Assembly: GCA_963845755.1 (NCBI GenBank)
Contig: CAWJTV010000020.1
Span: 722,742 to 786,741, forward strand
DNA length: 64,000 bases
Direction of reading: 5' to 3'
Origin: an uncultured Planctomycetota bacterium
GTDB lineage: Bacteria > Planctomycetota > Planctomycetia > Isosphaerales > Isosphaeraceae
The translations under genes and the position numbers were made by a program. Of the stretch, positions 1 through 64,000 are shown one piece after another. A model generated the notes under the pieces. That model had not been told where the DNA came from and did no database searches. It saw nothing but the letters and a program-made list of their open reading frames with translations. How positions within the stretch are numbered: the first letter of the stretch is position 1; every line of letters starts with the position of its first letter.

Positions 1-494
1 CCGGCCCCGCCTGCCCGTCTTGTACCTCGTCACGTGCCTGCGATAACCTCCGAATCAGGTTAATTTCAGGACGTCCGATTCAAGCCAGGACCGGCACCCT
101 TGGGGTGCACCGTTCAGCCCAGACCCGCAAATCAACGCCGCCCTCAAGGAGTGAGGAGCCGAACCATGGAGTCTCCCTCTGATAAGAACAGTAAACTGTT
201 CGCTCTACAGAGACTGTTGGGTCTGTGAAGGCTGGTCGGTAAAAAGATACTGGATAATTTGGGAAAATCAAATAGTTAATGTCAACTTGGCAGAACTAAG
301 ACTCTCTCCTGCCTCTCTTCCACTCCTGGGCTGGCAAAGTAAGACCAGGTAGGCAATGTAAGCTAAATGTGAGGGGACTGGATCCGTTCGCGTGAACTGG
401 CGTTGAGTCGCACGATTTCGCCCATTCGATTGGCTTCACGTTCTTGGAATCCGAATCGAGCCGTGCGGGGACGTAAGGCGGCACTGCGTTCTTC

Positions 495-536
495 ACGAAC
501 ACCGTTCTTGACGAACACTGTTCGTTACAATAAACT
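495..536 (+). promoter_or_regulatory. sigma70-like promoter overlapped by TetR-type operators
   Basis: TTGACG (508-513), 17-bp spacer, TAAACT (531-536). Perfect palindrome ACGAACA-C-TGTTCGT (511-525) and an imperfect copy (495-509) lie just upstream of the TetR ATG at 544, so the mRNA is probably leaderless. Confidence 0.6.
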
Positions 537-644
537 GTTTGGCATGAGCGACAGAATCCCTCGCGAAATCATCAGCCGCCGGAACCGGCCAGCGAAGGCT
601 CCCTTGAGCCGGGACATTATTGTTTCGACAGCACTAGTGCTCTG

Positions 645-1344
645 TCACAGCTTAATTTTGGGGTAGATCGACTTCAATTTGGAGCGGGCATCGTCGATCT
701 TCATCTGCCAATCCACTCCGCGCTGGGTGCTGTTGACGTCGGTTGACCAAGCGGTGGTCTCCACTCGCAGCGCCTGGGCATCACCGAAGCGGCGGCCGGC
801 TATACACTGCCGCGTCAACGAGCTGAGCTCGTTCTCGGCGATGTTCAGCCAACTGCCGTGCTTGGGGGTGTAGCAGAACTCGATGCGGCGGACCAACTGG
901 CGAGCACGGGGCGGTGCAAAGACTTCGTAGAAGGCACCCTTGGTGTGCGTGTTCAAGTTGTCGCATACCACGATCACTCGCTCGGCACTGGCATAACGGC
1001 CCTCCAACAGCGCGGCCATCTCGATCGCCCAGTCGACCTTGGTCTTGGTATCCCGGACGGCCACCTCGCGCCAGCCCGCCAGCGGCTCGGTGAACATAAA
1101 GATGTTCGCCGTCCCGGCACGCTCGTATTCGTAGTCGAACGCGCTTGGCGTGTCGGCGCGTGGCAGGGATCGGCACGCGGGACTCCTTCAGCAATTGCAC
1201 CGGCTGTTCGTCCATGGACAGGATCGGCCGCATCGAGTCGTAAGGCTTGGCGTAGGTCTCCAGCACCTCTTCCATGTGGGCCACGAACTCGCCGTCGGCC
1301 TCGGGCGGGATGACCCAGTACTCGATCTTGCGGTTGGTCATCCC
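645..1344 (-). CDS. IS630 transposase catalytic (DDE) part
   Basis: SMDEQP, VCDNLNTH and YTPKHGSWLNIAENE motifs; one indel near 1140. Confidence 0.88.
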
Positions 1345-1353
1345 GTTTTTTTC

Positions 1354-3066
1354 TAGGCTGGCAAAGTTAGCTGGAGGCAGCGGTGCTCCAAGTCCTTGAG
1401 GTAGGCCTCGGGATTGTGGCGGAACCGGCGTTGCTTCCGCCGCGATTCCCGCCGCACCTCCAGTTCCGCGCCAGTTCCTTCCAATCCTCAACATAGCCCG
1501 GGCTCAACACCAAGCCTTCGTCCGGCCGCAGCCGCGTCGCCAGCCCCGAGATCACCCGCGCCGAGCCCATCACCACCAGGCCCGGCGACCCCCGACGCCG
1601 ACCGCTGGCCCGGCGCTCGTGGTAGCGATGACTGCCGAAGGTGTGCTCCAGGTCGTTATTCGTCCGCGGCAGATCCGACGACTCGTAGCAGGCAAACAAG
1701 CCCGGCCAGTAGCTCCGGGTCACCTTCACGAACTGCTTCAAACCCGCCCGCACCGTGGGCTCGGTCTGTCGTCGCCGCCGCCCGGCGCATCCGCGCCAGC
1801 AGTTGCACCAGCCGCCGCCGCACTTTCTTCGCCGGCAGCCCCTCCTCGTTCTTGAGGATCCGGGCGGCGCCGCTTGACCCATTGGTACGACTCCCGCACC
1901 GCCGGGAACAGCGCGGCCGTCTCCTCCAGCCCGCGCCGCAGCAATTGCCTCAGCCGTTTCAAGCCCCCGGGCAGGTCGCCCGCCGTGGCGACGACATGGT
2001 CCAGGCTGGCGGCAATCCGGCTCAATCGATCCTGCCGCTTCAGCCCGGAGGCCGACAGCGGTGGCAGTCCGTCGTCGGTCAAGGCCCCGCGCACCGCGGC
2101 GCAGTAGTCCCGCACCACCTCCGCCTCCGCGTCCTCCGCGTCGTCCTCCAGCGTCCTTCTCCGCCGCACGCTCGATCTTCCGGATGCCCCGCACCCGCTT
2201 CTTCAACTCTTTCTTGGCGTGGCGATCCGCCTCGTAGATCGGCTTGGCCGCCTCGCGGAGGTAGTGGAAATGGCAGAGCTGATGGGGGACACCTTTGAGG
2301 GCCATAGCCACGGCGTTGCGGATGCTCTCCTGACCGTCGGAGACCACGCCGGTGATCGGCACCGGCAGGGCCTTCCGCACCTGGTCGATCAGGCCGGCCA
2401 GGTCCTGGGCCGTGGACGACAGCAGGCTCTTGGCCAGGAGGATCTCGCCGGAGAGGCAGTCGCGCAGCACCCAGAGGACCTCGTGGCCGACATCCGGCTG
2501 CAGGCCGTCGATGGCCAGGATGACGCGGCCCTGCGGGCGCAACAGCGGACCGAGTCGCTGGGGATCGGCCGTGGCCAGGGACCGCAGCTCGTCGTAGCGG
2601 TCCAACAGGTTGGTGACGGTGCGTTCGGCCAGGATGAGCCCGCGGTGCGTGAGCTCGCGGTGGATCTCGGGGATGCTGCGGTGCTCGGCATAGCGGAGCC
2701 GGCCCACCAGGGCCATGACGTCGAGGCCGAACTCGTGATAGGGCAAGGCGAAGTGGGGCTCAGCCTCGGGGCGGTAGGGTCGGAGGAAGCGGGAGCAGGC
2801 GGGATTGGGGCAGCGTCGGATCGTCAGGGTCAGCCGGAAGACGCCGTCGAGGGTGCTGATGGTGCGAAAGTTGTTGTAGTCGGCACCGGTCCGGTGCCGG
2901 CACTCGGGGCAGTTCAAGAGGACCGGGGTGAGGGTTAGGTCGCGATCGGGTTGCGGTCGAGGTCGTCGTCGTTTGTGGTTGCGCATGGAAAGCCTCCTCT
3001 GCTCTGTTCTGTTCTTACGTCCATTATACCAAGCCGAGGGGCTTCCCAGCTACTTTTGCTATCCTA
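1354..3066 (-). mobile_element. IS256/mutator-like IS nested in the IS630
   Basis: IRs TAGGCTGGCAAAGTTAGCTGG / CCAGCTACTTTTGCTATCCTA. 9-bp direct repeat GTTTTTTTC at 1345-1353 and 3067-3075. Confidence 0.85.
1367..2986 (-). CDS. DDE transposase (mutator/IS256-like), with indels
   Basis: N-terminal CPEC/CPNPAC Zn motifs; AIDGLQ, VVSDGQESI, HQLCHFH and LPRTNNDLE motifs. Confidence 0.8.
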   Translation of the reverse strand: MRNHKRRRPRPQPDRDLTLTPVLLNCPECRHRTGADYNNFRTISTLDGVFRLTLTIRRCPNPACSRFLRPYRPEAEPHFALPYHEFGLDVMALVGRLRYAEHRSIPEIHRELTHRGLILAERTVTNLLDRYDELRSLATADPQRLGPLLRPQGRVILAIDGLQPDVGHEVLWVLRDCLSGEILLAKSLLSSTAQDLAGLIDQVRKALPVPITGVVSDGQESIRNAVAMALKGVPHQLCHFHYLREAAKPIYEADRHAKKELKKRVRGIRKIERAAEKDAGGRRGGRGGGGGAGLLRRGARGLDRRRTATAVGLRAEAAGSIEPDCRQPGPCRRHGGRPARGLETAEAIAAARAGGDGRAVPGGAGVVPMGQAAPPGSSRTRRGCRRRKCGGGWCNCWRGCAGRRRRQTEPTVRAGLKQFVKVTRSYWPGLFACYESSDLPRTNNDLEHTFGSHRYHERRASGRRRGSPGLVVMGSARVISGLATRLRPDEGLVLSPGYVEDWKELARNWRCGGNRGGSNAGSATIPRPTSRTWSTAASS

Positions 3067-3503
3067 GTTTTTTTCAGAGTCCGCCGCACCGTCTCGTAAC
3101 TGACGGTTTCGACGATCCCCAGTTCCACCACCTTTCGAGCTAAGAGCCGCAGCGTCCAGTTGGCATAACCCGGGGGCGGTGACCCGAGCCGTGTGGCGAT
3201 GATCTTCGCCTCCTGTTCGCCGTTGAGTCGCTTCTCGACCGGCGGCATCTGGCGCCTGCTGCGGTCCAATGCCTCTCGAAAGCCGTACTCCACGAGACGC
3301 TGACGAATGTTCTCGACGGTCTGCGTTCGGCATCCGAACGCCTCGGCGATGCGACGATCGGTCCAGTTCGGACCGTCCGCATCGGCCTTGAACAGGATCT
3401 GGGCGCGTCGAACCTTCTCGCTGGTTCCCTTCAACTTCTTGATCACGGCCGCCAACTCGTCCCGTTCCTCAGCCGTAAGCCGGACAATGTACTTCTTGTT
3501 CAT
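3067..3503 (-). CDS. IS630 transposase N-terminal HTH part
   Basis: MNKKYIVRLTAEER...WTLRLLA...SYETVRRTLKK, ending at the A7C slippery site. Confidence 0.88.
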
Positions 3504-4231
3504 GGGGGCCTCCTTGTTCCCCGTATCATCCACGGTCGCGGAGGTTTCCCCAACCCCAATTTTTAGCTGTGACAAAGCACTAGTCATTCTTGAGAAAGAC
3601 GGCCTTGCCGGATTGAGCCTTCGGCGAGTTGCGACCGCATTGGATACTGGCGCGGCATCGCTTTATGTCTACCTGGCAAATCTCGACGAGCTGTATGCCC
3701 TGATGCTCGACGAAGCACTGGCGGCGGTCAAATTGCCCGAAGCTCTCGACCTACCCTGGCGGGATCGGTTGAAGACAATTCTCCTATCATATTTCTATGT
3801 TCTCAATGAACGGCAGGGCTTGGCTCAACTTGCCATGTCGACAATTGCCACTGGCCCCAATTCACTGCGCATTTGGGAACGCCTCCTTGGTATTCTCAAG
3901 GAGGGCGGAGTGGATGATGTACGAGCCGTTTGGGTTGTAAACCTGTTACTCTTGTACGTCACGGCCATTGTCGCCGAACAGAGCAATTGGCGCGCGATTG
4001 GCCAAGACCTTGGGCGAGTGAAGAGCGCGTTATCTAATATATCTGTGGAGCAGTTTCCCATCGTATCCGCGCTTTTTCGGGGGGGAATTCTCTCAGGCGG
4101 TGGCGACAGCGAAAGCCGCGTACTGTGGGCGCTCGATGTCATCATCAACGGCATCAAGGCCGACCACGCGCCGCCGCCTCGTATCGCCACGTAACGAAGA
4201 CCACCGAGTACACGAACTCTGGAGAACTCCC

Positions 4232-4378
4232 GTGAAGCAGTCCGCGCCCACCGCAATCGCCGACTTCGATCGAGCCTATCGTTTCCCCTTCACGTTCTGG
4301 GGCGACATTCGCATTCCCAAGGAGGTCGAAGCACTGTTCAGTTGGAACCTGCGGGCAGCGTCCTGGAACTGGGATGTC
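4232..4378 (+). pseudogene. 5' fragment of a class I SAM methyltransferase
   Basis: GGAGA RBS and GTG start. After a 1-nt shift it reads LEPAGSVLELGC (motif I), then runs into the 3' end of the convergent gene. Confidence 0.45.
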
Positions 4379-5495
4379 TTACTGCCGGTGGCGGTAGCTC
4401 GACGTTCCGATCCGCTGGAGCCGTGTAGATGCCTGGCTTGCCATCGATCGTGTAGACGATAATCAAGGTCTTCTTGACCCCGAAGTCGGCGTCGGGTTGG
4501 AAGTCGTATTCGGGGGAGGCGACCTTCAGTCGGTTCTCACGGACGAGGTTCCGGGCTGGCACCGTGATGTCGTTCCATTGATCGCCTACGCCGATCTCTG
4601 CGCGGATAATGTGAAATCCCCGAGGGTCGCTGGTCTCGGAGTCACCGAGATTGGCGCGGTCGGCCTCTGCAACGATTTCCTGGCGCCTGGCGGCGTCCTT
4701 CTTCGAGATCGCCTTGCTCGCTCTGTCAAGTTCTTCGAGATACTTGCGACGAGTCATTTTAATGTCGTTGTCGTAACGCTCGTTCAGCTTTTTGAGGGAA
4801 GCCTGGAACGTGCCCCGCGCCGCCTGCAACGCAGGGGTGTGCGGTGGTTCGGCCGTCTCGAGTGGTTCGATCCGGACTCTGACAAAGATCGGCCAGCGGT
4901 GGTCCGACTTGAAGTCAAACCACACGACATACTCCTTCCCCGCCTGAAGCTTGCGGCCATAGAGTCGATAATGCGTCCAGAGATTCGGCTGCGGAAGGTC
5001 GAGGCCGGGGATCGTGACGTTCATCTTGTCTGAGGGATAGGTAAACATCATATCTTCGCCGTTGACTTCCACGATACCGAGCGCTCGGAACGGCTGATCC
5101 TCGAAGCTTTCGCCTGAAACAGCGAACGACCAGAACAGTTGATACGTTCGACCCGCCGAAGGAACGCGAAAACGGAACGCGTCGAAGCCGCCGCCACGGG
5201 CATTCATCGTCACTTTCGCGTATCGTGCCTTGCCGCCGACCATCGCCGGGATCTCGGCGAATGACGCACGATACTGGGAGACCAGCGCCTTGAACTCCTG
5301 TTCCGCCGCGACCCTGGTCGACTGATCCTGAAGGTTGCTGATCCGTAAGCGGAATTCATGGGCTTTGGCAAGGGCCGCTCTCACCTCGCGAGGGCCGCGA
5401 TTGCTCTGTTTTTTCGGGACCTGGCCCACGCTATTCGAGGCGAACACCAGAGAGGCCGTCGTCACCAGGGCGAGCGTCTTGTGAGTTACCGACAT
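4338..5495 (-). CDS. secreted hypothetical protein with C-terminal DUF3395-like motif
   Basis: Signal-peptide-like N-terminus MSVTHKTLALV; C-terminal DADFGVKKTLIIVY; paralogous to the neighbouring gene. Confidence 0.6.
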   Translation of the reverse strand: MSVTHKTLALVTTASLVFASNSVGQVPKKQSNRGPREVRAALAKAHEFRLRISNLQDQSTRVAAEQEFKALVSQYRASFAEIPAMVGGKARYAKVTMNARGGGFDAFRFRVPSAGRTYQLFWSFAVSGESFEDQPFRALGIVEVNGEDMMFTYPSDKMNVTIPGLDLPQPNLWTHYRLYGRKLQAGKEYVVWFDFKSDHRWPIFVRVRIEPLETAEPPHTPALQAARGTFQASLKKLNERYDNDIKMTRRKYLEELDRASKAISKKDAARRQEIVAEADRANLGDSETSDPRGFHIIRAEIGVGDQWNDITVPARNLVRENRLKVASPEYDFQPDADFGVKKTLIIVYTIDGKPGIYTAPADRNVELPPPAVRHPSSRTLPAGSN

Positions 5496-5508
5496 GTCTT
5501 CGCCCCTT

Positions 5509-6666
5509 TCAAGGTTGGTAAGAGTCGACGGGGGGAATCCGGTCCAGGATTGGGGCCGTGGGAGGCAACTCGACCCGTTGCTTGTCGGCGGTGATCGAAA
5601 CGCCCGTGTTGCCATTGAGCGAATAAACGATGATCAAACGCTTGACAACGCCATAAGCAGGATCGTTCTTGAAGTTGACGTCGGTGCCCAGGCCAAACCT
5701 CAAGACATCACCCCGGACCAGCGGCCGGAGTTCGTCGGTAACGTCGTCCCAGCGCTCGTCGATACCATAACGCGCGCTGAGAATTTGAAATCCACGGCGG
5801 TCGGGAACACCGGGGTCGTCGCGAACGATTTCGTCGGCCTCGGCCGCAATCCGATCAGCTTCTGGTCGATCCTCCCGCTGGGCTGCCGTTCCCGCCTTTT
5901 CGAGTTCGGCGAGCTAGACCTTGCGCAGTCCCTTCAGTTCGGTGTCGTACTTCTGGTTGAGCGACCGAAGCGTGGTCTAATATCTGTCCTGGGCTCTTGG
6001 GAGCCCCGCCATCCGCTGCGAGGCCGTCGCTCCGGCGGGGGTCAACGCGAGCTTCACGAGGGCCGGTGTGACCTGATCATTCTTGAGGTCGATCCAGACG
6101 ATGTATTCCGAATCCGGCCGAAGCGGCCCACTCATATGCGAGCTGGCGCAGTAGTTCTCCTCGGGGAAGCCACTGCTTGGGAGATAGAAATCGTCGCGGC
6201 GATTAAAGCCGTTGACGACGGGTGCGGGTCCGTCGACGCCCACAAGATCCCAACTCTTCAGGTTCCTGGTCTGATCGTTACCCGGGACGACGATTTCCAA
6301 ACAAAGCGTGTACGTCTCGCCTGTCGCCGGCGTCCGGAATCTGACCGCGTCGAATCCCGCTCCGGTCGAGTTGAGGACGACTCGGACAAACCGAACCTGA
6401 TCCCCACGGCCCGCAGGAATCTCCTGGAGTCCCCGTCGTGCCGCGCGGACGATCGGTCCCAGGGCCGCATCCAGGGTTGCTTTCGCCGTCTCGTCCTTGG
6501 TCTGCCACCATTTCGCACGATTTTCGTGGCCCTGCGCGAGGATCTTACGCATCTGATCCCGATGCGCCTGGAGCTGTTGCAACGGATTCGAATAGGTCAC
6601 GCCGGATACCAGGACCAGGAATAACGTTGTCGCCGCAAGTGTCAAGGAGCAGGCGCGAGGTGTCAT
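5509..6666 (-). CDS. secreted hypothetical protein, paralog of 4338-5495 (frameshifted)
   Basis: Signal peptide; shared motifs GFDAVRFRTP, EYIVWIDLK and DPAYGVVKRLIIVY across ORF pieces 5977-6666 and 5509-5703. Confidence 0.6.
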
Positions 6667-7091
6667 GGGACTCCTCTCCGGCTAGGTTTTGCTCGGTTTC
6701 GTCTCACAAGGTTCAATCGCTCAAGTCTTGACCATTTGCAGGATAGCAAGAGCCACGAGTAGCTCGCAAATCGCGGCACATCTCGCTCTCGGGTCGTGGA
6801 AGGAGCTCCACGATCCCAAGATCCCCTCCGATCTCGCAGCAAAAGACAGGCCAACCAAGGTGGTGCGCGGGGCCGCTTATCATTCACGGGCGCGGGACTT
6901 TATGGCTGCCGGCAGGTCCTGTGACCCACGAGAAACGGAGAGATCGGCGCACGGCCGGCGTCGCGATCGGGCACTAATCGGTCCGGCCCTCTCTCGTGAT
7001 GGGTCGGCTCTGGCGGGGGTTGGGTAATCTGGTAGGATGATTGGCCGTTGACAGGTGTCAGATGGGCCGATCGGATCAGGGTGGGACGGCG

Positions 7092-7802
7092 ATGGGATCG
7101 GATTGCGAGGGAGGGGATGGGGTGGCGATCCGGGCAGTCGAGGTACGGAAGGTGTACGGGACGAAGGACGCCCAGGTCGAGGCTCTGCGGGGGATCTCGA
7201 TCGAGATCGCGGGCGGTGAGCGGGTGGCGCTGCTGGGCAAGTCGGGGTCGGGGAAGTCGACGTTATTGAACCTGCTGGGCGGTCTCGACCGGCCCAGCTC
7301 GGGCGGACTGCGGGTCGGCGGCCGGGACCTCCACCAACTCTCGGGGCGCGAGATGGCCCGGTTCCGGTCGACGACCGTTGGCATGATCTTCCAGTCGTTC
7401 AACCTGATCGGCTCGAGGTCGGCTGTTCAGAACGTTGAACTGCCGATGGTCTTCGCGGGCCGATCGCTGCGCGAACGGCTGGCCGCGGCCCGAGGGGCGC
7501 TGGAGGCGGTCGGGCTCGGGGCGAGGCTGAATCATCGGCCGGATCAGTTGAGCGGAGGCGAGAGCCAGCGGGTCGCCATTGCGCGGGCGCTGGTCAACCG
7601 GCCTCGGGTCATTCTGGCCGACGAGCCGACAGGGAACCTTGACAGCCAGACGGCGCAGCAGGTCATGGCCCTGATCCTCGACCACGTCCGCGAGCACGCC
7701 GCCACCCTCGTGCTCGTCACCCACGACGAGGAGCTGGCCGCGAGCTGCACGGACCGGGTCATCCGGCTGGTCGACGGCCGGATTGCGGCAGCGGGCATTT
7801 GA
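7092..7802 (+). CDS. ABC transporter ATP-binding protein (LolD/MacB-like)
   Basis: Walker A GKSGSGKST, LSGGESQRVAIARAL, ILADEPTGNLD. Confidence 0.93.
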   Translation: MGSDCEGGDGVAIRAVEVRKVYGTKDAQVEALRGISIEIAGGERVALLGKSGSGKSTLLNLLGGLDRPSSGGLRVGGRDLHQLSGREMARFRSTTVGMIFQSFNLIGSRSAVQNVELPMVFAGRSLRERLAAARGALEAVGLGARLNHRPDQLSGGESQRVAIARALVNRPRVILADEPTGNLDSQTAQQVMALILDHVREHAATLVLVTHDEELAASCTDRVIRLVDGRIAAAGI

Positions 7803-7827
7803 TCGGCAGTGGATGGAGGATCGCCTC

Positions 7828-9373
7828 GTGCGTTGGTTCGACTTGCTCCGATTGCCCCTGGCCTCGCTGGGCCAGCAGAAGATGCGCACATGCCTGACGA
7901 CCCTGGGTGTCGTCTTCGGCGCGTTTGTACTCGCCGCGAGCCTGTCGATCGACGAGGGGGTCCAGCAGACGATCGAACGCGAGGCGAACAAGGGAGACGC
8001 CTTACGGAAGGTGTCGGTCTCTCCGGGGTGGCGGGCAGTCGAGACCGCGGCGGCGGACGACGTGAAGGTTGCCGGGCGGATGTCGCCGGATCGCCGCGAG
8101 CGAATCCGCAAGGTCCTCGCCGAGCGTGCCAGGCCGAGTCGTTCCCGCCGGGAGTCGGTCCCCCTGACCCAGGACCGGCTGGAAACGCTTTCGCGCATCC
8201 CTCACGTCCGGCAGATGATCCCGATCGTCGGCAGCCCGGTCGTCGCGACTCTGGGCAACAGGCCCGAGGAGGCGAGCGTCTCGTCCGGCGCCGGCGAGGA
8301 ACCGGAGTTCCGCAAGCGGGTCATCGTCGGCCGGTCGTTCGACTCGGACGACGAGAGATCGGTATTGCTCTCGGAGATGTTCGCGTACCGGATCGGGCTG
8401 ATCGACGACGCGGACCTGGACCAGGTCCTCGGCAAGCCCCTGCGGATCGAGATTCGGGGCCAGGAAGATGGGCCGAGCTTCCAAGTCGTGCTATCGGATC
8501 GGTCGAAAGCCAGCGGCAGCCGAGAGGAGCAAGCGGCGCTGCACCAGCTCGCCTGGCAGATCCCGGGGGCGCTCGACAGATTTAGCCTGACCGACGAGGA
8601 GAGTGCAGCCCTGCGGAAGGCGATCCGGCGAGAATCGGCGAAGGTTGACTCGGTCGTCGTCGCCGACGACTTCCGGGTCGTCGGGATCTTCCGCGAGTTG
8701 ACCGACGATGAGGAGAAGGACGCCTGGAGCCAAATTCCCGCCTACACGGACCTTGTGCTGCCCCGGCGAACGGCGGTCGACCTGATGTTCCGCGACCCAG
8801 CCCGTCGCGAGGGGGGTGTCGACCGGGCGGTCCTGCTTGTCGACGAGATGAGTAACGCCAAGGAGGTCCTCAACACGGTCGAATCGCTCGGCATGGACGG
8901 CAGTTCGATCGTCGGTCGCATCGAGCGCGAGCGGCTGACTTACCTGCTCATCTTCGGCGGGATGACGTGCGTGGCCGCGGTGGCCCTGCTCGTGTCGTCG
9001 CTCGGGATCGCCAACACGATGCTGATGAGCGTCCTGGAACGGCGGAGGGAGATCGGCATCATGAAGGCCGTCGGCGCGGCGAACTGGCAGCTCCAGGCCG
9101 TGTATGTCATCGAGGGGGGCCTGATCGGCCTGATCGGCGGGTTGCTCGGCCTGGGGCTGGCCTGGTTGATCTCGTTCCCGGGCGACGGGTGGGTTCGCTC
9201 GATGGTCCACCGCGACATGAACATTGAGCTCTCGGGCTCGATCTTCGCCTTCCCGCGCCTGGATCGGCGTGACGGTCCTCGTGTTCACCGTCGGCGTGAC
9301 AATCGTCGCGGCGCTTTATCCCTCCCGGCGCGCGGCGATGCTTGACCCTGTCTCGGCGCTCCGGCACGACTGA
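7828..9373 (+). CDS. ABC transporter permease (MacB/FtsX family)
   Basis: RTCLTTLGVVFG N-terminal TM; GIANTMLMSVLERRREIGIMKAVGA; ends LDPVSALRHD after an indel near 9260. Confidence 0.9.
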
Positions 9374-9446
9374 TCGGCCCGACCGGGCCCGGCACGTCAC
9401 GGTACCCGTTCTCGAGTCGAGGGTGAGAAGCGTAGAGAATTACGTC

Positions 9447-9556
9447 GAGCCGCGAGCGTGCTCTGAAGGTGCGTCGGTCGATCGGACCGAATCCGGTTAG
9501 AACCCTGCGACGGCACCACCGGTGACGAGCGCAGGTTCAAGTCCGCGACGCGGCTC
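9447..9556 (+). ncRNA. degenerate tRNA-like structure
   Basis: GAGCCGCG/CGCGGCTC terminal stem, CCGGT/ACCGG stem with a ~20-nt loop, T-arm-like GCAGGTTCAAGTCC. Confidence 0.3.
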
Positions 9557-9794
9557 CGTTTGGGCTCGGCGTTGGTCTGGCACCCGGACACGGATCCTGG
9601 GCGAGGCCGAATCTCGGCCCAAACGAAACCTTACCGCTGTCGGGCGGGACGTGGGAGGTGGTCAAATCGACATGCGTCCCCGTTCCCGTTCCCGGCGGAG
9701 CCGCCGTGCGCCTCCCGGGCGCTTGCGGCGGCGGTGGGGCAACTGACATTCCCGCCCGTGACCGTCGGGGATATAATGCCGCTGGAGGTGCCTT

Positions 9795-10043
9795 ATGCTT
9801 TCTCACGAAGCCTTGGCCCTGTTTCGCCAGCACATCGAGCGTCACGGGGATATTGAGGTGGATGATTCCAACCGCGAAACGTACCGCGAGCTGGCCCGCG
9901 CCGGGCTGATGGTCGTCGGCAATAGCTTCGCCCGAGGTGAAGAACGCGCGTATCACGTGACCAAGACCGGCTTCGAGCGGAAGGCCGAGCTGCTGGCCGC
10001 TACCGCGCCCTCGCCCGGTTCAGCCGCCGCGCCTCGTCGCTGA
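9795..10043 (+). CDS. small hypothetical protein (possible winged helix)
   Basis: GGAGG RBS; YRELARAGLM...YHVTKTG wHTH-like pattern. Confidence 0.55.
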   Translation: MLSHEALALFRQHIERHGDIEVDDSNRETYRELARAGLMVVGNSFARGEERAYHVTKTGFERKAELLAATAPSPGSAAAPRR

Positions 10044-10372
10044 TCGGCAGTTCCTTCTTCGCGGCGTTCTTGATCGCCTCGGCGTGCTCACCGCCCGCGC
10101 GGATGTCATCATACTCAGGCGCGATGATCGCATCGACGCGGTCCTTCAGCTTCATCTTGGGCCCGATGCGTCCGCCCTTCTGACCCTTCAGCAGCTCAGG
10201 ATTCCTCCGAGGGCTGACCTGGCCTACGACGGCGATGAGCGCTTGGCCGTCTACAGTGACCGTGAACTCGGAGCGTGGTTGTATCCACGTGGCTTGACCG
10301 GAATCCCGGTGCACGGGACAATAACACTTGGACAGTTGGGTCGTGACCCCGCCCCTCTCGGAGGAGTCTGCG

Positions 10373-11050
10373 ATGGACGGCGTCCAAGCGGTTGATCTGA
10401 TCGCTTCCTGGCGGAGAATCCTCATCGAGGGGAAAGCCGAGCAGGTCACCTCGATGCTCGAAGACCTGGAGGAGAGGCTCAAGAGTAAGGGATTCGAACG
10501 CGATGCGGAAGCGGAAAAGAAAATGAACTGGCACTCCTACCAGAGGAACAGGGTGCTTTGCTTCGCGGGCGGCCCCAAGGGAGGCCCACGCCTTCTGCTC
10601 TGCCTGAATCGCGCGACAGATCGCAGGGTCCGCGGGGGGACGTACGAACTGATCGACGGCTCTTCCGATGCCGGTCCTGTCGAGGTGGCCGCGGTGGTCG
10701 ACGACGTTATCAGGAACGTGATCGTCCCGTCCACACAAAGCTTCGGCCTCAAGGTGACGCGCCCGCGTCTCGGTCCCAACAGCCTCGTGCAGCCCAGGAC
10801 GATGGCAGCTCTTCTTGCCTTCAGCGACGTTGCGACCGGTGGAGGACTCCCGCTCTCTGAGACATCGGAAGCCGCTTGGCGGAAGTTCCTTATCACCGCG
10901 TCCCAGGAAGACGTTGCTTTCGACAAGGAGGAACTGCGGGACTGGTTCCTCGATAATGGCCGGGAGTCCGAGGACGCTAGCATTCTGACAGAGCGGTTCG
11001 TCCGGGAGGCAAGTCTGCTCGCCGAATACTCCGAGGCCGGTGGGAACTGA
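10373..11050 (+). CDS. hypothetical protein
   Basis: GAGGAG RBS; ~225-aa ORF with protein-like composition. Confidence 0.6.
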   Translation: MDGVQAVDLIASWRRILIEGKAEQVTSMLEDLEERLKSKGFERDAEAEKKMNWHSYQRNRVLCFAGGPKGGPRLLLCLNRATDRRVRGGTYELIDGSSDAGPVEVAAVVDDVIRNVIVPSTQSFGLKVTRPRLGPNSLVQPRTMAALLAFSDVATGGGLPLSETSEAAWRKFLITASQEDVAFDKEELRDWFLDNGRESEDASILTERFVREASLLAEYSEAGGN

Positions 11051-11258
11051 CCGGCATGCCCGATGTCGCCGCGGCTGCCGCCCATATCAAGCGGGCGGTC
11101 GCTCCCGTCGTCTTTCCGATGACCCCAAACGGTTCCCGAACCCTTTCCGATTCGGACCCGCCGATTCACCCTTCTTCTCCCGGCGCGATGCTCATATTAT
11201 GGAGAGAGGAGGAGCCAGATCGATTCGAACCGCGCGGTCCGAGACGAGGAATGACCCG

Positions 11259-11471
11259 ATGAGCGCCATCCCGAAATCGCCGACCATTCCACCTGAGCTC
11301 AGGGCGGAGTTGCAGGAACGCGCCGAGCTTGCCGCCCGCGGCCTCATCGATCCGGAAACACGGCGGATCGCTCGTGAGCGTCTGGACCGGATGCGCGAAG
11401 AATTCCGCCGCAGGCACGGCGAGGTAAATTTGGCCGTCGAGCTCATCCGCGAAGTCCGGGACGGCGCATGA
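11259..11471 (+). CDS. putative antitoxin (VapB-like)
   Basis: 70 aa ending LAVELIREVRDGA; overlaps the PIN gene (ATGA). Confidence 0.7.
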   Translation: MSAIPKSPTIPPELRAELQERAELAARGLIDPETRRIARERLDRMREEFRRRHGEVNLAVELIREVRDGA

Positions 11472-11745
11472 AATACGTGCTGGATTCCTGCGTGGCGGTC
11501 AAATGGTTCCTCGCCGAGCCCGATTCGGCGAAGGCCATCCGGGTCCTGGATGAGTACAACCGCCAGATCCATGAGCTCCTGGCTCCGGACGTCTTCCCGA
11601 TCGAGGTCGCACATGCGCTGTCGCGCGCGGAGCGGCGCGGCCTGATCACACCGCCCGCCGGTTCGCAGCACCTATCGGACCTCCTCGCCTCGCTCGGGCG
11701 CTGACACCGACGTTTCCCTTCATCACGTTGCTCGACTCGATCTGA
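11468..11745 (+). pseudogene. PIN/VapC toxin with internal deletion
   Basis: MKYVLDSCVAVKW...EVAHAL N-terminus; the central catalytic Asp region is missing; a C-terminal TFPFITLLDSI lies in another frame. Confidence 0.7.
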
Positions 11746-12086
11746 TCGCGAATCGAGCGCGGGCCCGGCTTCCCGTGGGAGCCGGTAGGCGGCCGCCGTC
11801 GCGCAGGCGAACGGCCTGGACAGGAGGCCCGCCCATCATCACACGGGTCCAGGTCCGATGGCTCCCGCCGGCAGAGCGCCCGCGGCGAGCCCGGGGGCAA
11901 CGATCCGCCAGAGGTGGTTCCGGGCCCCCGAGCCACTTCGGACCCGGAGAGGCGATGCCGGCCCCGGCCACCGCCCGACTCGGCCCGGACCGGCCGCGGT
12001 CGGGCGATGCGAGCGGGTCGGATCGGCGGCGGACGGCCGGAGTACGGGCCCCGGATCGGATGCGGGTCCCTGCATCGCCGAAATCA

Positions 12087-12130
12087 TGAAGCGACACCAA
12101 TTTCGGCCTGAAGCGACACCAATTTCGGCC
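12087..12130 (+). repeat. 22-bp tandem repeat, possible IS21-type end remnant
   Basis: TGAAGCGACACCAATTTCGGCC twice, at the left edge of the low-GC island. Confidence 0.6.
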
Positions 12131-12347
12131 CTAACTTACACAGGGCGTTTTTTTTCCTCACGCTTGTTTTGGGTCTAGGGCGTAGAAAATCCCTTTTGTT
12201 ACCCGCTACTCCCTTGCGGCGTCCTTGGATGCCACTCATCATATTTGGCTAAACACCTTCAGACCTATTGGGCAACTCAACAATATCTGGATCTGGAAAA
12301 CCGAATTCCATGAGACGGACGGGGTTGAGCTAAGTGGAATTATTAGT

Positions 12348-13126
<779 letters not shown>

Positions 13127-13211
13127 GAAATCCAGCCTCTTTTCAAGGGGTTCGCGTCATTTTTTCCAATGGCTCTGGGAAATCTACATGCTCGAGGCTC
13201 AGTAGACTGGC

Positions 13212-13721
13212 ATGACCGCAACCGAATTGGCGTTTCTTGGTCTGCTTGCGGCGTGGTGGGGTCTTTCACTCATGGCGCAGTGGAAGACCCCGTGGATGTC
13301 CGCAATTCGATCAAAGGATTTTCTGCATCTGATTCCGAATTATCACTTCTTTGCACCGGCCCCTGGGCGTCGTGATTACCATCTCGAATATCGCGTGAAG
13401 ACGCCGCCCCGTAAACTCACCCGCTGGGTGCGGCTACAAGTGGTTCCGACTCGTAAGCCCTGGTGCGTCGTCTGGAACCCGCATAAGCGATTACGAAAGG
13501 CATTTAACACCTCGATCAGGAGAATCAAGCGATTGTCGTATGAGCGTGGGTATGACGTGGCTGCAAAAAGTCTAGCATATTTGCATATACTTAATTTTCT
13601 AGAAAATAATCTAAAAAACTATAAGAATTGTGAAATACAATTTAGAATAACTTCTCGTAGAGACTACGATGATAATTCGAGTACGTGGCTGGTCTTTACG
13701 TCATCGTGGCATGTTCAGTAA
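13212..13721 (+). CDS. SdpA/DUF5819-like membrane-anchored protein
   Basis: N-terminal TM segment followed by IPNYHFFAPAP motif; low GC. Confidence 0.55.
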   Translation: MTATELAFLGLLAAWWGLSLMAQWKTPWMSAIRSKDFLHLIPNYHFFAPAPGRRDYHLEYRVKTPPRKLTRWVRLQVVPTRKPWCVVWNPHKRLRKAFNTSIRRIKRLSYERGYDVAAKSLAYLHILNFLENNLKNYKNCEIQFRITSRRDYDDNSSTWLVFTSSWHVQ

Positions 13722-13739
13722 ACCCTCGATCTATTGACA

Positions 13740-14624
13740 ATGGACCTAAGAGCCACGGATTCTCTGCACGTTGTAGAAGTGATAACCGCAGCTGGGGCTG
13801 CGATTTCGTCGCTCGAACTATTTTGTATTCCAAAAGCATTAAAAGATGATGGATTATTGTCGTGGCGTGTGCAGAGGCTTAGGCACGCCACGGTAATGTC
13901 TTTATGCCAGAACCTATGCCTCGATGCTTTGCTTCGCTTTCCCGGGGTCTTGATGTTGATCGGCTTGCGGCTTCTCAGCGTGGCACTTCTCTTTTCTTGT
14001 GTGGTTAGTGGCATTTCTACGTGTGCTGCTCTCGTGATGCTTGTATTCATCAATTTTTTAATAACCATAAGAAACTCAAATAGCAACGATGGTTCTGATC
14101 AAATGGCCTCTATAATAATACTGAGTTCTGCTATTGCCGAATTCATAGCGACGACGATGGCGAAGTCTGTCGCTTTGATTTTCATCGCCGCGCAAGCGTC
14201 TTTAGCGTACGGGACTTCTGGTTTCCTCAAGGCGTGTGCCGCTGGCTGGTATGATGGATCCTTTGTGTTGGAGATCCTGGGCACATCTTCTTACGGGAAC
14301 GAATTCCTGCTTCGATTGCTGCAGAGGCACAAATCCATAGTCCGTTTCTTGGGACGTGGAGTTGTTTATTGCGATTGTGCCATGAGTCTTGCGATGCTAT
14401 TACCACCTCCCGTTTGCGTTATTCTTTTGATAATTGCTTTGATTTTTCATATAAGTGTTGCCTATGTTATGGGTTTAAATACATTTCTATGGTCATTTGG
14501 CGACATTTCCAGCTATTTTGTGGGTGTCGTGTTTGGTCTATTCCGCAATTTCAGTAGTACACTCATAGGCATAGCCCGGGGGAATTTCACCCCAGGGGGG
14601 AAAAGAGGGGAAAAGGAGACATAA
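13740..14624 (+). CDS. HTTM/SdpB-like (vitamin K-dependent carboxylase-like) membrane protein
   Basis: Multi-TM with DGSDQM, YGTSGFLK..W.DG and FHISVAYVMGLNTF motifs; the C-terminus may be frameshifted. Confidence 0.6.
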   Translation: MDLRATDSLHVVEVITAAGAAISSLELFCIPKALKDDGLLSWRVQRLRHATVMSLCQNLCLDALLRFPGVLMLIGLRLLSVALLFSCVVSGISTCAALVMLVFINFLITIRNSNSNDGSDQMASIIILSSAIAEFIATTMAKSVALIFIAAQASLAYGTSGFLKACAAGWYDGSFVLEILGTSSYGNEFLLRLLQRHKSIVRFLGRGVVYCDCAMSLAMLLPPPVCVILLIIALIFHISVAYVMGLNTFLWSFGDISSYFVGVVFGLFRNFSSTLIGIARGNFTPGGKRGEKET

Positions 14625-14843
14625 CGAATATCGATAGATGCCCATGTCTACTTTCTCAGCCAGGACGTACAGGCATTCACTGAGGATGCACGCTGGCGCG
14701 AAGAATTGAAATCCGCGCGACGCGTAACTGACAAGTCCCGCATCCGCCAAAGCGTGCCGGCCAGCTTCCTTGCAGCCGATCGCGATCAGGATGTTCGAAT
14801 CGATGATCAGGCAGGGTGGATCACTTGGTGGGCTCGTTGCCAT
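14625..14843 (-). pseudogene. PIN toxin N-terminal fragment
   Basis: LIIDSNILIAI...SECLYVL, truncated at the island edge. Confidence 0.6.
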
Positions 14844-15024
14844 ACATTCCCTCGGCACGCGCCTCGCGAATTAACTCCTGAGTCTGGCTCGGATCGGTCT
14901 CTCTGCTGTCTTTCTGTCGGTCTCGGACCTGTTTGAGGATCGCCAAGGCAACCAGGTTCGGTGCGAACCGGCCTCCTTCGGGGGTTCCGGACGATGGATC
15001 GCTCTGGGATTCAGTAGAGATCAT
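14821..15024 (-). CDS. putative antitoxin
   Basis: 67 aa ending ELIREARAEGMYG; overlaps the PIN start. Confidence 0.6.
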   Translation of the reverse strand: MISTESQSDPSSGTPEGGRFAPNLVALAILKQVRDRQKDSRETDPSQTQELIREARAEGMYGNEPTK

Positions 15025-15049
15025 CGGATAGCCCTCGTTCGAATGATCG

Positions 15050-15764
15050 GTAGGCGTCCGGTCCTACCAGTCGCGCCGGCCGACGGACCGCACGCGGAGC
15101 GGACCGCCATCCCATCCGATTCGTGCGCCTTTCCCGACCTCGGCGTCGGTGGTCCTCATGCCTTCGGCCCGGCGATCGCACGACGTTCCTGCGTAAGCGT
15201 CCGATCCTCCCAGTCGGGAGCGATGGTCGAGGGGCCGTATGCCGAGCGACCGGCCCCTCCTTTCCGCCCCACGGGCGCGGAGCGGCCGGCCACCTTCTCC
15301 GATCCGCGGGCGACCTTCGACCGCGGCGGCGGTGGCCCTCACACGGTCGGCCCGGCCATCGCGCGACGCTCCTGCCGCGCGGCCTTCTGCCGTGACTCCT
15401 TACGCCGCGCTTCGTCGAGACGGTGCTGCAGCACAGGCTCCGGGTGGCTCGCGGCCCAGCGGTCCGGCAGCAAGGACTCCAGGTCCGTCTCGCCCGCGCA
15501 CAGCCGCAGCACCACGTCCCGAAGGTACGCCCACGGCTCCAGGCGATGACGCTTGGCTCCCGCCAGGATCGTGAACGTAAGCACACGGTCCTCCCAGCGG
15601 GCCGGGTACCGAGCGGCCCGCCCGCCTTTCCGCGACACGGGCACGTAGCCGCCCGTGCCCCGGTCCGAATCCTGGCGATTTCCAACCTCGGCGTCGGTGG
15701 CCCTCACCCGGTCTTTCCCGCCGCTGCTCGACGTTCCCGCCGCGTTTCCTTCTGTCGAGCCGCC
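15050..15764 (-). mobile_element. stack of three IS66 right-end remnants
   Basis: IS66-type termini GTAGGCGTCCGG (15050), GTAAGCGTCCGA (15193) and GTAAGCACACGG (15577), each followed by a related tnpC 3' tail (e.g. EPWAYLRDV...LLPDRW at 15339-15576). Confidence 0.7.
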
Positions 15765-15976
15765 GAGTGCGTCCGGTGAACCACATCTTCAAAGCGGTTC
15801 ACGGGCGTGAGATGATGTTCGGGGCACCGTCTTGATTCTTTCACTGTGCTCGGCGCACGCGATCATCCCGCGCTCGCGCCGGGCCGAGACGAACTTGGGG
15901 CGGGACAAACCTTGAGGGGCGCGCGAATCGCCCCGCGCTCGTCCGGGGTGACGAGGAGCGCGGGGCTCGGGTGCGG

Positions 15977-17553
15977 TCACTCAGTCCCGTCGGCGCCGGC
16001 CTGGTGCAACTCCTGCCAGCGGTCCGGCAGCAGTTCGTCGATCCGCTTCGCCGGGTGCGTGCTGATCCGATCGAGCCCATCGCGGAGGTAAGCCTGGGGG
16101 TCGATCCCCAGATTCTTGCAGGTCGTGCACAAGCTCATCAACACGGCCGCCGTCTGGCCTCCCTGGTCGCTCCCCGCGAATAACCAGTTCTTCCGTCCCA
16201 GCGCCACGGGCTTGAACGCGCGGCGCGCACGCACCGTTGTCCAGTTCGAGGAACCCGGCCTCCAACGGACGCTTCAGGGCCTCCCAATGGTTCAAGGCAT
16301 ACTGGATCGCTTCGCCGATCGGACTCTTGGGCAGAACCTTGGGCTGCTCGGCTTCCAGCCAGGCGTGAAACTTGTCGAAGATCGAACGCGATCGCTCGTT
16401 TCGCAGTTCGTGCCGGAACGCGACGAAGGCCTCGTAGTCCGCGGTCGCGCGCTTCTTGGCGTCGCGTTCGACGTCGTAGAGCAGGCTGATCCATGCCAGC
16501 GCCTGATGGGACCGTTGCGGGTTCGACGGTCCGCGCCTCGTAGAACTTCCGTCGCGCGTGCATCATGCAGCCGACCTCGATAATCTCGCCCGACTTGTAC
16601 AGGCCGTCGTAGGCCGAATAGGCGTCGGCCTGGAGATAACCCTGGAAGTCCTTGAAGATCTCCCGGGGCCCGGTGGCGCTGCGGTCCGGCGTGTAGCGAT
16701 AGACCACGTAAGGATGGCCGCGGTCGCCGACGGAGACCCAGAGCCGGCCGGTCTTGATCCCCTTGCCGTCGTGGTCCTGCACCGGCACCGTCGTGTCGTC
16801 GTTCTGGACGACCCTGGAGCTGAGGATCTTCTTCAGCATCAGATCGACGATCGGCTTGAGCAGATCGGCGATCGTGGCCATCCAGTCGCACATCGTTGAC
16901 CGCGACAACTCGACGCCCGAGCGATCGAGGATTCCCTCGAGGCGATAGAGCGGCAAGTGATCGGCATATTTGCTGACGGCGACGTAAGCCAGCAGCCCCG
17001 GGCCTGGCAGGCCCTTGTCGATCGGCTCGGGGAGCACGTCGGCGATCACGACGTTGGCCTGGCAGTCCTGGCAAGCGTACTTGGGGCGGATGTGTTCGAG
17101 GATGACCAGGCGGGCGGGGATGAATTCGAGTTGCTCGCGGACTTCCCGGCCGATGCAGGTGCGCTCGGCGCCGCAGTCGGGGCAAGTGCGTTGTTCGGGC
17201 GGGACGTCGTGCAAGACCGGCACTCGGGGCAGGCTCGCCGGCAACGGCTTGCGTCCGTGGCCCTTCTTCTGGGCCGCACTCGGAGCGGGCGTCGGGGCCG
17301 GGGCCGGCTCCGGGGTCGGGGCGGGTGTCGGCGCCGCCTCGGCCTGCTCCAGGATCTCCCGGGCGAAGAGCAAGAGCTGGGCCGGGTCGATCCGCTCCCC
17401 TTTGGGACCGTAGCGCTGGCGGAGGAGCTGCTCGAGCTGGTGCTGGAGCTTCTCGTTGAGATGGACCTGCTGGGCGAGCGACTTGAGCAGCTCACGGATG
17501 AGCTGATGGGCCGCCTCCAGGTCGTCCGGGAGTGGGTCCGCGAGGGTGATCAT
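15977..17553 (-). CDS. tnpC: IS66 transposase TnpC (indels)
   Basis: SKYADHLPLYR, QNDDTT, LQADAY, ALGRKNWLFAGS and LLPDRW motifs. Confidence 0.92.
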
Positions 17554-17779
17554 ACCCTATACTACGTTGACGGGTGCTCGATTGTTGGCGCATTATGCTC
17601 CTGTCGGTAGATTATTCTCCGAATTTCGAAGGGGAGTGGCGGGCCGCGAGTAGCGGACGCGCCGTCGGGCCTTGTCCAGATCGATGCCGGCCAGGAGGGC
17701 GGCGAGTTCGGCGGTGGTCATCTCGACGCGATCGGCCGCCGCGTCCGGGATGCGGAAGGTGCCGCGTTCGAGCCTCTTG

Positions 17780-20363
17780 ATGCTGGCATCACAGGACCCT
17801 CGTTCTTGTGGCGTTACACAAATCCTGAGACGTTGGGCTACTGCCGCCACGAATCGGCGGCCTCTCTTGCTACCGGTCGGGACGGTCCTTGGGAACGACC
17901 AACTCAGGGTGCCGGGCGGCGATCCAGGAGTTCTTTCGTCTGGCCAGTTGTCGCAGGCGACGAACCTCGTCCTTGTCGGCCCACACGATCAGATGCTTTC
18001 CCGAAGGCGTACGCCGCGAATGGACCCAACCCTGCTTGATCCAATAATGGACCTTCTGGGCGATGACGCCGAGTTTCCCGGCCAAGTCGGGGATCCACCA
18101 CTCGTCCTGGCCGACGAGGTCGTCGCGGAACAGTTCTCCGACCAGCCCAAGTTCACGGACCAACGCCCCGATCGTTCCCGCCGTGAACACGCCGCGACGG
18201 CGCGGCGGGACGAAGCCCTCGGCATTGAGCCGCGCGGCGATCTGCGACAGGTGAAGTCCTTCTCGATGGAGTTGCTTGATTCGTTCCGTGAGGCGTCGAA
18301 AATCCTTCAATTGCTCATACCTGCCGACTGGCCTCGCGACCTGCTGTTGGGTTGTCATGCCGCCGAGCCAAACGATCGTTACCTCGTTGAGCTCAGTCGC
18401 CTTGTCGGCCACGACAATGACCCGCTCCACCGCGCAGCGCACGATCTGCTTGCGATCCATCGCCGACGTGCCTGGTGCGTGCCAGAGCGCGGCGACGCTC
18501 TCGGAGAGCGATCGAATCCGTTGGCGATCGGCGTCGTTCAGCGTCGCCGGCAGTCTCGTCAGGAACCGATGGTAATCCTCCTCCGTTTGACGCTGCTTCT
18601 TCAGCGCGTCCTCCCACCGCGCCTCGAGTGTCCGCGCCACGAGTCGGTTCTCGGGCTCCACGGCCTGATACTGCCGCTCGGCCCTCTCGACCTCCTGGCG
18701 TGCGCGTTCCAGAGTCTGACGCCAATGGTCGTGGAGGCGCTTGCGCTCTCGCTCGGCGTTCTCGATCGCGCGTAGGCTCAGGTCCAGCGCAGCGGGCTCC
18801 AACTGCGCGGAGCACTTCCTTCGCGACCAGGTCGTCCAGCGTCTTTGCCGAGATGCACCCGCACGGCTCGTCCAGGGCCAGCCGCCAATACTCGCCGCAG
18901 TGATAGCCGGGCTTCTTGTCGGCCTTGTATCGCGTCGTCATGTGGCGGCCGCATTTCCCACAGACGACCAGGCCGGGCAGCAAGGCCTCGCCGCGTTTGG
19001 GCACGCCCCGCGTGTCGTGGAGCGATCGATTCTGTTTGAGGCGTTCCTGATTCGCGAGATAGCGATCCCAGCTAATGTACGCTGGGAGCCGATCCGGCAG
19101 GAACACGGCCAACTCCTCGGGCGGCACGAACCACTTGCCGCCTTCGGCTCGACCCGTCGTGGGATTCTTCGTCCCCTGCGCGATGTAGGCCATAAGCGTA
19201 TGCCCCCGCATAGATGGGGTGTCGCAAGATCGACAGGACTCGACTGGGAGAGGCTGGCTTCCACTCCAGCTCCCCAATGCGCCCACCGCGATGACGGCGA
19301 AATCCCAGTTGCAGGTTGTTCACGACCAGGTAACGGAAGACCGCGTAGGCGGAACCGAGTTCCTCGAACTTCTCGAACACCAACTGAATCATTCCACGCG
19401 CCTGCTCGTCAGGCTCTTGAATGATCTCGCCCGTGGCCGTCTTGAGGTATCCCAGCGGAACGGCCAGGAACAGCTCGCCTGCGCTCCGCTTTGTTCCGAC
19501 TGCCTCGAAGCAAACGATTGTACATAGTAATCAATTCGTATTCGCTCATTGCGCTTTTCATGCCAAGGAGGAGACGATCGTTACTGTCCAAGGCATCGTA
19601 GACGCCATCTTGATCGCATAGCAGGGTGCGAAAGATGCCGCAGACGTCGATAAGACGATGCCATTCGGTATTCGACCGCGACACCCTGCTAAGCTCCAAC
19701 CCCAGCACGATCCCCACGTGGTTCAAGCTCACTTCCGTCATCAACCGCTGGAAGCCCGTGCGATGGTCGGTCAACTTGCCGCCGTGGCCCTGATCCTCGT
19801 CGATGATCACCACCCGCTCTGCGGGCCAACCGAGCCGTTGCGCGAACTGCGCCAGAGCATACTGCCGTTCGCGAGACTCGCGGTTCTCGAGGACTTGCTG
19901 CGGCGTTGACTGCCGCACGTACACGATCGCGAGTCGATCGAGATGCCGATCGCCAATCTTCGAGCTCGACCTCTGGCCGAAGGTGGAGGTCGATGGAGTC
20001 TCGTCGATTGATCTGTCCGTGCGATTGACGGCCCGTGCATCACGAGATTTCATCGCGCACCTCCTGAGCGGTGCGAGGCGCGCCGAGTTGTCGAGTCACG
20101 ATGTCGCTGAGGGTGAGCAGCGTTCGTTGACGCTGCTCGTCCGTCAGTCGGCTCCAGAGTTGGTCCAGCACCGACGGCCGAACGACCGACGTGCGCGGGG
20201 GGAGCAACGAGTCCGGCGTCTCGCGACATGGGGCACCTCCTTGGATCACGGGGTGTTGAGCTTCGATCCATTCCGCCAGCCGCATCAGGCCGGCCAGCGC
20301 GATTATGGGGGTGTCCGACGATTCCTGTAAAGTCGAGAGGATGGGGGCAGTCTTACTCGTACT
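17780..20363 (-). mobile_element. minimal large-serine-recombinase integrative element
   Basis: Bounded by a 5-bp TCTTG core (17775-17779 and 20364-20368); contains only the recombinase and a small upstream ORF. Confidence 0.8.
17870..20053 (-). CDS. large serine recombinase (indels)
   Basis: AIVYVRQST catalytic Ser, ELSRVSR, LLPGLVVCGKCG Zn ribbon, coiled coil VEPENRLVARTLE; spread over ORF pieces 19409-20053, 19072-19392, 18393-19286 and 17870-18802. Confidence 0.9.
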
Positions 20364-20558
20364 TCTTGGCCCAGACGGCCAGGCCATCGCGATCCCAGTA
20401 CAGGATCTTGATGCGGTCGCGGCGCTTGTTGACGAAGACGAAGAGATGACCGGAGAGGGGATCTAGCGCCAGGCTGCCTGATGCCAGGGCGGCCAGGCCG
20501 TCAAAGCTCTTGCGCATGTCGGCCGGCTGTTTGGCGAGATAGACGCGGACCGCGGCGC

Positions 20559-20924
20559 TCAGTCCGAACATGGGCGTCCCTCCACGACCGCGATGAGATG
20601 GCGGAGGGTCAGGGGGTCGAATCCGGGGGCGACGGCGATCCGACGTCCGTTGGAGAGGATGAGTTCGAGGTGGGGTCCCGAGGCGGCGCTCGGCGGGATG
20701 GGATCGGGAAGGATAGTGACCGGGAGGAAATGGCGGTCGGCACTGGCGAAAGGACGATCGTCGCTGGGAGTGCGATCGGCCGGGGCGGGCTGGTAGAGAT
20801 GCTTTCGGAAGGAGTGAAGCGAGATTTGGCGAAGGCGGCAGAACTCGGCTTGAGTCAGACCGCTCCTGCGGAAATCGTTGAGGAGGGCATTCCATCGTAG
20901 ATCGATGGTTCGGCTTCGAGACAC
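20559..20924 (-). CDS. tnpA: IS66 TnpA accessory protein
   Basis: SGLTQAEFCR HTH, FLPVTI and LELILSNGRRI; overlaps the tnpB start. Confidence 0.85.
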   Translation of the reverse strand: MSRSRTIDLRWNALLNDFRRSGLTQAEFCRLRQISLHSFRKHLYQPAPADRTPSDDRPFASADRHFLPVTILPDPIPPSAASGPHLELILSNGRRIAVAPGFDPLTLRHLIAVVEGRPCSD

Positions 20925-21017
20925 GGCGTGATCTCCCTGACGGGACCACTGGCCCCGACAGCACTATCATCGCGGGGAGTCACGCCGCTTTGTAGATGCA
21001 CTTCACCGGACGGACAC

Positions 21018-21074
21018 AACTGGTCCGTCCGGCCCGTTAAGCCGGTCGTAGGTTCGAATCCTACCTCCTCCGCC
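21018..21074 (+). tRNA. 5'-truncated tRNA-Asn(GTT)-like sequence
   Basis: Anticodon arm CCGGC-CCGTTAA-GCCGG, T arm GTAGG-TTCGAAT-CCTAC, acceptor 3' strand CTCCTCC; the 5' part is replaced by the IS66 end. Confidence 0.6.
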
Positions 21075-21197
21075 CCGTCCATCCGCCAGGCGCGTGGCCG
21101 GGGCGGTTAGGCGTGTCGCTCCGGAAACTTGTGCAGGTCTCGGTTTTCTCGCACGCACTTCAGGATCATCATCAAAGTCACCAACACGGAGGCGATC

Positions 21198-21425
21198 ATG
21201 GCCGAACGACTCAACGGCGGAGCCGTCCTGCACGTCCGCTTCGACGGCCGAAGCCTTGACCTGCCGCTGGGCGATCTCCATGTCGGCCTCGGGGCCGACG
21301 ACTTCGAGATCAAGACCGCGCTGGCCCGGCACCTCGAGGTCCACGAGGCGAAGCTGCGCGACTATACCGTGGACCGGCACGAGACCGGCAACCTCACCGT
21401 CCGGCCCGAGGCCGTGTTCGGTTGA
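21198..21425 (+). CDS. 75-aa putative ubiquitin-like (beta-grasp) protein ending in Gly
   Basis: GGAGG RBS; beta-beta-alpha-beta-beta pattern; C-terminal LTVRPEAVFG; same strand as the downstream ThiF gene. Confidence 0.6.
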   Translation: MAERLNGGAVLHVRFDGRSLDLPLGDLHVGLGADDFEIKTALARHLEVHEAKLRDYTVDRHETGNLTVRPEAVFG

Positions 21426-21498
21426 TCGGATAATCAAGGGACCAACCCGTACCCAACGGCACGAGCGTACAAACAACTCTTTCATAAGGCAGAAGTTG

Positions 21499-22770
21499 GG
21501 TGGTGTCCCAAGCGTATTGAATGTCGTAAGTCTTGCGGTGTTTGCGACTTAGGCAAATCTTACTGAGGGATATGTGAGCCATTCACGCATGGTCCACACA
21601 TGGTCGGTCAACCCCGCGGCCATCGCGGGCGATCGCTGCCGAGGTCGGCCCTGCTCGTCTCGATCCGCCAACGTCCGTACAGGCCAGCAGAAGTTATAGC
21701 TGTAAATTGTGAAATAGGTCATTGATTCATGCACTTGCCAATCCTTCGAGAACGTGTAGGTCTTGCGTACCTTCCGGGCGTTGCGATGTCGGTCCGTCGC
21801 GTTGTCTCGTTCCAGGAACGAGACGTTGACCTGCAGGCTCACCTTGGAGCGCCGCAAGGCCCGACCCAACGCCGCCATCGTGCCGAAGATCAGATGGACC
21901 AGGATCTCCACCACCCGACCCCGCCGACGCTTCTTCTGGACAGTGGCATAGGTCAGCTCCGGCAGCGGCTCCTTCTCGGGCACCATCCGGTGGCTGTCGC
22001 GCCCCGTCGGGGTCGTCGTGACGTCCGTCCCGTAGACGTGCAGGATCGCGTCCTTGTAGGCCGGGTAGTCATCGCTGGTCATCAGCCGCAAGGGACGGCC
22101 CTCCGTCCGCTGGTAGACGTCGCTGACCACAGTCTCGGTCTGCTCAGACATTCGCGCCCCGGGAACGACGCAGAGCACCAGCTTGTGCTCCGGATCGTAA
22201 GCCGTGTGATCCCACCAATCGCCCCGCTGGGCGTCGGCCGGGTCTGCCGGGTCGCAGTGCTCCTGCTTCTTGTAGACGAAGGACCATTTCTCGTCGAACT
22301 GGACTTCTTCAGTCCGAGGGGGAAAAAGCCACGAGTTCGTCGTGGAGTTGCTGGGCGTGATCGCCCAGGAGTCGGCTGTAGCGGACCACGGTATCGCGGT
22401 GCACCCCCACCAGCCGAGCGGTGGCCCGCACCCCAGTGCGATCGGCCACGTGTCTTATCAAGTCGAGGGCCTTGTCCGCGGGTAAGGTCGAACCGAACAG
22501 GGGTGTCCCCTTCCGTTCGGAGAACCGGGCCTTGCAGGTATGGCAGTAGAGCAGCCGGATCGGTTGGGTCTTGCCGTAGCGGCCGACGACGGTCAGATTG
22601 CCGTGTCCCCTCTTGCCGTAATCGGGGCAGGCCGGGTCTTGGCAGCAAAAGCGGGAGAGATCGTCCATGGATACATCTCCATGATTGCGTGACTGGTGCA
22701 GACGAACTCATAGCGATAAACCCGTTATAAGCGGTGGACTTGCGACATTCAATACAGCTAGGACACCACC
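21499..22770 (-). mobile_element. IS1-family-like insertion sequence
   Basis: IRs GGTGGTGTCCCAAGCGTATTGAATGTCG / CGACATTCAATACAGCTAGGACACCACC; 8-bp direct repeat AGAAGTTG (21491-21498 and 22771-22778). Confidence 0.88.
21549..22668 (-). CDS. IS1-like transposase (Zn finger/HTH plus DDE, frameshifted)
   Basis: CCQDPAC...CHTC N-terminus; TTTTTCCCCC shift site near 22320; QFDEKW, TSDDYPAY, FLERDN and SPAMAAGLTDHVW motifs. Confidence 0.8.
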
Positions 22771-22897
22771 AGAAGTTGCAGGTTCGAATTCCTGCCGGCC
22801 CAATGGCTCAATCATGGGGCCGTAGCTCAATGGCAGAGCGCTGCTGAGTTTCAACGCTGATGCGACTTGTACGGGGCTGGACATCGATCGGGAACAA

Positions 22898-23043
22898 CCC
22901 GCACCCGACGGCATGAGCCTACAAACCTAACCGGGACCAGTCCTCGAAAGAGGGTGGGGGTTCGAGTCCCCCCGGGTTAAAATCCGTGGCGAAACTGGTA
23001 GACGCGCTGGTAGATGATCTTAAGCTCATGCGACTTGTGCGGG
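22898..23043 (+). ncRNA. YrlA/Y-RNA-like permuted tRNA mimic no.2 (class II, Leu-like)
   Basis: Closing stem CCCGCAC/GTGCGGG and GCATGAGC/GCTCATGC. Inside are ACCAG/CTGGT, variable arm CCTC-GAAA-GAGG, T arm GGGGG-TTCGAGT-CCCCC, a looped acceptor stem, and D arm GCG-AAACTGGTAGA-CGC. Confidence 0.78.
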
Positions 23044-23048
23044 CTGTC

Positions 23049-26948
<3,900 letters not shown>

Positions 26949-26993
26949 GCGGACCTCCCGCCGAACCGCCACGTCGTCTTCCGTTGACGGATC

Positions 26994-27055
26994 GTAGGGT
27001 GGGTGAAACCCACCAACTGACTGAGACTTACATCGGCGGGTTGCACCCACTCTAC
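26994..27055. repeat. GTAG-type REP doublet (REPIN-like)
   Basis: GTAGGGTGGGTGAAACCCACC ... GGCGGGTTGCACCCACTCTAC inverted pair. Confidence 0.7.
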
Positions 27056-27094
27056 AGCGGCGGTTTTTCGAACGGGCGACGCAATTCTCTTGTG

Positions 27095-27982
27095 ATGCAT
27101 CGGACATCTGTGGCGATCAAGAAACGCTTCCTCGAGACCCTGGATCGATTGGCGGCCGTCGAGGATCGCGCCCTCGCCTCAGAGTTCCTGGCACCGATGC
27201 TTCGTGGAAGGGTAGTCCAGGTACGGATTGCCGGAGTCGTCTGCCGGCTCAGGGTGAGCCCACCGAGTTTCGAAGGTTGGGGTGTCTTCCGGCCCACGTC
27301 TTCAAACACGGCGGAACTGGTCCGTCCGGCCCGGATGACCGAGCGACGCCAGTACCTTGAGCTCCTCCCCTTGCTTCGGATGATCGTCTGTCTCCGCGTG
27401 CAAGACCAATGGCTGGCGATCCCCTCGCACGGTGCCGACACGCATCTTCGGATCGAGGGGCTGTCCTCCATCCGCCTGGTCGAGGAGGCCCAGCTTTTCG
27501 AGGTCGTGCTCACCCGCTTCGACGGCGCACAATGCTGGTATGACGGTCCGGACCCGCGCCGAGATCCCGGGACGGCGGCCTACCTTCGCGAGGCGCTCGG
27601 CCGAATGGTCGAGCCCCAGCAATTGAGCCGGAACGGACTGACTGCGGAGGAACGAGCAGCGTACGTTGTGAGCTACGCACTGCGGCTCCAGGCGGGGATC
27701 GAAGCCCATCGCGACCGGGTCGAAGAACGACTCCGCATGGCGCTGGCCCACGCGGGCGCCAGGCTTCGCGACTACCAGGAACGGGGCGACGTTTACCGAA
27801 TCGCCTATGAGGTCGATGGCCGCCGCCACGTTTCGGTCATCGACCCCCAGGACTTATCTGTCCAGGTCGCCGGCATCTGTCTGAGCGGCCAGGACCGCCG
27901 CTTCGACCTCAGCAGCCTGGTCGGCGTGCTCCGCGAGGCAGAGGGGGGTTCCCAGATCGTCCGCGTCGGCCCCGATTATTGA
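27095..27982 (+). CDS. hypothetical protein with C-terminal E2-like AGICLSG motif
   Basis: ~295-aa ORF between the TROVE and ThiF genes on the same strand; start may instead be GTG 27110. Confidence 0.7.
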   Translation: MHRTSVAIKKRFLETLDRLAAVEDRALASEFLAPMLRGRVVQVRIAGVVCRLRVSPPSFEGWGVFRPTSSNTAELVRPARMTERRQYLELLPLLRMIVCLRVQDQWLAIPSHGADTHLRIEGLSSIRLVEEAQLFEVVLTRFDGAQCWYDGPDPRRDPGTAAYLREALGRMVEPQQLSRNGLTAEERAAYVVSYALRLQAGIEAHRDRVEERLRMALAHAGARLRDYQERGDVYRIAYEVDGRRHVSVIDPQDLSVQVAGICLSGQDRRFDLSSLVGVLREAEGGSQIVRVGPDY

Positions 27983-28115
27983 GCGTTTCAGGCAATAGGC
28001 AACCTCGCGCCGTGGCCAGGTCTTCCGACCTTGCCACCCGACCGGTCGAAAGACTCCCTCGGGTGATCTGACGGGTCAAGGCTTCCCTGCTACGCCCAGA
28101 AGAGAGGTGACAGCG

Positions 28116-28760
28116 ATGGCCGACAAGTTCCATCACGAGCGGATTTATCGCGGAGCCGACCTCCTGGGCAGGCTCGAGACGGTCCCGATCACGCTTTGCG
28201 GCGCGGGGGCTTTGGGATCCCTCCTGGCCGATAACCTGTCGCGCCAGGGATTCCGCCGGTGGACGGTCATCGATCGCGACCGCGTCGCGGAGCACAACGT
28301 CGGCACGCAGCTCTACGGTGAGGCAGAAGTCGGGGCGTGGAAGGTCGAGGCGCTACGGAATCGTCTCTTCCGGGCCGTGGGAGTCGAGATCGAGGCCATC
28401 GCCAAGGAATTCACGGAACGGAACTCCCGGAGCCTCTTAAATGGCACGGGCTTGGTCCTCGACACGTTCGACAACTCGGCCGCGCGCGGGCTGGTCCAGA
28501 AGCGTTGCCGGGAGCGAGCCGTGCCGTGCCTCCACGTCGGCCTGTTCGCCGACTATGCCGAGGCGATCTGGGATGAGACCTATCGCGTCCCCCGCGACGT
28601 GGCTCTCGACGTGTGCGATTATCCGCTGGCTCGCAACCTCGTTCTCCTGGCCGTCGCGGTGGCTTCGGAGGCGTTGATTCGGTTCGTCCTCGATGGCTTG
28701 AAGGGCGGCTGGTCGGTTACGCTCCGCGACCTCGCCATCCGACCTCTAGAGCCCAGATGA
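28116..28760 (+). CDS. ThiF/E1-like adenylyltransferase
   Basis: [23 protein letters not shown] and DTFDN motifs; no CxxC pairs; candidate catalytic Cys in DVCDYP. Confidence 0.92.
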   Translation: MADKFHHERIYRGADLLGRLETVPITLCGAGALGSLLADNLSRQGFRRWTVIDRDRVAEHNVGTQLYGEAEVGAWKVEALRNRLFRAVGVEIEAIAKEFTERNSRSLLNGTGLVLDTFDNSAARGLVQKRCRERAVPCLHVGLFADYAEAIWDETYRVPRDVALDVCDYPLARNLVLLAVAVASEALIRFVLDGLKGGWSVTLRDLAIRPLEPR

Positions 28761-28774
28761 TCAGAGAATTGGGG

Positions 28775-31700
28775 TCACGGCCGGGCGAACCAGGTTTGCT
28801 CCGGCACTTCCAGTGGGATATAGCAGAACGCGTCTTGCTGACGTCCGCTGAGGTTCTCCACCGTGTCGCGAAGCGACGTCTTGAACTGGTCGAGCGTGTA
28901 GGCATCGGCCCGATTGCCGTTCGGATTTGCCCCCTGGAATACGCGCAGGACGCCCAGCGCGAACAGCCCGTGCCCATTCGGGACGTCGACGTCGCTCGGC
29001 CCTTCTTTCGAGGCCACGAATGTGATCACGCGGCGCTTCAGGTAGAGCTCGCGCACCAGGGGCTTGATCTCGCTGACCACGGACTCGTCCACTTTGTGGA
29101 CGCCGTCCAGGAAGACGATGACTCGGCAGCCGTAGTCGGTCAATTGACCCAGGAGGTCGCAGAGGTCTTGCGCCGGGATGACCGACCTGGAGGGCTGACC
29201 GAGCTGGCTGTCGGACGCGGCGATGATCGTCGAATCCTGTTGCACCAGGACGTGAGCGGCGATCGCGATGGCCACGACATCCCCCTTGTTGACCCGCTTC
29301 TTCTTGAGCAGATCGTCCAGGCGGTCGAGCGCGGCGATGATCGAGGTTGACGAGGCTTCTGCATGAGTCAAGACCTGCCGCGTCTCAACCTTCATCCGGG
29401 CGGCATCGGTCGAGACCAGGTGGTCGCCGAGGAACTGGGCGACCTCGCTCGCGTCCTTGTCGGCGAATGGCACAGGGGGCAAGTGCTGGTCGGCGAGCTT
29501 GTCGGTGCCAATGCTGAGAACATGGAGCTGTGGTGTCGTCGCGATCGGCTGGGGCGGTTGAACGTAGACCATGTCGAGAGTCTCGGTCCGTCGGGTGCCG
29601 CTGACGCTCATGGCATCAACCGCCAGGCGCACTTGTCGATTCGGGACCAGGTCGATTTCGACGTCCTCGGAGAGACTGGCCACGGGCTGGGCGATCGGAG
29701 CCTGGGCCCGTAGCCGCTCGTCGACGATAATGCGGCGCTCGCGGATCTCCGCCTTCCCCTCATCAGTGGCGATCTTGACCGAAAGCCTGGGCCTGGCAAC
29801 GTTGACTCTCCACACCACGCCCGGCGCGGGAATCCGGGCATCTCCGCCGATCGAGGCGAAGACAATCCGAGGGGGCTTGCTGGCGACCGCCACGGCCTCG
29901 GGCGGCGCCGTGTTGGCCGGCAGCGGTGCCAGAGCCTGCCCCATGTCCCCGATGCGCCAGAGCCGCTCCAGGACATCGGGGCGGTTCATCATCCGGGCAT
30001 AGGTGATGATGGGGACGAAGTCGGCCGACCGGGACGAGAGGTAAGGCGGGTTCGTATGCCACCCCAGCAGCCGTGTGTCCCCGGCGATCGAGGTCTCGTA
30101 ATAACCGCCGGGCGTCCAGACCACCCACTCCTTTTCCGCGTCGAGGAGCAGGGTCAAGGCCGGGTTATCTTGCTTGGTCGTCGGCAGGAGGGTCTCCAGC
30201 GGGATCGGACCGAGCGCGGGAATGGAAACCATACGCCGGACTTTGATACCGATCGTGTAAGTCAAGGGCTCCAATCCGTCGACAAGTTTGACGAATTCCG
30301 CGATCTCGGCGGGCTTGGCGTAGTATTTCCGGGTCTCCCGGCCTGTGCCCGTGCCGGCCTCGAGGACGGTATCACCGGCATTCAAGCCCATCGCGGCGGC
30401 AAAGCTCCGGGGCTGCACCGATTCCACCGTCCAGACCCCACCGGCCCGCTGGCGAAAGGCGGCGCCTAGCGCGGGCCGGGTGTCGCATCCGGCCAGCGGA
30501 TAGAGCATCACGGTCTGATCTTGCGAGCTGCTGGCCAGCCATCGGCCGTCGGGCGAGGCGACCAGGGCGACGATCGGGGCACTGTGGCCGGCGAAGGTGC
30601 GGGTCCGCCGGCCCGTATCGAGGTCGAAGACCGCGATGCTCGACTCGGTGCCGATCGCCACCGTCGCGCGGGGCTGCGCCGGGCCCGGCGGCACAAAAGT
30701 CGATGACCACCACCATCGTTCAGTGGTCGGATTGATGGCGAGCAAGAAGCGGCGGCCGTCGGCGTTGATGGCCTCCAGGCCGAAGGGATTGAGACTCGGC
30801 CTGAGCGTCCAGCCTGCATACGCCGAGATCGCGCGGACCAGCCCCTCGCGAGGCACAGTCCGCGTCCGGCGACGCATCAGGTCAAACCCCTCGTAAGTCC
30901 CCGGAGCGTTGGCCGCTCCGAACGGTTGCCGAGTGAAGGCGACGGCCTGGCTGTCCCGCGTGAAACCGAGATCAAACGGGGTGGTTCCCTTTCCTTTGAG
31001 CTCGCGCGGTGGTGCCTGCATCGCCGCGACGTCCTGGATAAAGAGGCTCTGTGCCGGTCCGCCCGCATAGGCCAGGCGGTTCCCATCAGGGCTGAACGCC
31101 ATGGCCCGGACGAGTCCATGGACCCGCCGTGGGGGCTGCGGCACGAGGTTCCCATCGGGCATCGAGCGGAGCTCGATGTCGCAGGCGATCGTCATGGGAT
31201 CGGGCACCTGGGCCGCGTCGCTCTTGATGCTGACCGCCAGGAGCCGGCCGTTGGGGTGGTACGCGACGACTTCGACCGGCTTCTGGTCGGCGGCACGGAT
31301 CCTGGCCAGATTCCCTCCCGCCAGGTTCGCGGTGTCCAGGCCGATCACGGCCCCGCGCTCATTGCCGATGACAATGGACCGGCCGTCGGGACTGTACGCC
31401 ACGGTATTGGTCTGGACGCGCGTCTCCAGCAGGGACGCGGGTTGACCCTGGGCGACGTCCCAGAGTACCACTAGCCCCTCCGCACCCACCGTGGCGAGCC
31501 GAGTTCCATCCGGGCTGAAAGCCAGCGCACGAATGGGACCCGTGTGGCGTCGCAAGACCCGGATGGGCGCGAAGTCCCTGGCAACGTCCCAGAGGATCAC
31601 GGTTTGATCGTTGCTCGCGGAGGCAAGGATCGTACCGGCGGGGTTGAACACCAGACCCGTGACGCTGCTGCCATGAGCGATCGTCTGGAGATTGTTCCCA

Positions 31701-32165
31701 GGCGGCCGGACCAGCCGTTTGACGACCTCGCCCGATGGGTTTCGCTCGAGGCCCGGAACGCGAAAAACGGTGAAATCCCCGCGAGAGACTTCGACCCCGT
31801 TTCCCCCAACGGCGAGCAGGGACTGCCCCTGAGCATCGGGCCTTGGCGAGATGGCCATGGCGTAGATCGCCCCGCGCGGGCCGCGCCAAATTATCGGCCG
31901 TATCGTCTGGTTCAGGCGCCCGCCGGCCTGGAAATCCCAGACCTTCACGACCTTGTCTTCGCCGCCGGAGAACAGGATGAACGGGTCTTGCCAGACCAGG
32001 CTGCGCACCGGCGGCATGATGGCCTCCGGTTTCGACGACCAGGATCGGCGTCTTGTCGAAATTCCGCACGTCCTCCTGGGCCCGGGCCATCGTCGCCATG
32101 CCCAGTGCCGCGATTCCCAACACGATCGCCGCGGCGGCAGTCCGCAAGTCATCACCTCGAAGCAT
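28775..32165 (-). CDS. secreted WD40-repeat, PDZ-like and caspase-like (C14) protein
   Basis: Signal peptide (indel near 32020), many GH...WD repeats, SFAAAMGLNAGD PDZ-like segment, LHVLSIGTD...HGLFA caspase-like C-terminus. Confidence 0.8.
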
Positions 32166-32228
32166 TGTCTGGTCTCGTTTCCTCTGGGATGGGCCGAACT
32201 GAGGATTGGGGAACCGTCGAGCGAATCG

Positions 32229-34942
32229 TCACTCGAGCGAATACTGGAAATTCCCCGCGTCGTCAACGGTCACGTGGACCGCGCGGAGCGATTCGCCCCG
32301 GGACATCCGACTGAGGACTTCCTGGGAGATCTCGGGGAGCAGCGTGTGAGTCAGGATGTGATCGACGTTCCGGGCGCCGCTTTCCACCTCGCGGCAGCGG
32401 CCGGCGATGCTCTCGACCAGCTCGTCGCCATAACGGAACGCCGCCTTGTGATTCTGGTGCATTCGCTGGCCGATCCGATCGAGCTGGAGGCGGATGATCC
32501 GGCGCATCGCCTCGTCGGAGATCGGATAGTAAGCGACCGTGATCAGTCGCCCGAGGAATGCCTGTTTGAAGATCGCAACGCCCCGCTCGGAGCGGGCGGC
32601 GAGCAAGTCGGGGCGGATCGCCTCGGTCAGGCCCTGCGGCGAGGGGGTCGTCTCGGGGTCCTTGCAGAGTTCGAGGATCCGTTCAGTGCCGACGTTCGAG
32701 GTCAACAGGATCACCGTGTTCTTGAAGTCGATCTCGCGACCCTCGCCATCCTCCAGGGTCCCCTTGTCGAAGACCTGGAAGAACAGCTCGAGGACGTCGG
32801 GGTGGGCCTTCTCAACCTCGTCGAGCAGGACGACGCTGTGCGGCCTCCGTCGGACGGCTTCGGTCAGCACGCCCCCCTCGCCATAGCCCACGTAGCCGGG
32901 CGGCGAGCCTTTCAATCCCGAGACCGTGTGCGCCTCCTGGTACTCCGACATGTTGATCGTGATCAGATTGCGCTCGCCGCCGTAGAGCGTATCGGCCAGC
33001 GCCAGTGCGGTCTCGGTCTTGCCGACGCCGCTGGGTCCCACCAGGAGGAAAACGCCCACCGGCCGGCGGGGGTCGGTCAGGTTGGCCCGCGACGTCCGGA
33101 TCCTTTGGGCGATGGTCTCCAGGGCGTGAGATTGGCCAATGACGCGCTCCTCCAACTTGGAGCGGAGCCGCAATACCGTCTGGATCTCGTCCGCGAGCAT
33201 CTTGCCGACGGGGATGCCCGTCCAGCCGGCGACGACCTCGGCGATGGTCTGCGCGTTGACCGAGACGGGCATGAGCGGCGATTCGCCCTGAAGTGCGCGC
33301 AGGTCGCGAATCTTGGCCTGAAGATCGACTTGCGAGGCGACTAGCTCCGCGGAAGGCTGATAGGGCTGGATCTCGCCGTCGTCCGTGGCCGCGGGCTGTT
33401 CGCCTTTCTCCTCGTGGTAACGCGCCTCGATGGATTTTCCCAGTTCGCGAATCTCTGCGACACGCTTCCGCTCGTCCTCCCACCGCGACTCGAGGGCGGT
33501 TAGCCGGCTTCCGGCGTCTCCGAGCTCATGCCGGACCTCGGCCATCCTCTCGTCATGCCGAGCCCCGGTCGCACCTTCGCGGTCGAGGATGCCGATCTCG
33601 ATCTGGAGATGATCGATCTGACGACGGCAGTCCTCGACGGCTGGGGGAACCGCATTCTGGCTGATGGCGACCCGCGCAAGCAGTATCGAGCAGGCTGACG
33701 GCCTTATCCGGAAGTTGACGGGCGGGGATATACCGGTTCGAGAGCTTGACGGCGCTGTCGATCGCCTCGTCCAGGATTCGCACGCCATGGTGCGCCTCGA
33801 GCATCGCTGTGAGCCCGCGCATCATCCGGATCGCGTGCTCCTCGTCCGGTTCCTCGACCTTGACCACCTGGAACCGGCGGGCCAGTGCGGCGTCTTTCTC
33901 GAAATACTTCTTGTACTCGGCCCAGGTCGTGGCCGCGATGGTGCGGAGCTCGCCACGCGCCAGGGCCGGCTTGAGCAAGTTGGCGGCATCGCTCTGGCCG
34001 GCCTGACCGCCGGCGCCGATCATCGTGTGGGCCTCGTCGATGAACAGTACGATCGGGACCGACGAAGACTTGACCTCCGTGATGACCTGCTTGAGCCGGT
34101 TCTCGAACTCCCCCTTGATGCCCGCGCCGGCCTGGAGCAGCCCCAGGTCCAGGGTGCGGAGCACGACCTTTTCGAGCGCCGGGGGAACATCCCCCTGGGC
34201 GATCCGCAGGGCCAGTCCCTCGACGACGGCCGTCTTGCCGACGCCGGCCTCGCCGGTGAGTATGGGATTGTTCTGGCGGCGGCGGATCAGGATGTCGACC
34301 ATCTGGCGAACTTCGGCCTCGCGGCCGATCACCGGGTCGAGCTCCCCCTTCCGTGCCCGCTCGGTCAGGTTGATCGTGTACTGGTCCAGGGCCGGCGTCC
34401 GGCTCAAGACGGCGGGCCTCGTCCCTGCCGAGTCGCCCGGGGTCGATTCGGAAGCCGGTCCCTCGTCTTCACTCGACCCGGCCGCCAGCTTCAGGAGACT
34501 GGACTGGAGCTGTTCGCCCTTGACCTTGCTCAGCTCCCGCGAGGCGCCGTGCGCGCAGCCGCGCCAGCTCCTCGTCGTCCAGCAGCGCCAGCAGGAGCAC
34601 GCCCGAGCGAATCTTCGACTCCTGGAACTGGATCGACGACAAGACCCAGGCATGACGGATCAACTGATCGATCCGCAGCGAGAGCGCCGGCATCCGCTGA
34701 TGGCCCGTGCGGAGCTGGTCGAGACTCCGGGTCAAGTCCGCGAGCAGTCGCGCGGGATCGACCTCGAATTGCCGGAAGATCCGCGTCAGATCGGTATCCG
34801 GCCGATCGATCAGCTTGACCAGCCAGTGCTCGATCTCGACGCTGGGATTTCCCCGGGACAGACAGAGCCCAACGGCTTCCTCGAGCGCCTTGAGGCAAGT
34901 CGAGTTGAGCGTCTTGGTCAAAGCTCCCGAGTCAATACCCAT
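32229..34942 (-). CDS. tssH: type VI secretion ATPase TssH/ClpV (indels)
   Basis: ClpV N-terminus ([19 protein letters not shown]); [18 protein letters not shown]; second AAA domain [19 protein letters not shown]. Confidence 0.9.
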
Positions 34943-35197
34943 GGCGATACCCCCTCTTCGAGACAACCCTTCTCAGCTCGTTCGCCAACCGTTCAACTGG
35001 ATCGTAGAGTGAAAGCGGTCCAGAGGCAATGACACGATGGGAACGAGTCCAGCCCACTCTCGCAGAACAGAGGGACCTTCCCAGTCCAAGCGTCCAATCG
35101 CGTCGGGGTGGCCTGGCGAGTGCCGGTCCGGTATGTTTGGAGTCAGAGCGGCGAGTGGCCTGGTGAGTCCGAATCCTGCGCACGAGAGGAGTCTACG

Positions 35198-36190
35198 ATG
35201 TCAGGACTTTCTGCGGTTTTGCTGAGTCTCGCACTCCTTTTGGGGTGGGAGACGGCTGACGGACCGTTGGCGACCGCCGACGAATTCCAGGGCTGGTTCG
35301 AGGACGCGTCTCAGGGTGCGCTTCACATCCCTAAGCCAATCGCGCGACGAGCGCAGAGCTTCCATTATGTGTTCGTCGGCGGCTTCCGGGTCGGGCGGAT
35401 GCCCGGCTACTTCTTACAGAACGCCCACGAACTCCGGGCACAGGGCGTGCCTCGACGGTCGATCCACTTCCTGTACCCCAGCTCCGATCGGACGGTCGAG
35501 GAGAATTGTGGCGCAGTCCGGAAGGAGCTCCTCCGGATCGCTGCGAAGGACTCCAAGCCGCTAGTGGTCATCGCCCACAGCCGAGGTGCCTGCGACGCGC
35601 TGGCCTTCGCCCTGAACGAGCCGGAATTCGTCCGCGACCGTGTCGAGGCCCTCTTCCTGGTCCAGGGGGCTTTTGGCGGAACGGCCCTGGCCGACTATGT
35701 CCTGGGGGAAGGGGAACCGATGGATGGTCAGATGCCGCGGGGCCATCGTTGGCTCGCTCGAGCGATCGGCGCCCTGGAGGGACTCCTGTTGAGGCGCGGC
35801 GGTCAAGACGGATTGATCGGGTTGACCCGGGATGTGTCGCGGGCTTACTGGAGCGATCTTCTGAAGACGCACGCCGAGGCGGTCCCGCTCGTCGGCCCGA
35901 AGGTCTACTTCATCGAATCTTGTGCCCGTCCGAAGGACCTGGCCCTCTTCCAGCGGGCGATGGCCTGGTACCTGGGTGCGTACTACGGTCCGAACGATGG
36001 TGTCGTGTCCGTAGAGGATCAGACGGTCCCCGGTCTCGGTTCGAGCCTTGGAGTCCTGCATGCCGGTCACGCCGATCTGACCCGCCGGTCTCCCGCAAGC
36101 CGCTCGAATCGGCGCCTCCGCCGTGCGCTCATACAGGGCATCGTCATGGTGGTAGGCCGAGCCGACCCGTCCGCCCTCGCGGCAAAGTAG
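35198..36190 (+). CDS. secreted alpha/beta hydrolase (lipase-like)
   Basis: AHSRG nucleophile elbow, NDGVV, GHADL; signal peptide. Confidence 0.75.
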   Translation: MSGLSAVLLSLALLLGWETADGPLATADEFQGWFEDASQGALHIPKPIARRAQSFHYVFVGGFRVGRMPGYFLQNAHELRAQGVPRRSIHFLYPSSDRTVEENCGAVRKELLRIAAKDSKPLVVIAHSRGACDALAFALNEPEFVRDRVEALFLVQGAFGGTALADYVLGEGEPMDGQMPRGHRWLARAIGALEGLLLRRGGQDGLIGLTRDVSRAYWSDLLKTHAEAVPLVGPKVYFIESCARPKDLALFQRAMAWYLGAYYGPNDGVVSVEDQTVPGLGSSLGVLHAGHADLTRRSPASRSNRRLRRALIQGIVMVVGRADPSALAAK

Positions 36191-36384
36191 TCGCCGGCTG
36201 GATGGTGGACGACGTGTCATCATGTCACCGAGAGCGTTGGAACCTGGAGTTGGATCGCCTGCAAGCAAATGTTAAACTTTGGTGGGAGAACGGAGCTGTC
36301 TGCGGGCCCGTTCCACCCGACCGAGCGAACCCGATGAGGAACGATCGGATGAATTGGCTGGAACGGAACAGCAGAGGAAGGCGA

Positions 36385-37722
36385 ATGACGTCGCGCCGTG
36401 AATTTCTCCAGGTGGGCTACTCGGGGCTACTGGGTCTAGGATTGCCGGGTTTGCTGGCGGCTCGAAGCTCATCGGCATCGACGACGGATCGGGCACGTTC
36501 GGTGATCGTGATCCTGCTCAGCGGCGGCCTGGGTCAACACGACTCGTTCGACATGAAGCCCGAAGCACCCGAGAAGGTGCGGGGCGAGTTCAAGTCGATC
36601 GCAACCGCGGTACCGGGAATTCGGATCTGCGAGCACTTGCCTGGTCTGGCGGCGCGGGCCGGACGACTGGCGATCGTGCGCTCGATGGCTCATCCGGAGG
36701 GGAATCACCTGCTGGCGGTGCACCGCGTGTTGACCGGTCACCCGTCCAATCCGCGCGGGGCGAGCGATCTCGACCGGGTGGCCTCGCGCGACGACTTCCC
36801 TTGCTATGCGGCCGTGCTGGATAGTGTGCACCGCAGGAACGACGGCATTCCGAATGGCGTCGCGCTCCCGACCCGACTGATCGAGGGACCGCTAACCTGG
36901 CCAGGCCAGGACGCCGGCTTCCTCGGCACACGACACGATCCTTGGCAGCTCCGCCTCGATCCGAACCGCCCCGATTTCCGCGACGACAGCCTCGCCCTGG
37001 CTGACGGCCTGAACCCTGATCGGTTGCATCGCCGCCGCCATTTGCTTGGCCAGTCCGCCGTTCCGCCACCCGGCGATGCGTTCCTGGATCAGCAGGATGC
37101 CGCGCTCGCGCTGCTTTCCAGCGGACGAGTGGGGCGGGCCCTCGATCTCCAACATGAGGATCCGCGACTGATCGATCGTTACGGACATCACTTCTTCGGC
37201 CGCTCGCTGCTCCTCGCGCGACGCCTCGTCGAGGCAGGCGTGCCGATCGTGCAGGCGACGATGGGGATCGTCCAGACCTGGGACACGCACGTCTCCAACT
37301 TCCCTCGACTCCGCGAGAGCCTGTTGCCTCCGCTGGATCAAGCCGTCTCGGCACTGCTCGACGATCTGGCGATCCGCGGCTTGCTCGACGAGACACTGAT
37401 CGTGATGCTGGGTGAATTCGGGCGGACGCCCCGGATATCCGAGTTGACCCCCGGCGCCGTTCCGGGACGCGATCATTGGCCGTTCGTCTTCCCGGCGGTC
37501 TTCGCGGGTGCGGGCGTGGTCGGCGGCCAGGTCATCGGCAAGTCCGATCGGCTGGGCGCCTATCCGATCAGCCGTTCCTTCGGCCCCCCCGACCTGGCCG
37601 CGACCATCTACCGCGCCCTCGGCGTCGACCCGGCGACCGAGCTGCGCGACCGGCTCGGACGCCCCTTGACGCTCTGCTCGGGCGAGGTGATCGCGCCGCT
37701 CTACACGACAGCGGCGATTTAA
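36385..37722 (+). CDS. DUF1501 domain protein
   Basis: SRREFL Tat-like start; SFDMKP, WDTH, GEFGRTP and GRDHW motifs. Confidence 0.92.
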   Translation: MTSRREFLQVGYSGLLGLGLPGLLAARSSSASTTDRARSVIVILLSGGLGQHDSFDMKPEAPEKVRGEFKSIATAVPGIRICEHLPGLAARAGRLAIVRSMAHPEGNHLLAVHRVLTGHPSNPRGASDLDRVASRDDFPCYAAVLDSVHRRNDGIPNGVALPTRLIEGPLTWPGQDAGFLGTRHDPWQLRLDPNRPDFRDDSLALADGLNPDRLHRRRHLLGQSAVPPPGDAFLDQQDAALALLSSGRVGRALDLQHEDPRLIDRYGHHFFGRSLLLARRLVEAGVPIVQATMGIVQTWDTHVSNFPRLRESLLPPLDQAVSALLDDLAIRGLLDETLIVMLGEFGRTPRISELTPGAVPGRDHWPFVFPAVFAGAGVVGGQVIGKSDRLGAYPISRSFGPPDLAATIYRALGVDPATELRDRLGRPLTLCSGEVIAPLYTTAAI

Positions 37723-37744
37723 TCCGGACGCGGTCGAACCGTCT

Positions 37745-40288
37745 TCAATCCGCATCGGGAGCACTCGGACGGCGGCGCCGATCGTCCGTTGCGAACTCGA
37801 ATCGGACTTCTCCGCCTTCCAGCTTCAAGTGGGCCTCGAACGGTTTGCCGGCTTTCGATTGGAAGCCACGGATCAACGGGCTCTTCCCTCGCTTCAGCAG
37901 TGCCTCGGCGGTGCGAACACCGATCGTTTTGCCGGCGATCGTCTTCCAGATCGCAAATCGGCAGCCCTGCTTCCATGCGCTGCATCCATAGGACTTCGGC
38001 TGCTCGATGACATCGGAGCCGCATACCGGGCAGCGACCCAACGACACGGGAGCGAACCGCCCGGGCGGCTCGGGAGCACCCGATGCGTTCTCCGAGGAAG
38101 TGGATTCTGGCGGTGTCTCGCGCTTGGCTTTCGAGGCCGCGGGTTCCGGCGCGGCTTCTGAACTTTCGGCCGCTGGCTTCCTGCGACGACGGGTCCCTGA
38201 TCCTTTCCGCGATCCCGCCGTTCGCGGTCCGCCCCTCTTCGGTTTGGCGGGGCCCCGCGGACGACCGGTCGGGACCGGGATCTCGGTCAGAGCCCCGTTG
38301 TCCGTAAGATGGAGCAGGACCGAGCCGGAGCCCTCGATGGAGAGCGGGCCCAGCACGCGGTGCTGAAGCAGCTCGCGGACCTGGTCCTCGCTCAGCGAGA
38401 GATCCCGATGCTCGCGCCAGAGGACGAAGGGGCAACCGTCGCGCCAGCCAGAGCAGCCGTAACCGCGCTTGCCCTCGATCACGGGTCGTCCGCATCGCGG
38501 GCATTCGCCGAGCCGTCCCGGATCGATTGCCGCCGCCTGGTCGGAGCGAATCACTTCGCCCGTGTATCGCACGATCGCCGCCATGAACTCACGCGGATCG
38601 AGTTCCCCCCGTTCGACCTGGCGCAGCTTCGCCTCCCAGTCGCCCGTCAGTTCGGGACTCTTGAGGCCACGGTCCCGCACGATGGCGACGAGGTAGCGGC
38701 CCAGGTCTGTCGCGGCCAGGGTTTTCTTGTCGCGTACGATGTAGCCGCGATCCAGGAGCGTCTCGATGATCGAGGCGCGTGTTGCGGGCGTACCAAGTCC
38801 CCGCTCCTTGAGCGCTTCCTTGAGATGTTCTTCGTCCACGAGCTTCCCGGCCGTCTCCATCGCGCCGAGCAAGGTTCCTTCGGTGTAGGACTTCGGAGGC
38901 GTGGTCTCGCCGCGCCGGACGAACGGCTCATGCGGCCCGCTCTCGCCCGGCCGGAACTCGGGCAGCTCCTGGTCCTCCTCCTTCTTGTCGTCGTCCTTGC
39001 GGGGATAGAGTACGGTCCAGCCGGGATCGAGCACGCGGACCCCCTTGGCTCGGAACGGCACCGTGTTGGAGGTCCCGGAAACGGTCGTGACTTCCTTGAC
39101 GCAGACCGGGTAGAAGACGGCGATCAAGCGAGTGACGACCGCGTCGAACACCTTCTGTGCCGCCGGGGCGAGGTCGCCCGGCGACTTGCCGGTGGGGATG
39201 ATCGCGTGGTGGTCGCTGACCTTGGCATCGTTGATGATCCGACCGCTGAAGGCGAGGGCTTTCAAGTCCAGCTTGCCGATCTCGACCGGCTTGAGCGGCT
39301 TCAGGTCGGCCAGGATTCCGGGTATCTGACTCTTCAGATCGTTGCCGAGATAGCGCGAGTCCGTGCGCGGGTAGCTGATCAGCTTGGCTTCATAGAGCGA
39401 CTGAGCTGCCTTGAGGGTGGCGTCAGCCGACATCCCGTACCGCCGGTTCATGTCGCGCTGGAGCTCGGTCAGGTCGTACAATTGGGGCGGCTGGATGCGC
39501 TCGGGTTTCCGTTCAACGCCGACGATCGTGAACGGATGGCCGAGGACGCGCTGGAGTATGGTCTGGGCGTCCTCTTCCTTGGTGAACCGATCGCCGGCAA
39601 ACTTGAACGTCACCTCGCGGTACTTGGTCAGCAATTCCCAGAATGGCTCGGGTTTGAAGGTACGGATCTCGTCGTCGCGGCGGACGATCATGGCCAGGAC
39701 GGGCGTCTGCACCCGCCCGACGCTCCAGAGGATGCCGCTCTCCCGGTGGCTCACGGTGTAGTAGCGTGTCGCGTTCAGGCCGACGACCCAGTCGGCCTCG
39801 CTCCGGCAGCGGGCCGCGGCGTAGAGTGCGTCGTAATCGGAGAGCGGCCGAAGACGCCGGAAGGCGTCTCGGATGGCCGACTCGGTGAGGGAACTGAGCC
39901 AGAGCCGTCGCGCCGGCTTGCTCGTGCTTCCGAGCAGTTCCTGGATGTAGCGGAAGATCAGCTCGCCTTCACGGCCGGCATCCGTGGCGCAGATCAGCTC
40001 GGCGGCGGACCGGAAGAGCCGCCGGACGACGGCGAGCTGTTTACGCGCCCGCGCCTCGTCGATCGGCTTGAGCGCGAACGGGTCGGGGACGAACGGGAGG
40101 GTTGCCAGCGACCATTGCTTGAGCGCCGGGTCATAATCTTGCGGCTCCTTCAGCGTAACCAGATGTCCCAGAGCCCAGGTGACCTGGTAGTCCCGCCCTT
40201 CGTAGTAGCCCTCATGGCGTGCCGAGGCGCCGAGGAACGATGCGAGCTCGCGCACGACCGATGGCTTCTCCGCAACCACGACCTTCAT
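37745..40288 (-). CDS. topB: type IA DNA topoisomerase III
   Basis: AEKPS, ATDAGREGE, GRVQTP, SYPRTDS catalytic Tyr, two C-terminal Zn-ribbon repeats. Confidence 0.93.
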   Translation of the reverse strand: MKVVVAEKPSVVRELASFLGASARHEGYYEGRDYQVTWALGHLVTLKEPQDYDPALKQWSLATLPFVPDPFALKPIDEARARKQLAVVRRLFRSAAELICATDAGREGELIFRYIQELLGSTSKPARRLWLSSLTESAIRDAFRRLRPLSDYDALYAAARCRSEADWVVGLNATRYYTVSHRESGILWSVGRVQTPVLAMIVRRDDEIRTFKPEPFWELLTKYREVTFKFAGDRFTKEEDAQTILQRVLGHPFTIVGVERKPERIQPPQLYDLTELQRDMNRRYGMSADATLKAAQSLYEAKLISYPRTDSRYLGNDLKSQIPGILADLKPLKPVEIGKLDLKALAFSGRIINDAKVSDHHAIIPTGKSPGDLAPAAQKVFDAVVTRLIAVFYPVCVKEVTTVSGTSNTVPFRAKGVRVLDPGWTVLYPRKDDDKKEEDQELPEFRPGESGPHEPFVRRGETTPPKSYTEGTLLGAMETAGKLVDEEHLKEALKERGLGTPATRASIIETLLDRGYIVRDKKTLAATDLGRYLVAIVRDRGLKSPELTGDWEAKLRQVERGELDPREFMAAIVRYTGEVIRSDQAAAIDPGRLGECPRCGRPVIEGKRGYGCSGWRDGCPFVLWREHRDLSLSEDQVRELLQHRVLGPLSIEGSGSVLLHLTDNGALTEIPVPTGRPRGPAKPKRGGPRTAGSRKGSGTRRRRKPAAESSEAAPEPAASKAKRETPPESTSSENASGAPEPPGRFAPVSLGRCPVCGSDVIEQPKSYGCSAWKQGCRFAIWKTIAGKTIGVRTAEALLKRGKSPLIRGFQSKAGKPFEAHLKLEGGEVRFEFATDDRRRRPSAPDAD

Positions 40289-40654
40289 GGGTCCGTCCTC
40301 GGCAACCCCTCCCCGTGACCGGCATGAGCCGCAACCGGTCGTCGATATAACCCGGGCCTCGACGGCGGCAGTCCGCGATGTCTCAGTTCCAGGGCTCTAT
40401 CCGATTGTACACATTGACGTGGAATGCGAATAGCGTCTCGTTCCAGGTGAGGTGCGTCGCGAAGGATGTTGCCGCGGTTTCGTGACACGGCACGGTTCTT
40501 GCTAAAGTATGCAATTGTCGGGTATTCTGATCTTCCATGATCCCGCGATGGAGTCAGGCCGCGGGCGGCCGTTCGGTTTTCTGTGATTCCTGCGCGGCCG
40601 ACGGCGCGACGGACCCCGCCTAGACACCGAGTTTTTGTCAAGAGAGGGACTCCG

Positions 40655-41137
40655 ATGCGTGAACAGGCTCTGACCACTCCGGACGCCAGCGCCGATCGGC
40701 GCCGGGGTTCCACCCATTCCAGGAACTCGGCCTTGCCGGCCGTCAGCCAGGAGGACGCCCAGACGCCGGTGCCGATCTCCGAATCGAGCCACGCTGGTGG
40801 CAGCTTCCTGTACCGGCTGGTTTACCGGTCGTCCTACTTGCTGTCCTTCGGTGTCGTCTACCCCGTCATGATGGTGGTGCACGTGGTGCCCAAGAACAAC
40901 GCGATCGTCTACGGGTTGGTGGACGGTGCACTGGCGGCGTGCGCGCAAGTTGAAGGTTGGGACGCAGAAATCGGCGCGGACGACAACACCGGGGAACCGC
41001 CCCAGGAATCCGTGGCGGTCGAGAACAGCCCCGCAATCGACGGCAAACCGTCCGAAGCGACCAACCATCGTGGTCGTGGGGCTCGGCGCCGCGCCGGCTC
41101 CAGCGCCACGCCCAAGCGTTCGAGCCGCAAGCGCTGA
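40655..41137 (+). CDS. hypothetical membrane-associated protein
   Basis: GAGGG RBS; hydrophobic YLLSFGVVYP core. Confidence 0.6.
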   Translation: MREQALTTPDASADRRRGSTHSRNSALPAVSQEDAQTPVPISESSHAGGSFLYRLVYRSSYLLSFGVVYPVMMVVHVVPKNNAIVYGLVDGALAACAQVEGWDAEIGADDNTGEPPQESVAVENSPAIDGKPSEATNHRGRGARRRAGSSATPKRSSRKR

Positions 41138-41206
41138 GATGCACGGGCGACGGGCCGGGTGATTGCCGATTCCGTCGGATCTCTCGACCGGGCCATCTCC
41201 ATCGCT

Positions 41207-41494
41207 TCACGTCGGACGGTCGATGACCTTTTTCACGTGGCTTCGCATCGCTCCTTCAAAGAGCTTCCAGGCCAGTGGTATCGTTCCCCGGGCGTGGACA
41301 TCCTGCTCGTCATACCAGAACTTGACCTTGTAATTGGATCCGGAAAACGTCGCCGATCGGCGGTCTTCCGACCAGTCAACCCGGCCGATCCAGGCACCGA
41401 ACCGGGATTGCGCCTCGAGGATCGCCGCCTCGAACCGCACGTGGGCCTGTTCTTCGGGTTGACCGTGTTGAATCGAGATGTCCAGTTGTGCCAT
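41207..41494 (-). CDS. polyhydroxyalkanoic acid system (PHA_gran_rgn-like) protein
   Basis: 95 aa, ISIQHGQPEEQA...VDW...F.G..IPLAWKLFEG pattern. Confidence 0.65.
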   Translation of the reverse strand: MAQLDISIQHGQPEEQAHVRFEAAILEAQSRFGAWIGRVDWSEDRRSATFSGSNYKVKFWYDEQDVHARGTIPLAWKLFEGAMRSHVKKVIDRPT

Positions 41495-41779
41495 TGGGAC
41501 GGTCCTCCTCTCGACCGCGGATCACCTCGTCTGGCTCGCGATGTCAAATCCACTCCCCCGAGGAAGTGGAGGCGCAAGAAGCCCGCTATACATCGAACCC
41601 TCGTAGCACGCAGCATGCCTGGTGCCGGACTGTCCGATCCAGAATATCATGAAACCATTCCCCTTCATCATCCTGGTGATCGGACATCGGGACCAGCTCA
41701 GGTTGGCGATGCATCGGGCTTCGATCAACGATGGGGATAACCGTCCTCCGCGATTTTATTTCGTATCCGGGAACTACCG

Positions 41780-42775
41780 ATGAAAACTCGATCCGAAATG
41801 GCACGGACCGAATTGACTCCCTACGAGTCCGAACAGGTTCACAGTATTGCCGCCTGGAAGTCGAGGCCACCGAACCCCGTTTCCGAGCTGTGGAAGATGC
41901 TGATCCTGCCGGGCGCCCGGTTCGCTGAGAGGCTCATACCCGACCGATTCGTGCAGGCGGCGATCGAGGGATCCTATGACCTGGCCGAGCGGCTTGCCGG
42001 CCAGGAGGACATCCGGCGCCGGGCTGGAATCAAGGACCTCCAGGAACTGAGAGACAAGCCGCTGGAGGAATGTGACCGCCTGGCCGAGCAGGTCGGACTC
42101 TCCGCGCGGACCCTGGCGATCGCCGAGGGTGCGGTGACCGGTGCCGGCGGCATCCTGACCACTCTCGCGGATGTGCCGCTGCTGTTCGTCCTCGCGTTGA
42201 GAACGATCCTCAAGATCGGCCACTGCTACGGTTATCCGCTGGATCACCACAAGGGACGGCATCTTGTGCTGGGTGTCCTCGTCACAGCCCTCGCCGGTTC
42301 GCTCGAGACGAGGCGCCACCGACTCGACCGGCTGCGTGAGCTCGAGGAACTGCTGATCGTGGAGACCCAGGAGGAGATCCTCACCGAAGAACTGATGTCG
42401 TTCCTGTTCCAGCTCGAAGTGTTCGAGCCGCTACCGGGCGTCGGCGTCATCTCGGGCGCCCTGTTAAACCTGGCCTTCATGCACCGGGTTGACGTGACCG
42501 CTCAGCGGGTCTTCCAGGAGCGTTGGCTGCGAGACAACGGCAAGGTCGGTGCGATCGCCCCGGCTTCAGTGTCCGCACGGCACCTGGCCACGGGTTGGGC
42601 CGGCGCCCTGGGACGCGTGGCCTATTCGGGTTGCTATGGCCTGGGCTTCGGTGTGGCACTGCCGGTCTATGCCGTGGCGGCCTTGTTCCAGCCGATGCAA
42701 AACGCGGTCTCTCGCGGTATTCGTCATACCACAACCGCTGGTTTGGAGGGCACCCCCGCTCGGGCGACATCCTGA
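41780..42775 (+). CDS. EcsC family protein
   Basis: AEGAVTGAGG...ADVP...IGHCYGY, LPGVG and FQERWL motifs. Confidence 0.85.
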   Translation: MKTRSEMARTELTPYESEQVHSIAAWKSRPPNPVSELWKMLILPGARFAERLIPDRFVQAAIEGSYDLAERLAGQEDIRRRAGIKDLQELRDKPLEECDRLAEQVGLSARTLAIAEGAVTGAGGILTTLADVPLLFVLALRTILKIGHCYGYPLDHHKGRHLVLGVLVTALAGSLETRRHRLDRLRELEELLIVETQEEILTEELMSFLFQLEVFEPLPGVGVISGALLNLAFMHRVDVTAQRVFQERWLRDNGKVGAIAPASVSARHLATGWAGALGRVAYSGCYGLGFGVALPVYAVAALFQPMQNAVSRGIRHTTTAGLEGTPARATS

Positions 42776-42815
42776 GCGACCGACGGGTTGCAGCGTGGCT
42801 GAATCCGCCGCGAGG

Positions 42816-43865
42816 TCAGTTATTGGGCTTGGCCTTGTCCGAGGCGGTTTCAAGGAGCGCGTCGATGTCCACGTGATTCCACTCGGCGGTCTCAGCGTTG
42901 AACGTGTAGATGTGGCCGGGAATTTCTGCCGTGACCGAGTTGGGGCCGACGATCGGCACGGCGTGGGTTCCCTTGGGGAGGTCCGCGATGCCCCATCGCT
43001 GGGCCGCGACGCTATAGGCGTAGATGTACCGGCCGAGTCCGTAAGCGGCGACGCCTGGGCCCAGGATGGGCATCGCCTCGCCCTCGACGGGCTCGCGCAG
43101 GTCCTGCGTATGCCACGTCGCGTTCAGTCCGTTGGCGGCGGCGATCCGGGTAATCTTGGGGCCTGTCAGCGACAGCGCGACGACGTTCGGCCCCCAGATG
43201 GGAACAAACTTTGGTGCTGTCTCGTCCGACTCGGACAAACGGACTGAGGTCGTTTTCTTCGTCCCGAGGTCGAGGAACGTGAGCCGATCTCCCCGGGGCG
43301 AAGTCAGAATAATCGTGTTCTGGAGGCGCATGTACTTTGTGTCCGGGACTTTCGCACTCGTTCTCTCTCCCGGCTTCCGCTCGGGCTCGGCCATGAAGGT
43401 CAGGGACTTCAGTTTGTCGGGAACCAGCCTCAACGTGCCGTCGTCGATTTCGAGCGTCCAGTACGGAATGTGAACGCCCCCTCTGATCTCCTTGCCCGAG
43501 GTTGTGATCACCGTCCCCTGGACCGTCGTGTATGGCATCGTATTGTCCCCGACTGGCTGTCCCACCGGCTTCGAGAGGCGAATCGTCCTGACCTTTTCGG
43601 GGTTGATCGCATACTGACCGAGGTCGCTGTCAACGACGATCAGGCCGAGATGAATCGTACCGGAAACACTTTGACCTCCGGTCAGGTCGATCTTGACGGC
43701 ACGATCCTGTTCGATCTGCGTGTTGCCACCCATCATCCCGCCCATGCCACCCATCATCCCGCCGCCCCTTCCACCCCTACCGCCCATCATCCCGCCCATC
43801 TGGGCCGAACTGGCCACCGGTGCAAAAACGACGGCGAGAACCGCGAGCAATCCCGGCCGGATCAT
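42816..43865 (-). CDS. secreted hypothetical protein
   Basis: Signal peptide, Gly/Met-rich linker, repeated PI.GP.V.A beta motifs. Confidence 0.65.
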   Translation of the reverse strand: MIRPGLLAVLAVVFAPVASSAQMGGMMGGRGGRGGGMMGGMGGMMGGNTQIEQDRAVKIDLTGGQSVSGTIHLGLIVVDSDLGQYAINPEKVRTIRLSKPVGQPVGDNTMPYTTVQGTVITTSGKEIRGGVHIPYWTLEIDDGTLRLVPDKLKSLTFMAEPERKPGERTSAKVPDTKYMRLQNTIILTSPRGDRLTFLDLGTKKTTSVRLSESDETAPKFVPIWGPNVVALSLTGPKITRIAAANGLNATWHTQDLREPVEGEAMPILGPGVAAYGLGRYIYAYSVAAQRWGIADLPKGTHAVPIVGPNSVTAEIPGHIYTFNAETAEWNHVDIDALLETASDKAKPNN

Positions 43866-43965
43866 GATGACCTCCTTCCCGTGAAAACGAAGGTGCAAGT
43901 CGCTACCCGACTCCACCGTTACGTTGTGTCTTCATCGGAGGTTCAATCGGGTCGCACCGATGCGA

Positions 43966-44613
43966 TCAAACCGGTATTCCTCCCCACTGGACCAGCTCGG
44001 TCCCGAGCAGGACCAGAGCCACGCCCGCAGTCGAGCAGGCGAACCACACCCAAAGGTCGTCCCAGCGCGTGACCATGTAATAGGCGGTATACAGAGGTAT
44101 CACGACATAGAGGAACCCGAAGAGGAAATCCTCATGGAACGCACCGTAGGCGCCCGCACCGTATCCCGCCAGCACCATCAGGCTACCCAGGGCCATCAAT
44201 ACGCAGCCGGCGATCACCGTCCCGCGGGGAGCCAGGAGGGCGATCGCGGCGACGATGATCGCAGTGGCAACACCTCCCCAGATCAACCGGGTTCCTCCGG
44301 GAAACGGCGAGACGCGTTTGCGCTCCGGACGGGCTGTGGATTCCGGTGCACGCCGCTTCGGCCTGCGCGGGGGAGCCGTCGCATTGTCACCTCGCGACTG
44401 GACGAAGGTCGAACCGGAAGGCGGACTGAACGCGGTGACTGGGTCCGTCCGCTCAACCGTCTCCTCCAGCGCGTAGCCCACGGGCTCGGGTTCGCCAACG
44501 CTCGGGAGGGTGAAGTCACAGCCACAATATTTGCACCGCGCCGGCCTTCCGGCCACCGAGGCGTCCACGGTTCCGGCCGCGGCGCAGGAAGGGCAGGCGA
44601 ACGGGATTCTCAT
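43966..44613 (-). CDS. Zn-ribbon membrane protein
   Basis: CPSC...CKYC N-terminus; C-terminal TM segments. Confidence 0.7.
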   Translation of the reverse strand: MRIPFACPSCAAAGTVDASVAGRPARCKYCGCDFTLPSVGEPEPVGYALEETVERTDPVTAFSPPSGSTFVQSRGDNATAPPRRPKRRAPESTARPERKRVSPFPGGTRLIWGGVATAIIVAAIALLAPRGTVIAGCVLMALGSLMVLAGYGAGAYGAFHEDFLFGFLYVVIPLYTAYYMVTRWDDLWVWFACSTAGVALVLLGTELVQWGGIPV

Positions 44614-44673
44614 CGAGCGCACTCCTCGAGTTCCTGCCGCGACCGGCGCGAAAGCCGGCCGCGGCGCTGCAGA

Positions 44674-45525
44674 CTAAGCATGGGCGAGAACTTGCTGAGG
44701 AACCGCCTTGGATCGAGTACCCTCGACCGACACATGCTCCTTCATGGGGATCACCGAAAGGATGTGTCGGACGGCGCTGAGCGACTCGTTCGCCGCATCC
44801 GCGGACAACGGTTCGGTGCTCACCGCGACCGTCCAGTGCCGCTTCAGCTCGCTGACCAAGCCGAGCGTCGGCTCGCGCAGGACGCCCTTCTTGACGGCGA
44901 CATGAATGACCGCCTGGGGATCCGCGGCGTCCGTCACGATCCCGCGATTGAGGAGGACTTGCCGCAATCGGGCTTCGAAGGCCCGCCACGCCTCGACCAC
45001 GCTCAGGTCATAGTGCTGGCTGTCGTAGAGCTCCTTCGCCCGGTTGAGCGAGGCGATTTCCTGCCCCGCCAGTTGCGTCATCTTGGACACACGGTCCTGC
45101 TCGCCGAGCCGGCGGCGGATCCGCCAGACAACGAGTTGCGAGAGCGCGACCCATCCCGCGCCGAGACCCAGCGCGACCACCGGCGCCGCCCAGGCGACAT
45201 GCGAGACCGCGACCCGCTCGGCCAGTTTCGCCGAGAGGTACAGACCCGCGTAGATCGGCACGACCAGGATCGCCAGGGCGTAGATCGAGTTCCCCGTCCG
45301 CTCGCACCACGAGTGCGGGTGATCGTTCAGCAACGTCACCGCGTACAGGTAGACGCACAGGCTGAGCAAGCCCGAGGTGAGCGAGTAGACGTAGAAGACC
45401 TTCAGGTCGTAGCCGAGGTAGAGAAATCCCCAGTCCGCGAACCGGTCGAGCAACGGGTGGAGCGCAAAGAGCGTTCCCAGCAAGGCCAAGGCAAAGGTGA
45501 TCTTGAGCTTGGTGAATTCGGTCAT
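44674..45525 (-). CDS. hypothetical membrane protein
   Basis: Four N-terminal TM segments plus a helical cytoplasmic domain. Confidence 0.7.
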   Translation of the reverse strand: MTEFTKLKITFALALLGTLFALHPLLDRFADWGFLYLGYDLKVFYVYSLTSGLLSLCVYLYAVTLLNDHPHSWCERTGNSIYALAILVVPIYAGLYLSAKLAERVAVSHVAWAAPVVALGLGAGWVALSQLVVWRIRRRLGEQDRVSKMTQLAGQEIASLNRAKELYDSQHYDLSVVEAWRAFEARLRQVLLNRGIVTDAADPQAVIHVAVKKGVLREPTLGLVSELKRHWTVAVSTEPLSADAANESLSAVRHILSVIPMKEHVSVEGTRSKAVPQQVLAHA

Positions 45526-47161
45526 GGGGCAGAACCCCGTCGGGCAACCGAGAGCCGCGCCCTGACGGGCGCGCCGATCACTCGGTCAGGGAGTATTCGT
45601 CGGGCGAAACCGGAGATTGGCCAAATCCCGGCGAGTCGAGCCTCGATTTGCGGCCGCGCGATTTCCGAATCACGAACGGCCCCAGGGGCCCGTTTCGTTC
45701 AGGTGTGACTCTCGATTGATCCGGGCGTGCTGTCACCATGATCCCGCGGCCTCGCCTCGGATGGCGTAAGTGGCAGCCTTCGCGGATTGCCGGACCCGCT
45801 CGTCGGGGTCGGCCTCGCGGGCGGCGAGGGCGGGCAGCGCATTGCGCGCCGCGGTACCGATCAGGCCGAGGGCATCGACCGAGGCGAGGCGGACCGACGC
45901 GTCGCGGTCGTCGAGGCCGCGGATCAGGGCCGGGACGGCCGGCGCGGAGTGCGGCCCGAAGCCGCCGAGGATCTCAGCGGCGCTGCGGCGGACGCCAGGA
46001 TCGGGGCTCGCCAGGTCTTCGAGGGCGCCGGGGAGGAGCTTCGTCCGGAAGTCATTCGCCTTGGACTCGATCCGTCGGACGGCTTCGGAGGCAGCGTCGC
46101 GGACCACCCCTTCCTTGTCCTCGATCGCGCGGCGGAGGTCGATGAGGGCCGCCTCGGCGTCGAGGCCGATCGACCCGAGCCGCCAGGCCGCGGCGCGACG
46201 GACCTCCGGCGCGAGGTCGCCCAGGGACCGGATCAGGATGGGCACGGCCGGCCGCCCGCCCGGGCGATGGGGCAGGGATTCGCAGACCATCCGGCGGACG
46301 AACGGATTCGGGTCGGACAGGGCGTCGTAAAATTCGGGGACGTCCCCCGGGACAAGTTGGGAGTAGCAGCCCAGGGTGTTCGCGGCGAATCCGCGATTGA
46401 CCTCGTTCGGCTCCTTCAGGGCCGGCGCGAGGGCCTCGCGGACCGCCGCGAGCCGCGCCGGCTGGGGCTTCCGGCCGAGTGCTCGGATCGCCACATTGCG
46501 GACACTCATGTCACGATCCCGGGTCGCCCCCAGGACCGTGGACCATACGCTCTCGTTGTCGAGGGCGGCGCCCAGCGCGCTGACGACCCAGCCCCGAACC
46601 TCGGTGTCGGCGTCGCCGGCCGCCTCTACCTTCTAGACATATGTCTGACCGGGTACAATCGGTTGACACTTGTTTAGGAGGTCTGGCCTATGGGCGTTCG
46701 CAATCGAGACCGCGAAGTCATTGAGCGGTTGGATTCCAAGACCCTCGATGCTCGCTTTACCACTGAGATCGAGCAGGGACTTAACTGTTCCCCCTTCGAG
46801 TCCGAAGCCGTTCTCGGCGTCGTCAAAGAGGTCTACTTTCCCTTCCTCTCCGCCGAGGCCACCACGCCTTCCCCAGGGAAGATCTCGCTCATGGCGGTCG
46901 CCGCGGACGAGCCGGCCGGAAAGCCCGTCGCCGCCTGTCAAAAGCAGACCGTCTGCCTCACACTCCATCGCGGCAAGATCGACGATCTCTTGTTTCAGCA
47001 ACACGGCCCAGCCGGCTTTCGCCGGGCTCGAATCCTCGACCTTTGCCAACAGGCCTGATTAGCGACAATTAGAATTCCCGCCCAGCGACAATCAGAATTC
47101 CCGCCTCCTCTCGCTTGGTTGTTCACTACGTGGTTTCCTCCTCGGTCAGGAGGCAACCACC

Positions 47162-48673
47162 ATGACCAAGGACATCCAGGTTCTCAAGCTTCGCCAGCTT
47201 CTCGGCGAGGGAATGCCGCTCTACCGTGCGGCTTGGAAGGTGGGTATGGACGCCAAGACCGCTCAAAAGTACCGAGACTCGGATCGCCTGCCCAGTGAAT
47301 CGTGGACTCCCAAGACCTGGCGGACCCGGGAGGATCCGTTCCAGGAAGTCTGGCCGGAACTCCACGATCGGCTGGTGCTCAACCCGGGGCTCCAAGCCAA
47401 GACCCTGTTTGAGGATCTTCAGCATCGCTTCCCGGGCCGGTTCCCCGACGGCCAGCTCCGGACCTTGCAACGGAAGATCAAAGCGTGGCGGGCCACCGAC
47501 GGTCCACCCAAGGAGGTTTTCTTCGATCAGATCCACACGCCCGGCGCGTTGGGCGCCTCCGACTTCACTTCCCTGAACGATTTGCAGGTCACACTCGCTG
47601 GCCAATCGTTCGATCACCTGGTCTATCACTTCGTTCTGACCTACTCCAACTGGGAGACCGGCACCGTCTGTTTCTCCGAAAGTTTCGAGAGCCTCAGCCA
47701 GGGGCTCCAGAACGCCCTTTGGGAACTGGGAGGGGTTCCCCAGACTCATCGCACCGATCGGCTCACGGCCGCGGTCAACAACCTCGGCGATCGGGACTTG
47801 TTCCAGCAACGATACCGCGCCTTGATGGCCCACTATGGCATGGCACCTCAAGCCATCCAGGCTGGTAAGGCCAACCAGAACGGAGACGCCGAACAGAGTC
47901 ATAACCGGTTCAAACAAGCGATGGATCAGGCCCTGATGTTGCGCAGCGGCCGCGATTTCGCCGACCGAGCAGCCTACGAGCTGTTCCTTCGCCAGGTCTT
48001 CGCTCAGCGCAACAGCGGACGGATCCCGCGGTTCACCGAGGAACGACTGTTGCTGAAGGACCTCCCCTCGCGGCGGGTGGACGCCTGGCACCGGCGCCGG
48101 GTGCGGGTCACCCAGGGGAGTACGATCCGGGTTGGCTCCAACACCTACTCGGTGCCGAGCCGACTCATCGGTGAACAGGTCGATGTCCATGTGATGGCGG
48201 AATGCCTGGAGGTGTGGCACGGCGCGGTGCTGATTGAAAAGGTCCCTCGGCAGCGCGGCCACAACAAACACGTGATTAACTATCGGCACGTGATCGACTG
48301 GTTGGTGCGCAAGCCGGGGGCGTTCGCGGCCTATCGGCACCGGGACGCGATGTTCCCAACCGGCCGGTTTCGCCGAGCCTACGACGTCTTGCTGGCACAA
48401 AGCCCGGCCCGCGCCACCAAGGATTATCTCCGGATCCTGGAGTTGGCGGCGAAGGAGTCGGAAGTCGGGGTTGACGCCGTCCTGGGCCGGCTCTTGGACG
48501 GGAACATGCCGATCACCCCGACCGTCGTCACGGAGCACCTGGGTCACGACCTGGGCCTGCCTCGCGCGATGGAGGTGGTCGTCACGACGGTGGATTTGTC
48601 GATGTACGACCTGTTACTCGAGACCAGGGAGGATATTCCATCAGTAAGCCAATCGATGTGCATGAGTCTCTGA
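47162..48673 (+). CDS. istA: IS21 transposase IstA
   Basis: ASDFT, HRTDRL, NGDAEQ and NTYSVPSRLIG motifs. Confidence 0.93.
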   Translation: MTKDIQVLKLRQLLGEGMPLYRAAWKVGMDAKTAQKYRDSDRLPSESWTPKTWRTREDPFQEVWPELHDRLVLNPGLQAKTLFEDLQHRFPGRFPDGQLRTLQRKIKAWRATDGPPKEVFFDQIHTPGALGASDFTSLNDLQVTLAGQSFDHLVYHFVLTYSNWETGTVCFSESFESLSQGLQNALWELGGVPQTHRTDRLTAAVNNLGDRDLFQQRYRALMAHYGMAPQAIQAGKANQNGDAEQSHNRFKQAMDQALMLRSGRDFADRAAYELFLRQVFAQRNSGRIPRFTEERLLLKDLPSRRVDAWHRRRVRVTQGSTIRVGSNTYSVPSRLIGEQVDVHVMAECLEVWHGAVLIEKVPRQRGHNKHVINYRHVIDWLVRKPGAFAAYRHRDAMFPTGRFRRAYDVLLAQSPARATKDYLRILELAAKESEVGVDAVLGRLLDGNMPITPTVVTEHLGHDLGLPRAMEVVVTTVDLSMYDLLLETREDIPSVSQSMCMSL

Positions 48674-49434
48674 CGGACTGCCTTCGCGAGCTCCACCTGC
48701 CGACGATCCGGCAGGCGTACGAATCGGCGGCGGCACGAGCCCGTCAGGAGTTGACCAGTTACGAACGTTACCTCCTGGATCTGGCGGAGCGCGAGTGCGA
48801 GTCGCGGCGTTCCCACCGGGTCGAGCGGTTGTTGCGAGAATCGAGGCTGTTCATGGAAAAGAACCTGTCAAGCCTGGACCTGAAGCGACTGCCGTCCAAG
48901 GCGGCGCAGCAGGTCAGAACTCTGCTCGAAGGCGATTTTGTTGGACGAAATGACAATGTGCTCATATTCGGGAATCCCGGCAGTGGCAAGAGCCACGTGG
49001 CGTGCGCGATCGGGCAGGAACTGATCCGCTCGGGGCGGAAGGTGATGTTCGCGACGTGCGCCTTGATGGTTCAAGATCTGTTGGCCGCGAAGCGCGACCT
49101 GAAGCTGCGCGGTTTTCTCAAGAAGATTTCCCGATATGAGGTGCTGATCCTTGACGATATTGGATACGTACAATACAGCCGGGACGAGATGGAGGTGCTC
49201 TTCAACCTGCTGGCGGAACGGTACGAGCGCGGGAGCGTGATGCTGACGAGCAACCTGCCGTTTTCGGGATGGGAGGCGATCTTCAAGGATCCGATGACGA
49301 CCGCCGCCGCCATCGACCGGCTGGTGCACCATAGCGTGATCGTGGAGTTGAACGTTCCGAGCTACCGAGCCGAGCAGGCCAAGAAGTCGCGTCAAAAGCC
49401 GGTGGAACCGACAGACGCACGAGAGGAGGGATGA
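48658..49434 (+). CDS. istB: IS21 ATPase IstB
   Basis: GNPGSGKSH, LILDDIGY, TSNLPFSGW and AAIDRLVHH motifs. Confidence 0.95.
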   Translation: MHESLTDCLRELHLPTIRQAYESAAARARQELTSYERYLLDLAERECESRRSHRVERLLRESRLFMEKNLSSLDLKRLPSKAAQQVRTLLEGDFVGRNDNVLIFGNPGSGKSHVACAIGQELIRSGRKVMFATCALMVQDLLAAKRDLKLRGFLKKISRYEVLILDDIGYVQYSRDEMEVLFNLLAERYERGSVMLTSNLPFSGWEAIFKDPMTTAAAIDRLVHHSVIVELNVPSYRAEQAKKSRQKPVEPTDAREEG

Positions 49435-49604
49435 ACGAGCGCAGGAATGGTTGATCCCAGAGGCGAGAGGGATGGTCAATTGGCCAGAATCCCAGGGGCT
49501 TGTACACTATGGCCGAGTAGGGAATTCTAATTGTCGTTGACAGGGAAATCTAATTGTCGCTAATCACAAAGGCCCTCAGTCAAGGAGCCTTGCTCACCGC
49601 TGAA

Positions 49605-51344
49605 GGGTGGAAGACGCGGTTCGCGCGGCGTTCGATCCCTGGTAAGCTGTCAAGGTGAGTTTCCCAGATTGTCTATCACCCGAAGTCCAAGGAGGGACCT
49701 CCGATGCCTTTCCAGAAGTCACCATCGATGGATCGAGACGGCGTCGAGCGGCTCGCCGAAGGGTGGGGGAAAGTCGTGGCCCGGCGCGTCCACGATGAGG
49801 TCGGGCCCGAGTTGGATCTCGACGCCGACGACATCGAGCAGATGGCCATCACCGCCGCCCGCGCCGTCGCTCGGGGCACCATCGCCGATCTGCTGGAGCG
49901 GAAGGCCGCGCTGCTGGGGCCCGAGCAACCCTGCCCGACGTGTCAGCGGCCTTGCGCCGTACAGCGCGAGCCGCGGGCCATCGACTTCTGGGGCGGCGCG
50001 GTCACCTACGCCGAGCCCCAGTGCCACTGCCCGGCCTGCCGCCGGGATTTTTTTCCCTCAGCGCCCGGCGCGACGGCTGACGTCCCATGACTACAGCCCC
50101 TCGGTAGTCCGCAAGATCGTCCGTTCCGCCACCCGCGAGCCCTCCTTCCGCGAGGCAGCCGAGGCCGTCGCCGAATTGGCCGAGGTGGACATCAGCGGCC
50201 GGCAACTCGACCGCATCGCCCGCGAACTCGGCGAGCAGTTGCGGTCCCAGCGGGATGAGCAGGTGGACCGCTTCCAGGCCGGCACGCTCGAGCCGCGCGT
50301 CGCGACACGGCCAGCCCTGGCGGTCGTCGAGGTCGATGGCGGCCGGCTCCAGATCCGCGGCGCGGGCCAGGGGCCGGGAGCCCACCAGGCCGCCTGGCAC
50401 GAGGACAAGATCGCGATCCTGGCGACGATGGCCCCTGTCGTCTCCGAGTGCGACCCCGAGCCGGAATTGCCCGCCTGTTTCCGCGATCGGGCCTACGTCG
50501 AGAAGGTCATCGGGGCCATCGGCGGGACCGGACCGATGGGCCCGCCGGCCCCCGAGATCCAGGAGCCCGCCGTGCTGCCGATCCCGGCCGTCGCCGAGGC
50601 CGCCGAGCCGCGCGGTACGCCGGAGCTATCGGTGCGCACCTACGTGGCCACGACCGCCCCGGTCGATCGCTTCGGGCCGATGGTCGCCGCCGAGGCCCGA
50701 CGGCGGAACTTCGCCGCGGCCGCCGCCCGGGCGTTCTTGGGGGACGGCTCGGCCTGGATCTGGGGGCTGCACCGCCGCTCTTTCCCGACCTTCGTGGCGA
50801 TCGTCGACTTCCTCCACGCCCTGGCCCACCTCTTCACGGCGGCCCGGGTCATGGTCGCCGACACCGAGGGCCGCTGGGAGTCATTCCAGGCCTGGGCGGA
50901 GGCCTGCTGGAACGGGCGGGTCGATCGGGTGATCGCGGAGCTTCGCACCTGGTGTGATACCCAGATCGCCTTGTGCGGGTGCCCGCTGGAAAGGCTAGCC
51001 GACGACGACCCCCGGAGGATCGTCGCGCGGGTGCTGGGCTACCTGGAAGACAACCGGGAGCGGATGGACTATCCGCGCTATCGTCGCGAGGGCCTCCCGT
51101 GGACGACCAGCCACGTGGAGTTGACGGTGAAGATATTCAACCGCCGGGTGAAGGGGTCGGAGAAGTTCTGGAGCGAGGCCGGTGCCGAAGCGATCCTCCA
51201 ACTCCGTGCGGCCTTCCTTTCCGAAGATGGCCGCCTGGACCGCCACCTCAAGGAGCGGCCCAGCAGCCCGTTCCGCAGCTACAAAGCCAGGAAGACTGGG
51301 GAAGCCGCGTAACTCGTCAGAAAAACGAACCGCGTCTTCCACCC
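49605..51344 (+). mobile_element. ISKra4-family element
   Basis: 19-bp perfect IR GGGTGGAAGACGCGGTTCG; 9-bp direct repeat ACCGCTGAA (49596-49604 and 51345-51353). Confidence 0.9.
49704..51312 (+). CDS. ISKra4 transposase (frameshift at TTTTTTCCC near 50050)
   Basis: CPTC..CPAC, EVDGG, LGDGSAWIW, VDFLHA and RMDYPRYRREGLP motifs. Confidence 0.88.
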
Positions 51345-51849
51345 ACCGCTGAAGACCTCGCCTATCGCGTCTTCTTCGTCACACCGCGAACCATCTCGCG
51401 CGACCTGATCGCGGTCCGCCAGGCCCACCCCGATGTCCTGATCCCGATGCGCAGTACGCTCCACGACCTCGGACCGGTCCTCACCCATCGCACTCAAATC
51501 GTCCGCCTTGCACTCCAAGGCAAGACCACGTCGCAGATCTGCCAGATCATGCACCACTCTCCCGAAGCGGTCGCCAACTACCTGTCCACCTTCGCGCGCT
51601 GCGCTCAACTCGCCCACAAGGAGATGCAAGCCGGGCAGATCGCCTTCCTCCTCCGCCGCGGGGTCTCCCTCGTCAACGCCTATCTCCAGATCCTGGAGGA
51701 ATGCCGGCGCGATCGCAACATGGCCTATCATCTGGACGAGCTCCTCAGGATCGGCTCCTGCGGCGGCGGAAAAAAGGGGAGATGAGTCGGAAAAAAAAAA
51801 AAAAAAAAAAAAAAACACAGAAAAAAAATCACTCGTGGGAGGTCCGCCC

Positions 51850-52623
51850 ATGAGTAGCAAACCTGACTTCATCCGCAAGAAATACGGCCCCCTCCGCGAG
51901 AAGACCTTGCGGAACGCACTCGCCCACCGGATCGTCAAGGAGTTCCCGCGAATTGGAGGAAACCGCATCTGTCAATTGTGCGCAGATATGATACTTGAAG
52001 TTGTCTTCAAACATATGCGCCCCAAAGACCACCTCGTTCACGGCCAGGCGCTCTGGATGGCCGTCAGCCTCAACGACCCGCCCGGTCGTCGCCAACGCAT
52101 CGCGGACGTCAACCTGATCCCCGTCCTCCTCGAGATCTCCACCGCCGAGGACGCGCAACGGCGCATCGATCGCCTCCCCGCTCCTCAACGCTTGTTGTGC
52201 AAGGCCGTCCGCCTCTGCGAGCAGGCCTACAAACAGGGGGGATTGCTCTCCAACTGCGACCTCGCCGAGCTGCTCGGCGTCGACGACAGTCGGATCGCTC
52301 ATGTGCTGGCCGAGCATGAGCGCCTCACCAGCACCGTCATCCCACGACGCGCCACACTCCACGATGTCGGAACAGGATTGACTCATAAGCGGATTATTTG
52401 CTGGAAGCGATACGCCGAAGGCAAGGAGCCGCATGTCGTCGCTCGCGAGACCTACCACAGCCTTGAGGCGGTCGACCGTTACCTCGGCCAGTACGATCGC
52501 GTCCGTCATTGCCGTCTGGAGGGGCTCACGCCCGAGCAGACCGCTCACGCCTTGGGGTGCGGCCTGCCTCTGGTGAAGGAGTACCTCGCCATCGACGACC
52601 TGCTGGAGACGCGTCGCACTTGA
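51850..52623 (+). CDS. DUF1670 protein B
   Basis: CEQAYKQGGLLSNCDLA, PRRATLHDVGTGLTHK and HSLEAVDRY motifs; paralogous to protein A. Confidence 0.85.
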   Translation: MSSKPDFIRKKYGPLREKTLRNALAHRIVKEFPRIGGNRICQLCADMILEVVFKHMRPKDHLVHGQALWMAVSLNDPPGRRQRIADVNLIPVLLEISTAEDAQRRIDRLPAPQRLLCKAVRLCEQAYKQGGLLSNCDLAELLGVDDSRIAHVLAEHERLTSTVIPRRATLHDVGTGLTHKRIICWKRYAEGKEPHVVARETYHSLEAVDRYLGQYDRVRHCRLEGLTPEQTAHALGCGLPLVKEYLAIDDLLETRRT

Positions 52624-52917
52624 CACGAGGGCTCCTCTCCCGCCGATAATCGCGGTTGGCAGGCGAGAGGATAGGGCTCTGCTGAGGAGCAACCCGAGCG
52701 CTCGTCCTGCTGCCGAAACATGGCTGGGGGCCTCCCTGATCCGGAGGCCCCCGCTGTGTCGCTCCCTTGCCATGTTTTGGCTCCAATGCGTTAAACCTTC
52801 GTGATTGGGGCGTAGCCCCAACCACGATTCTTTTGTTCAGATCAAGCCGCGCGGTCAGACATATGTCCGGATCAATCAGGGCGGGAAGGATGGCCTTCGG
52901 GTCGGGCTGGATCATCC

Positions 52918-54314
52918 GAGACGACAATCCTCAATTGAGACACCAACAGCTTGATGCCGGCTAGAATTACCCGGATTCGCTAGCTTCGCAACCACCAGGG
53001 AGGCTCTCGCCATGCCGGGCAAGACGGCCAAGGTCACCATCACCGAACGTCAACACGATCTCCTGGAGACGATCACAAGGCCCCCACCGCCTCGTCTCAA
53101 CTCCGCCAGCGTGCGGCCATCATCCTCTGGGCCTTCCAGAAGCGGGACAACGCGGAGATCGCCGCCGCAGTCGGGCTGTCGCGGCGGCAGGTCAGCACCT
53201 GGCGACGACGTTGGGCCGATGCCTGGGAGCGGCTCATCCGCATCGAGTGCACCCAGACCCACGCCGCGTTGCGCTGGGCCGTCGAGCAGGTCCTCCGCGA
53301 TGAGCCCCGCGCCGGCTCCTCCGGCAAGTCACTCCCGAGCAGGTCGTGGCGATCCTGGCACTGGCCTGCGAGCCCCGGAGAAGTCCGGCCGGCCGATCAC
53401 TCACTGGACGGCCAAGGAGTTGGCCGACGAGGCCATCAAGCGCGGCATCGTGCCCTCGATCTCGGTCACTCAAGTGGGTCGCTATCTCCGCGAGGCCGCC
53501 TTGCAGCCGCACAAGAAGCGGTATTGGCTCACACCGCGAGAAAGATCCGGTGGTCTTTGCGGGGCGGGTCCAGGCGGTCTGTGACACCTACCAGGAGGTG
53601 CCGGCCCTGGCGAGGGACCAGGGGACGCACACCGTCAGCACCGATGAGATGACCGGGTTGCAAGCGCTGCAGCGGAGTGCCCCCGATCAGCCGATGACCT
53701 ACGGGAGGCCCGAGCGGATCGAGGCCGAATATACGCGGCATGGGACGCTGACTCTGATCGGCAACTTCGACGTGACGACCGGCGAGTTGATCACCCCCAC
53801 GATCGGCCCGACGCGGACGGAGTTGGATTTCGTCGAACACATCGCGCACACGGTGGCGACCGACCCGGAGGCGGGTGGATCTTCGTGGTGGATAATTTGA
53901 ACATCCATGGCTCGGAGATGCTGGTGCGGTTGGTGGCCAAGGCGTGCGGGATCGCGGAGCCGTTGGGGAGGAAGAACGTGCGCGGGATCCTCAAGTCGGT
54001 GGCCAGCCGGCAAGCGTTCCTGTCGGAGAAGGGCCACCGGATCCGGTTCGTGTACACGCCGAAGCACAGTTCGTGGCTGAACCAGATCGAGACGGTCTTC
54101 GGAGTAATCATGAGGAAGGTGTTCGGCGCGGCTCGTTCAGTTCGGTGGACGACCTGCAGAGCAAGCTGTGGAACTTCATCGCGTATTTCAATCGGGTGTT
54201 TGCCAAGCCGTTCCACTGGACCTACACCGGTCGCCCGCTGCGGGTGAAGGTGGCGTGAAAAGAGGCAAACGAAAGGATGGAGAAGCCACTGTCATGCATC
54301 AAGAGGAGTCGCTA
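52918..54314 (+). mobile_element. IS630-family element
   Basis: Right end GCATCAAGAGGAGTCGCTAG; the left end is a garbled copy; inserted in the HEAT gene at CTAG. Confidence 0.8.
53012..54258 (+). CDS. IS630 transposase (several indels)
   Basis: STDEMTG, EYTRHGT, DNLNIH and YTPKHSSWLNQIE motifs. Confidence 0.88.
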
Positions 54315-55518
54315 GTGCCATGGCCGCCGCGTGGCGGGCGCCAGGATCGGGGTCGGCCAGGGCCCCGGTCAGGGCGGCGCGGACCTCGTCGGCCCGGGGA
54401 TGGTCGGGCTTCCCGAGGATGAAGGGCGTCGCCCTCGCCGCCCGGGCGCGGACGCGGGGGTCGCCGTCGCTGAGGGCGCCGAGGAGCGAGGGGATCGCCG
54501 ACTCGGCCTCGCGCCCCATCGCCGCGAGCTTCCCCACCGCCTCGATCCGTTCGGCCGGGTCGAGCGCGTGGAGCCGCCTCGCTTGCGCCGAGGCCGGGTT
54601 GTAGACCTCTTGTCGATACCGCAACACCGCGAAGAGGCCGGCGAAGGCCGCGACCAGGCCGAGCAGGTGCCGCATCCGAAGCCGGAGTCTGGGTCGTTGC
54701 ATGGTCGCTCCCGGTCGAATCCGAGGAATACCGGAGGGGACGCCAGTGCGATTCTATGACAAGTGTCGATGGCCGAGCAAGCCCGCTCAGAAAAGAGTGG
54801 GAAATCCCTCGGCGCGGAAGTGCTCGTCGTTGGCATGGTCATGGAGCGGGCGCTGCGGCACGGGGGTCATAAAGTTTACAGAAATTGGAAGGCAAACCCG
54901 ATTTTTCGCGGTAAAGGCCACAGCCGTCATCTAAACAACCGTTTGTATTACTGCCGGTCCGACGTGTCGGTGGCAAGTCGCTGGCGGCGTCTTACAAGAT
55001 CAGCGAGGAGCAGCAGCGGAGGGGGACAAAGGGATGGGGGTGTAAAGCCAGATTCATATTCGAGAGGTTACACTCTAACCAAGACAGCCTACTTTTCGAC
55101 GTACGGGCGTCGGCACTTCCGGAATGAGCGAGGAAGGAGCCATCGGGGATCTCGGTGGGTCGCACTCGACCGGGAGCCAGGGATAGCGGGCGGCATGCTC
55201 GTACATGGGCTTCATCCCTTCGTGCCATTCAAGCGGACGCCAGGTCAGGTCTTCGTTCGCAATCGGCTTCATCCGGCTGGCAAGCTTCGGGTCGAACCCG
55301 TTGAGCATGACGACCGCTCAGTTGCCGGCGCAATGGCGCCGGTAAGAGGGCATACCCTTCGGGTTGCGTGTCAAGCACTTTCACCTCGATGCGATGCAGT
55401 AGGATGGTGAATGCGTGCATAGACCCGGTATTGTACCGTTTCAGCATTGAGATTTTCGCGTGTTGGCGGGGTTCGGGTAACGCGATCAAGCCGCTTGTTG
55501 GCTCGTCCTTGAGTCTAA

Positions 55519-55591
55519 TGGGCGGCGCGGGATTCGAACCTGCGACTTCCACCGTGTGAGGATGGCACTCTAACCGCTGAGTTAGCCGCCC
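55519..55591 (-). tRNA. tRNA-Val(CAC)
   Basis: GGGCGGCTAACTCAGCGGTTAGAGTGCCATCCT-CAC-ACGGTGGAAGTCGCAGGTTCGAATCCCGCGCCGCCCA cloverleaf; CCA not encoded. Confidence 0.95.
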
Positions 55592-55881
55592 GTCAGACCG
55601 GTTGGATACGATCCGACCGGTACCGATCCTTAAAAATAGCGGTTGTCCGCCTCGACGGCAAGAGATCGCATTTCGGCCACGGACCTGTCGGCCTCGAAGT
55701 AGCTGGTGATGGGTTGCCCAATCGCGGGATACTGGTTCCCGATCGTGGCACGGATCCGGTGAAGATCGCCGCGCGCGAATCTCACCCTACTTGTGCGCCG
55801 CGTGCAACAAGCGGTAAATTGGCGGTTTGCGTCTGTTTCCATCGTCAGCGTCGCGAAGGTCCAAGAGGGTAGGTCGCGCCG

Positions 55882-57195
55882 ATGTCTGAGTTCTTCCCCG
55901 ATGTGCCCAAGATCCCGTTCGGTGGGCCCAAGTCGCGGAATCCCCTGGAATTCAAACATTATAATCCCGACGAGGTCATCGACGGGAAGACGATGAAGGA
56001 ACACCTCCGCTTCTCGGTGGTGTACTGGCATACCTTCTGCAACCCGCTCGCCGACCCGTTCGGCGTTGGCACTGCACTACGGCCGTGGGATGACGGCAGT
56101 AACTCGGTCGCCAACGCCCAGCGCAAAGCCAAGGTGGCTTTCGAGTTCTTCGAGAAACTCGGCGTACCCTTTTACGCGTTCCACGATCGCGACGTCGCGC
56201 CGGAAGGACGGAACCTCAAGGAAAGCCACGCCAATCTCGACGAGGTCGTCAAGGTCCTCAAGGATGAGCAGGCCCGTACAGGCGTCAGGCTTCTGTGGGG
56301 AACGGCCAATCTGTTCACAAACCCCCGATACATGCACGGCGCGGCGACCAGCCCGAACTTCGACGTGTTTGCCTTCGCGGGCGCCCAGGTCAAAAAGGCA
56401 ATGGAAGTGACCCACGAACTCGGCGGTGCGGGGTACACCTTCTGGGGAGGTCGGGAGGGCTACTCGACCTTGCTCAACACCGACATGAAGCGCGAGCTCG
56501 ACCACCTCGGCTGCTTCCTCCACATGGCCGTCAATCACAAGAAACAGATCGGCTTCAACGGCACGTTCTACATCGAGCCGAAGCCCAAGGAGCCGACCAA
56601 GCATCAATACGACTCCGACGCCGCAGCCTGCTTGAATTTCCTCAGGACCTACGACCTGCTTCCCCACTTCAAGCTGAACCTCGAGACGAACCACGCGACT
56701 CTTGCCGGACATGAGATGATGCACGAGCTGGAGGTCGCCATCGGTGCCGGCGCGCTGGGCTCGATCGACGCGAATACCGGCGATTATCTCCTGGGCTGGG
56801 ATACCGACCAGTTCCCCACAAGCATCTACCTCACCACCCAATGCATGTTCTGCATCCTCGGTATGGGGGGCTTTACCACCGGCGGAGTGAACTTCGACGC
56901 CAAGGTCCGGCGCGAGAGCTTCGAGCCGATCGATCTGTTCCATGCCCACATCGGCGGCATGGACGCCTTCGCCCGCGGGCTCAAGACCGCGCGCGCGATC
57001 ATCGCCGATGGACGCCTCTCCGGATTCCTCAAGGAACGTTACCGGAGCTGGGATTGCGAGCTGGGCCGCCGAGTCGAGGCCGGCCAGGCCAACTTCAGCG
57101 ACCTCGACGCCTACATCCTCCCCAAGGGCGACTCCGCCAAGAACCTCAGCGGCCGGCAGGAAATGCTTGAGAACCTGATCAACGAGTTCATCTGA
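55882..57195 (+). CDS. xylA: xylose isomerase
   Basis: [26 protein letters not shown] and GWDTDQF motifs. Confidence 0.97.
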
Positions 57196-57471
57196 GGGGC
57201 GCGTGGCGAGAAGTCGCGTGGCGGTCGTGATCCTCGGTCGCGCCACCCCGGCCAGAGCGGTTCCCGAGCCGGCTTCATAGAATAACCAATGAATGTGGAT
57301 ATTTTAATATCTTATTTATTATATTGACGTCGATGAATCGAGAGTTTGGCTGCCACACCTGTTCTTCCACCTGTTATCGGGTGGACGGCTCCCGAGCGCT
57401 TCACGCTCGGCGCGCGCGATAAACGAGCGCCGTGGTGTGCGCACCTCATACCCGAAGCGCTCAAATTCCAT

Positions 57472-58008
57472 CTATGCCTGAGCAGCACTTTCCAGGGCGG
57501 CGAAGATCCCCTGCATGAAAGCGGGGAGGTCATCCGGCGTGCGGCTGGTGACCAGGTTCCCATCCCGGACGCACGCCGCATCCTGCCAGACTCCGCCCGC
57601 GTTCTCGACGTCGTCGCGGATCGCGAAGAAGCCCGTCACTTTGCGCCCCTCGAGGCATTTCGCCGAGCAGAGCATCCACGGTCCGTGACAGATCGCCGCG
57701 AGCACTTTGCCCTGCCGCGCCGCCTGGGTGACCAGGTCAACCATCGCCGGATGCCGCCGCATGTGATCCGGCGAGTATCCGCCGGGGATGACGATCGCGT
57801 CGAAATCCGACGCCTTGACCTCGCTGGCGGCCACTTCCGCCTTGGCGGGGTACCCGTGCTTCGACGAATACGTCTCACCGGCTTTCGGGCCCACGATCTT
57901 GACGTCACATCCGGCCTCGCGAAGCCGGAGCACCGGATACCACAACTCCAGGTCCTCGTAGAACTTTTCGACGAGAACGGCGACTCGCTTGCCTTTCGCG
58001 CTACTCAT
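57472..58008 (-). CDS. PfpI/DJ-1 family type 1 glutamine amidotransferase-like protein
   Basis: YEDLE, IPGG, AAICHGP and TSRTPDDL motifs. Confidence 0.93.
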   Translation of the reverse strand: MSSAKGKRVAVLVEKFYEDLELWYPVLRLREAGCDVKIVGPKAGETYSSKHGYPAKAEVAASEVKASDFDAIVIPGGYSPDHMRRHPAMVDLVTQAARQGKVLAAICHGPWMLCSAKCLEGRKVTGFFAIRDDVENAGGVWQDAACVRDGNLVTSRTPDDLPAFMQGIFAALESAAQA

Positions 58009-59066
58009 GGAAGATCCTCCAAGGATGAAATCGGCTGAGACGCAGTCTTGTGTGGTTTCAGCACGCCACTGGGCTGATGCTCGGCCATGGCGCGCTCGAT
58101 CCCTTGCTCGAAGGTGAACGGAGGCTGATATCCGAGCACCCGGCGCACCTTTTCAATCGAGAAATCGAGGTTTAGACCGAGAAACTTGTAGCGGGCCTTG
58201 TTGATCAACGGAGGATTCTCCGCACCGCGCAGCTTCGCGACACTTTCCACGAGATTGGCGAGAAACCTGGCCAGTCGCAGTGGGATGCGTCGCGTCGGGG
58301 GCCGGAGACCTGCCAGCTCGGCAACTCGGCCGACGAACTGTCTCTTGGTCACGCGCTGGCCATCGGTGAGGTTGAAGACCTCCCCGACGGCGCCGGGTTT
58401 CTCGGCGGCCAGGAAGATCCCGTCGACCAGGTTCTTTACGTAGATACAGTTCAGCACCTGGTCACCCGAGCCGAAATAGGCGAACGTGCCGCGACGGAGG
58501 TTGAGCAGCAGTTTGGGGAGCACGGTGCGATCGCGCTCGCCATAGATGAAGCCCGGACGAACCACCGCGGCCGGGAGTCGGCGACGGCGATGATAGTCCA
58601 GCACGAGGGCCTCGCCCTCCGTCTTCGATCGCGTGTAGGCGTCCAGCGAATTCGACGCTGGTGGGACGGTCTCGTCCGTTCCGTGATGGTCGCGACCTTC
58701 GTAGACACCCAGCGAGCTGACGTGAATGAACCGTTCGACGCCCACGTCGCAGCAGGCCTCGAGAAGGAGGCGGAGCGCCTCGACGTTAAGCCGCCGAAAC
58801 TCGTCGAGACGGCCCCAGTCCCCGACCTTGGCGGCACAGTTGATGACCCAGTCCGCTCCGGCGACACCGGCCCGCAGGGCATTGGGGTCTTGCAGGTCGC
58901 CGATGATCCGTTCCACACCGCAAGCGTCGAGACAGCGGGTGTCGCTGGTCGGACGGACCAGTGCCCGCACGCGGTGGCCGCGTTTCAGGGCCTCTTCGGC
59001 AACATGACTGCCGACCAGGCCGGTCGCCCCGGTGATAAAGATGGTCTTCGGAATCTCAGTACTCAT
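58005..59066 (-). CDS. NAD-dependent epimerase/dehydratase (3-beta-HSD-like)
   Basis: ITGATGLVG, YTRSK and VRPGFIYG motifs. Confidence 0.9.
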   Translation of the reverse strand: MSTEIPKTIFITGATGLVGSHVAEEALKRGHRVRALVRPTSDTRCLDACGVERIIGDLQDPNALRAGVAGADWVINCAAKVGDWGRLDEFRRLNVEALRLLLEACCDVGVERFIHVSSLGVYEGRDHHGTDETVPPASNSLDAYTRSKTEGEALVLDYHRRRRLPAAVVRPGFIYGERDRTVLPKLLLNLRRGTFAYFGSGDQVLNCIYVKNLVDGIFLAAEKPGAVGEVFNLTDGQRVTKRQFVGRVAELAGLRPPTRRIPLRLARFLANLVESVAKLRGAENPPLINKARYKFLGLNLDFSIEKVRRVLGYQPPFTFEQGIERAMAEHQPSGVLKPHKTASQPISSLEDLP

Positions 59067-59461
59067 ATCACCCATGAACCCTTCGGAAAGATCGTCGGAC
59101 CCGAGGAACGGCGCCCATGGTAACCGACGGAAGCCCTTCGGGAAAATCGGGTGGATGCAAACGGACCCGTCCAGCCGACTGTCGAGAGATCCTTCGGGGA
59201 GTCCTCCAGATACGATCGGGACGCTGGAACTGACTGCCATCAGAAGCAGTTAGGGGTGGCTTTCGGGACGCTCGCCGGTGTAGTCTGGATCCCTTGGTGG
59301 CGAGGGTAAGTCGCGGGACAAGGCCGCACCATGGGGACGTAGTCCCGTAGGAACAGGGTGTTCGGATTGACCCCAGCCCGCGGAGGGTCTAGGATTCCTG
59401 GCCCCGACCCTCCTCGGATCCCGGAGAACCGGCAGAAAGGGAAAGGGAAAGGTTAGTTGTC

Positions 59462-59848
59462 ATGGCGAGCGCTCTCAAGAGTGACGAACTGGTGTCCTAT
59501 CGCCGAGTCCTTCAGACTCTCCGATCGCGACTCCGAGGAGACCTGGACCAGATGACCGATGAAGCCCTGGGTCGGGACCTCGCCGGCGGTACGGGCAATC
59601 TGTCGAACGTGCCATTGCACATGGCCGATCTGGGGACCGACAATTATGATCAGGAGTTCACTCTGGGCCTGATCGAGAACGAACAAGGCACGCTGGAGCT
59701 GGTTAACGAGGCGCTGGATCGTATGGAGCGAGGGACCTTTGGCCAATGCGTGGAATGCAACGAGGCGATCACGAAGCCTCGGCTCCAGGCGATCCCTTAC
59801 GCGCGGCACTGTATCCGCTGTGCACGGAAGCTGGAGGGCGGCGAATGA
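59462..59848 (+). CDS. TraR/DksA family regulator
   Basis: HMADLGTD; CVEC...RL.AIPYA..CIRC. Confidence 0.92.
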   Translation: MASALKSDELVSYRRVLQTLRSRLRGDLDQMTDEALGRDLAGGTGNLSNVPLHMADLGTDNYDQEFTLGLIENEQGTLELVNEALDRMERGTFGQCVECNEAITKPRLQAIPYARHCIRCARKLEGGE

Positions 59849-60401
59849 ATCAGCAAGGTGGCGTGGGACCGGGCCGGCTATTGCTCTTCGGTTCCATCGC
59901 GTTGGGCGGTGTGATCTTCGATCTGGCGACCAAGTCGATGGTCTTCGCACGAATCGGCCCACCTGGCTCTCCATCGGTCCCCTTGATCCCGCGGATCCTG
60001 GAGTTGCACACGAGTCAGAATACCGGTGCTCTCTGGGGCTGGGGCGCGGCGATCCCCTACAGTAGCTTGATTTTCGCGGGGCTCTCGGTTATCGCGGCGA
60101 TCATCATCTGCTACTGGCTGTTCTTCCTCGCGCGGCCTCGAGCCGGGTATTGACCGTTGCGCTGGCCTTGATCATGGCCGGCGCGCTGGGCAATTGCTAC
60201 GATCGACTGGTCTTCGGCCATGTCCGCGACTTCGTGCACTTCCACGTTGATGCCATCGGATTCGACTGCGCGATCTTCAACTTCGCCGATAATATGCTCG
60301 TGGCCGGTGCCCTGACGCTCGTCTTCTACGCGATGCGGCCGGAAGAGCATCCGCCGATGCAGGAGGTCGCCCAGGTGGCGCCGGATTCCGCGCTGGAGTG
60401 A
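59845..60401 (+). CDS. lspA: lipoprotein signal peptidase II (indel near 60135)
   Basis: DLATK, NTGALWG, GALGNCYDR, VRDF and FNFAD motifs. Confidence 0.9.
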
Positions 60402-60479
60402 CGGACGTTCTCGATCGGACCGGACCGCCTCTCCCAATGTCCCTCCCATCAGATCCGCGGGTCGCCAACCACCCTTCGC

Positions 60480-61892
60480 TCACACGTCATAATACAGTGC
60501 GAACTCATAGGGGTGGGGACGGATTCGTGTCGTCTCGACCTCGTGCGTCTGCTTATACCAGATCCAGGTATCGATGACGTCGGGCGTGAAGACATCGCCG
60601 CGGAGAAGGAACTCGTGGTCGGCCCGTAGGGCTTCGAGCGAGGCTTCGAGCGAGCGCGGGGTGGCCGGCACGTTATCGAGTTCTTCGGGCTGGAGGTCGT
60701 AGATATCCTTGTCGAGCGGCTCGCCGGGCCGGATCTTGTTCTGGATTCCGTCGAGAATCGCCATGAGCATGGCGGAGAACAGCAGATAAGGATTAGCGGC
60801 GGAGTCGGGCCCTCGAAACTCGATCCGACGGCTCGTAGGACTGGGCCCGCCGAGCGGGACGCGGATGATCGCGGCGCGATTGCGACGGCTGTAAGAGATC
60901 TTGGTCGGTGCCTCGAACCCGGGCACCAGGCGTTTGTAGCTGTTGGTGGTGGGGTTAGCGAAGGCACAGAGTGCCTTGGCATGCCGGATCAGGCCGCCGA
61001 TAGCGTGAAGGCCCAAGTCGCTGAGACCAGCATAACCCTGGCCCGCCAGCAGTGGCTGGCCATCCTTCCAGAGCGTCAGATGCGTGTGCATCCCGGAGCC
61101 GTTGTCGCCGAAGAGGGGTTTGGGCATGAAGGTCGCGGTCCGACCGGCGCGACGGGCAACGTTGCGGATGATGTACCGAGCCAGCATCACCTGATCGGCG
61201 CTGCTGACCAGCGGATAGGGTAGCAGGTCAATCTCGCACTGGCCGCCGGTGGCGACCTCGTGGAAATGGGCCGCCGTGCCAATGCCACATTCCCCCATGC
61301 GCTGGGCCATCTCGGAGCGGAGATCCACCAAGCTGTCCGTCGGCGGACATGGGAAGTAGCCGAGCCCCGAGCCCGGCTTGTAACCCAGGTTCGGCGACTC
61401 CGTACGGCCTCGGTTCCACGCACCCTCTACCGAATCGATGTGATAAAAAGCCTCGTGTCCCCGCTGCTCGAATCGCACGTCATCGAAAACAAAGAACTCC
61501 AGTTCAGGGGCAAGCTTGCAATCATCGGCCAGGCCGGTGTTGCGCATGTAACTCGTGGCCTTACGCGCGATATTTCGCGGGTCGCGGGTGTAGTCCTGGT
61601 GCGTGATCGGATCATGGATGTTGGAGATCATCGTCAGGGTCGGTTGCGAAGGAAACGGGTCGATCACGGCGGTCTCAGGCTGCGGGACGACCAGCAAGTC
61701 CGCCTCGTTGATCGCGCGCCAGCCCATGACGCTGGAGCCATCGAACGGCACACCTTCCTCGAACGTGTCTTCGGTCAGGGCGTCGGCCGGGATCGAGAAA
61801 TGCTGCCAGACACCGGGAAAGTCCATGTAACGCAAGTCGACCGTGGTGACCTCGCGCTGACGGATCTGGGCCAGGACTTCTTTGGGAGTCAA
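60480..61892 (-). CDS. glnA: glutamine synthetase type I
   Basis: FDGSS, HEVA.GGQCE, FMPKPLFGDNGSGMH and NSYKRLVPGFEAP motifs. Confidence 0.96.
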   Translation of the reverse strand: MTPKEVLAQIRQREVTTVDLRYMDFPGVWQHFSIPADALTEDTFEEGVPFDGSSVMGWRAINEADLLVVPQPETAVIDPFPSQPTLTMISNIHDPITHQDYTRDPRNIARKATSYMRNTGLADDCKLAPELEFFVFDDVRFEQRGHEAFYHIDSVEGAWNRGRTESPNLGYKPGSGLGYFPCPPTDSLVDLRSEMAQRMGECGIGTAAHFHEVATGGQCEIDLLPYPLVSSADQVMLARYIIRNVARRAGRTATFMPKPLFGDNGSGMHTHLTLWKDGQPLLAGQGYAGLSDLGLHAIGGLIRHAKALCAFANPTTNSYKRLVPGFEAPTKISYSRRNRAAIIRVPLGGPSPTSRRIEFRGPDSAANPYLLFSAMLMAILDGIQNKIRPGEPLDKDIYDLQPEELDNVPATPRSLEASLEALRADHEFLLRGDVFTPDVIDTWIWYKQTHEVETTRIRPHPYEFALYYDV

Positions 61893-62148
61893 AGGGACCG
61901 TCTCCTCATGCCAGTGGCGCGTTTGCGAACGCCTGAACGAATCCTCGGCGAATCGACGACACGCCGAATTCGAAGCGTGATCGCCATTATCGGGAGGTGC
62001 GCCCGACGACGGAAGCCCTTACGCAGCCGAAGTCGGGCCGCCCACGTCCATTCGGGTCGAGGCGCGGGGTTTCGGATTATTGGCCGAGGCTCTCCGGCGT
62101 CGACCCACTCGGGCCTCGATCAGCACGACGAGCGGTGACACCCACGGA

Positions 62149-62542
62149 TCATCGAAGTGCCTTGACGATCTTGCGAAGGGCCAGAATCTCCGCCTTCGAG
62201 TAGACTTCCACCCAGTTTCGGCTGAGTTTGTAACCCTTGAGCACGTCGGCCAGCGCCGAGTCATCCAGCTCGAGCAGATCGCGGGCCTCGCCGCGGCGTG
62301 GCCCAGCCCGTCATCGGCTCGGCCTTGATCGGAACCTCGACCTTTCGTCCAATTCTGACCCGAGTGTTGTCGGGCTCGGCTCCAAGGTCAGTAAGGGCTC
62401 TCGAAGCGTGAGACTTCCGGTCCACTCTGGGCATCGGGGATTCCTCGGCCTCGAGTCCGGGGAGCTGACGCTTGAGATGGCTCGTGAGCCCGGTCGTGAA
62501 TACGACGCGCGGCGACTCTCGGCGGGTTTTCCTGCTACTCAT
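62149..62542 (-). CDS. hypothetical protein (probable indel near 62295)
   Basis: MSSRKT..GWATP continues as EARDLLELDD..ILALRKIVKALR in another frame. Confidence 0.4.
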
Positions 62543-62791
62543 GGATCGTGACCCTCTCGGGAAGACACAGAACAGCACCGAAACCCAGGCGCACTATCGG
62601 CGCTGGACGTTCCAGGGACGGTTCCGCTTCCACGAGCTAGCAGGATGGGCCTCTCATGGGAGCAAAAATAAAGTGCGTTACGAACAAATCAAGAGACGGG
62701 ACACGATGCGACATTGTCGGTCATGTGAACGTTCGGACCTCCAAACCAGGAACGTGCGCGGTCGCAGTTCTCCCGTCGGAGCGTCGGAGGC

Positions 62792-64000
62792 GGTGTGCGT
62801 CACATTAGTTGGTGGTACAGGCGATCAGTTGTGCGAGAAATCGCGGCTCCAGAAGGCTTCCCATTGGCCTTTTTCGCTGCGGTAGAGCGCGCGGAGGTGG
62901 CAAACGGCATTGGCTCCGTCCTCGCCCCAACGCATGCCGGCCAACTTCAGTCGTTGGCCCACGACCGTTTTGCACGCGCGCTCGACCCGCGCCACTGCCG
63001 ATGCACCAGCCGTGGGCCAAGTATTCGGGGTACTCCATCCGATGCGCGTTCCGCTGGAGGTAACCGACCAGTTCGTTGACGGCCTCGCTCAGGCCCACCC
63101 GGCGCGGCCAGCTCCCTTCCGCAGGACCGCCGCCAGAACCGCGCCCCCTTCCTCCTTCAGGAGATGACACCATTGCCGCGCTTGATCCTCGGATTGGTCC
63201 TCGTCCTGAGGGTAAAGCAGCCGTGCCAGTCCGGTGAGCTTCTCCGCGGGGTGAAAGAAGTCAAGGATGATCACTTCCACTCGCGGGAAGTTCTCCCGCA
63301 GCCGGTCCTCCAGCCCATTGCCGCCGTCGGAGAGCCCGATCCAACGATCGGCCCGATCCATGCCGACGTGCCCGGCCGGCGTGCGGAGCAGCGGACCGAA
63401 GTCTTCCAAGGAGTACATCCCCGAGAGGTAACGCGCCTGCATCGGCAACGGCTTCTCGTCCGGCCACGGCCATTCGGGACTGGGGTTGCAGACCATCCCC
63501 ACGTAGGCCATCCGGCCCTCGGCGGCGCCGCCGGCCTGGCCTTGCTGCCGGACGCCAGTGGCGTCGAGTTCGACGTAGGCACATCGGCGGCCGTCGTAGT
63601 CCTTGTGCCAGGGCCAATCCCCCTTGGGACCCAGCGCCACACCGGCCTGCACGACGTCCGCTAGCCGTTGACCCGCGCCTTCGGTGGTTCGTTCGACCGT
63701 GGATTCCCCGAGCCGAACGCCGGCCATCTCTTCGAGCAGTTCGCCCCCCTTCTCGAAACTGTCGGCGACCGTCCCGGCCAAGGTCGTGACCCGCTCCAAA
63801 GCGGGTGTCAGCTTCCGTGCCGTCAAGCCCGCCGCCTCATCGAACGGGAAGCTCCCCTGGCCACAGCACCGGCAGAGATAATAGGCGCTGGTAGGGGACA
63901 GGACCGACAAGGCTCAGAGGGGTAGGGGCGCGGTGCGAGTGGAATTCGGCGGTAATCCCACAGTGGGGGCAGGTCACACTGGAGCCTGTGGTATCCGTTT
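62792..64000 (-). mobile_element. ISKra4-family transposase, runs off the window edge
   Basis: ELDATG, LSDGGNG, ILDFFH, RMEYPEY..GW.IGSG motifs; indels present. Confidence 0.88.

Follow-up and report, generated by a model that had tools for sequence, protein, structure and literature searches.

A conserved gene set of bacteria and phages combines a divergent Ro60 and Y-like RNAs with a glycine-ended small protein and a ThiF-type E1

Results

The window, a stretch of 64,000 nucleotides from an uncultured Planctomycetota bacterium, carries on its plus strand (21018–28760) a truncated Y-like RNA, a 75-aa ORF, two YrlA-like permuted tRNA mimics and a structured leader, followed further 3′ by a Ro60-like (TROVE plus vWA) gene, a gene for a 295-aa cysteine protein and a ThiF/E1 gene (Table 1). 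A sequence-only reading had listed these elements, and every one of them was found in its place. It had also described three insertion sequence (IS) interruptions, of which two have inverted repeats and have duplicated their target sites, and the third is the end of an IS66-type region.

Table 1 Features of the locus and of the mobile elements around and within it (R1, RNA model built in this analysis)
Feature	Position	Strand	Basis or remark
IS66-type mobile region, end	20353..21017	-	TnpB-like ORF 20353-20970; cuts the system, not a component
Y-like RNA unit 0, truncated	21018..21137	+	Alignment with 8 intact relatives
75-aa protein, candidate ubiquitin-like modifier	21198..21425	+	Ends RPEAVFG-stop
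Y-like RNA unit 1, 5′ part	21446..21498	+	D1 strand 21446-21474; severed by IS; R1 35.5 bits
IS element inside Y-like RNA unit 1	21499..22770	-	Transposase as overlapping ORFs 21549-22178 and 22082-22711
Y-like RNA unit 1, 3′ part	22771..22875	+	Permuted tRNA mimic and D2 strand 22856-22875
Y-like RNA unit 2, intact	22898..23043	+	R1 80 bits, full length 1-146
IS element between unit 2 and leader	23048..25181	-	DDE transposase 23173-24357, HTH ORF 24258-25013
Leader of Ro60-like gene	25186..25387	+	D2-like strand 25192-25211, D1-like strand 25272-25300
Ro60-like gene	25388..26948	+	TROVE-type helical ring and vWA with DxSxS MIDAS motif
Possible short stem-only Y-like element	26957..27040	+	Ends CCCGCCGA / TCGGCGGG pair; by eye only
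OB-OB-Cys protein	27092/27095-27982	+	Invariant Cys265 in AGICLSG
ThiF-type E1 adenylyltransferase	28107/28116-28760	+	Pfam ThiF 1.4e-24

The IS inside unit 1 has 34-nt inverted repeats (85%) and an 8-bp duplication, AGAAGTTG, at 21491–21498 and 22771–22778, and its flanks, once joined, match the intact RNA units of relatives. The second IS has 44-nt inverted repeats (93%) with CTAG at either end, and its transposase matches Pfam DDE_Tnp_1 (6.2e-5). At the left edge of the locus, the TnpB-like ORF matches Pfam TnpB_IS66 (6.7e-24), an IS66 transposase lies farther left at 16138–17553, and public contigs that match the window up to 21017/21018 run into unrelated sequence beyond. The sequence-only reading had missed further damage: the first RNA is incomplete, the Ro60-like gene lies in two frames (one extra C at 25597/25598, on which that reading was silent), and the JAB peptidase gene known from related loci is absent. 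The one-base frameshift may be an assembly error. With its first RNA truncated, its second split by an IS, another IS between RNAs and leader, and no JAB gene, the window's copy is probably out of order, and the frameshift adds to this list unless it is an assembly error. RtcB had been reported missing from the window, which holds; it was found on another contig.

We then analyzed the RNAs. Unit 0 consists of an anticodon-like hairpin, a T arm (GGTTCGAATCC at 21051), a closed acceptor-like hairpin and a D2-like 3′ strand (21118–21137); homology to eight intact relatives begins at ~21018, and the 5′ strand common to all eight is lost. R1 matched its T arm only, at 12.7 bits, compared with 38–54 bits for the intact relatives. 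Unit 0 had been called a tRNA-Asn-like RNA: an RNA is indeed present, but not a tRNA, and relatives do not keep the "Asn" loop. The sole tRNA found by ARAGORN in the window lies at 55519.

The two permuted tRNA mimics of the earlier reading were confirmed, with R1 scoring unit 2 along its full length and both parts of the split unit 1. The 3′ part of unit 1 (62.9 bits) comprises T arm, acceptor hairpin and D arm, and the D1 strand of its 5′ part belongs to repeat family D1. Rfam YrlA matched unit 1 at 22770–22843 (31.8 bits, E 4e-4) and unit 2 at 22949–23008 (21.6 bits, E 0.35), both below the Rfam gathering score of 69 and spanning model positions 23–85 only. The terminal stem of unit 2, CCCGCAC/GTGCGGG, is compensatory relative to CCCGTAC/GTACGGG in other units. 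An R1 search of the window returned nothing at 26957–27040, where we noted the possible stem-only element; in relatives, R1 matches do occur between the Ro60-like and Cys-protein genes (e.g., locus L009, 7500–7594, and L036, 7786–7880). The R1 signal exceeds chance, since R1 matched the related loci (1.05 Mb) 185 times, always on the operon strand, and is nearly exclusive to this locus in the window's own 14.3-Mb genome, with one partial match elsewhere.

The 5′ and 3′ ends of the RNAs together form a covarying stem, in which 98.6% of cells are paired (slid controls, 26–48%) and 125 double changes occur, compared with 37 in shuffles (0/500 shuffles as high). This stem is similar to the one by which Y RNAs are bound by Ro60. 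Its motif, CCCAACGG or CCCGACGG, fits only partially the published Ro60 RNA motif GNCGAAN0-1G, as given in PMC4201824. The inserts that it encloses are interchangeable: YrlA-type permuted tRNA mimics, unpermuted tRNA cores or forms with a long variable arm, joined in two loci by an insert that resembles 23S rRNA. T arms are conserved in the tRNA-like RNAs, and one insert exceeds the Rfam tRNA threshold (49.3 bits).

A structured leader had been proposed upstream of the Ro60-like gene, and folding agreed: positions 25186–25392 reach a minimum free energy of -103.3 kcal/mol (z -3.5; 1/200 shuffles as good). The leader carries its D2-like and D1-like strands in reversed order, and the D1-like strand pairs with TTGTACGCTCG (25357–25367) beside the ribosome-binding site. 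It is conserved in three close relatives and scores 18 bits with R1 (25272–25412). Pfam TROVE did not match the Ro60-like protein. The best four matches of a PDB profile search were all Ro60/TROVE, and the best 12 Foldseek matches to a predicted model of the L009 orthologue were all Ro60 (E 4e-12 to 3e-9, TM 0.57–0.68), so that the model confirmed the predicted Ro60/TROVE toroid of the N-terminal domain. The MIDAS motif of the vWA domain is intact.

The small protein was detected by tblastn in 36 of the 58 related loci with sufficient upstream sequence, and the terminal Gly pointed out earlier is followed directly by a stop codon in 35 of these 36. Ten columns of its alignment (A4) are invariant, G75 included. 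By sequence, it matched no ubiquitin-like protein (Ubl) family, and its terminus is FG rather than GG, which weighs against a Ubl-tagging role.

The OB-OB-Cys protein belongs to a family of 1159 clusters and has no Pfam family. It had been termed E2-like, a description that we could not uphold: Pfam, PDB sequence search and Foldseek all detected no UBC/E2 fold, and the predicted model (pLDDT 81) instead shows a pair of OB barrels and a Cys domain. The Cys domain has fold matches at Z ≤6.6, with weak RWD-like ones at Z ~5, and the barrels match OB domains of Mpa, RNase II and S17. With its OB folds, the protein could act on RNA rather than on protein, which would speak against a tagging role. 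Its best Foldseek matches are Mpa/ARC (7ljf_D, 3.9e-4; 3fp9, 3m9b), which in the Pup-proteasome system have an N-terminal coiled coil and double OB; the present protein likewise has an N-terminal helix and then two OB barrels, but similarity is low (TM 0.25 of query), and a Cys domain stands in place of the AAA domain. The common OB arrangement is no demonstration of a common function.

The downstream enzyme is a ThiF-type E1, as proposed from its sequence and borne out by Pfam. It is 214–217 aa long without extra domains, and its alignment (A6) contains GAGALGS and two invariant Cys residues. Its best NCBIfam scores were to ThiF/MoeB models, below every NCBIfam cut-off, and its best PADLOC match was the E1 part of CBASS E1-E2 (6.9e-18); PADLOC includes none of the three unknown proteins. 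The JAB peptidase of related loci is nearest to desampylase and Cap3, the Cap3 match being weak, and one JAB fusion was found.

Finally, we assessed co-occurrence across 79 related loci collected via the Cys protein, counting the Ro60-like gene and small protein in 58 loci with at least 3.5 kb upstream, and ThiF and JAB in 61 that extend 1.8 kb or more downstream. The Ro60-like gene was present in 42/58, the small protein in 36/58, ThiF in 55/61 and JAB in 28/61, counts that overstate independent events because kin are not independent. In viral loci, the Ro60-like gene, Cys protein, JAB and ThiF were present in 14/14 and the small protein in 12/14, and in giant phages the set adjoins phage tRNA genes. 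The linkage of the four genes and the RNAs extends across phyla and into phages. The full order is a Y-like RNA, the Gly-ended small protein, one to about eight further Y-like RNAs and the divergent Ro60, then short stem-only Y-like RNAs, the OB-OB-Cys protein, often a JAB peptidase, and the ThiF-type E1; it recurs in Planctomycetota, Chloroflexota, Myxococcota, Cyanobacteria-related lineages and 14 phage contigs (G+C 36 to 63%). Five cyanobacterial genomes with the Cys protein and ThiF alone carry the Ro60-like gene elsewhere (5/5), in four of the five with the small protein beside it. Among 401 genomes sampled from the window's phylum, the Cys protein occurred in 8 and the Ro60-like protein in 12, with both present in 7. 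Cyanobacterial versions include RNA-repair genes (RNA_ligase, 5.4e-25; Tpt1, 5.4e-57; NUDIX; RNase_T).

Discussion

We found no paper describing the combination of Ro60 and Y RNAs with ubiquitin-like genes, and each half has known relatives. PMC4201824 and PMC7790460 describe bacterial Ro60 (Rsr) together with its YrlA/YrlB Y RNAs, known for instance from the rsr-yrlBA-rtcBA operon of Salmonella and from Rsr/Yrn1 of Deinococcus. The present set shares with these a Ro60 fold with vWA, several RNAs whose genes lie next to that of the protein, the presence in some copies of RNA-repair enzymes and, with YrlA, a stem of both ends around a tRNA-like insert in permuted order (T arm, closed acceptor stem, D arm). 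Unlike them, its protein has diverged beyond the reach of Pfam TROVE, its RNAs fall below the Rfam YrlA threshold, both stem strands are conserved, arrays reach about eight RNAs with further insert kinds, and the neighbor is not RtcB but the small protein, OB-OB-Cys protein, JAB and E1. Thermus phage phiLo likewise encodes a Ro60 with Y-like RNAs (Yrl1/Yrl2) upstream, and structures of this Ro60 (9kop, 9l5y) are among the best matches of our model; the main text of PMC12135203 describes it without Ubl, E1 or JAB, with zero occurrences of "ThiF" and "ubiquitin". Bacterial Ubl-E1-E2-JAB sets, namely Bil systems, CBASS Cap2/Cap3 and 6A-MBL (named in PADLOC and NCBIfam; see also PMC10097602 and PMC10557695), similarly have a Gly-ended small protein, a ThiF-type E1, a JAB peptidase and an invariant-Cys protein between them. 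The present Cys protein differs in having two OB barrels and no detectable UBC fold, the E1 consists of nothing but a 215-aa adenylation domain, and the set is linked with an RNP.

Our preferred reading, to which we assign a probability of about 0.45, is that of a conserved set in which Ubl tagging is steered by tRNA-mimic baits. The Ro60-like ring would bind the common stem of the RNAs, and each RNA would offer its tRNA-like insert to tRNA-handling proteins, as bait or as platform. The E1 would adenylate the small protein at its C-terminal Gly and load it onto Cys265 of the OB-OB-Cys protein, which would attach it to the RNA-caught protein or to the RNP itself; JAB would remove it. Based on sequence, the syntax of conjugation, that is, Gly-stop in 35/36, an invariant Cys, one JAB fusion and the nearest relatives of JAB and ThiF, suggests tagging. 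The absence of JAB from 33/61 cellular loci, the window among them, that of the Ro60-like gene within reach in 16/58 and the merely partial fit of the stem motif count against this reading. The setting may be a conflict over tRNA, with nuclease damage and repair, in which the cyanobacterial RNA ligase, Tpt1, NUDIX and RNase T-like exonuclease and the phage tRNA neighbors would find their place. A decoy or lure role of the mimics, as suggested earlier, would fit the variety of inserts (tRNA-like, one 23S-like), the RNA-repair genes and the presence in giant phages.

In CBASS, Cap2 primes the cyclase and Cap3 reverses this. By analogy, the small protein might be attached to the Ro60-like (or Cys) protein and switch the RNP on or off, the tRNA-like RNAs serving only RNA quality control or repair. 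We consider such self-regulation unlikely: the E1 is nearest CBASS E1-E2 models, JAB weakly matches Cap3, the intact MIDAS motif could hold a partner and linkage is as tight as for regulator–effector pairs, yet the modifier here is a separate small protein rather than the effector's C-terminus, and the variety of RNA inserts is left unexplained.

Ubl/E1 pairs also act in tRNA thiolation, e.g., TtuB/TtuC and Urm1/Uba4. A sulfur relay, in which the E1 makes a C-terminal Gly thiocarboxylate on the small protein for thiolation of the tRNA-like RNAs or repaired tRNAs while the OB-OB-Cys protein holds RNA and its Cys relays sulfur, would suit the wholly tRNA-like context with its conserved T arms, OB folds compatible with RNA binding, and an E1 scoring best against ThiF/MoeB, though under cut-offs. 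It appears somewhat less likely still, given that the annotated neighborhoods contain no rhodanese, cysteine desulfurase or PP-loop ATPase, that the terminus is FG, not GG, and that JAB accompanies 28/61 cellular and 14/14 viral loci.

Mere adjacency of a Ro60/Y-RNA operon and a ThiF pair in the window's genome, to which the far-apart halves in filamentous cyanobacteria and the mobile elements crowding this copy might point, is highly improbable and already contradicted by the neighborhood counts, the same order being kept across four bacterial groups and 14 phage contigs of diverse G+C and the genes sharing genomes even when unlinked. The window's locus represents a gene set that is conserved and has spread laterally; within it, tagging steered by tRNA-mimic baits may serve in conflicts over tRNA damage and repair.

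Genes for a Ro60-like protein and a ubiquitin-type gene set are linked across phyla

Scanning one genome per species gave 455 places, and the 79 best distinct loci among them were retained. Among these best 79 of 455, 58 loci include 3.5 kb or more of upstream sequence, and of these 42 have the Ro60-like gene and 36 the small protein, a candidate ubiquitin-like modifier (Ubl); 61 include 1.8 kb or more of downstream sequence, and of these 55 have the ThiF gene and 28 a JAB peptidase gene. Since kin are not independent, these co-occurrence counts are descriptions, not tests. The stop codon directly follows the last glycine of the small protein in 35 of the 36 loci, and the JAB peptidase is exemplified by L010:8900–9325 (Prok-JAB, 1.6e-10). 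Host groups comprise Planctomycetota, Chloroflexota, Myxococcota, Desulfobacterota, and Cyanobacteria with their non-photosynthetic relatives. The sequence-only reading had singled out co-occurrence of the genes and RNAs at homologous loci as a point to check, and such co-occurrence was found across phyla and in phages. The system is real and widespread.

Loci without a Ro60-like gene belonged mostly to filamentous cyanobacteria. In five such genomes a Ro60-like gene was found elsewhere in every case (E ~1e-230), adjoined by the small protein in four; here the set is split in two, but kept. An ORF scan near the lone cyanobacterial pairs of Cys-protein and ThiF genes found no small Gly-ended ORFs. 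Cyanobacterial loci carry additional genes between the Ro60-like gene and that of the Cys protein: either those for an RNA ligase (5.4e-25), Tpt1/KptA (5.4e-57), a NUDIX protein, and an AAA ATPase, or those for DUF6847 and an RNase T-like exonuclease. These RNA-repair genes agree with the known tie of bacterial Ro60 and Y RNAs to RNA repair (PMC7790460; PMC4201824).

In a 401-genome sample of the window's phylum, the Cys protein (single-protein query) was detected in 8 genomes, the Ro60-like protein (profile, E up to 1e-10) in 12, and both in 7. Where the Ro60-like protein occurred alone, in five genomes, completeness was 66–87%, and the sole genome with the Cys protein alone gave a weak partial match. 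Weak partial matches in this sample represent the same gene order in a more diverged form; in locus L102 the order reads Ro60-like gene, Cys protein, JAB, ThiF. A 90-aa ORF upstream in L102 was rejected as a counterpart of the small protein.

The copy in the window is damaged

The window, part of a 787-kb contig in a genome of 14.3 Mb, is rich in G+C (about 0.55–0.70 at the locus).

Features of the locus in the window, its left flank, and selected related loci (L numbers)
Feature	Position	Strand	Remarks
IS66 transposase	16138–17553		
Large serine recombinase piece, Zn_ribbon_recom	18393–19286		
Large serine recombinase piece, Resolvase	19409–20053		
Y-like RNA, 3′ part only	21018–21137	+	
75-aa ORF (small protein)	21198–21425	+	GGAGG ribosome-binding site; C-terminal end ...GNLTVRPEAVFG-stop
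Y-like RNA split by IS	21446–21498 and 22771–22875	+	
First IS	21499–22770		inverted repeats 34 nt; 8-bp target duplication, AGAAGTTG
Intact Y-like RNA	22898–23043	+	
Second IS	23048–25181		between intact Y-like RNA and leader; inverted repeats 44 nt
Structured leader	25186–25387	+	
Ro60-like gene	25388–26948	+	
Cys protein	27092/27095–27982	+	295 aa; motif AGICLSG
ThiF gene	28107/28116–28760	+	
Stem plus small hairpin units, 65–95 nt	L009:7500–7948; L036:7786–7880; L053:7891–7984; others		between Ro60-like and Cys-protein genes, many loci
Cyanobacterial extra genes	L073:1807–7846; L079:5304–7572; L085:5243–7549		also XisI; RNA ligase carries OB domain

This copy is damaged. Joining the flanks across the first insertion sequence (IS) restores the sequence of intact relatives (...CATAAGGC AGAAGTTG CAGGTTCGAAT...). 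An IS66-type region that contains a broken serine recombinase adjoins the locus left of 21018. The first RNA is homologous to eight intact relatives from about 21018 onward and lacks its 5′ strand, and public-run contigs matching as far as 21017/21018 continue with different sequence. The IS66-type region (16138–20970) is itself mosaic and also holds a TnpB-like ORF with a long, odd N-terminus. No ORF for a JAB peptidase was found between the Cys protein and ThiF in the window, where the gap (27982–28107) measures just 124 bases.

The Ro60-like gene is split over two frames by one extra C at 25597/25598, where orthologues read LSGFEGHRDVG. This frameshift may be an assembly error. The RtcB gene of the same genome is also two-framed without stops, public contigs differ from the window by an additional C at 24274, and split matches of the same kind occur in several related records. 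The RtcB gene (contig C36 of the window's genome, 468220–469528) covers model positions 1–225 and 222–426 in its two frames, a hint of single-base indel errors in the assembly. The extra C behind 24274 was seen in contigs of two public runs, inside the second IS at overlapping transposase ORFs, and reflects either a further copy of the IS or an indel in the assembly. Public DNA contained parts of the stretch in four runs of one study, in short contigs lacking 25388–25651; among public reads, no RNA run is listed as containing the window sequence. A public-contig joint at 23069/25160 was left unused, as it has just 22 letters on one side, within the inverted repeats.

Neither ARAGORN nor Rfam at gathering scores reported anything at the locus in the window. 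The tRNA-Asn likeness noted in the sequence-only reading, at 21018–21075, was discarded, as neither program calls a tRNA there and the loop varies among relatives. A supposed short stem-only Y-like element at 26957–27040 is doubtful, with no match to R1, the covariance model of the Y-like units. Convergent to the system, on the minus strand at 28775–32266, lies a 1163-aa ORF that has many WD40 repeats and, at its C-terminus, a long stretch with no Pfam match among those listed; relatives do not keep this ORF next to the system and show just one weak WD40 match, in L014.

The divergent protein has a predicted Ro60 fold

Pfam TROVE (PF05731) matched neither the window's pieces nor full-length orthologues, even at E 1, and gave no match in the whole genome of the window, though controls were detected. 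A PDB search with a 22-sequence profile placed Ro60/TROVE chains as the top four, weakly (E 0.0012–0.043). Structure prediction for the orthologue in locus L009 (pLDDT 80, pTM 0.73) gave a clearer answer: the top 12 Foldseek matches in the PDB were all Ro60/Rsr/TROVE or phage Ro60 (E 4e-12 to 3e-9), with TM scores of 0.57–0.68 over nearly the full length (~520–580 aligned columns), and the next matches were vWA domains only (6e-5). On the strength of this model, we regard the predicted Ro60 fold, a helical-repeat ring followed by a vWA domain, as settled, in keeping with the TROVE–vWA assignment made from the sequence at the outset. The vWA part keeps the DxSxS motif as DKSGSM.

Y-like RNAs share a covarying stem and carry diverse inserts

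Encoded adjacent to the Ro60-like gene, the Y-like RNAs share a conserved stem. Each unit consists of a 5′ strand (consensus CCCGTACCCAACGGCACGAGCNTACAAAC), an insert, and a 3′ strand (GCTNNTGCGACTTGTACGGG), and the unit ends pair and covary (CCCGTAC/GTACGGG, CCCGCAC/GTGCGGG, CGCGTGC/GCACGCG). RNAalifold analysis of 30 units yielded 29 pairs, 15 of them with compensatory changes. Paired cells amounted to 98.6%, versus 84.5% in shuffles and 26–48% with a slid partner; cells changed on both sides numbered 125 versus 37 in shuffles; and none of 500 shuffles matched any of five pairing measures. R1 produced 185 matches in 1.05 Mb, all on the plus strand, in 47 of the 79 loci, and in the window's own genome it matched this locus only, plus one partial match.

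The inserts differ in kind. The first is a YrlA-like permuted tRNA (T arm, 7-bp closed acceptor stem, D arm), so that the permuted tRNA mimics proposed earlier are seen in the consensus structure, beside the Ro60-like gene. The second comprises unpermuted tRNA cores, one of which scores above Rfam's tRNA threshold (49.3 bits); the third, forms with a long variable arm; and the fourth, units with a hairpin alone, present between the Ro60-like and Cys-protein genes as well. The Rfam YrlA model (RF02553) matched two tRNA-like cores in the window at 31.8 bits (E 4e-4) and 21.6 bits (E 0.35), and locus L053 at 37.8 and 34.7 bits, all below the gathering score of 69 bits and with just positions 23–87 of 114 aligned (23–85 for the window's matches). 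The 5′ motif of YrlA is given as GNCGAAN0-1G in PMC4201824; its place in the Y-like units reads CCCAACGG, CCCGACGG, or CCCGACCG, similar but not identical.

Two loci (L042:5759–5946 and L053:4329–4506) hold an insert of ~130 nt with 21 bases identical to 23S rRNA (ATGACGGTCCTAAGGTAGC.A), followed by a similar hairpin. A 17-mer of this insert occurs once in the window's genome, inside the 23S gene, and in these loci an rRNA mimic may accompany the tRNA mimics. Many units show a T run right after the terminal stem, such as GTGCGGGCCTGATTTTTTTG (L023:4856–4890, L031, L038, L044), and with such ends they may double as terminators or be separate small RNAs.

The leader of the Ro60-like gene contains both unit strands in reversed order, and an 11-nt stretch by its ribosome-binding site pairs with one of them (z −3.5), an arrangement conserved in three close relatives. 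Autoregulation by the Ro60-like protein is a reasonable guess for this candidate regulatory leader.

The small protein, ThiF, and the Cys protein resemble a ubiquitin-type set

The small protein had no match in Pfam, PDB, NCBIfam, PADLOC, or PHROGs, and in the ESM Atlas it fell within unnamed clusters only, one of them with phage members. Its G75 is invariant in 32 sequences, which end in FG or YG, not GG. ThiF is a bare adenylation domain of ~215 aa (Pfam ThiF 87 bits versus a cut-off of 28.1); across 30 sequences the glycine motif GAGALGS and a DxxDN-type motif are conserved, together with two invariant Cys residues, and the initial ThiF/E1 call was correct. It does not fall within a named equivalog (ThiF, MoeB, UbaA, Cap2), scoring far below every NCBIfam cut-off (70.9 versus 159 for NCBIfam ThiF); its nearest relative in PADLOC is the E1 part of CBASS E1–E2 proteins.

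Among 1172 relatives of the Cys protein in a word-indexed collection, no Pfam domain was found except in one relative, which is fused to Prok-JAB. An exhaustive profile search gave 1159 clusters (50% identity), of which 749 had E values of 1e-10 or lower and 396 of 1e-30 or lower; no longer fused forms appeared among 8000 candidates, which is weak evidence. The predicted structure (pLDDT 81) has an N-terminal helix, two OB-like barrels, and a long helix, followed by a C-terminal part with a four-stranded meander, the Cys265 loop, and a final helix. We take this order of helix, four strands, Cys loop, and helix to resemble the UBC core. Foldseek returned OB-domain proteins only, including the double-OB 'inter domain' of Mpa/ARC (3.9e-4) and RNase II, and the Foldseek-independent VIA-align likewise returned OB proteins (S17, RsgA, eIF1A). 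For the Cys domain, VIA-align gave Z scores of 6.6 or less throughout, with two RWD-type entries among unrelated folds (5mu3_D, Z 5.3; 7kzp_L, Z 4.9), and the ESM Atlas offered no lead (best score 0.76).

As to the label 'E2-like' in the sequence-only reading, C265 is invariant in 24 sequences, within AGICLSG.D..FDL, but an E2 sequence match is lacking, as the E2 families (UQ_con, Prok-E2) gave no family for the window's Cys protein and no match at E 10 among 24 members, and PDB sequence searches returned no E2. The Cys protein occupies the usual operon place of an E2 and is a candidate E2 by position and invariant cysteine. Complex prediction for ThiF, the small protein, and the Cys protein scored 0.01 versus a mark of 0.32, which speaks neither for nor against binding. 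Judged by sequence, the small protein and the Cys protein belong to no family described in the libraries searched.

Giant phages encode the same set

The whole set was found in 1 of 50,697 phage records, a 595-kb uncultured phage in which it lies upstream of a row of tRNA genes. In IMG/VR, the Cys protein occurred on 13 contigs, 6 of them >200 kb. The Ro60-like gene, Cys protein, JAB, and ThiF were present in all 14 viral loci and the small protein in 12 of the 14 (tblastn), at G+C contents from 0.36 to 0.63. The RNA model matched 10 times in the locus of the 595-kb phage; of the 13 IMG/VR loci, 10 contained matches, 32 in total (E up to 0.001). Every one of these matches lies on the operon strand. 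Within the Y-like RNA region of the 595-kb phage (locus L088), ARAGORN called 'tRNAs' at 2654–2728, 3038–3113, and 5312–5386, one of them having a 4-base anticodon; eight ordinary tRNA genes were called immediately beyond the downstream end of the module, at 15703–18697.

Discussion

The analyses establish which parts make up the set and that they are linked, as well as the Ro60 fold and the structure of the RNAs, and we propose a scheme for the joint action of the parts. The Ro60-like ring would bind the shared RNA stem, and the inserts would offer tRNA-like shapes to tRNA-handling proteins. The E1 would activate the glycine of the small protein, Cys265 would carry it, and the tag would go onto a protein held by the RNA or the ribonucleoprotein (RNP) itself, to be removed by the JAB peptidase. 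We put the probability of this scheme as a whole at roughly 45%.

Tagging could instead serve self-regulation of the RNP, though this reading is unlikely. It is distinctly improbable that the set is a sulfur relay for RNA thiolation.

It would be a long shot for the Y-like RNAs to be not only baits but substrates of the E1 chemistry, giving RNA–protein conjugates. Their acceptor-like hairpin has seven base pairs; for YrlA, PMC4201824 describes the seven-bp length as a determinant of RNase P cleavage and, in M. smegmatis, CCA addition after that cleavage. The acceptor-like hairpin would be opened, a free RNA 3′ end would arise, and the adenylated C-terminal glycine of the small protein would be esterified to it or, alternatively, the small protein would be passed via Cys265 of the candidate RNA-binding OB-OB-Cys protein. 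The product would be a tRNA mimic charged with a protein by ubiquitin-type chemistry, and the panel of mimics (tRNA kinds, a 23S piece) would mark or trap enzymes attacking translation RNAs, acting alike in cells and giant phages. Mere adjacency with no functional tie, for a set that is kept even where it is split in two, is hardly credible.

Bacterial Ubl–E1–E2–JAB sets are already known. So is Ro60 with YrlA-type RNAs, phages included (PMC4201824; PMC12135203). A literature search found no paper joining Ro60/Y RNA and Ubl modules, with a mention possible in Burroughs & Aravind 2016 (NAR 44:8525, an RNA-repair survey). An Asgard virus preprint lists three ThiF genes in one virus that also has a Ro60 and an RNA ligase, but draws no link between them. 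A jumbo-phage survey reports a ROT/TROVE protein with a tRNA-like partner; its main text mentions no JAB, ThiF, Ubl, or E1-like protein, and 'ubiquitin' appears there in unrelated passages only. As far as we have seen, the coupling of Ro60/Y RNA to a Ubl-type set is undescribed.

The system ties a large divergent branch of Ro60, whose Cys-protein partner forms the 1159 clusters, to ubiquitin-type chemistry. The tRNA neighbors in the giant phage and the RNA ligase and Tpt1 of the cyanobacterial loci point to a fight between phage and host over tRNA integrity. Under the proposed scheme, the purpose of bacterial Ro60 and tRNA-like Y RNAs gains a handle for bench work, which could ask whether a protein tag is directed by the RNP and which target receives it. 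If the scheme is true, an RNA-guided member would join the growing ubiquitin-like systems of bacteria and phages.

Follow-up and report, generated by a model that had tools for sequence, protein, structure and literature searches.

YrlA-like RNAs with exchangeable tRNA-like bodies upstream of a Ro60-like gene in a planctomycete: probable members of a divergent Ro60/Y-RNA branch

Upstream of a Ro60-like gene in the window (the whole stretch of planctomycete DNA that was analysed, 64,000 nt long), two RNAs have been described from the letters alone as circularly permuted mimics of different tRNA classes closed by one covarying stem. The locus raises the question of whether these are genuine RNA units, to which known RNAs they are related, and what a common stem that carries different tRNA-like bodies might do. 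We consider it probable that two units of a YrlA-like Y-RNA array lie in the stretch and that an insertion sequence has split one of them. The common stem (the handle) is predicted to dock the downstream Ro60-like protein, and the tRNA-like bodies would present their elbows to other factors. The best reading of the locus as a whole is a divergent, uncatalogued branch of the Ro60/Y-RNA systems. Its features are collected in Table 1.

Table 1. Features of the Ro60-like locus in the window, in order of position
Feature	Position	Strand	Description
RNA 0	21018..21137	+	3′ two-thirds of a third handle-bearing RNA; 3′ handle GCTCCGGAAACTTGTGCAGG
75-aa ORF	21198..21425	+	Between RNA 0 and RNA 1; conserved C-terminus ...TGNLTVRPEAVFG
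RNA 1, 5′ part	21446..21498	+	53 nt: 5′ strands of H1 and H2, NUACAAAC, small hairpin, variable loop
Insertion sequence inside RNA 1	21499..22770		1,272 bp; inverted ends GGTGGTGTCC...; 8-bp repeat AGAAGTTG on flanks
RNA 1, 3′ part	22779..22875	+	97 nt: T arm, loop-closed acceptor stem, UA, D arm GCTCAATGGCAGAGC, 3′ strands of H2/H1
RNA 2	22898..23043	+	Intact, 146 nt: handle, variable arm, T arm, acceptor hairpin, Leu-type D arm
Second insertion sequence	23048..25181		2,134 bp; separates RNA 2 from the Ro60-like gene; terminal inverted repeats CTAGCCTGGATTCCCATGGAGGGG
Leader element	25190..25300	+	3′-handle strand 25190–25211 and 5′-handle strand 25272–25300 around a GC-rich hairpin
Ro60-like gene	25388..26948	+	Predicted helical ring domain and vWA domain; frameshifted here
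295-aa conserved protein	27095..27982	+	OB-like middle domain; C-terminal alpha/beta domain with an invariant Cys (C262)
ThiF/E1-like adenylyltransferase	28107..28760	+	Pfam ThiF, E 1.4e-24; E1 matches in NCBIfam and PADLOC

RNA 2 is the intact unit, and its anatomy is as the sequence-only reading had it: the CCCGCAC/GTGCGGG and GCATGAGC/GCTCATGC helices with unpaired GACTT and TACAAAC. A 4-bp connector (CCAG/CTGG), a 15-nt variable arm, the T arm GGGGGTTCGAGTCCCCC and a short, loop-closed acceptor stem are accompanied by the D arm GGCGAAACTGGTAGACGC, which was rightly called Leu-type, being identical to tRNA-Leu(CAG) of the same genome at 21 of 22 bases. In the minimum-energy fold (−57.1 kcal/mol, z −2.10; 6 of 200 shuffles equally good), both helices of the handle form, together with the variable arm, T arm and acceptor hairpin. 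With R1, a covariance model built from relatives only, the window RNAs being left out, RNA 2 scores 80.5 bits (E 9e-19), and this score places it beyond chance as a real unit. Orthologues have been found at four loci (L085, L004, L005, and L009). The class II mimic had also been called unusual; in itself it is not new, since class II-type long variable loops have been reported for many YrlAs (Wang et al. 2018, bioRxiv 10.1101/312249), but a full-length tRNA-Leu-type body is indeed uncommon: among 120 further genomes from the family, 4 carry one, and a search of these for RNA 2-type sequences added only one new full-length copy. Because just five similar sequences exist to compare, the body of RNA 2 shows almost no covariation. 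RNA 2-like sequence is present in short contigs of four metatranscriptome runs from four studies (1–9 differences over 81–124 nt), which is a hint of expression, given that contigs of RNA libraries can hold DNA and do not define RNA ends. None of the public sequencing runs searched for sampled words of 22771–23048 contains half or more of them, and positions 22771–22850 have zero cover in the four RNA runs checked.

RNA 1 bears the motifs claimed for it, but its gene is not contiguous, being split by the 1,272-bp element, of which the earlier description made no mention. The inverted ends of this element are imperfect and of ~30 bp; five further copies with ~81% identity reside in the genome (two on contig C39 and one each on C28, C44, and C1), and positions 21491–21498 of the 5′ part represent one copy of the 8-bp target duplication. 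When the halves are joined in silico, they adopt the cloverleaf-like fold that had been described, and the joined RNA is collinear with four intact orthologues (122–126 identical of 152–153 columns), whose alignment shows the insertion to lie where the variable loop meets the T stem. With R1, the 5′ part scores 27.2 bits (over 21446–21566) and the 3′ part 61.8 bits (over 22721–22875). The T loop has 8 nt versus the 7-nt TTCGAnT-type loop found in 47/47 relatives. RNA 1 is an insertion-split gene and probably a dead one.

The range originally assigned to the RNAs, 21446–23043, leaves out two further handle-bearing elements, i.e., the truncated RNA 0 and the element in the mRNA leader of the Ro60-like gene. 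RNA 0 comprises a variable hairpin, a T arm, a loop-closed acceptor stem and the 3′ handle, and it lacks a D arm; it aligns to the same RNA type at four related loci (L004, L018, L056, and L019) and scores just 12.5 bits with R1 (E 0.22). Its 5′ half is absent from the window, having been removed by a 5.25-kb IS66-like element that ends at 21017, as mapped from seven other identical copies. The second insertion sequence has minus-strand ORFs with DDE_Tnp_1 and HTH matches, and its flanks are collinear with L004 and L005. It accounts for 2,134 of the 2,344 nt between the end of RNA 2 (23043) and the ATG (25388); the remaining gap of ~210 nt may be set beside a median unit-to-gene gap of 140 nt in relatives. 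The leader region 25186–25305 reaches −59.1 kcal/mol when folded (z −4.78), a value equalled by 0 of 200 shuffles, and the same arrangement recurs in L005 (z −4.06) and L004 (z −1.91). Pairing of the leader strands, as predicted, would place a strand-swapped handle ahead of the Ro60-like mRNA.

RNA 1 and RNA 2 follow one order: the 5′ handle strand, connector, T arm, loop-closed acceptor stem, D arm, and 3′ handle strand. In the handle, a terminal helix of 7 bp and a second helix, most of whose middle is mismatched, flank an asymmetric internal loop (CCAACG on the 5′ side, GACUU on the 3′ side). Covariation of the terminal helix between RNA 1 and RNA 2, a T/A to C/G change, is readily seen by reading the sequence, and the covariation expected across homologous loci has been found for the handle and the class I-like core helices in more than 130 units. 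Among 47 units of class I type, paired cells make up 95.0% (81.0% in shuffles), both sides change in 22 of 34 pairs, and the covariation score is 0.410 versus 0.142 after shuffling, a value that 0 of 500 shuffles reach, while slid partners give at most 0.097. For all 133 model matches, whose alignment was fitted to the model, the figures are 93.1% versus 72.6% paired, 30 of 34 pairs, and 0.500 versus 0.163. The handle alone, taken from 91–93 units of all body types, is 87.1% paired versus 81.2% (0 of 1000 shuffles). The tertiary 15:48 pair covaries as well (A:U in 31, G:C in 14, other in 2; n = 47); a UA linker is present in 46/47 units and ACU(U/C)G in 126/133.

That one handle closes clearly different bodies, as proposed from the two window RNAs, has been seen at many related loci. 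The bodies fall into class I, Leu-like, Ser-like, T-arm-only, and non-permuted classes, and by motif classification at least two classes coexist in 24 of 64 loci. A Ser-type body is identical to tRNA-Ser at 22 of 22 bases, and non-permuted bodies inside handles exceed the Rfam tRNA threshold. Ordinary or permuted tRNA genes are ruled out by the loop-closed acceptor stem and by the handle that replaces the anticodon loop. At the site of RNA 1 and RNA 2, ARAGORN calls no tRNA and Rfam gives no match at gathering thresholds; the sole Rfam tRNA match there (25.7 bits, below 29) bridges the D arm of RNA 1 and the T arm of RNA 2. Circularly permuted tRNA genes, in which the 3′ half is encoded before the 5′ half, are known from the red alga Cyanidioschyzon merolae, where they are processed to ordinary tRNAs with free ends; here, in contrast, a loop caps the acceptor stem, and in place of the anticodon loop stands the handle.

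The downstream gene had been taken to encode a TROVE protein. A gene for a protein of predicted Ro60 fold does lie on the same strand, but it has no Pfam TROVE match and is frameshifted in the assembly by a 1-nt insertion near 25590–25597. Full-length homologues have 495–553 aa. When the model of one of them, P0005 (moderate confidence; pLDDT 69.8, pTM 0.49), was used in Foldseek, ranks 1–11 were all Ro60/Rsr/TROVE structures (E 3.4e-10 to 4.2e-8), aligned over the full length (~525–565 columns) with TM 0.43–0.58. Moreover, vWA_Ro60 was matched in two of four homologues tested (28.7 and 29.7 bits; cut-off 27.7). The product, to judge from this modelling, has the Ro60 fold, a helical-repeat ring followed by a vWA domain. 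Pfam TROVE (PF05731) is unmatched in the genome, in the window ORFs and in four full-length homologues, and is absent from all homologues listed; NCBIfam and PADLOC give no match for the protein, and when the protein alignment was run as a profile against solved structures, a TROVE protein came back at E = 1 only. The family runs to over 2,000 proteins, with 589 genomic loci, and in the public annotation sources seen its members are designated only as “hypothetical” or “VWA”.

RNAs and protein go together. Upstream sequence of 1 kb or more is available for 64 loci; of these, 59 have a unit within 2.5 kb upstream of the Ro60-like gene on the same strand, and 42 have two or more; arrays of one to four RNAs directly precede the gene, and all 261 model matches (E ≤ 1e-3, 79 loci) are on its strand. 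Units are found from Isosphaeraceae to Phycisphaerae and in phages; five of six viral contigs that encode the Ro60-like protein also have units upstream, and the source genome has this single locus only. The handle is likely the docking site of the Ro60-like protein.

The closest known RNA is YrlA, a tRNA-like bacterial Y RNA bound by Rsr/Ro60 in Salmonella and M. smegmatis (Chen et al. 2014, PMC4201824). The proposal that the topology is that of YrlA holds for the order of elements: both run from a stem, protein-binding in YrlA, through the T arm, loop-closed acceptor stem, UA and D arm back to the stem. In both, the 15:48 tertiary pair covaries, the 5′ strand of the stem is followed by a NUAY element, and sizes differ among acceptor stems and among variable loops; in the consensus of the Rfam YrlA model, RF02553, ACUUG likewise comes ahead of the 3′ terminal strand. 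This model aligns to both tRNA-like cores of the window (positions 23–85 of its 114), but locally and below threshold, with 31.8 bits for the 3′ part of RNA 1 (at 22770–22843) and 21.6 bits for RNA 2 against a gathering score of 69. Intact relatives behave likewise: in 10 loci there is no match at gathering, and 28.4–40.6 bits are obtained in 5 loci. According to the same paper (PMC4201824), a YrlA lies within 4 kb of an Ro60 orthologue on the same strand. RNA 2 lies within this distance, the median gap in relatives is well inside it, and the tRNA-like domain, with T, closed acceptor, and D stem-loops in order and the nucleotides of the tertiary contacts, is present. The 5′ motif GNCGAAN0-1G of YrlA occurs in the first 35 nt of 3/133 units and in neither window RNA; its place is taken by a ACCCAACGG-type sequence, most commonly ACCCAACGGC.

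The locus differs from those of YrlA in several further respects. The neighbours here are a Ubl-like ORF, the 295-aa protein, and an E1-like enzyme, whereas the Salmonella YrlA locus has rtcBA instead. The partner protein has no Pfam TROVE match, and the arrays hold units with differing bodies, including Leu-type and Ser-type D arms; the D and T stems of published YrlAs are described as nearly invariant (PMC4201824; bioRxiv 10.1101/312249). The presence of more than one Y RNA beside one Ro60 gene, and the modular logic by which the Ro-binding stem stays constant and the effector module varies, are shared with Deinococcus Yrn1/Yrn2 and Salmonella YrlB (PMC4201824). Those RNAs act as modular tethers (Rsr-Y RNA-PNPase), whereas here mostly tRNA mimics, full or partial, are found, which belong to several tRNA classes and have two connectivities, unlike Yrn1/Yrn2 and YrlB. 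For canonical Rsr proteins of Planctomycetota, YrlAs at 172–482 nt from the Ro gene are given in Supplemental Table S1 (Chen et al. 2014, PMC4201824). When 201 genomes of the phylum were sampled, Pfam-TROVE-positive genes turned up in 15 and the present family in 3, and tblastn of P0005 against 10 fetched Pfam-TROVE loci gave weak matches in two (23–25% identity). Identity of the present family with the planctomycete Ro60s of Chen et al. was considered; the Pfam-TROVE genes sampled here belong to a different family. A literature search found no paper joining “Y RNA”, Ro60, and Planctomycetes; a preprint on Asgard viruses, in the part available, mentions viral Ro60 and E1-like genes, but separately.

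By analogy with Ro60, which binds the bulged stem of Y RNAs, the Ro60-like ring would bind the handle. Transcription of the array may be shared with the operon and followed by processing. The bodies could act on elbow-recognising proteins as adaptors or decoys, one body being exchangeable for another, and the strand-swapped handle in the mRNA leader might let the Ro60-like protein regulate its own synthesis. A more far-reaching scheme, which we regard as unlikely, would make the handle a universal docking tag by which the Ro60-like ring, a ubiquitin-like protein, an E1 and an OB-fold protein carry tRNA decoys to bait enzymes that attack or modify tRNA, coupling tRNA damage or phage attack to ubiquitin-type tagging in a mobile surveillance system of planctomycetes and very large phages. 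The decoy set of this scheme would consist of class I, Leu-like, Ser-like, anticodon-bearing, and acceptor-less bodies.

The units could also act in cis, not as trans-acting partners of the Ro60-like protein but as parts of a long operon leader in which the tRNA-like marks direct cleavage of the RNase P/RNase Z type and the stems stabilise the mRNA. In an intact relative, units are spaced by 20–40 nt and no sigma-70-type promoter or terminator was found between them, so that discrete transcripts are putative; scanning for sigma-70 promoters and for terminators gave no informative signal either in the window or in intact L005. This spacing and the lack of such sites, the small ORF within the array, the handle-like pairing in the mRNA leader, and the M. 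smegmatis YrlA, reported to be an RNase P substrate (PMC4201824), all fit a cis-acting role. Such a role, however, has no need for a covarying, conserved handle with invariant unpaired motifs in more than 130 units, nor for a strict tie to one protein family across phyla and phages, and the layout is that of known Ro60-bound Y RNAs; we hold it to be distinctly unlikely.

The neighbouring genes bear on a further alternative. The 75-aa ORF is possibly ubiquitin-like; it has an invariant C-terminal Gly, was found by tblastn in 43/80 related loci (45–84% identity), always just 5′ of the RNA array, and is unmatched in Pfam, NCBIfam, and PADLOC. The ThiF/E1-like gene is present in 45/80 loci of the same cluster. 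The 295-aa protein (47/80 loci; model pLDDT 86.4) has weak best fold matches to OB-fold proteins and small alpha/beta domains (Z ≤ 6.7, Foldseek E ≥ 6.5e-4); RWD-type domains, which would suit an E2-like (UBC/RWD) enzyme, appear at Z 4.6–4.7 only, NCBIfam and PADLOC are unmatched, and the ESM Atlas gave no usable match. In tRNA thiolation, ThiF-family enzymes work together with small carrier proteins. The tRNA-like bodies might accordingly be substrates or guides of a ubiquitin-like/E1-like module, in sulfur-carrier tRNA modification or RNA-directed tagging, with the Ro60-like protein as an accessory. This is very unlikely in our view, as searches of the conserved neighbours turned up neither a thiolation enzyme nor a PP-loop ATPase, and the invariant RNA element is the handle, with the layout of a Ro60-binding module, and not a modifiable tRNA position. 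That the units are functionless debris, i.e., decayed tRNA-derived repeats or remains of a rearranged tRNA array, is hardly credible: tRNA gene arrays do adjoin some related loci (L027), the window locus is full of insertion sequences and a “dimeric tRNA” origin of YrlA has been proposed (bioRxiv 10.1101/312249), but compensatory changes affect 22–30 of 34 pairs, the tertiary pair covaries too, every match lies on the strand of the gene, and units have been kept from Isosphaeraceae to Phycisphaerae and phages.

Taken as YrlA-like Y RNAs, the arrays represent a natural “domain-swap” series, in which the constant part is the presumed protein dock and the exchangeable part is the tRNA body, and the series of bodies offers concrete baits to find factors that read the tRNA elbow. 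A large Ro60-like family has thereby been uncovered, whose RNAs are missed by Rfam and which is tied to a gene pair for a ubiquitin-like protein and an E1 and to large phages. In the source genome, the system is probably inactive or impaired, because RNA 0 and RNA 1 are interrupted, a 2.1-kb insertion precedes the gene and the assembly shows a frameshift. The window copy, being decayed, is poor material for experiments, for which the intact relatives are better suited. Outside the window, a candidate 5′ handle half matching RNA 0 is found at C20:720336–720364(−), where it adjoins an inverted copy of the IS66-like element.

The handle-bearing tRNA-like RNAs of the window are YrlA-type Y RNAs of a divergent, unannotated Ro60-like lineage. 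They share the layout of the Rfam YrlA consensus (RF02553): there, a terminal helix leads to an internal loop whose 3′ side holds ACUUG, and then come a second helix, CUA, a 4-bp stem, a short variable loop, the T arm, a loop-closed acceptor stem, UA, and the D arm. The YrlA topology stated in the sequence-only reading is supported. Scoring does not place the RNAs in the Rfam family: the gathering threshold is missed by a wide margin, and the YrlA motif GNCGAAN0-1G occurs in just 3 of 133 units (one unit being one handle-bearing RNA). The D and T stem sequences of YrlAs are described in a passage of one study as showing “extreme conservation” (10.1101/312249); the Leu-type and Ser-type D arms found here depart from the YrlA D-stem pattern; in one class the D arm is absent. 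YrlAs beside TROVE proteins are listed for Pirellula, Planctomyces, Rhodopirellula, and Singulisphaera in a supplementary table of Chen et al. 2014 (PMC4201824).

Features of the locus and of related loci (L-numbers); positions without a prefix refer to the window
Feature	Position	Description
IS66-like composite element	15764-21017	5.25 kb; IS66 TnpA/TnpB-type ORFs and a serine recombinase
RNA 0	21018-21137	3′ part of a third handle-bearing RNA; T arm and closed acceptor stem, without D arm
75-aa ORF	21198-21425	between RNA 0 and RNA 1; in 43/80 loci
Insertion element in RNA 1	21499-22770	1,272 bp; imperfect inverted ends; 8-bp direct repeat AGAAGTTG
RNA 2	22898-23043	handle, 4-nt connector, variable arm, T arm, closed acceptor stem, D arm
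Second insertion sequence	23048-25181	2,134 bp; breaks the spacer downstream of RNA 2
Leader of the Ro60-like mRNA	25190-25300	extra 3′-handle strand 25190-25211, GC-rich hairpin, 5′-handle strand 25272-25300
Ro60-like gene	25388-26948	1-nt insertion near 25590-25597 relative to three relatives
ThiF/E1-like enzyme	28107-28760	in 45/80 loci
Short model matches	L005:7578-7672, L005:7959-8026, L008:7551-7644, L010:7582-7673, L006:7589-7679, others	
Non-permuted tRNA bodies without full acceptor stem, in the same handle	L008:5682-5750; L010:5678-5751; L036:5159-5225; L016:4813-4871	38.7-54.2 bits, above the Rfam tRNA threshold

RNA 2 agrees exactly, in sequence and layout, with its earlier description as a circularly permuted tRNA mimic. 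Its 5′ side carries the CCCGCAC strand, an unpaired stretch, GCATGAGC, and CTACAAAC in this order, and the CCAG strand of the connector pairs with CTGG located past the D arm. The middle is made up of a variable arm of 15 nt, the T arm, and an acceptor stem that is short and loop-closed; it is followed by TG and a three-pair D stem carrying a tRNA-Leu loop, and the 3′ end consists of GCTCATGC, GACTT, and GTGCGGG. In the minimum-energy fold, the two helices of the handle form, as do the variable and T arms and the acceptor hairpin. ARAGORN finds 102 tRNAs in the genome, tRNA-Leu(CAG) among them, and the D-arm region of RNA 2 is identical to positions 7-28 of this tRNA at 21 of 22 positions. The Leu-type body is rare (4 of 120 other genomes of the taxonomic family have it at full length), and little covariation is seen outside helix 1, because the five known copies average 89% column identity. 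A class II-like mimic had been considered unusual, but a section of 10.1101/312249 describes long variable loops for many YrlAs, so that this part of the claim is not new. Four metatranscriptome runs of soil or rhizosphere, each from a different study, have contigs with RNA 2-like sequence, one contig spanning 22889-23012 with 9 differences and another 22932-23012 with 1; this is a weak hint of expression, since such libraries can contain DNA and the contigs do not show RNA ends.

Motif searches of 80 fetched loci revealed 94 stretches flanked by 5′ and 3′ handle strands, and 47 non-identical units of class I type align well. RNAalifold predicts for them the terminal helix, part of the second helix, the T arm, the acceptor stem, and the D stem, with compensatory changes in 17 of 27 pairs. 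When this structure is extended to 34 pairs by the remainder of helix 2 and a connector of 3 bp, 95.0% of cells are paired vs 81.0% in shuffles, and two-sided changes occur in 22 pairs. The covariation across homologous loci that had been called for was found: the score is 0.410 vs 0.142 for shuffled alignments (0 of 500 reach the observed value), and sliding the partners never gives more than 0.097. Helix 2 has a conserved irregularity at its centre, where two positions are mostly mismatched (18 and 30 of 47). The tertiary 15:48 pair covaries as well (A:U 31, G:C 14, other 2), as is also reported for YrlA in a part of PMC4201824.

A covariance model built from the 47 units gives 261 matches at E≤1e-3 in 79 loci, every one on the strand of the gene. 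Among the 133 matches at E≤1e-9, in an alignment fitted to the model, 93.1% of cells are paired vs 72.6% in shuffles, with compensatory changes in 30 of 34 pairs. Linkage to the Ro60-like gene was counted in the 64 loci that have 1 kb or more of sequence upstream, after removal of one duplicate. At least one unit lies within 2.5 kb upstream of the gene in 59 of them, two or more in 42, and three or more in 19, with a median unit-to-gene gap of 140 nt; upstream units are also present in 5 of 6 viral loci. Within the window's genome, full-length model matches are confined to this locus.

The handle, i.e., terminal helix 1, an internal loop, and helix 2, is conserved and covaries over 91-93 units of all body types: 87.1% of cells are paired vs 81.2% when shuffled (0 of 1000 reach it), pair 5 of helix 1 is U-A in 65 units and C-G in 22, and position 5 of helix 2 is A-U in 32, G-C in 27, G-U in 17, and C-G in 8. 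Its unpaired motifs include CCAACG (51/93), GACUU (65/93), and NUACAAAC following AGC. According to our own motif classification of units up to 2 kb upstream of the gene in 64 loci, the bodies are class I-like permuted (47 units), with a T arm but lacking a recognised D arm (23), with a tRNA-Ser-type D arm and a long variable arm (8), permuted with an intact anticodon arm (4), non-permuted (3), other (3), or Leu-type (2). At least two classes occur within one locus in 24 loci, and one Ser-type unit matches the tRNA-Ser of its genome at 22 of 22 positions. Non-permuted bodies exceed the Rfam tRNA threshold at the related loci L036 (54.2 bits) and L010 (41.8 bits); the same handle therefore accepts two different connectivities. 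As to binding, processing, and function, we infer that the constant handle is most likely the docking site of the Ro60-like protein and that the tRNA-like bodies are most likely exchangeable modules. In a Bythopirellula genome, a dense array of about 17 tRNA genes lies directly upstream of the Y-RNA array (L027:690-3505); another dense tRNA array occupies a separate 3.6-kb stretch of the window's genome (contig C41:590,000-593,600; ARAGORN tRNAs 41-4 to 41-38).

Pfam TROVE has no match in the window's genome (a 14.27-Mb assembly of 49 contigs, 87.9% complete, in which the window is C20:722742-786741), in the Ro60-like ORF, or in four full-length homologues, two of which narrowly pass the vWA_Ro60 cut-off. 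The predicted structure of the full-length homologue P0005 (pLDDT 69.8, pTM 0.49) has Ro60, Rsr, and TROVE proteins as all of its 11 best structural matches, full length and at E 3.4e-10 to 4.2e-8, and thereby points to a Ro60-fold protein that sequence profiles miss. Of 7,999 scored candidates, 2,262 proteins belong to the family at E≤1e-3, and species-representative genomes contain 589 loci; the source names found for its members are all “hypothetical protein” or “VWA domain-containing”. It occurs in 15 of 121 genomes of the taxonomic family and in 3 of 201 sampled genomes of the phylum, the window's genome included in both counts; the Pfam-TROVE-positive genes, present in 15 of the same 201, are a distinct family. 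Six viral contigs also encode a member, four of them spanning 373-572 kb, and in the very large phages L104, L106, and L107 the protein shows 53-60% identity and is preceded by 2-6 handle-bearing RNAs.

In the mRNA leader of the Ro60-like gene, the two handle strands stand in swapped order around the hairpin and are predicted to form a helix (z -4.78), and similar leaders are seen at the related loci L005:5800-5912 (z -4.06) and L004:5786-5910 (z -1.91). This swapped handle is a possible autoregulatory binding site for the Ro60-like protein. Past 25300, another hairpin and a ribosome-binding site precede the ATG at 25388. Many relatives have model matches of about 70-95 nt in the interval from the Ro60-like gene to that of a 295-aa protein; these appear to be handles that carry hardly any body or none. 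The window's 146-nt spacer (26949-27094) contains no such match.

Alongside the Ro60-like gene, three neighbours are conserved: the 75-aa ORF, the 295-aa protein (47/80 loci), and the ThiF/E1-like enzyme. The 75-aa protein ends in an invariant ...RPEAVFG, its final residue being Gly; it and the ThiF/E1-like enzyme, which bracket the locus, resemble a ubiquitin-like protein with the enzyme that activates it. The model of the 295-aa protein (pLDDT 86.4) has only weak fold matches, OB-like for the middle domain and of small alpha/beta type for the C-terminal domain, which bears an invariant Cys.

In the window the system has decayed: of its three RNAs two are interrupted, the array is separated from the gene by an insertion, and the gene itself may be frameshifted. 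RNA 1 has been disrupted, a point that the sequence-only reading does not mention: the 53 nt of its 5′ part stop at 21498 and the 97 nt of its 3′ part start at 22779, on the two sides of an element with five further genome copies at about 81% identity. The joined halves (150 nt) do fold as described earlier, with the handle, the connector, the T and D arms, and the closed acceptor stem all present. Over their full length they are collinear with four intact orthologues (identical in 122-126 of 152-153 columns), whose alignment places the insertion between the final variable-loop base and the first T-stem base; the T loop has 8 nt vs 7 nt in 47 of 47 aligned relatives. RNA 0, upstream of RNA 1 and RNA 2 and of another body type, has lost its 5′ part to the IS66-like element ending at 21017, which has at least seven genome copies at 99.5-99.9% identity. 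A matching 5′ handle half lies 2.4 kb beyond the window on the opposite strand, adjoining an inverted copy of the element (C20:715080-720331), which suggests an inversion that spans about 23 kb from one copy to the other.

In the Ro60-like gene, residues 1-70 are in one frame and 71-520 in another. An assembly error is as likely as a true pseudogene, since 8 of 14 other genomes of the taxonomic family also have the gene spread over several frames. The 3-5 frame-shifted pieces seen in several relatives (genomes G045, G061, G034, and G046) look like indel-rich assemblies rather than repeated independent decay. The second insertion sequence carries, within its right end, an outward-facing sigma-70-like site (25041-25068, plus strand; TTGACC, 16 nt, TATAGT; 10/12 matches) that could drive the Ro60-like gene after the insertion.
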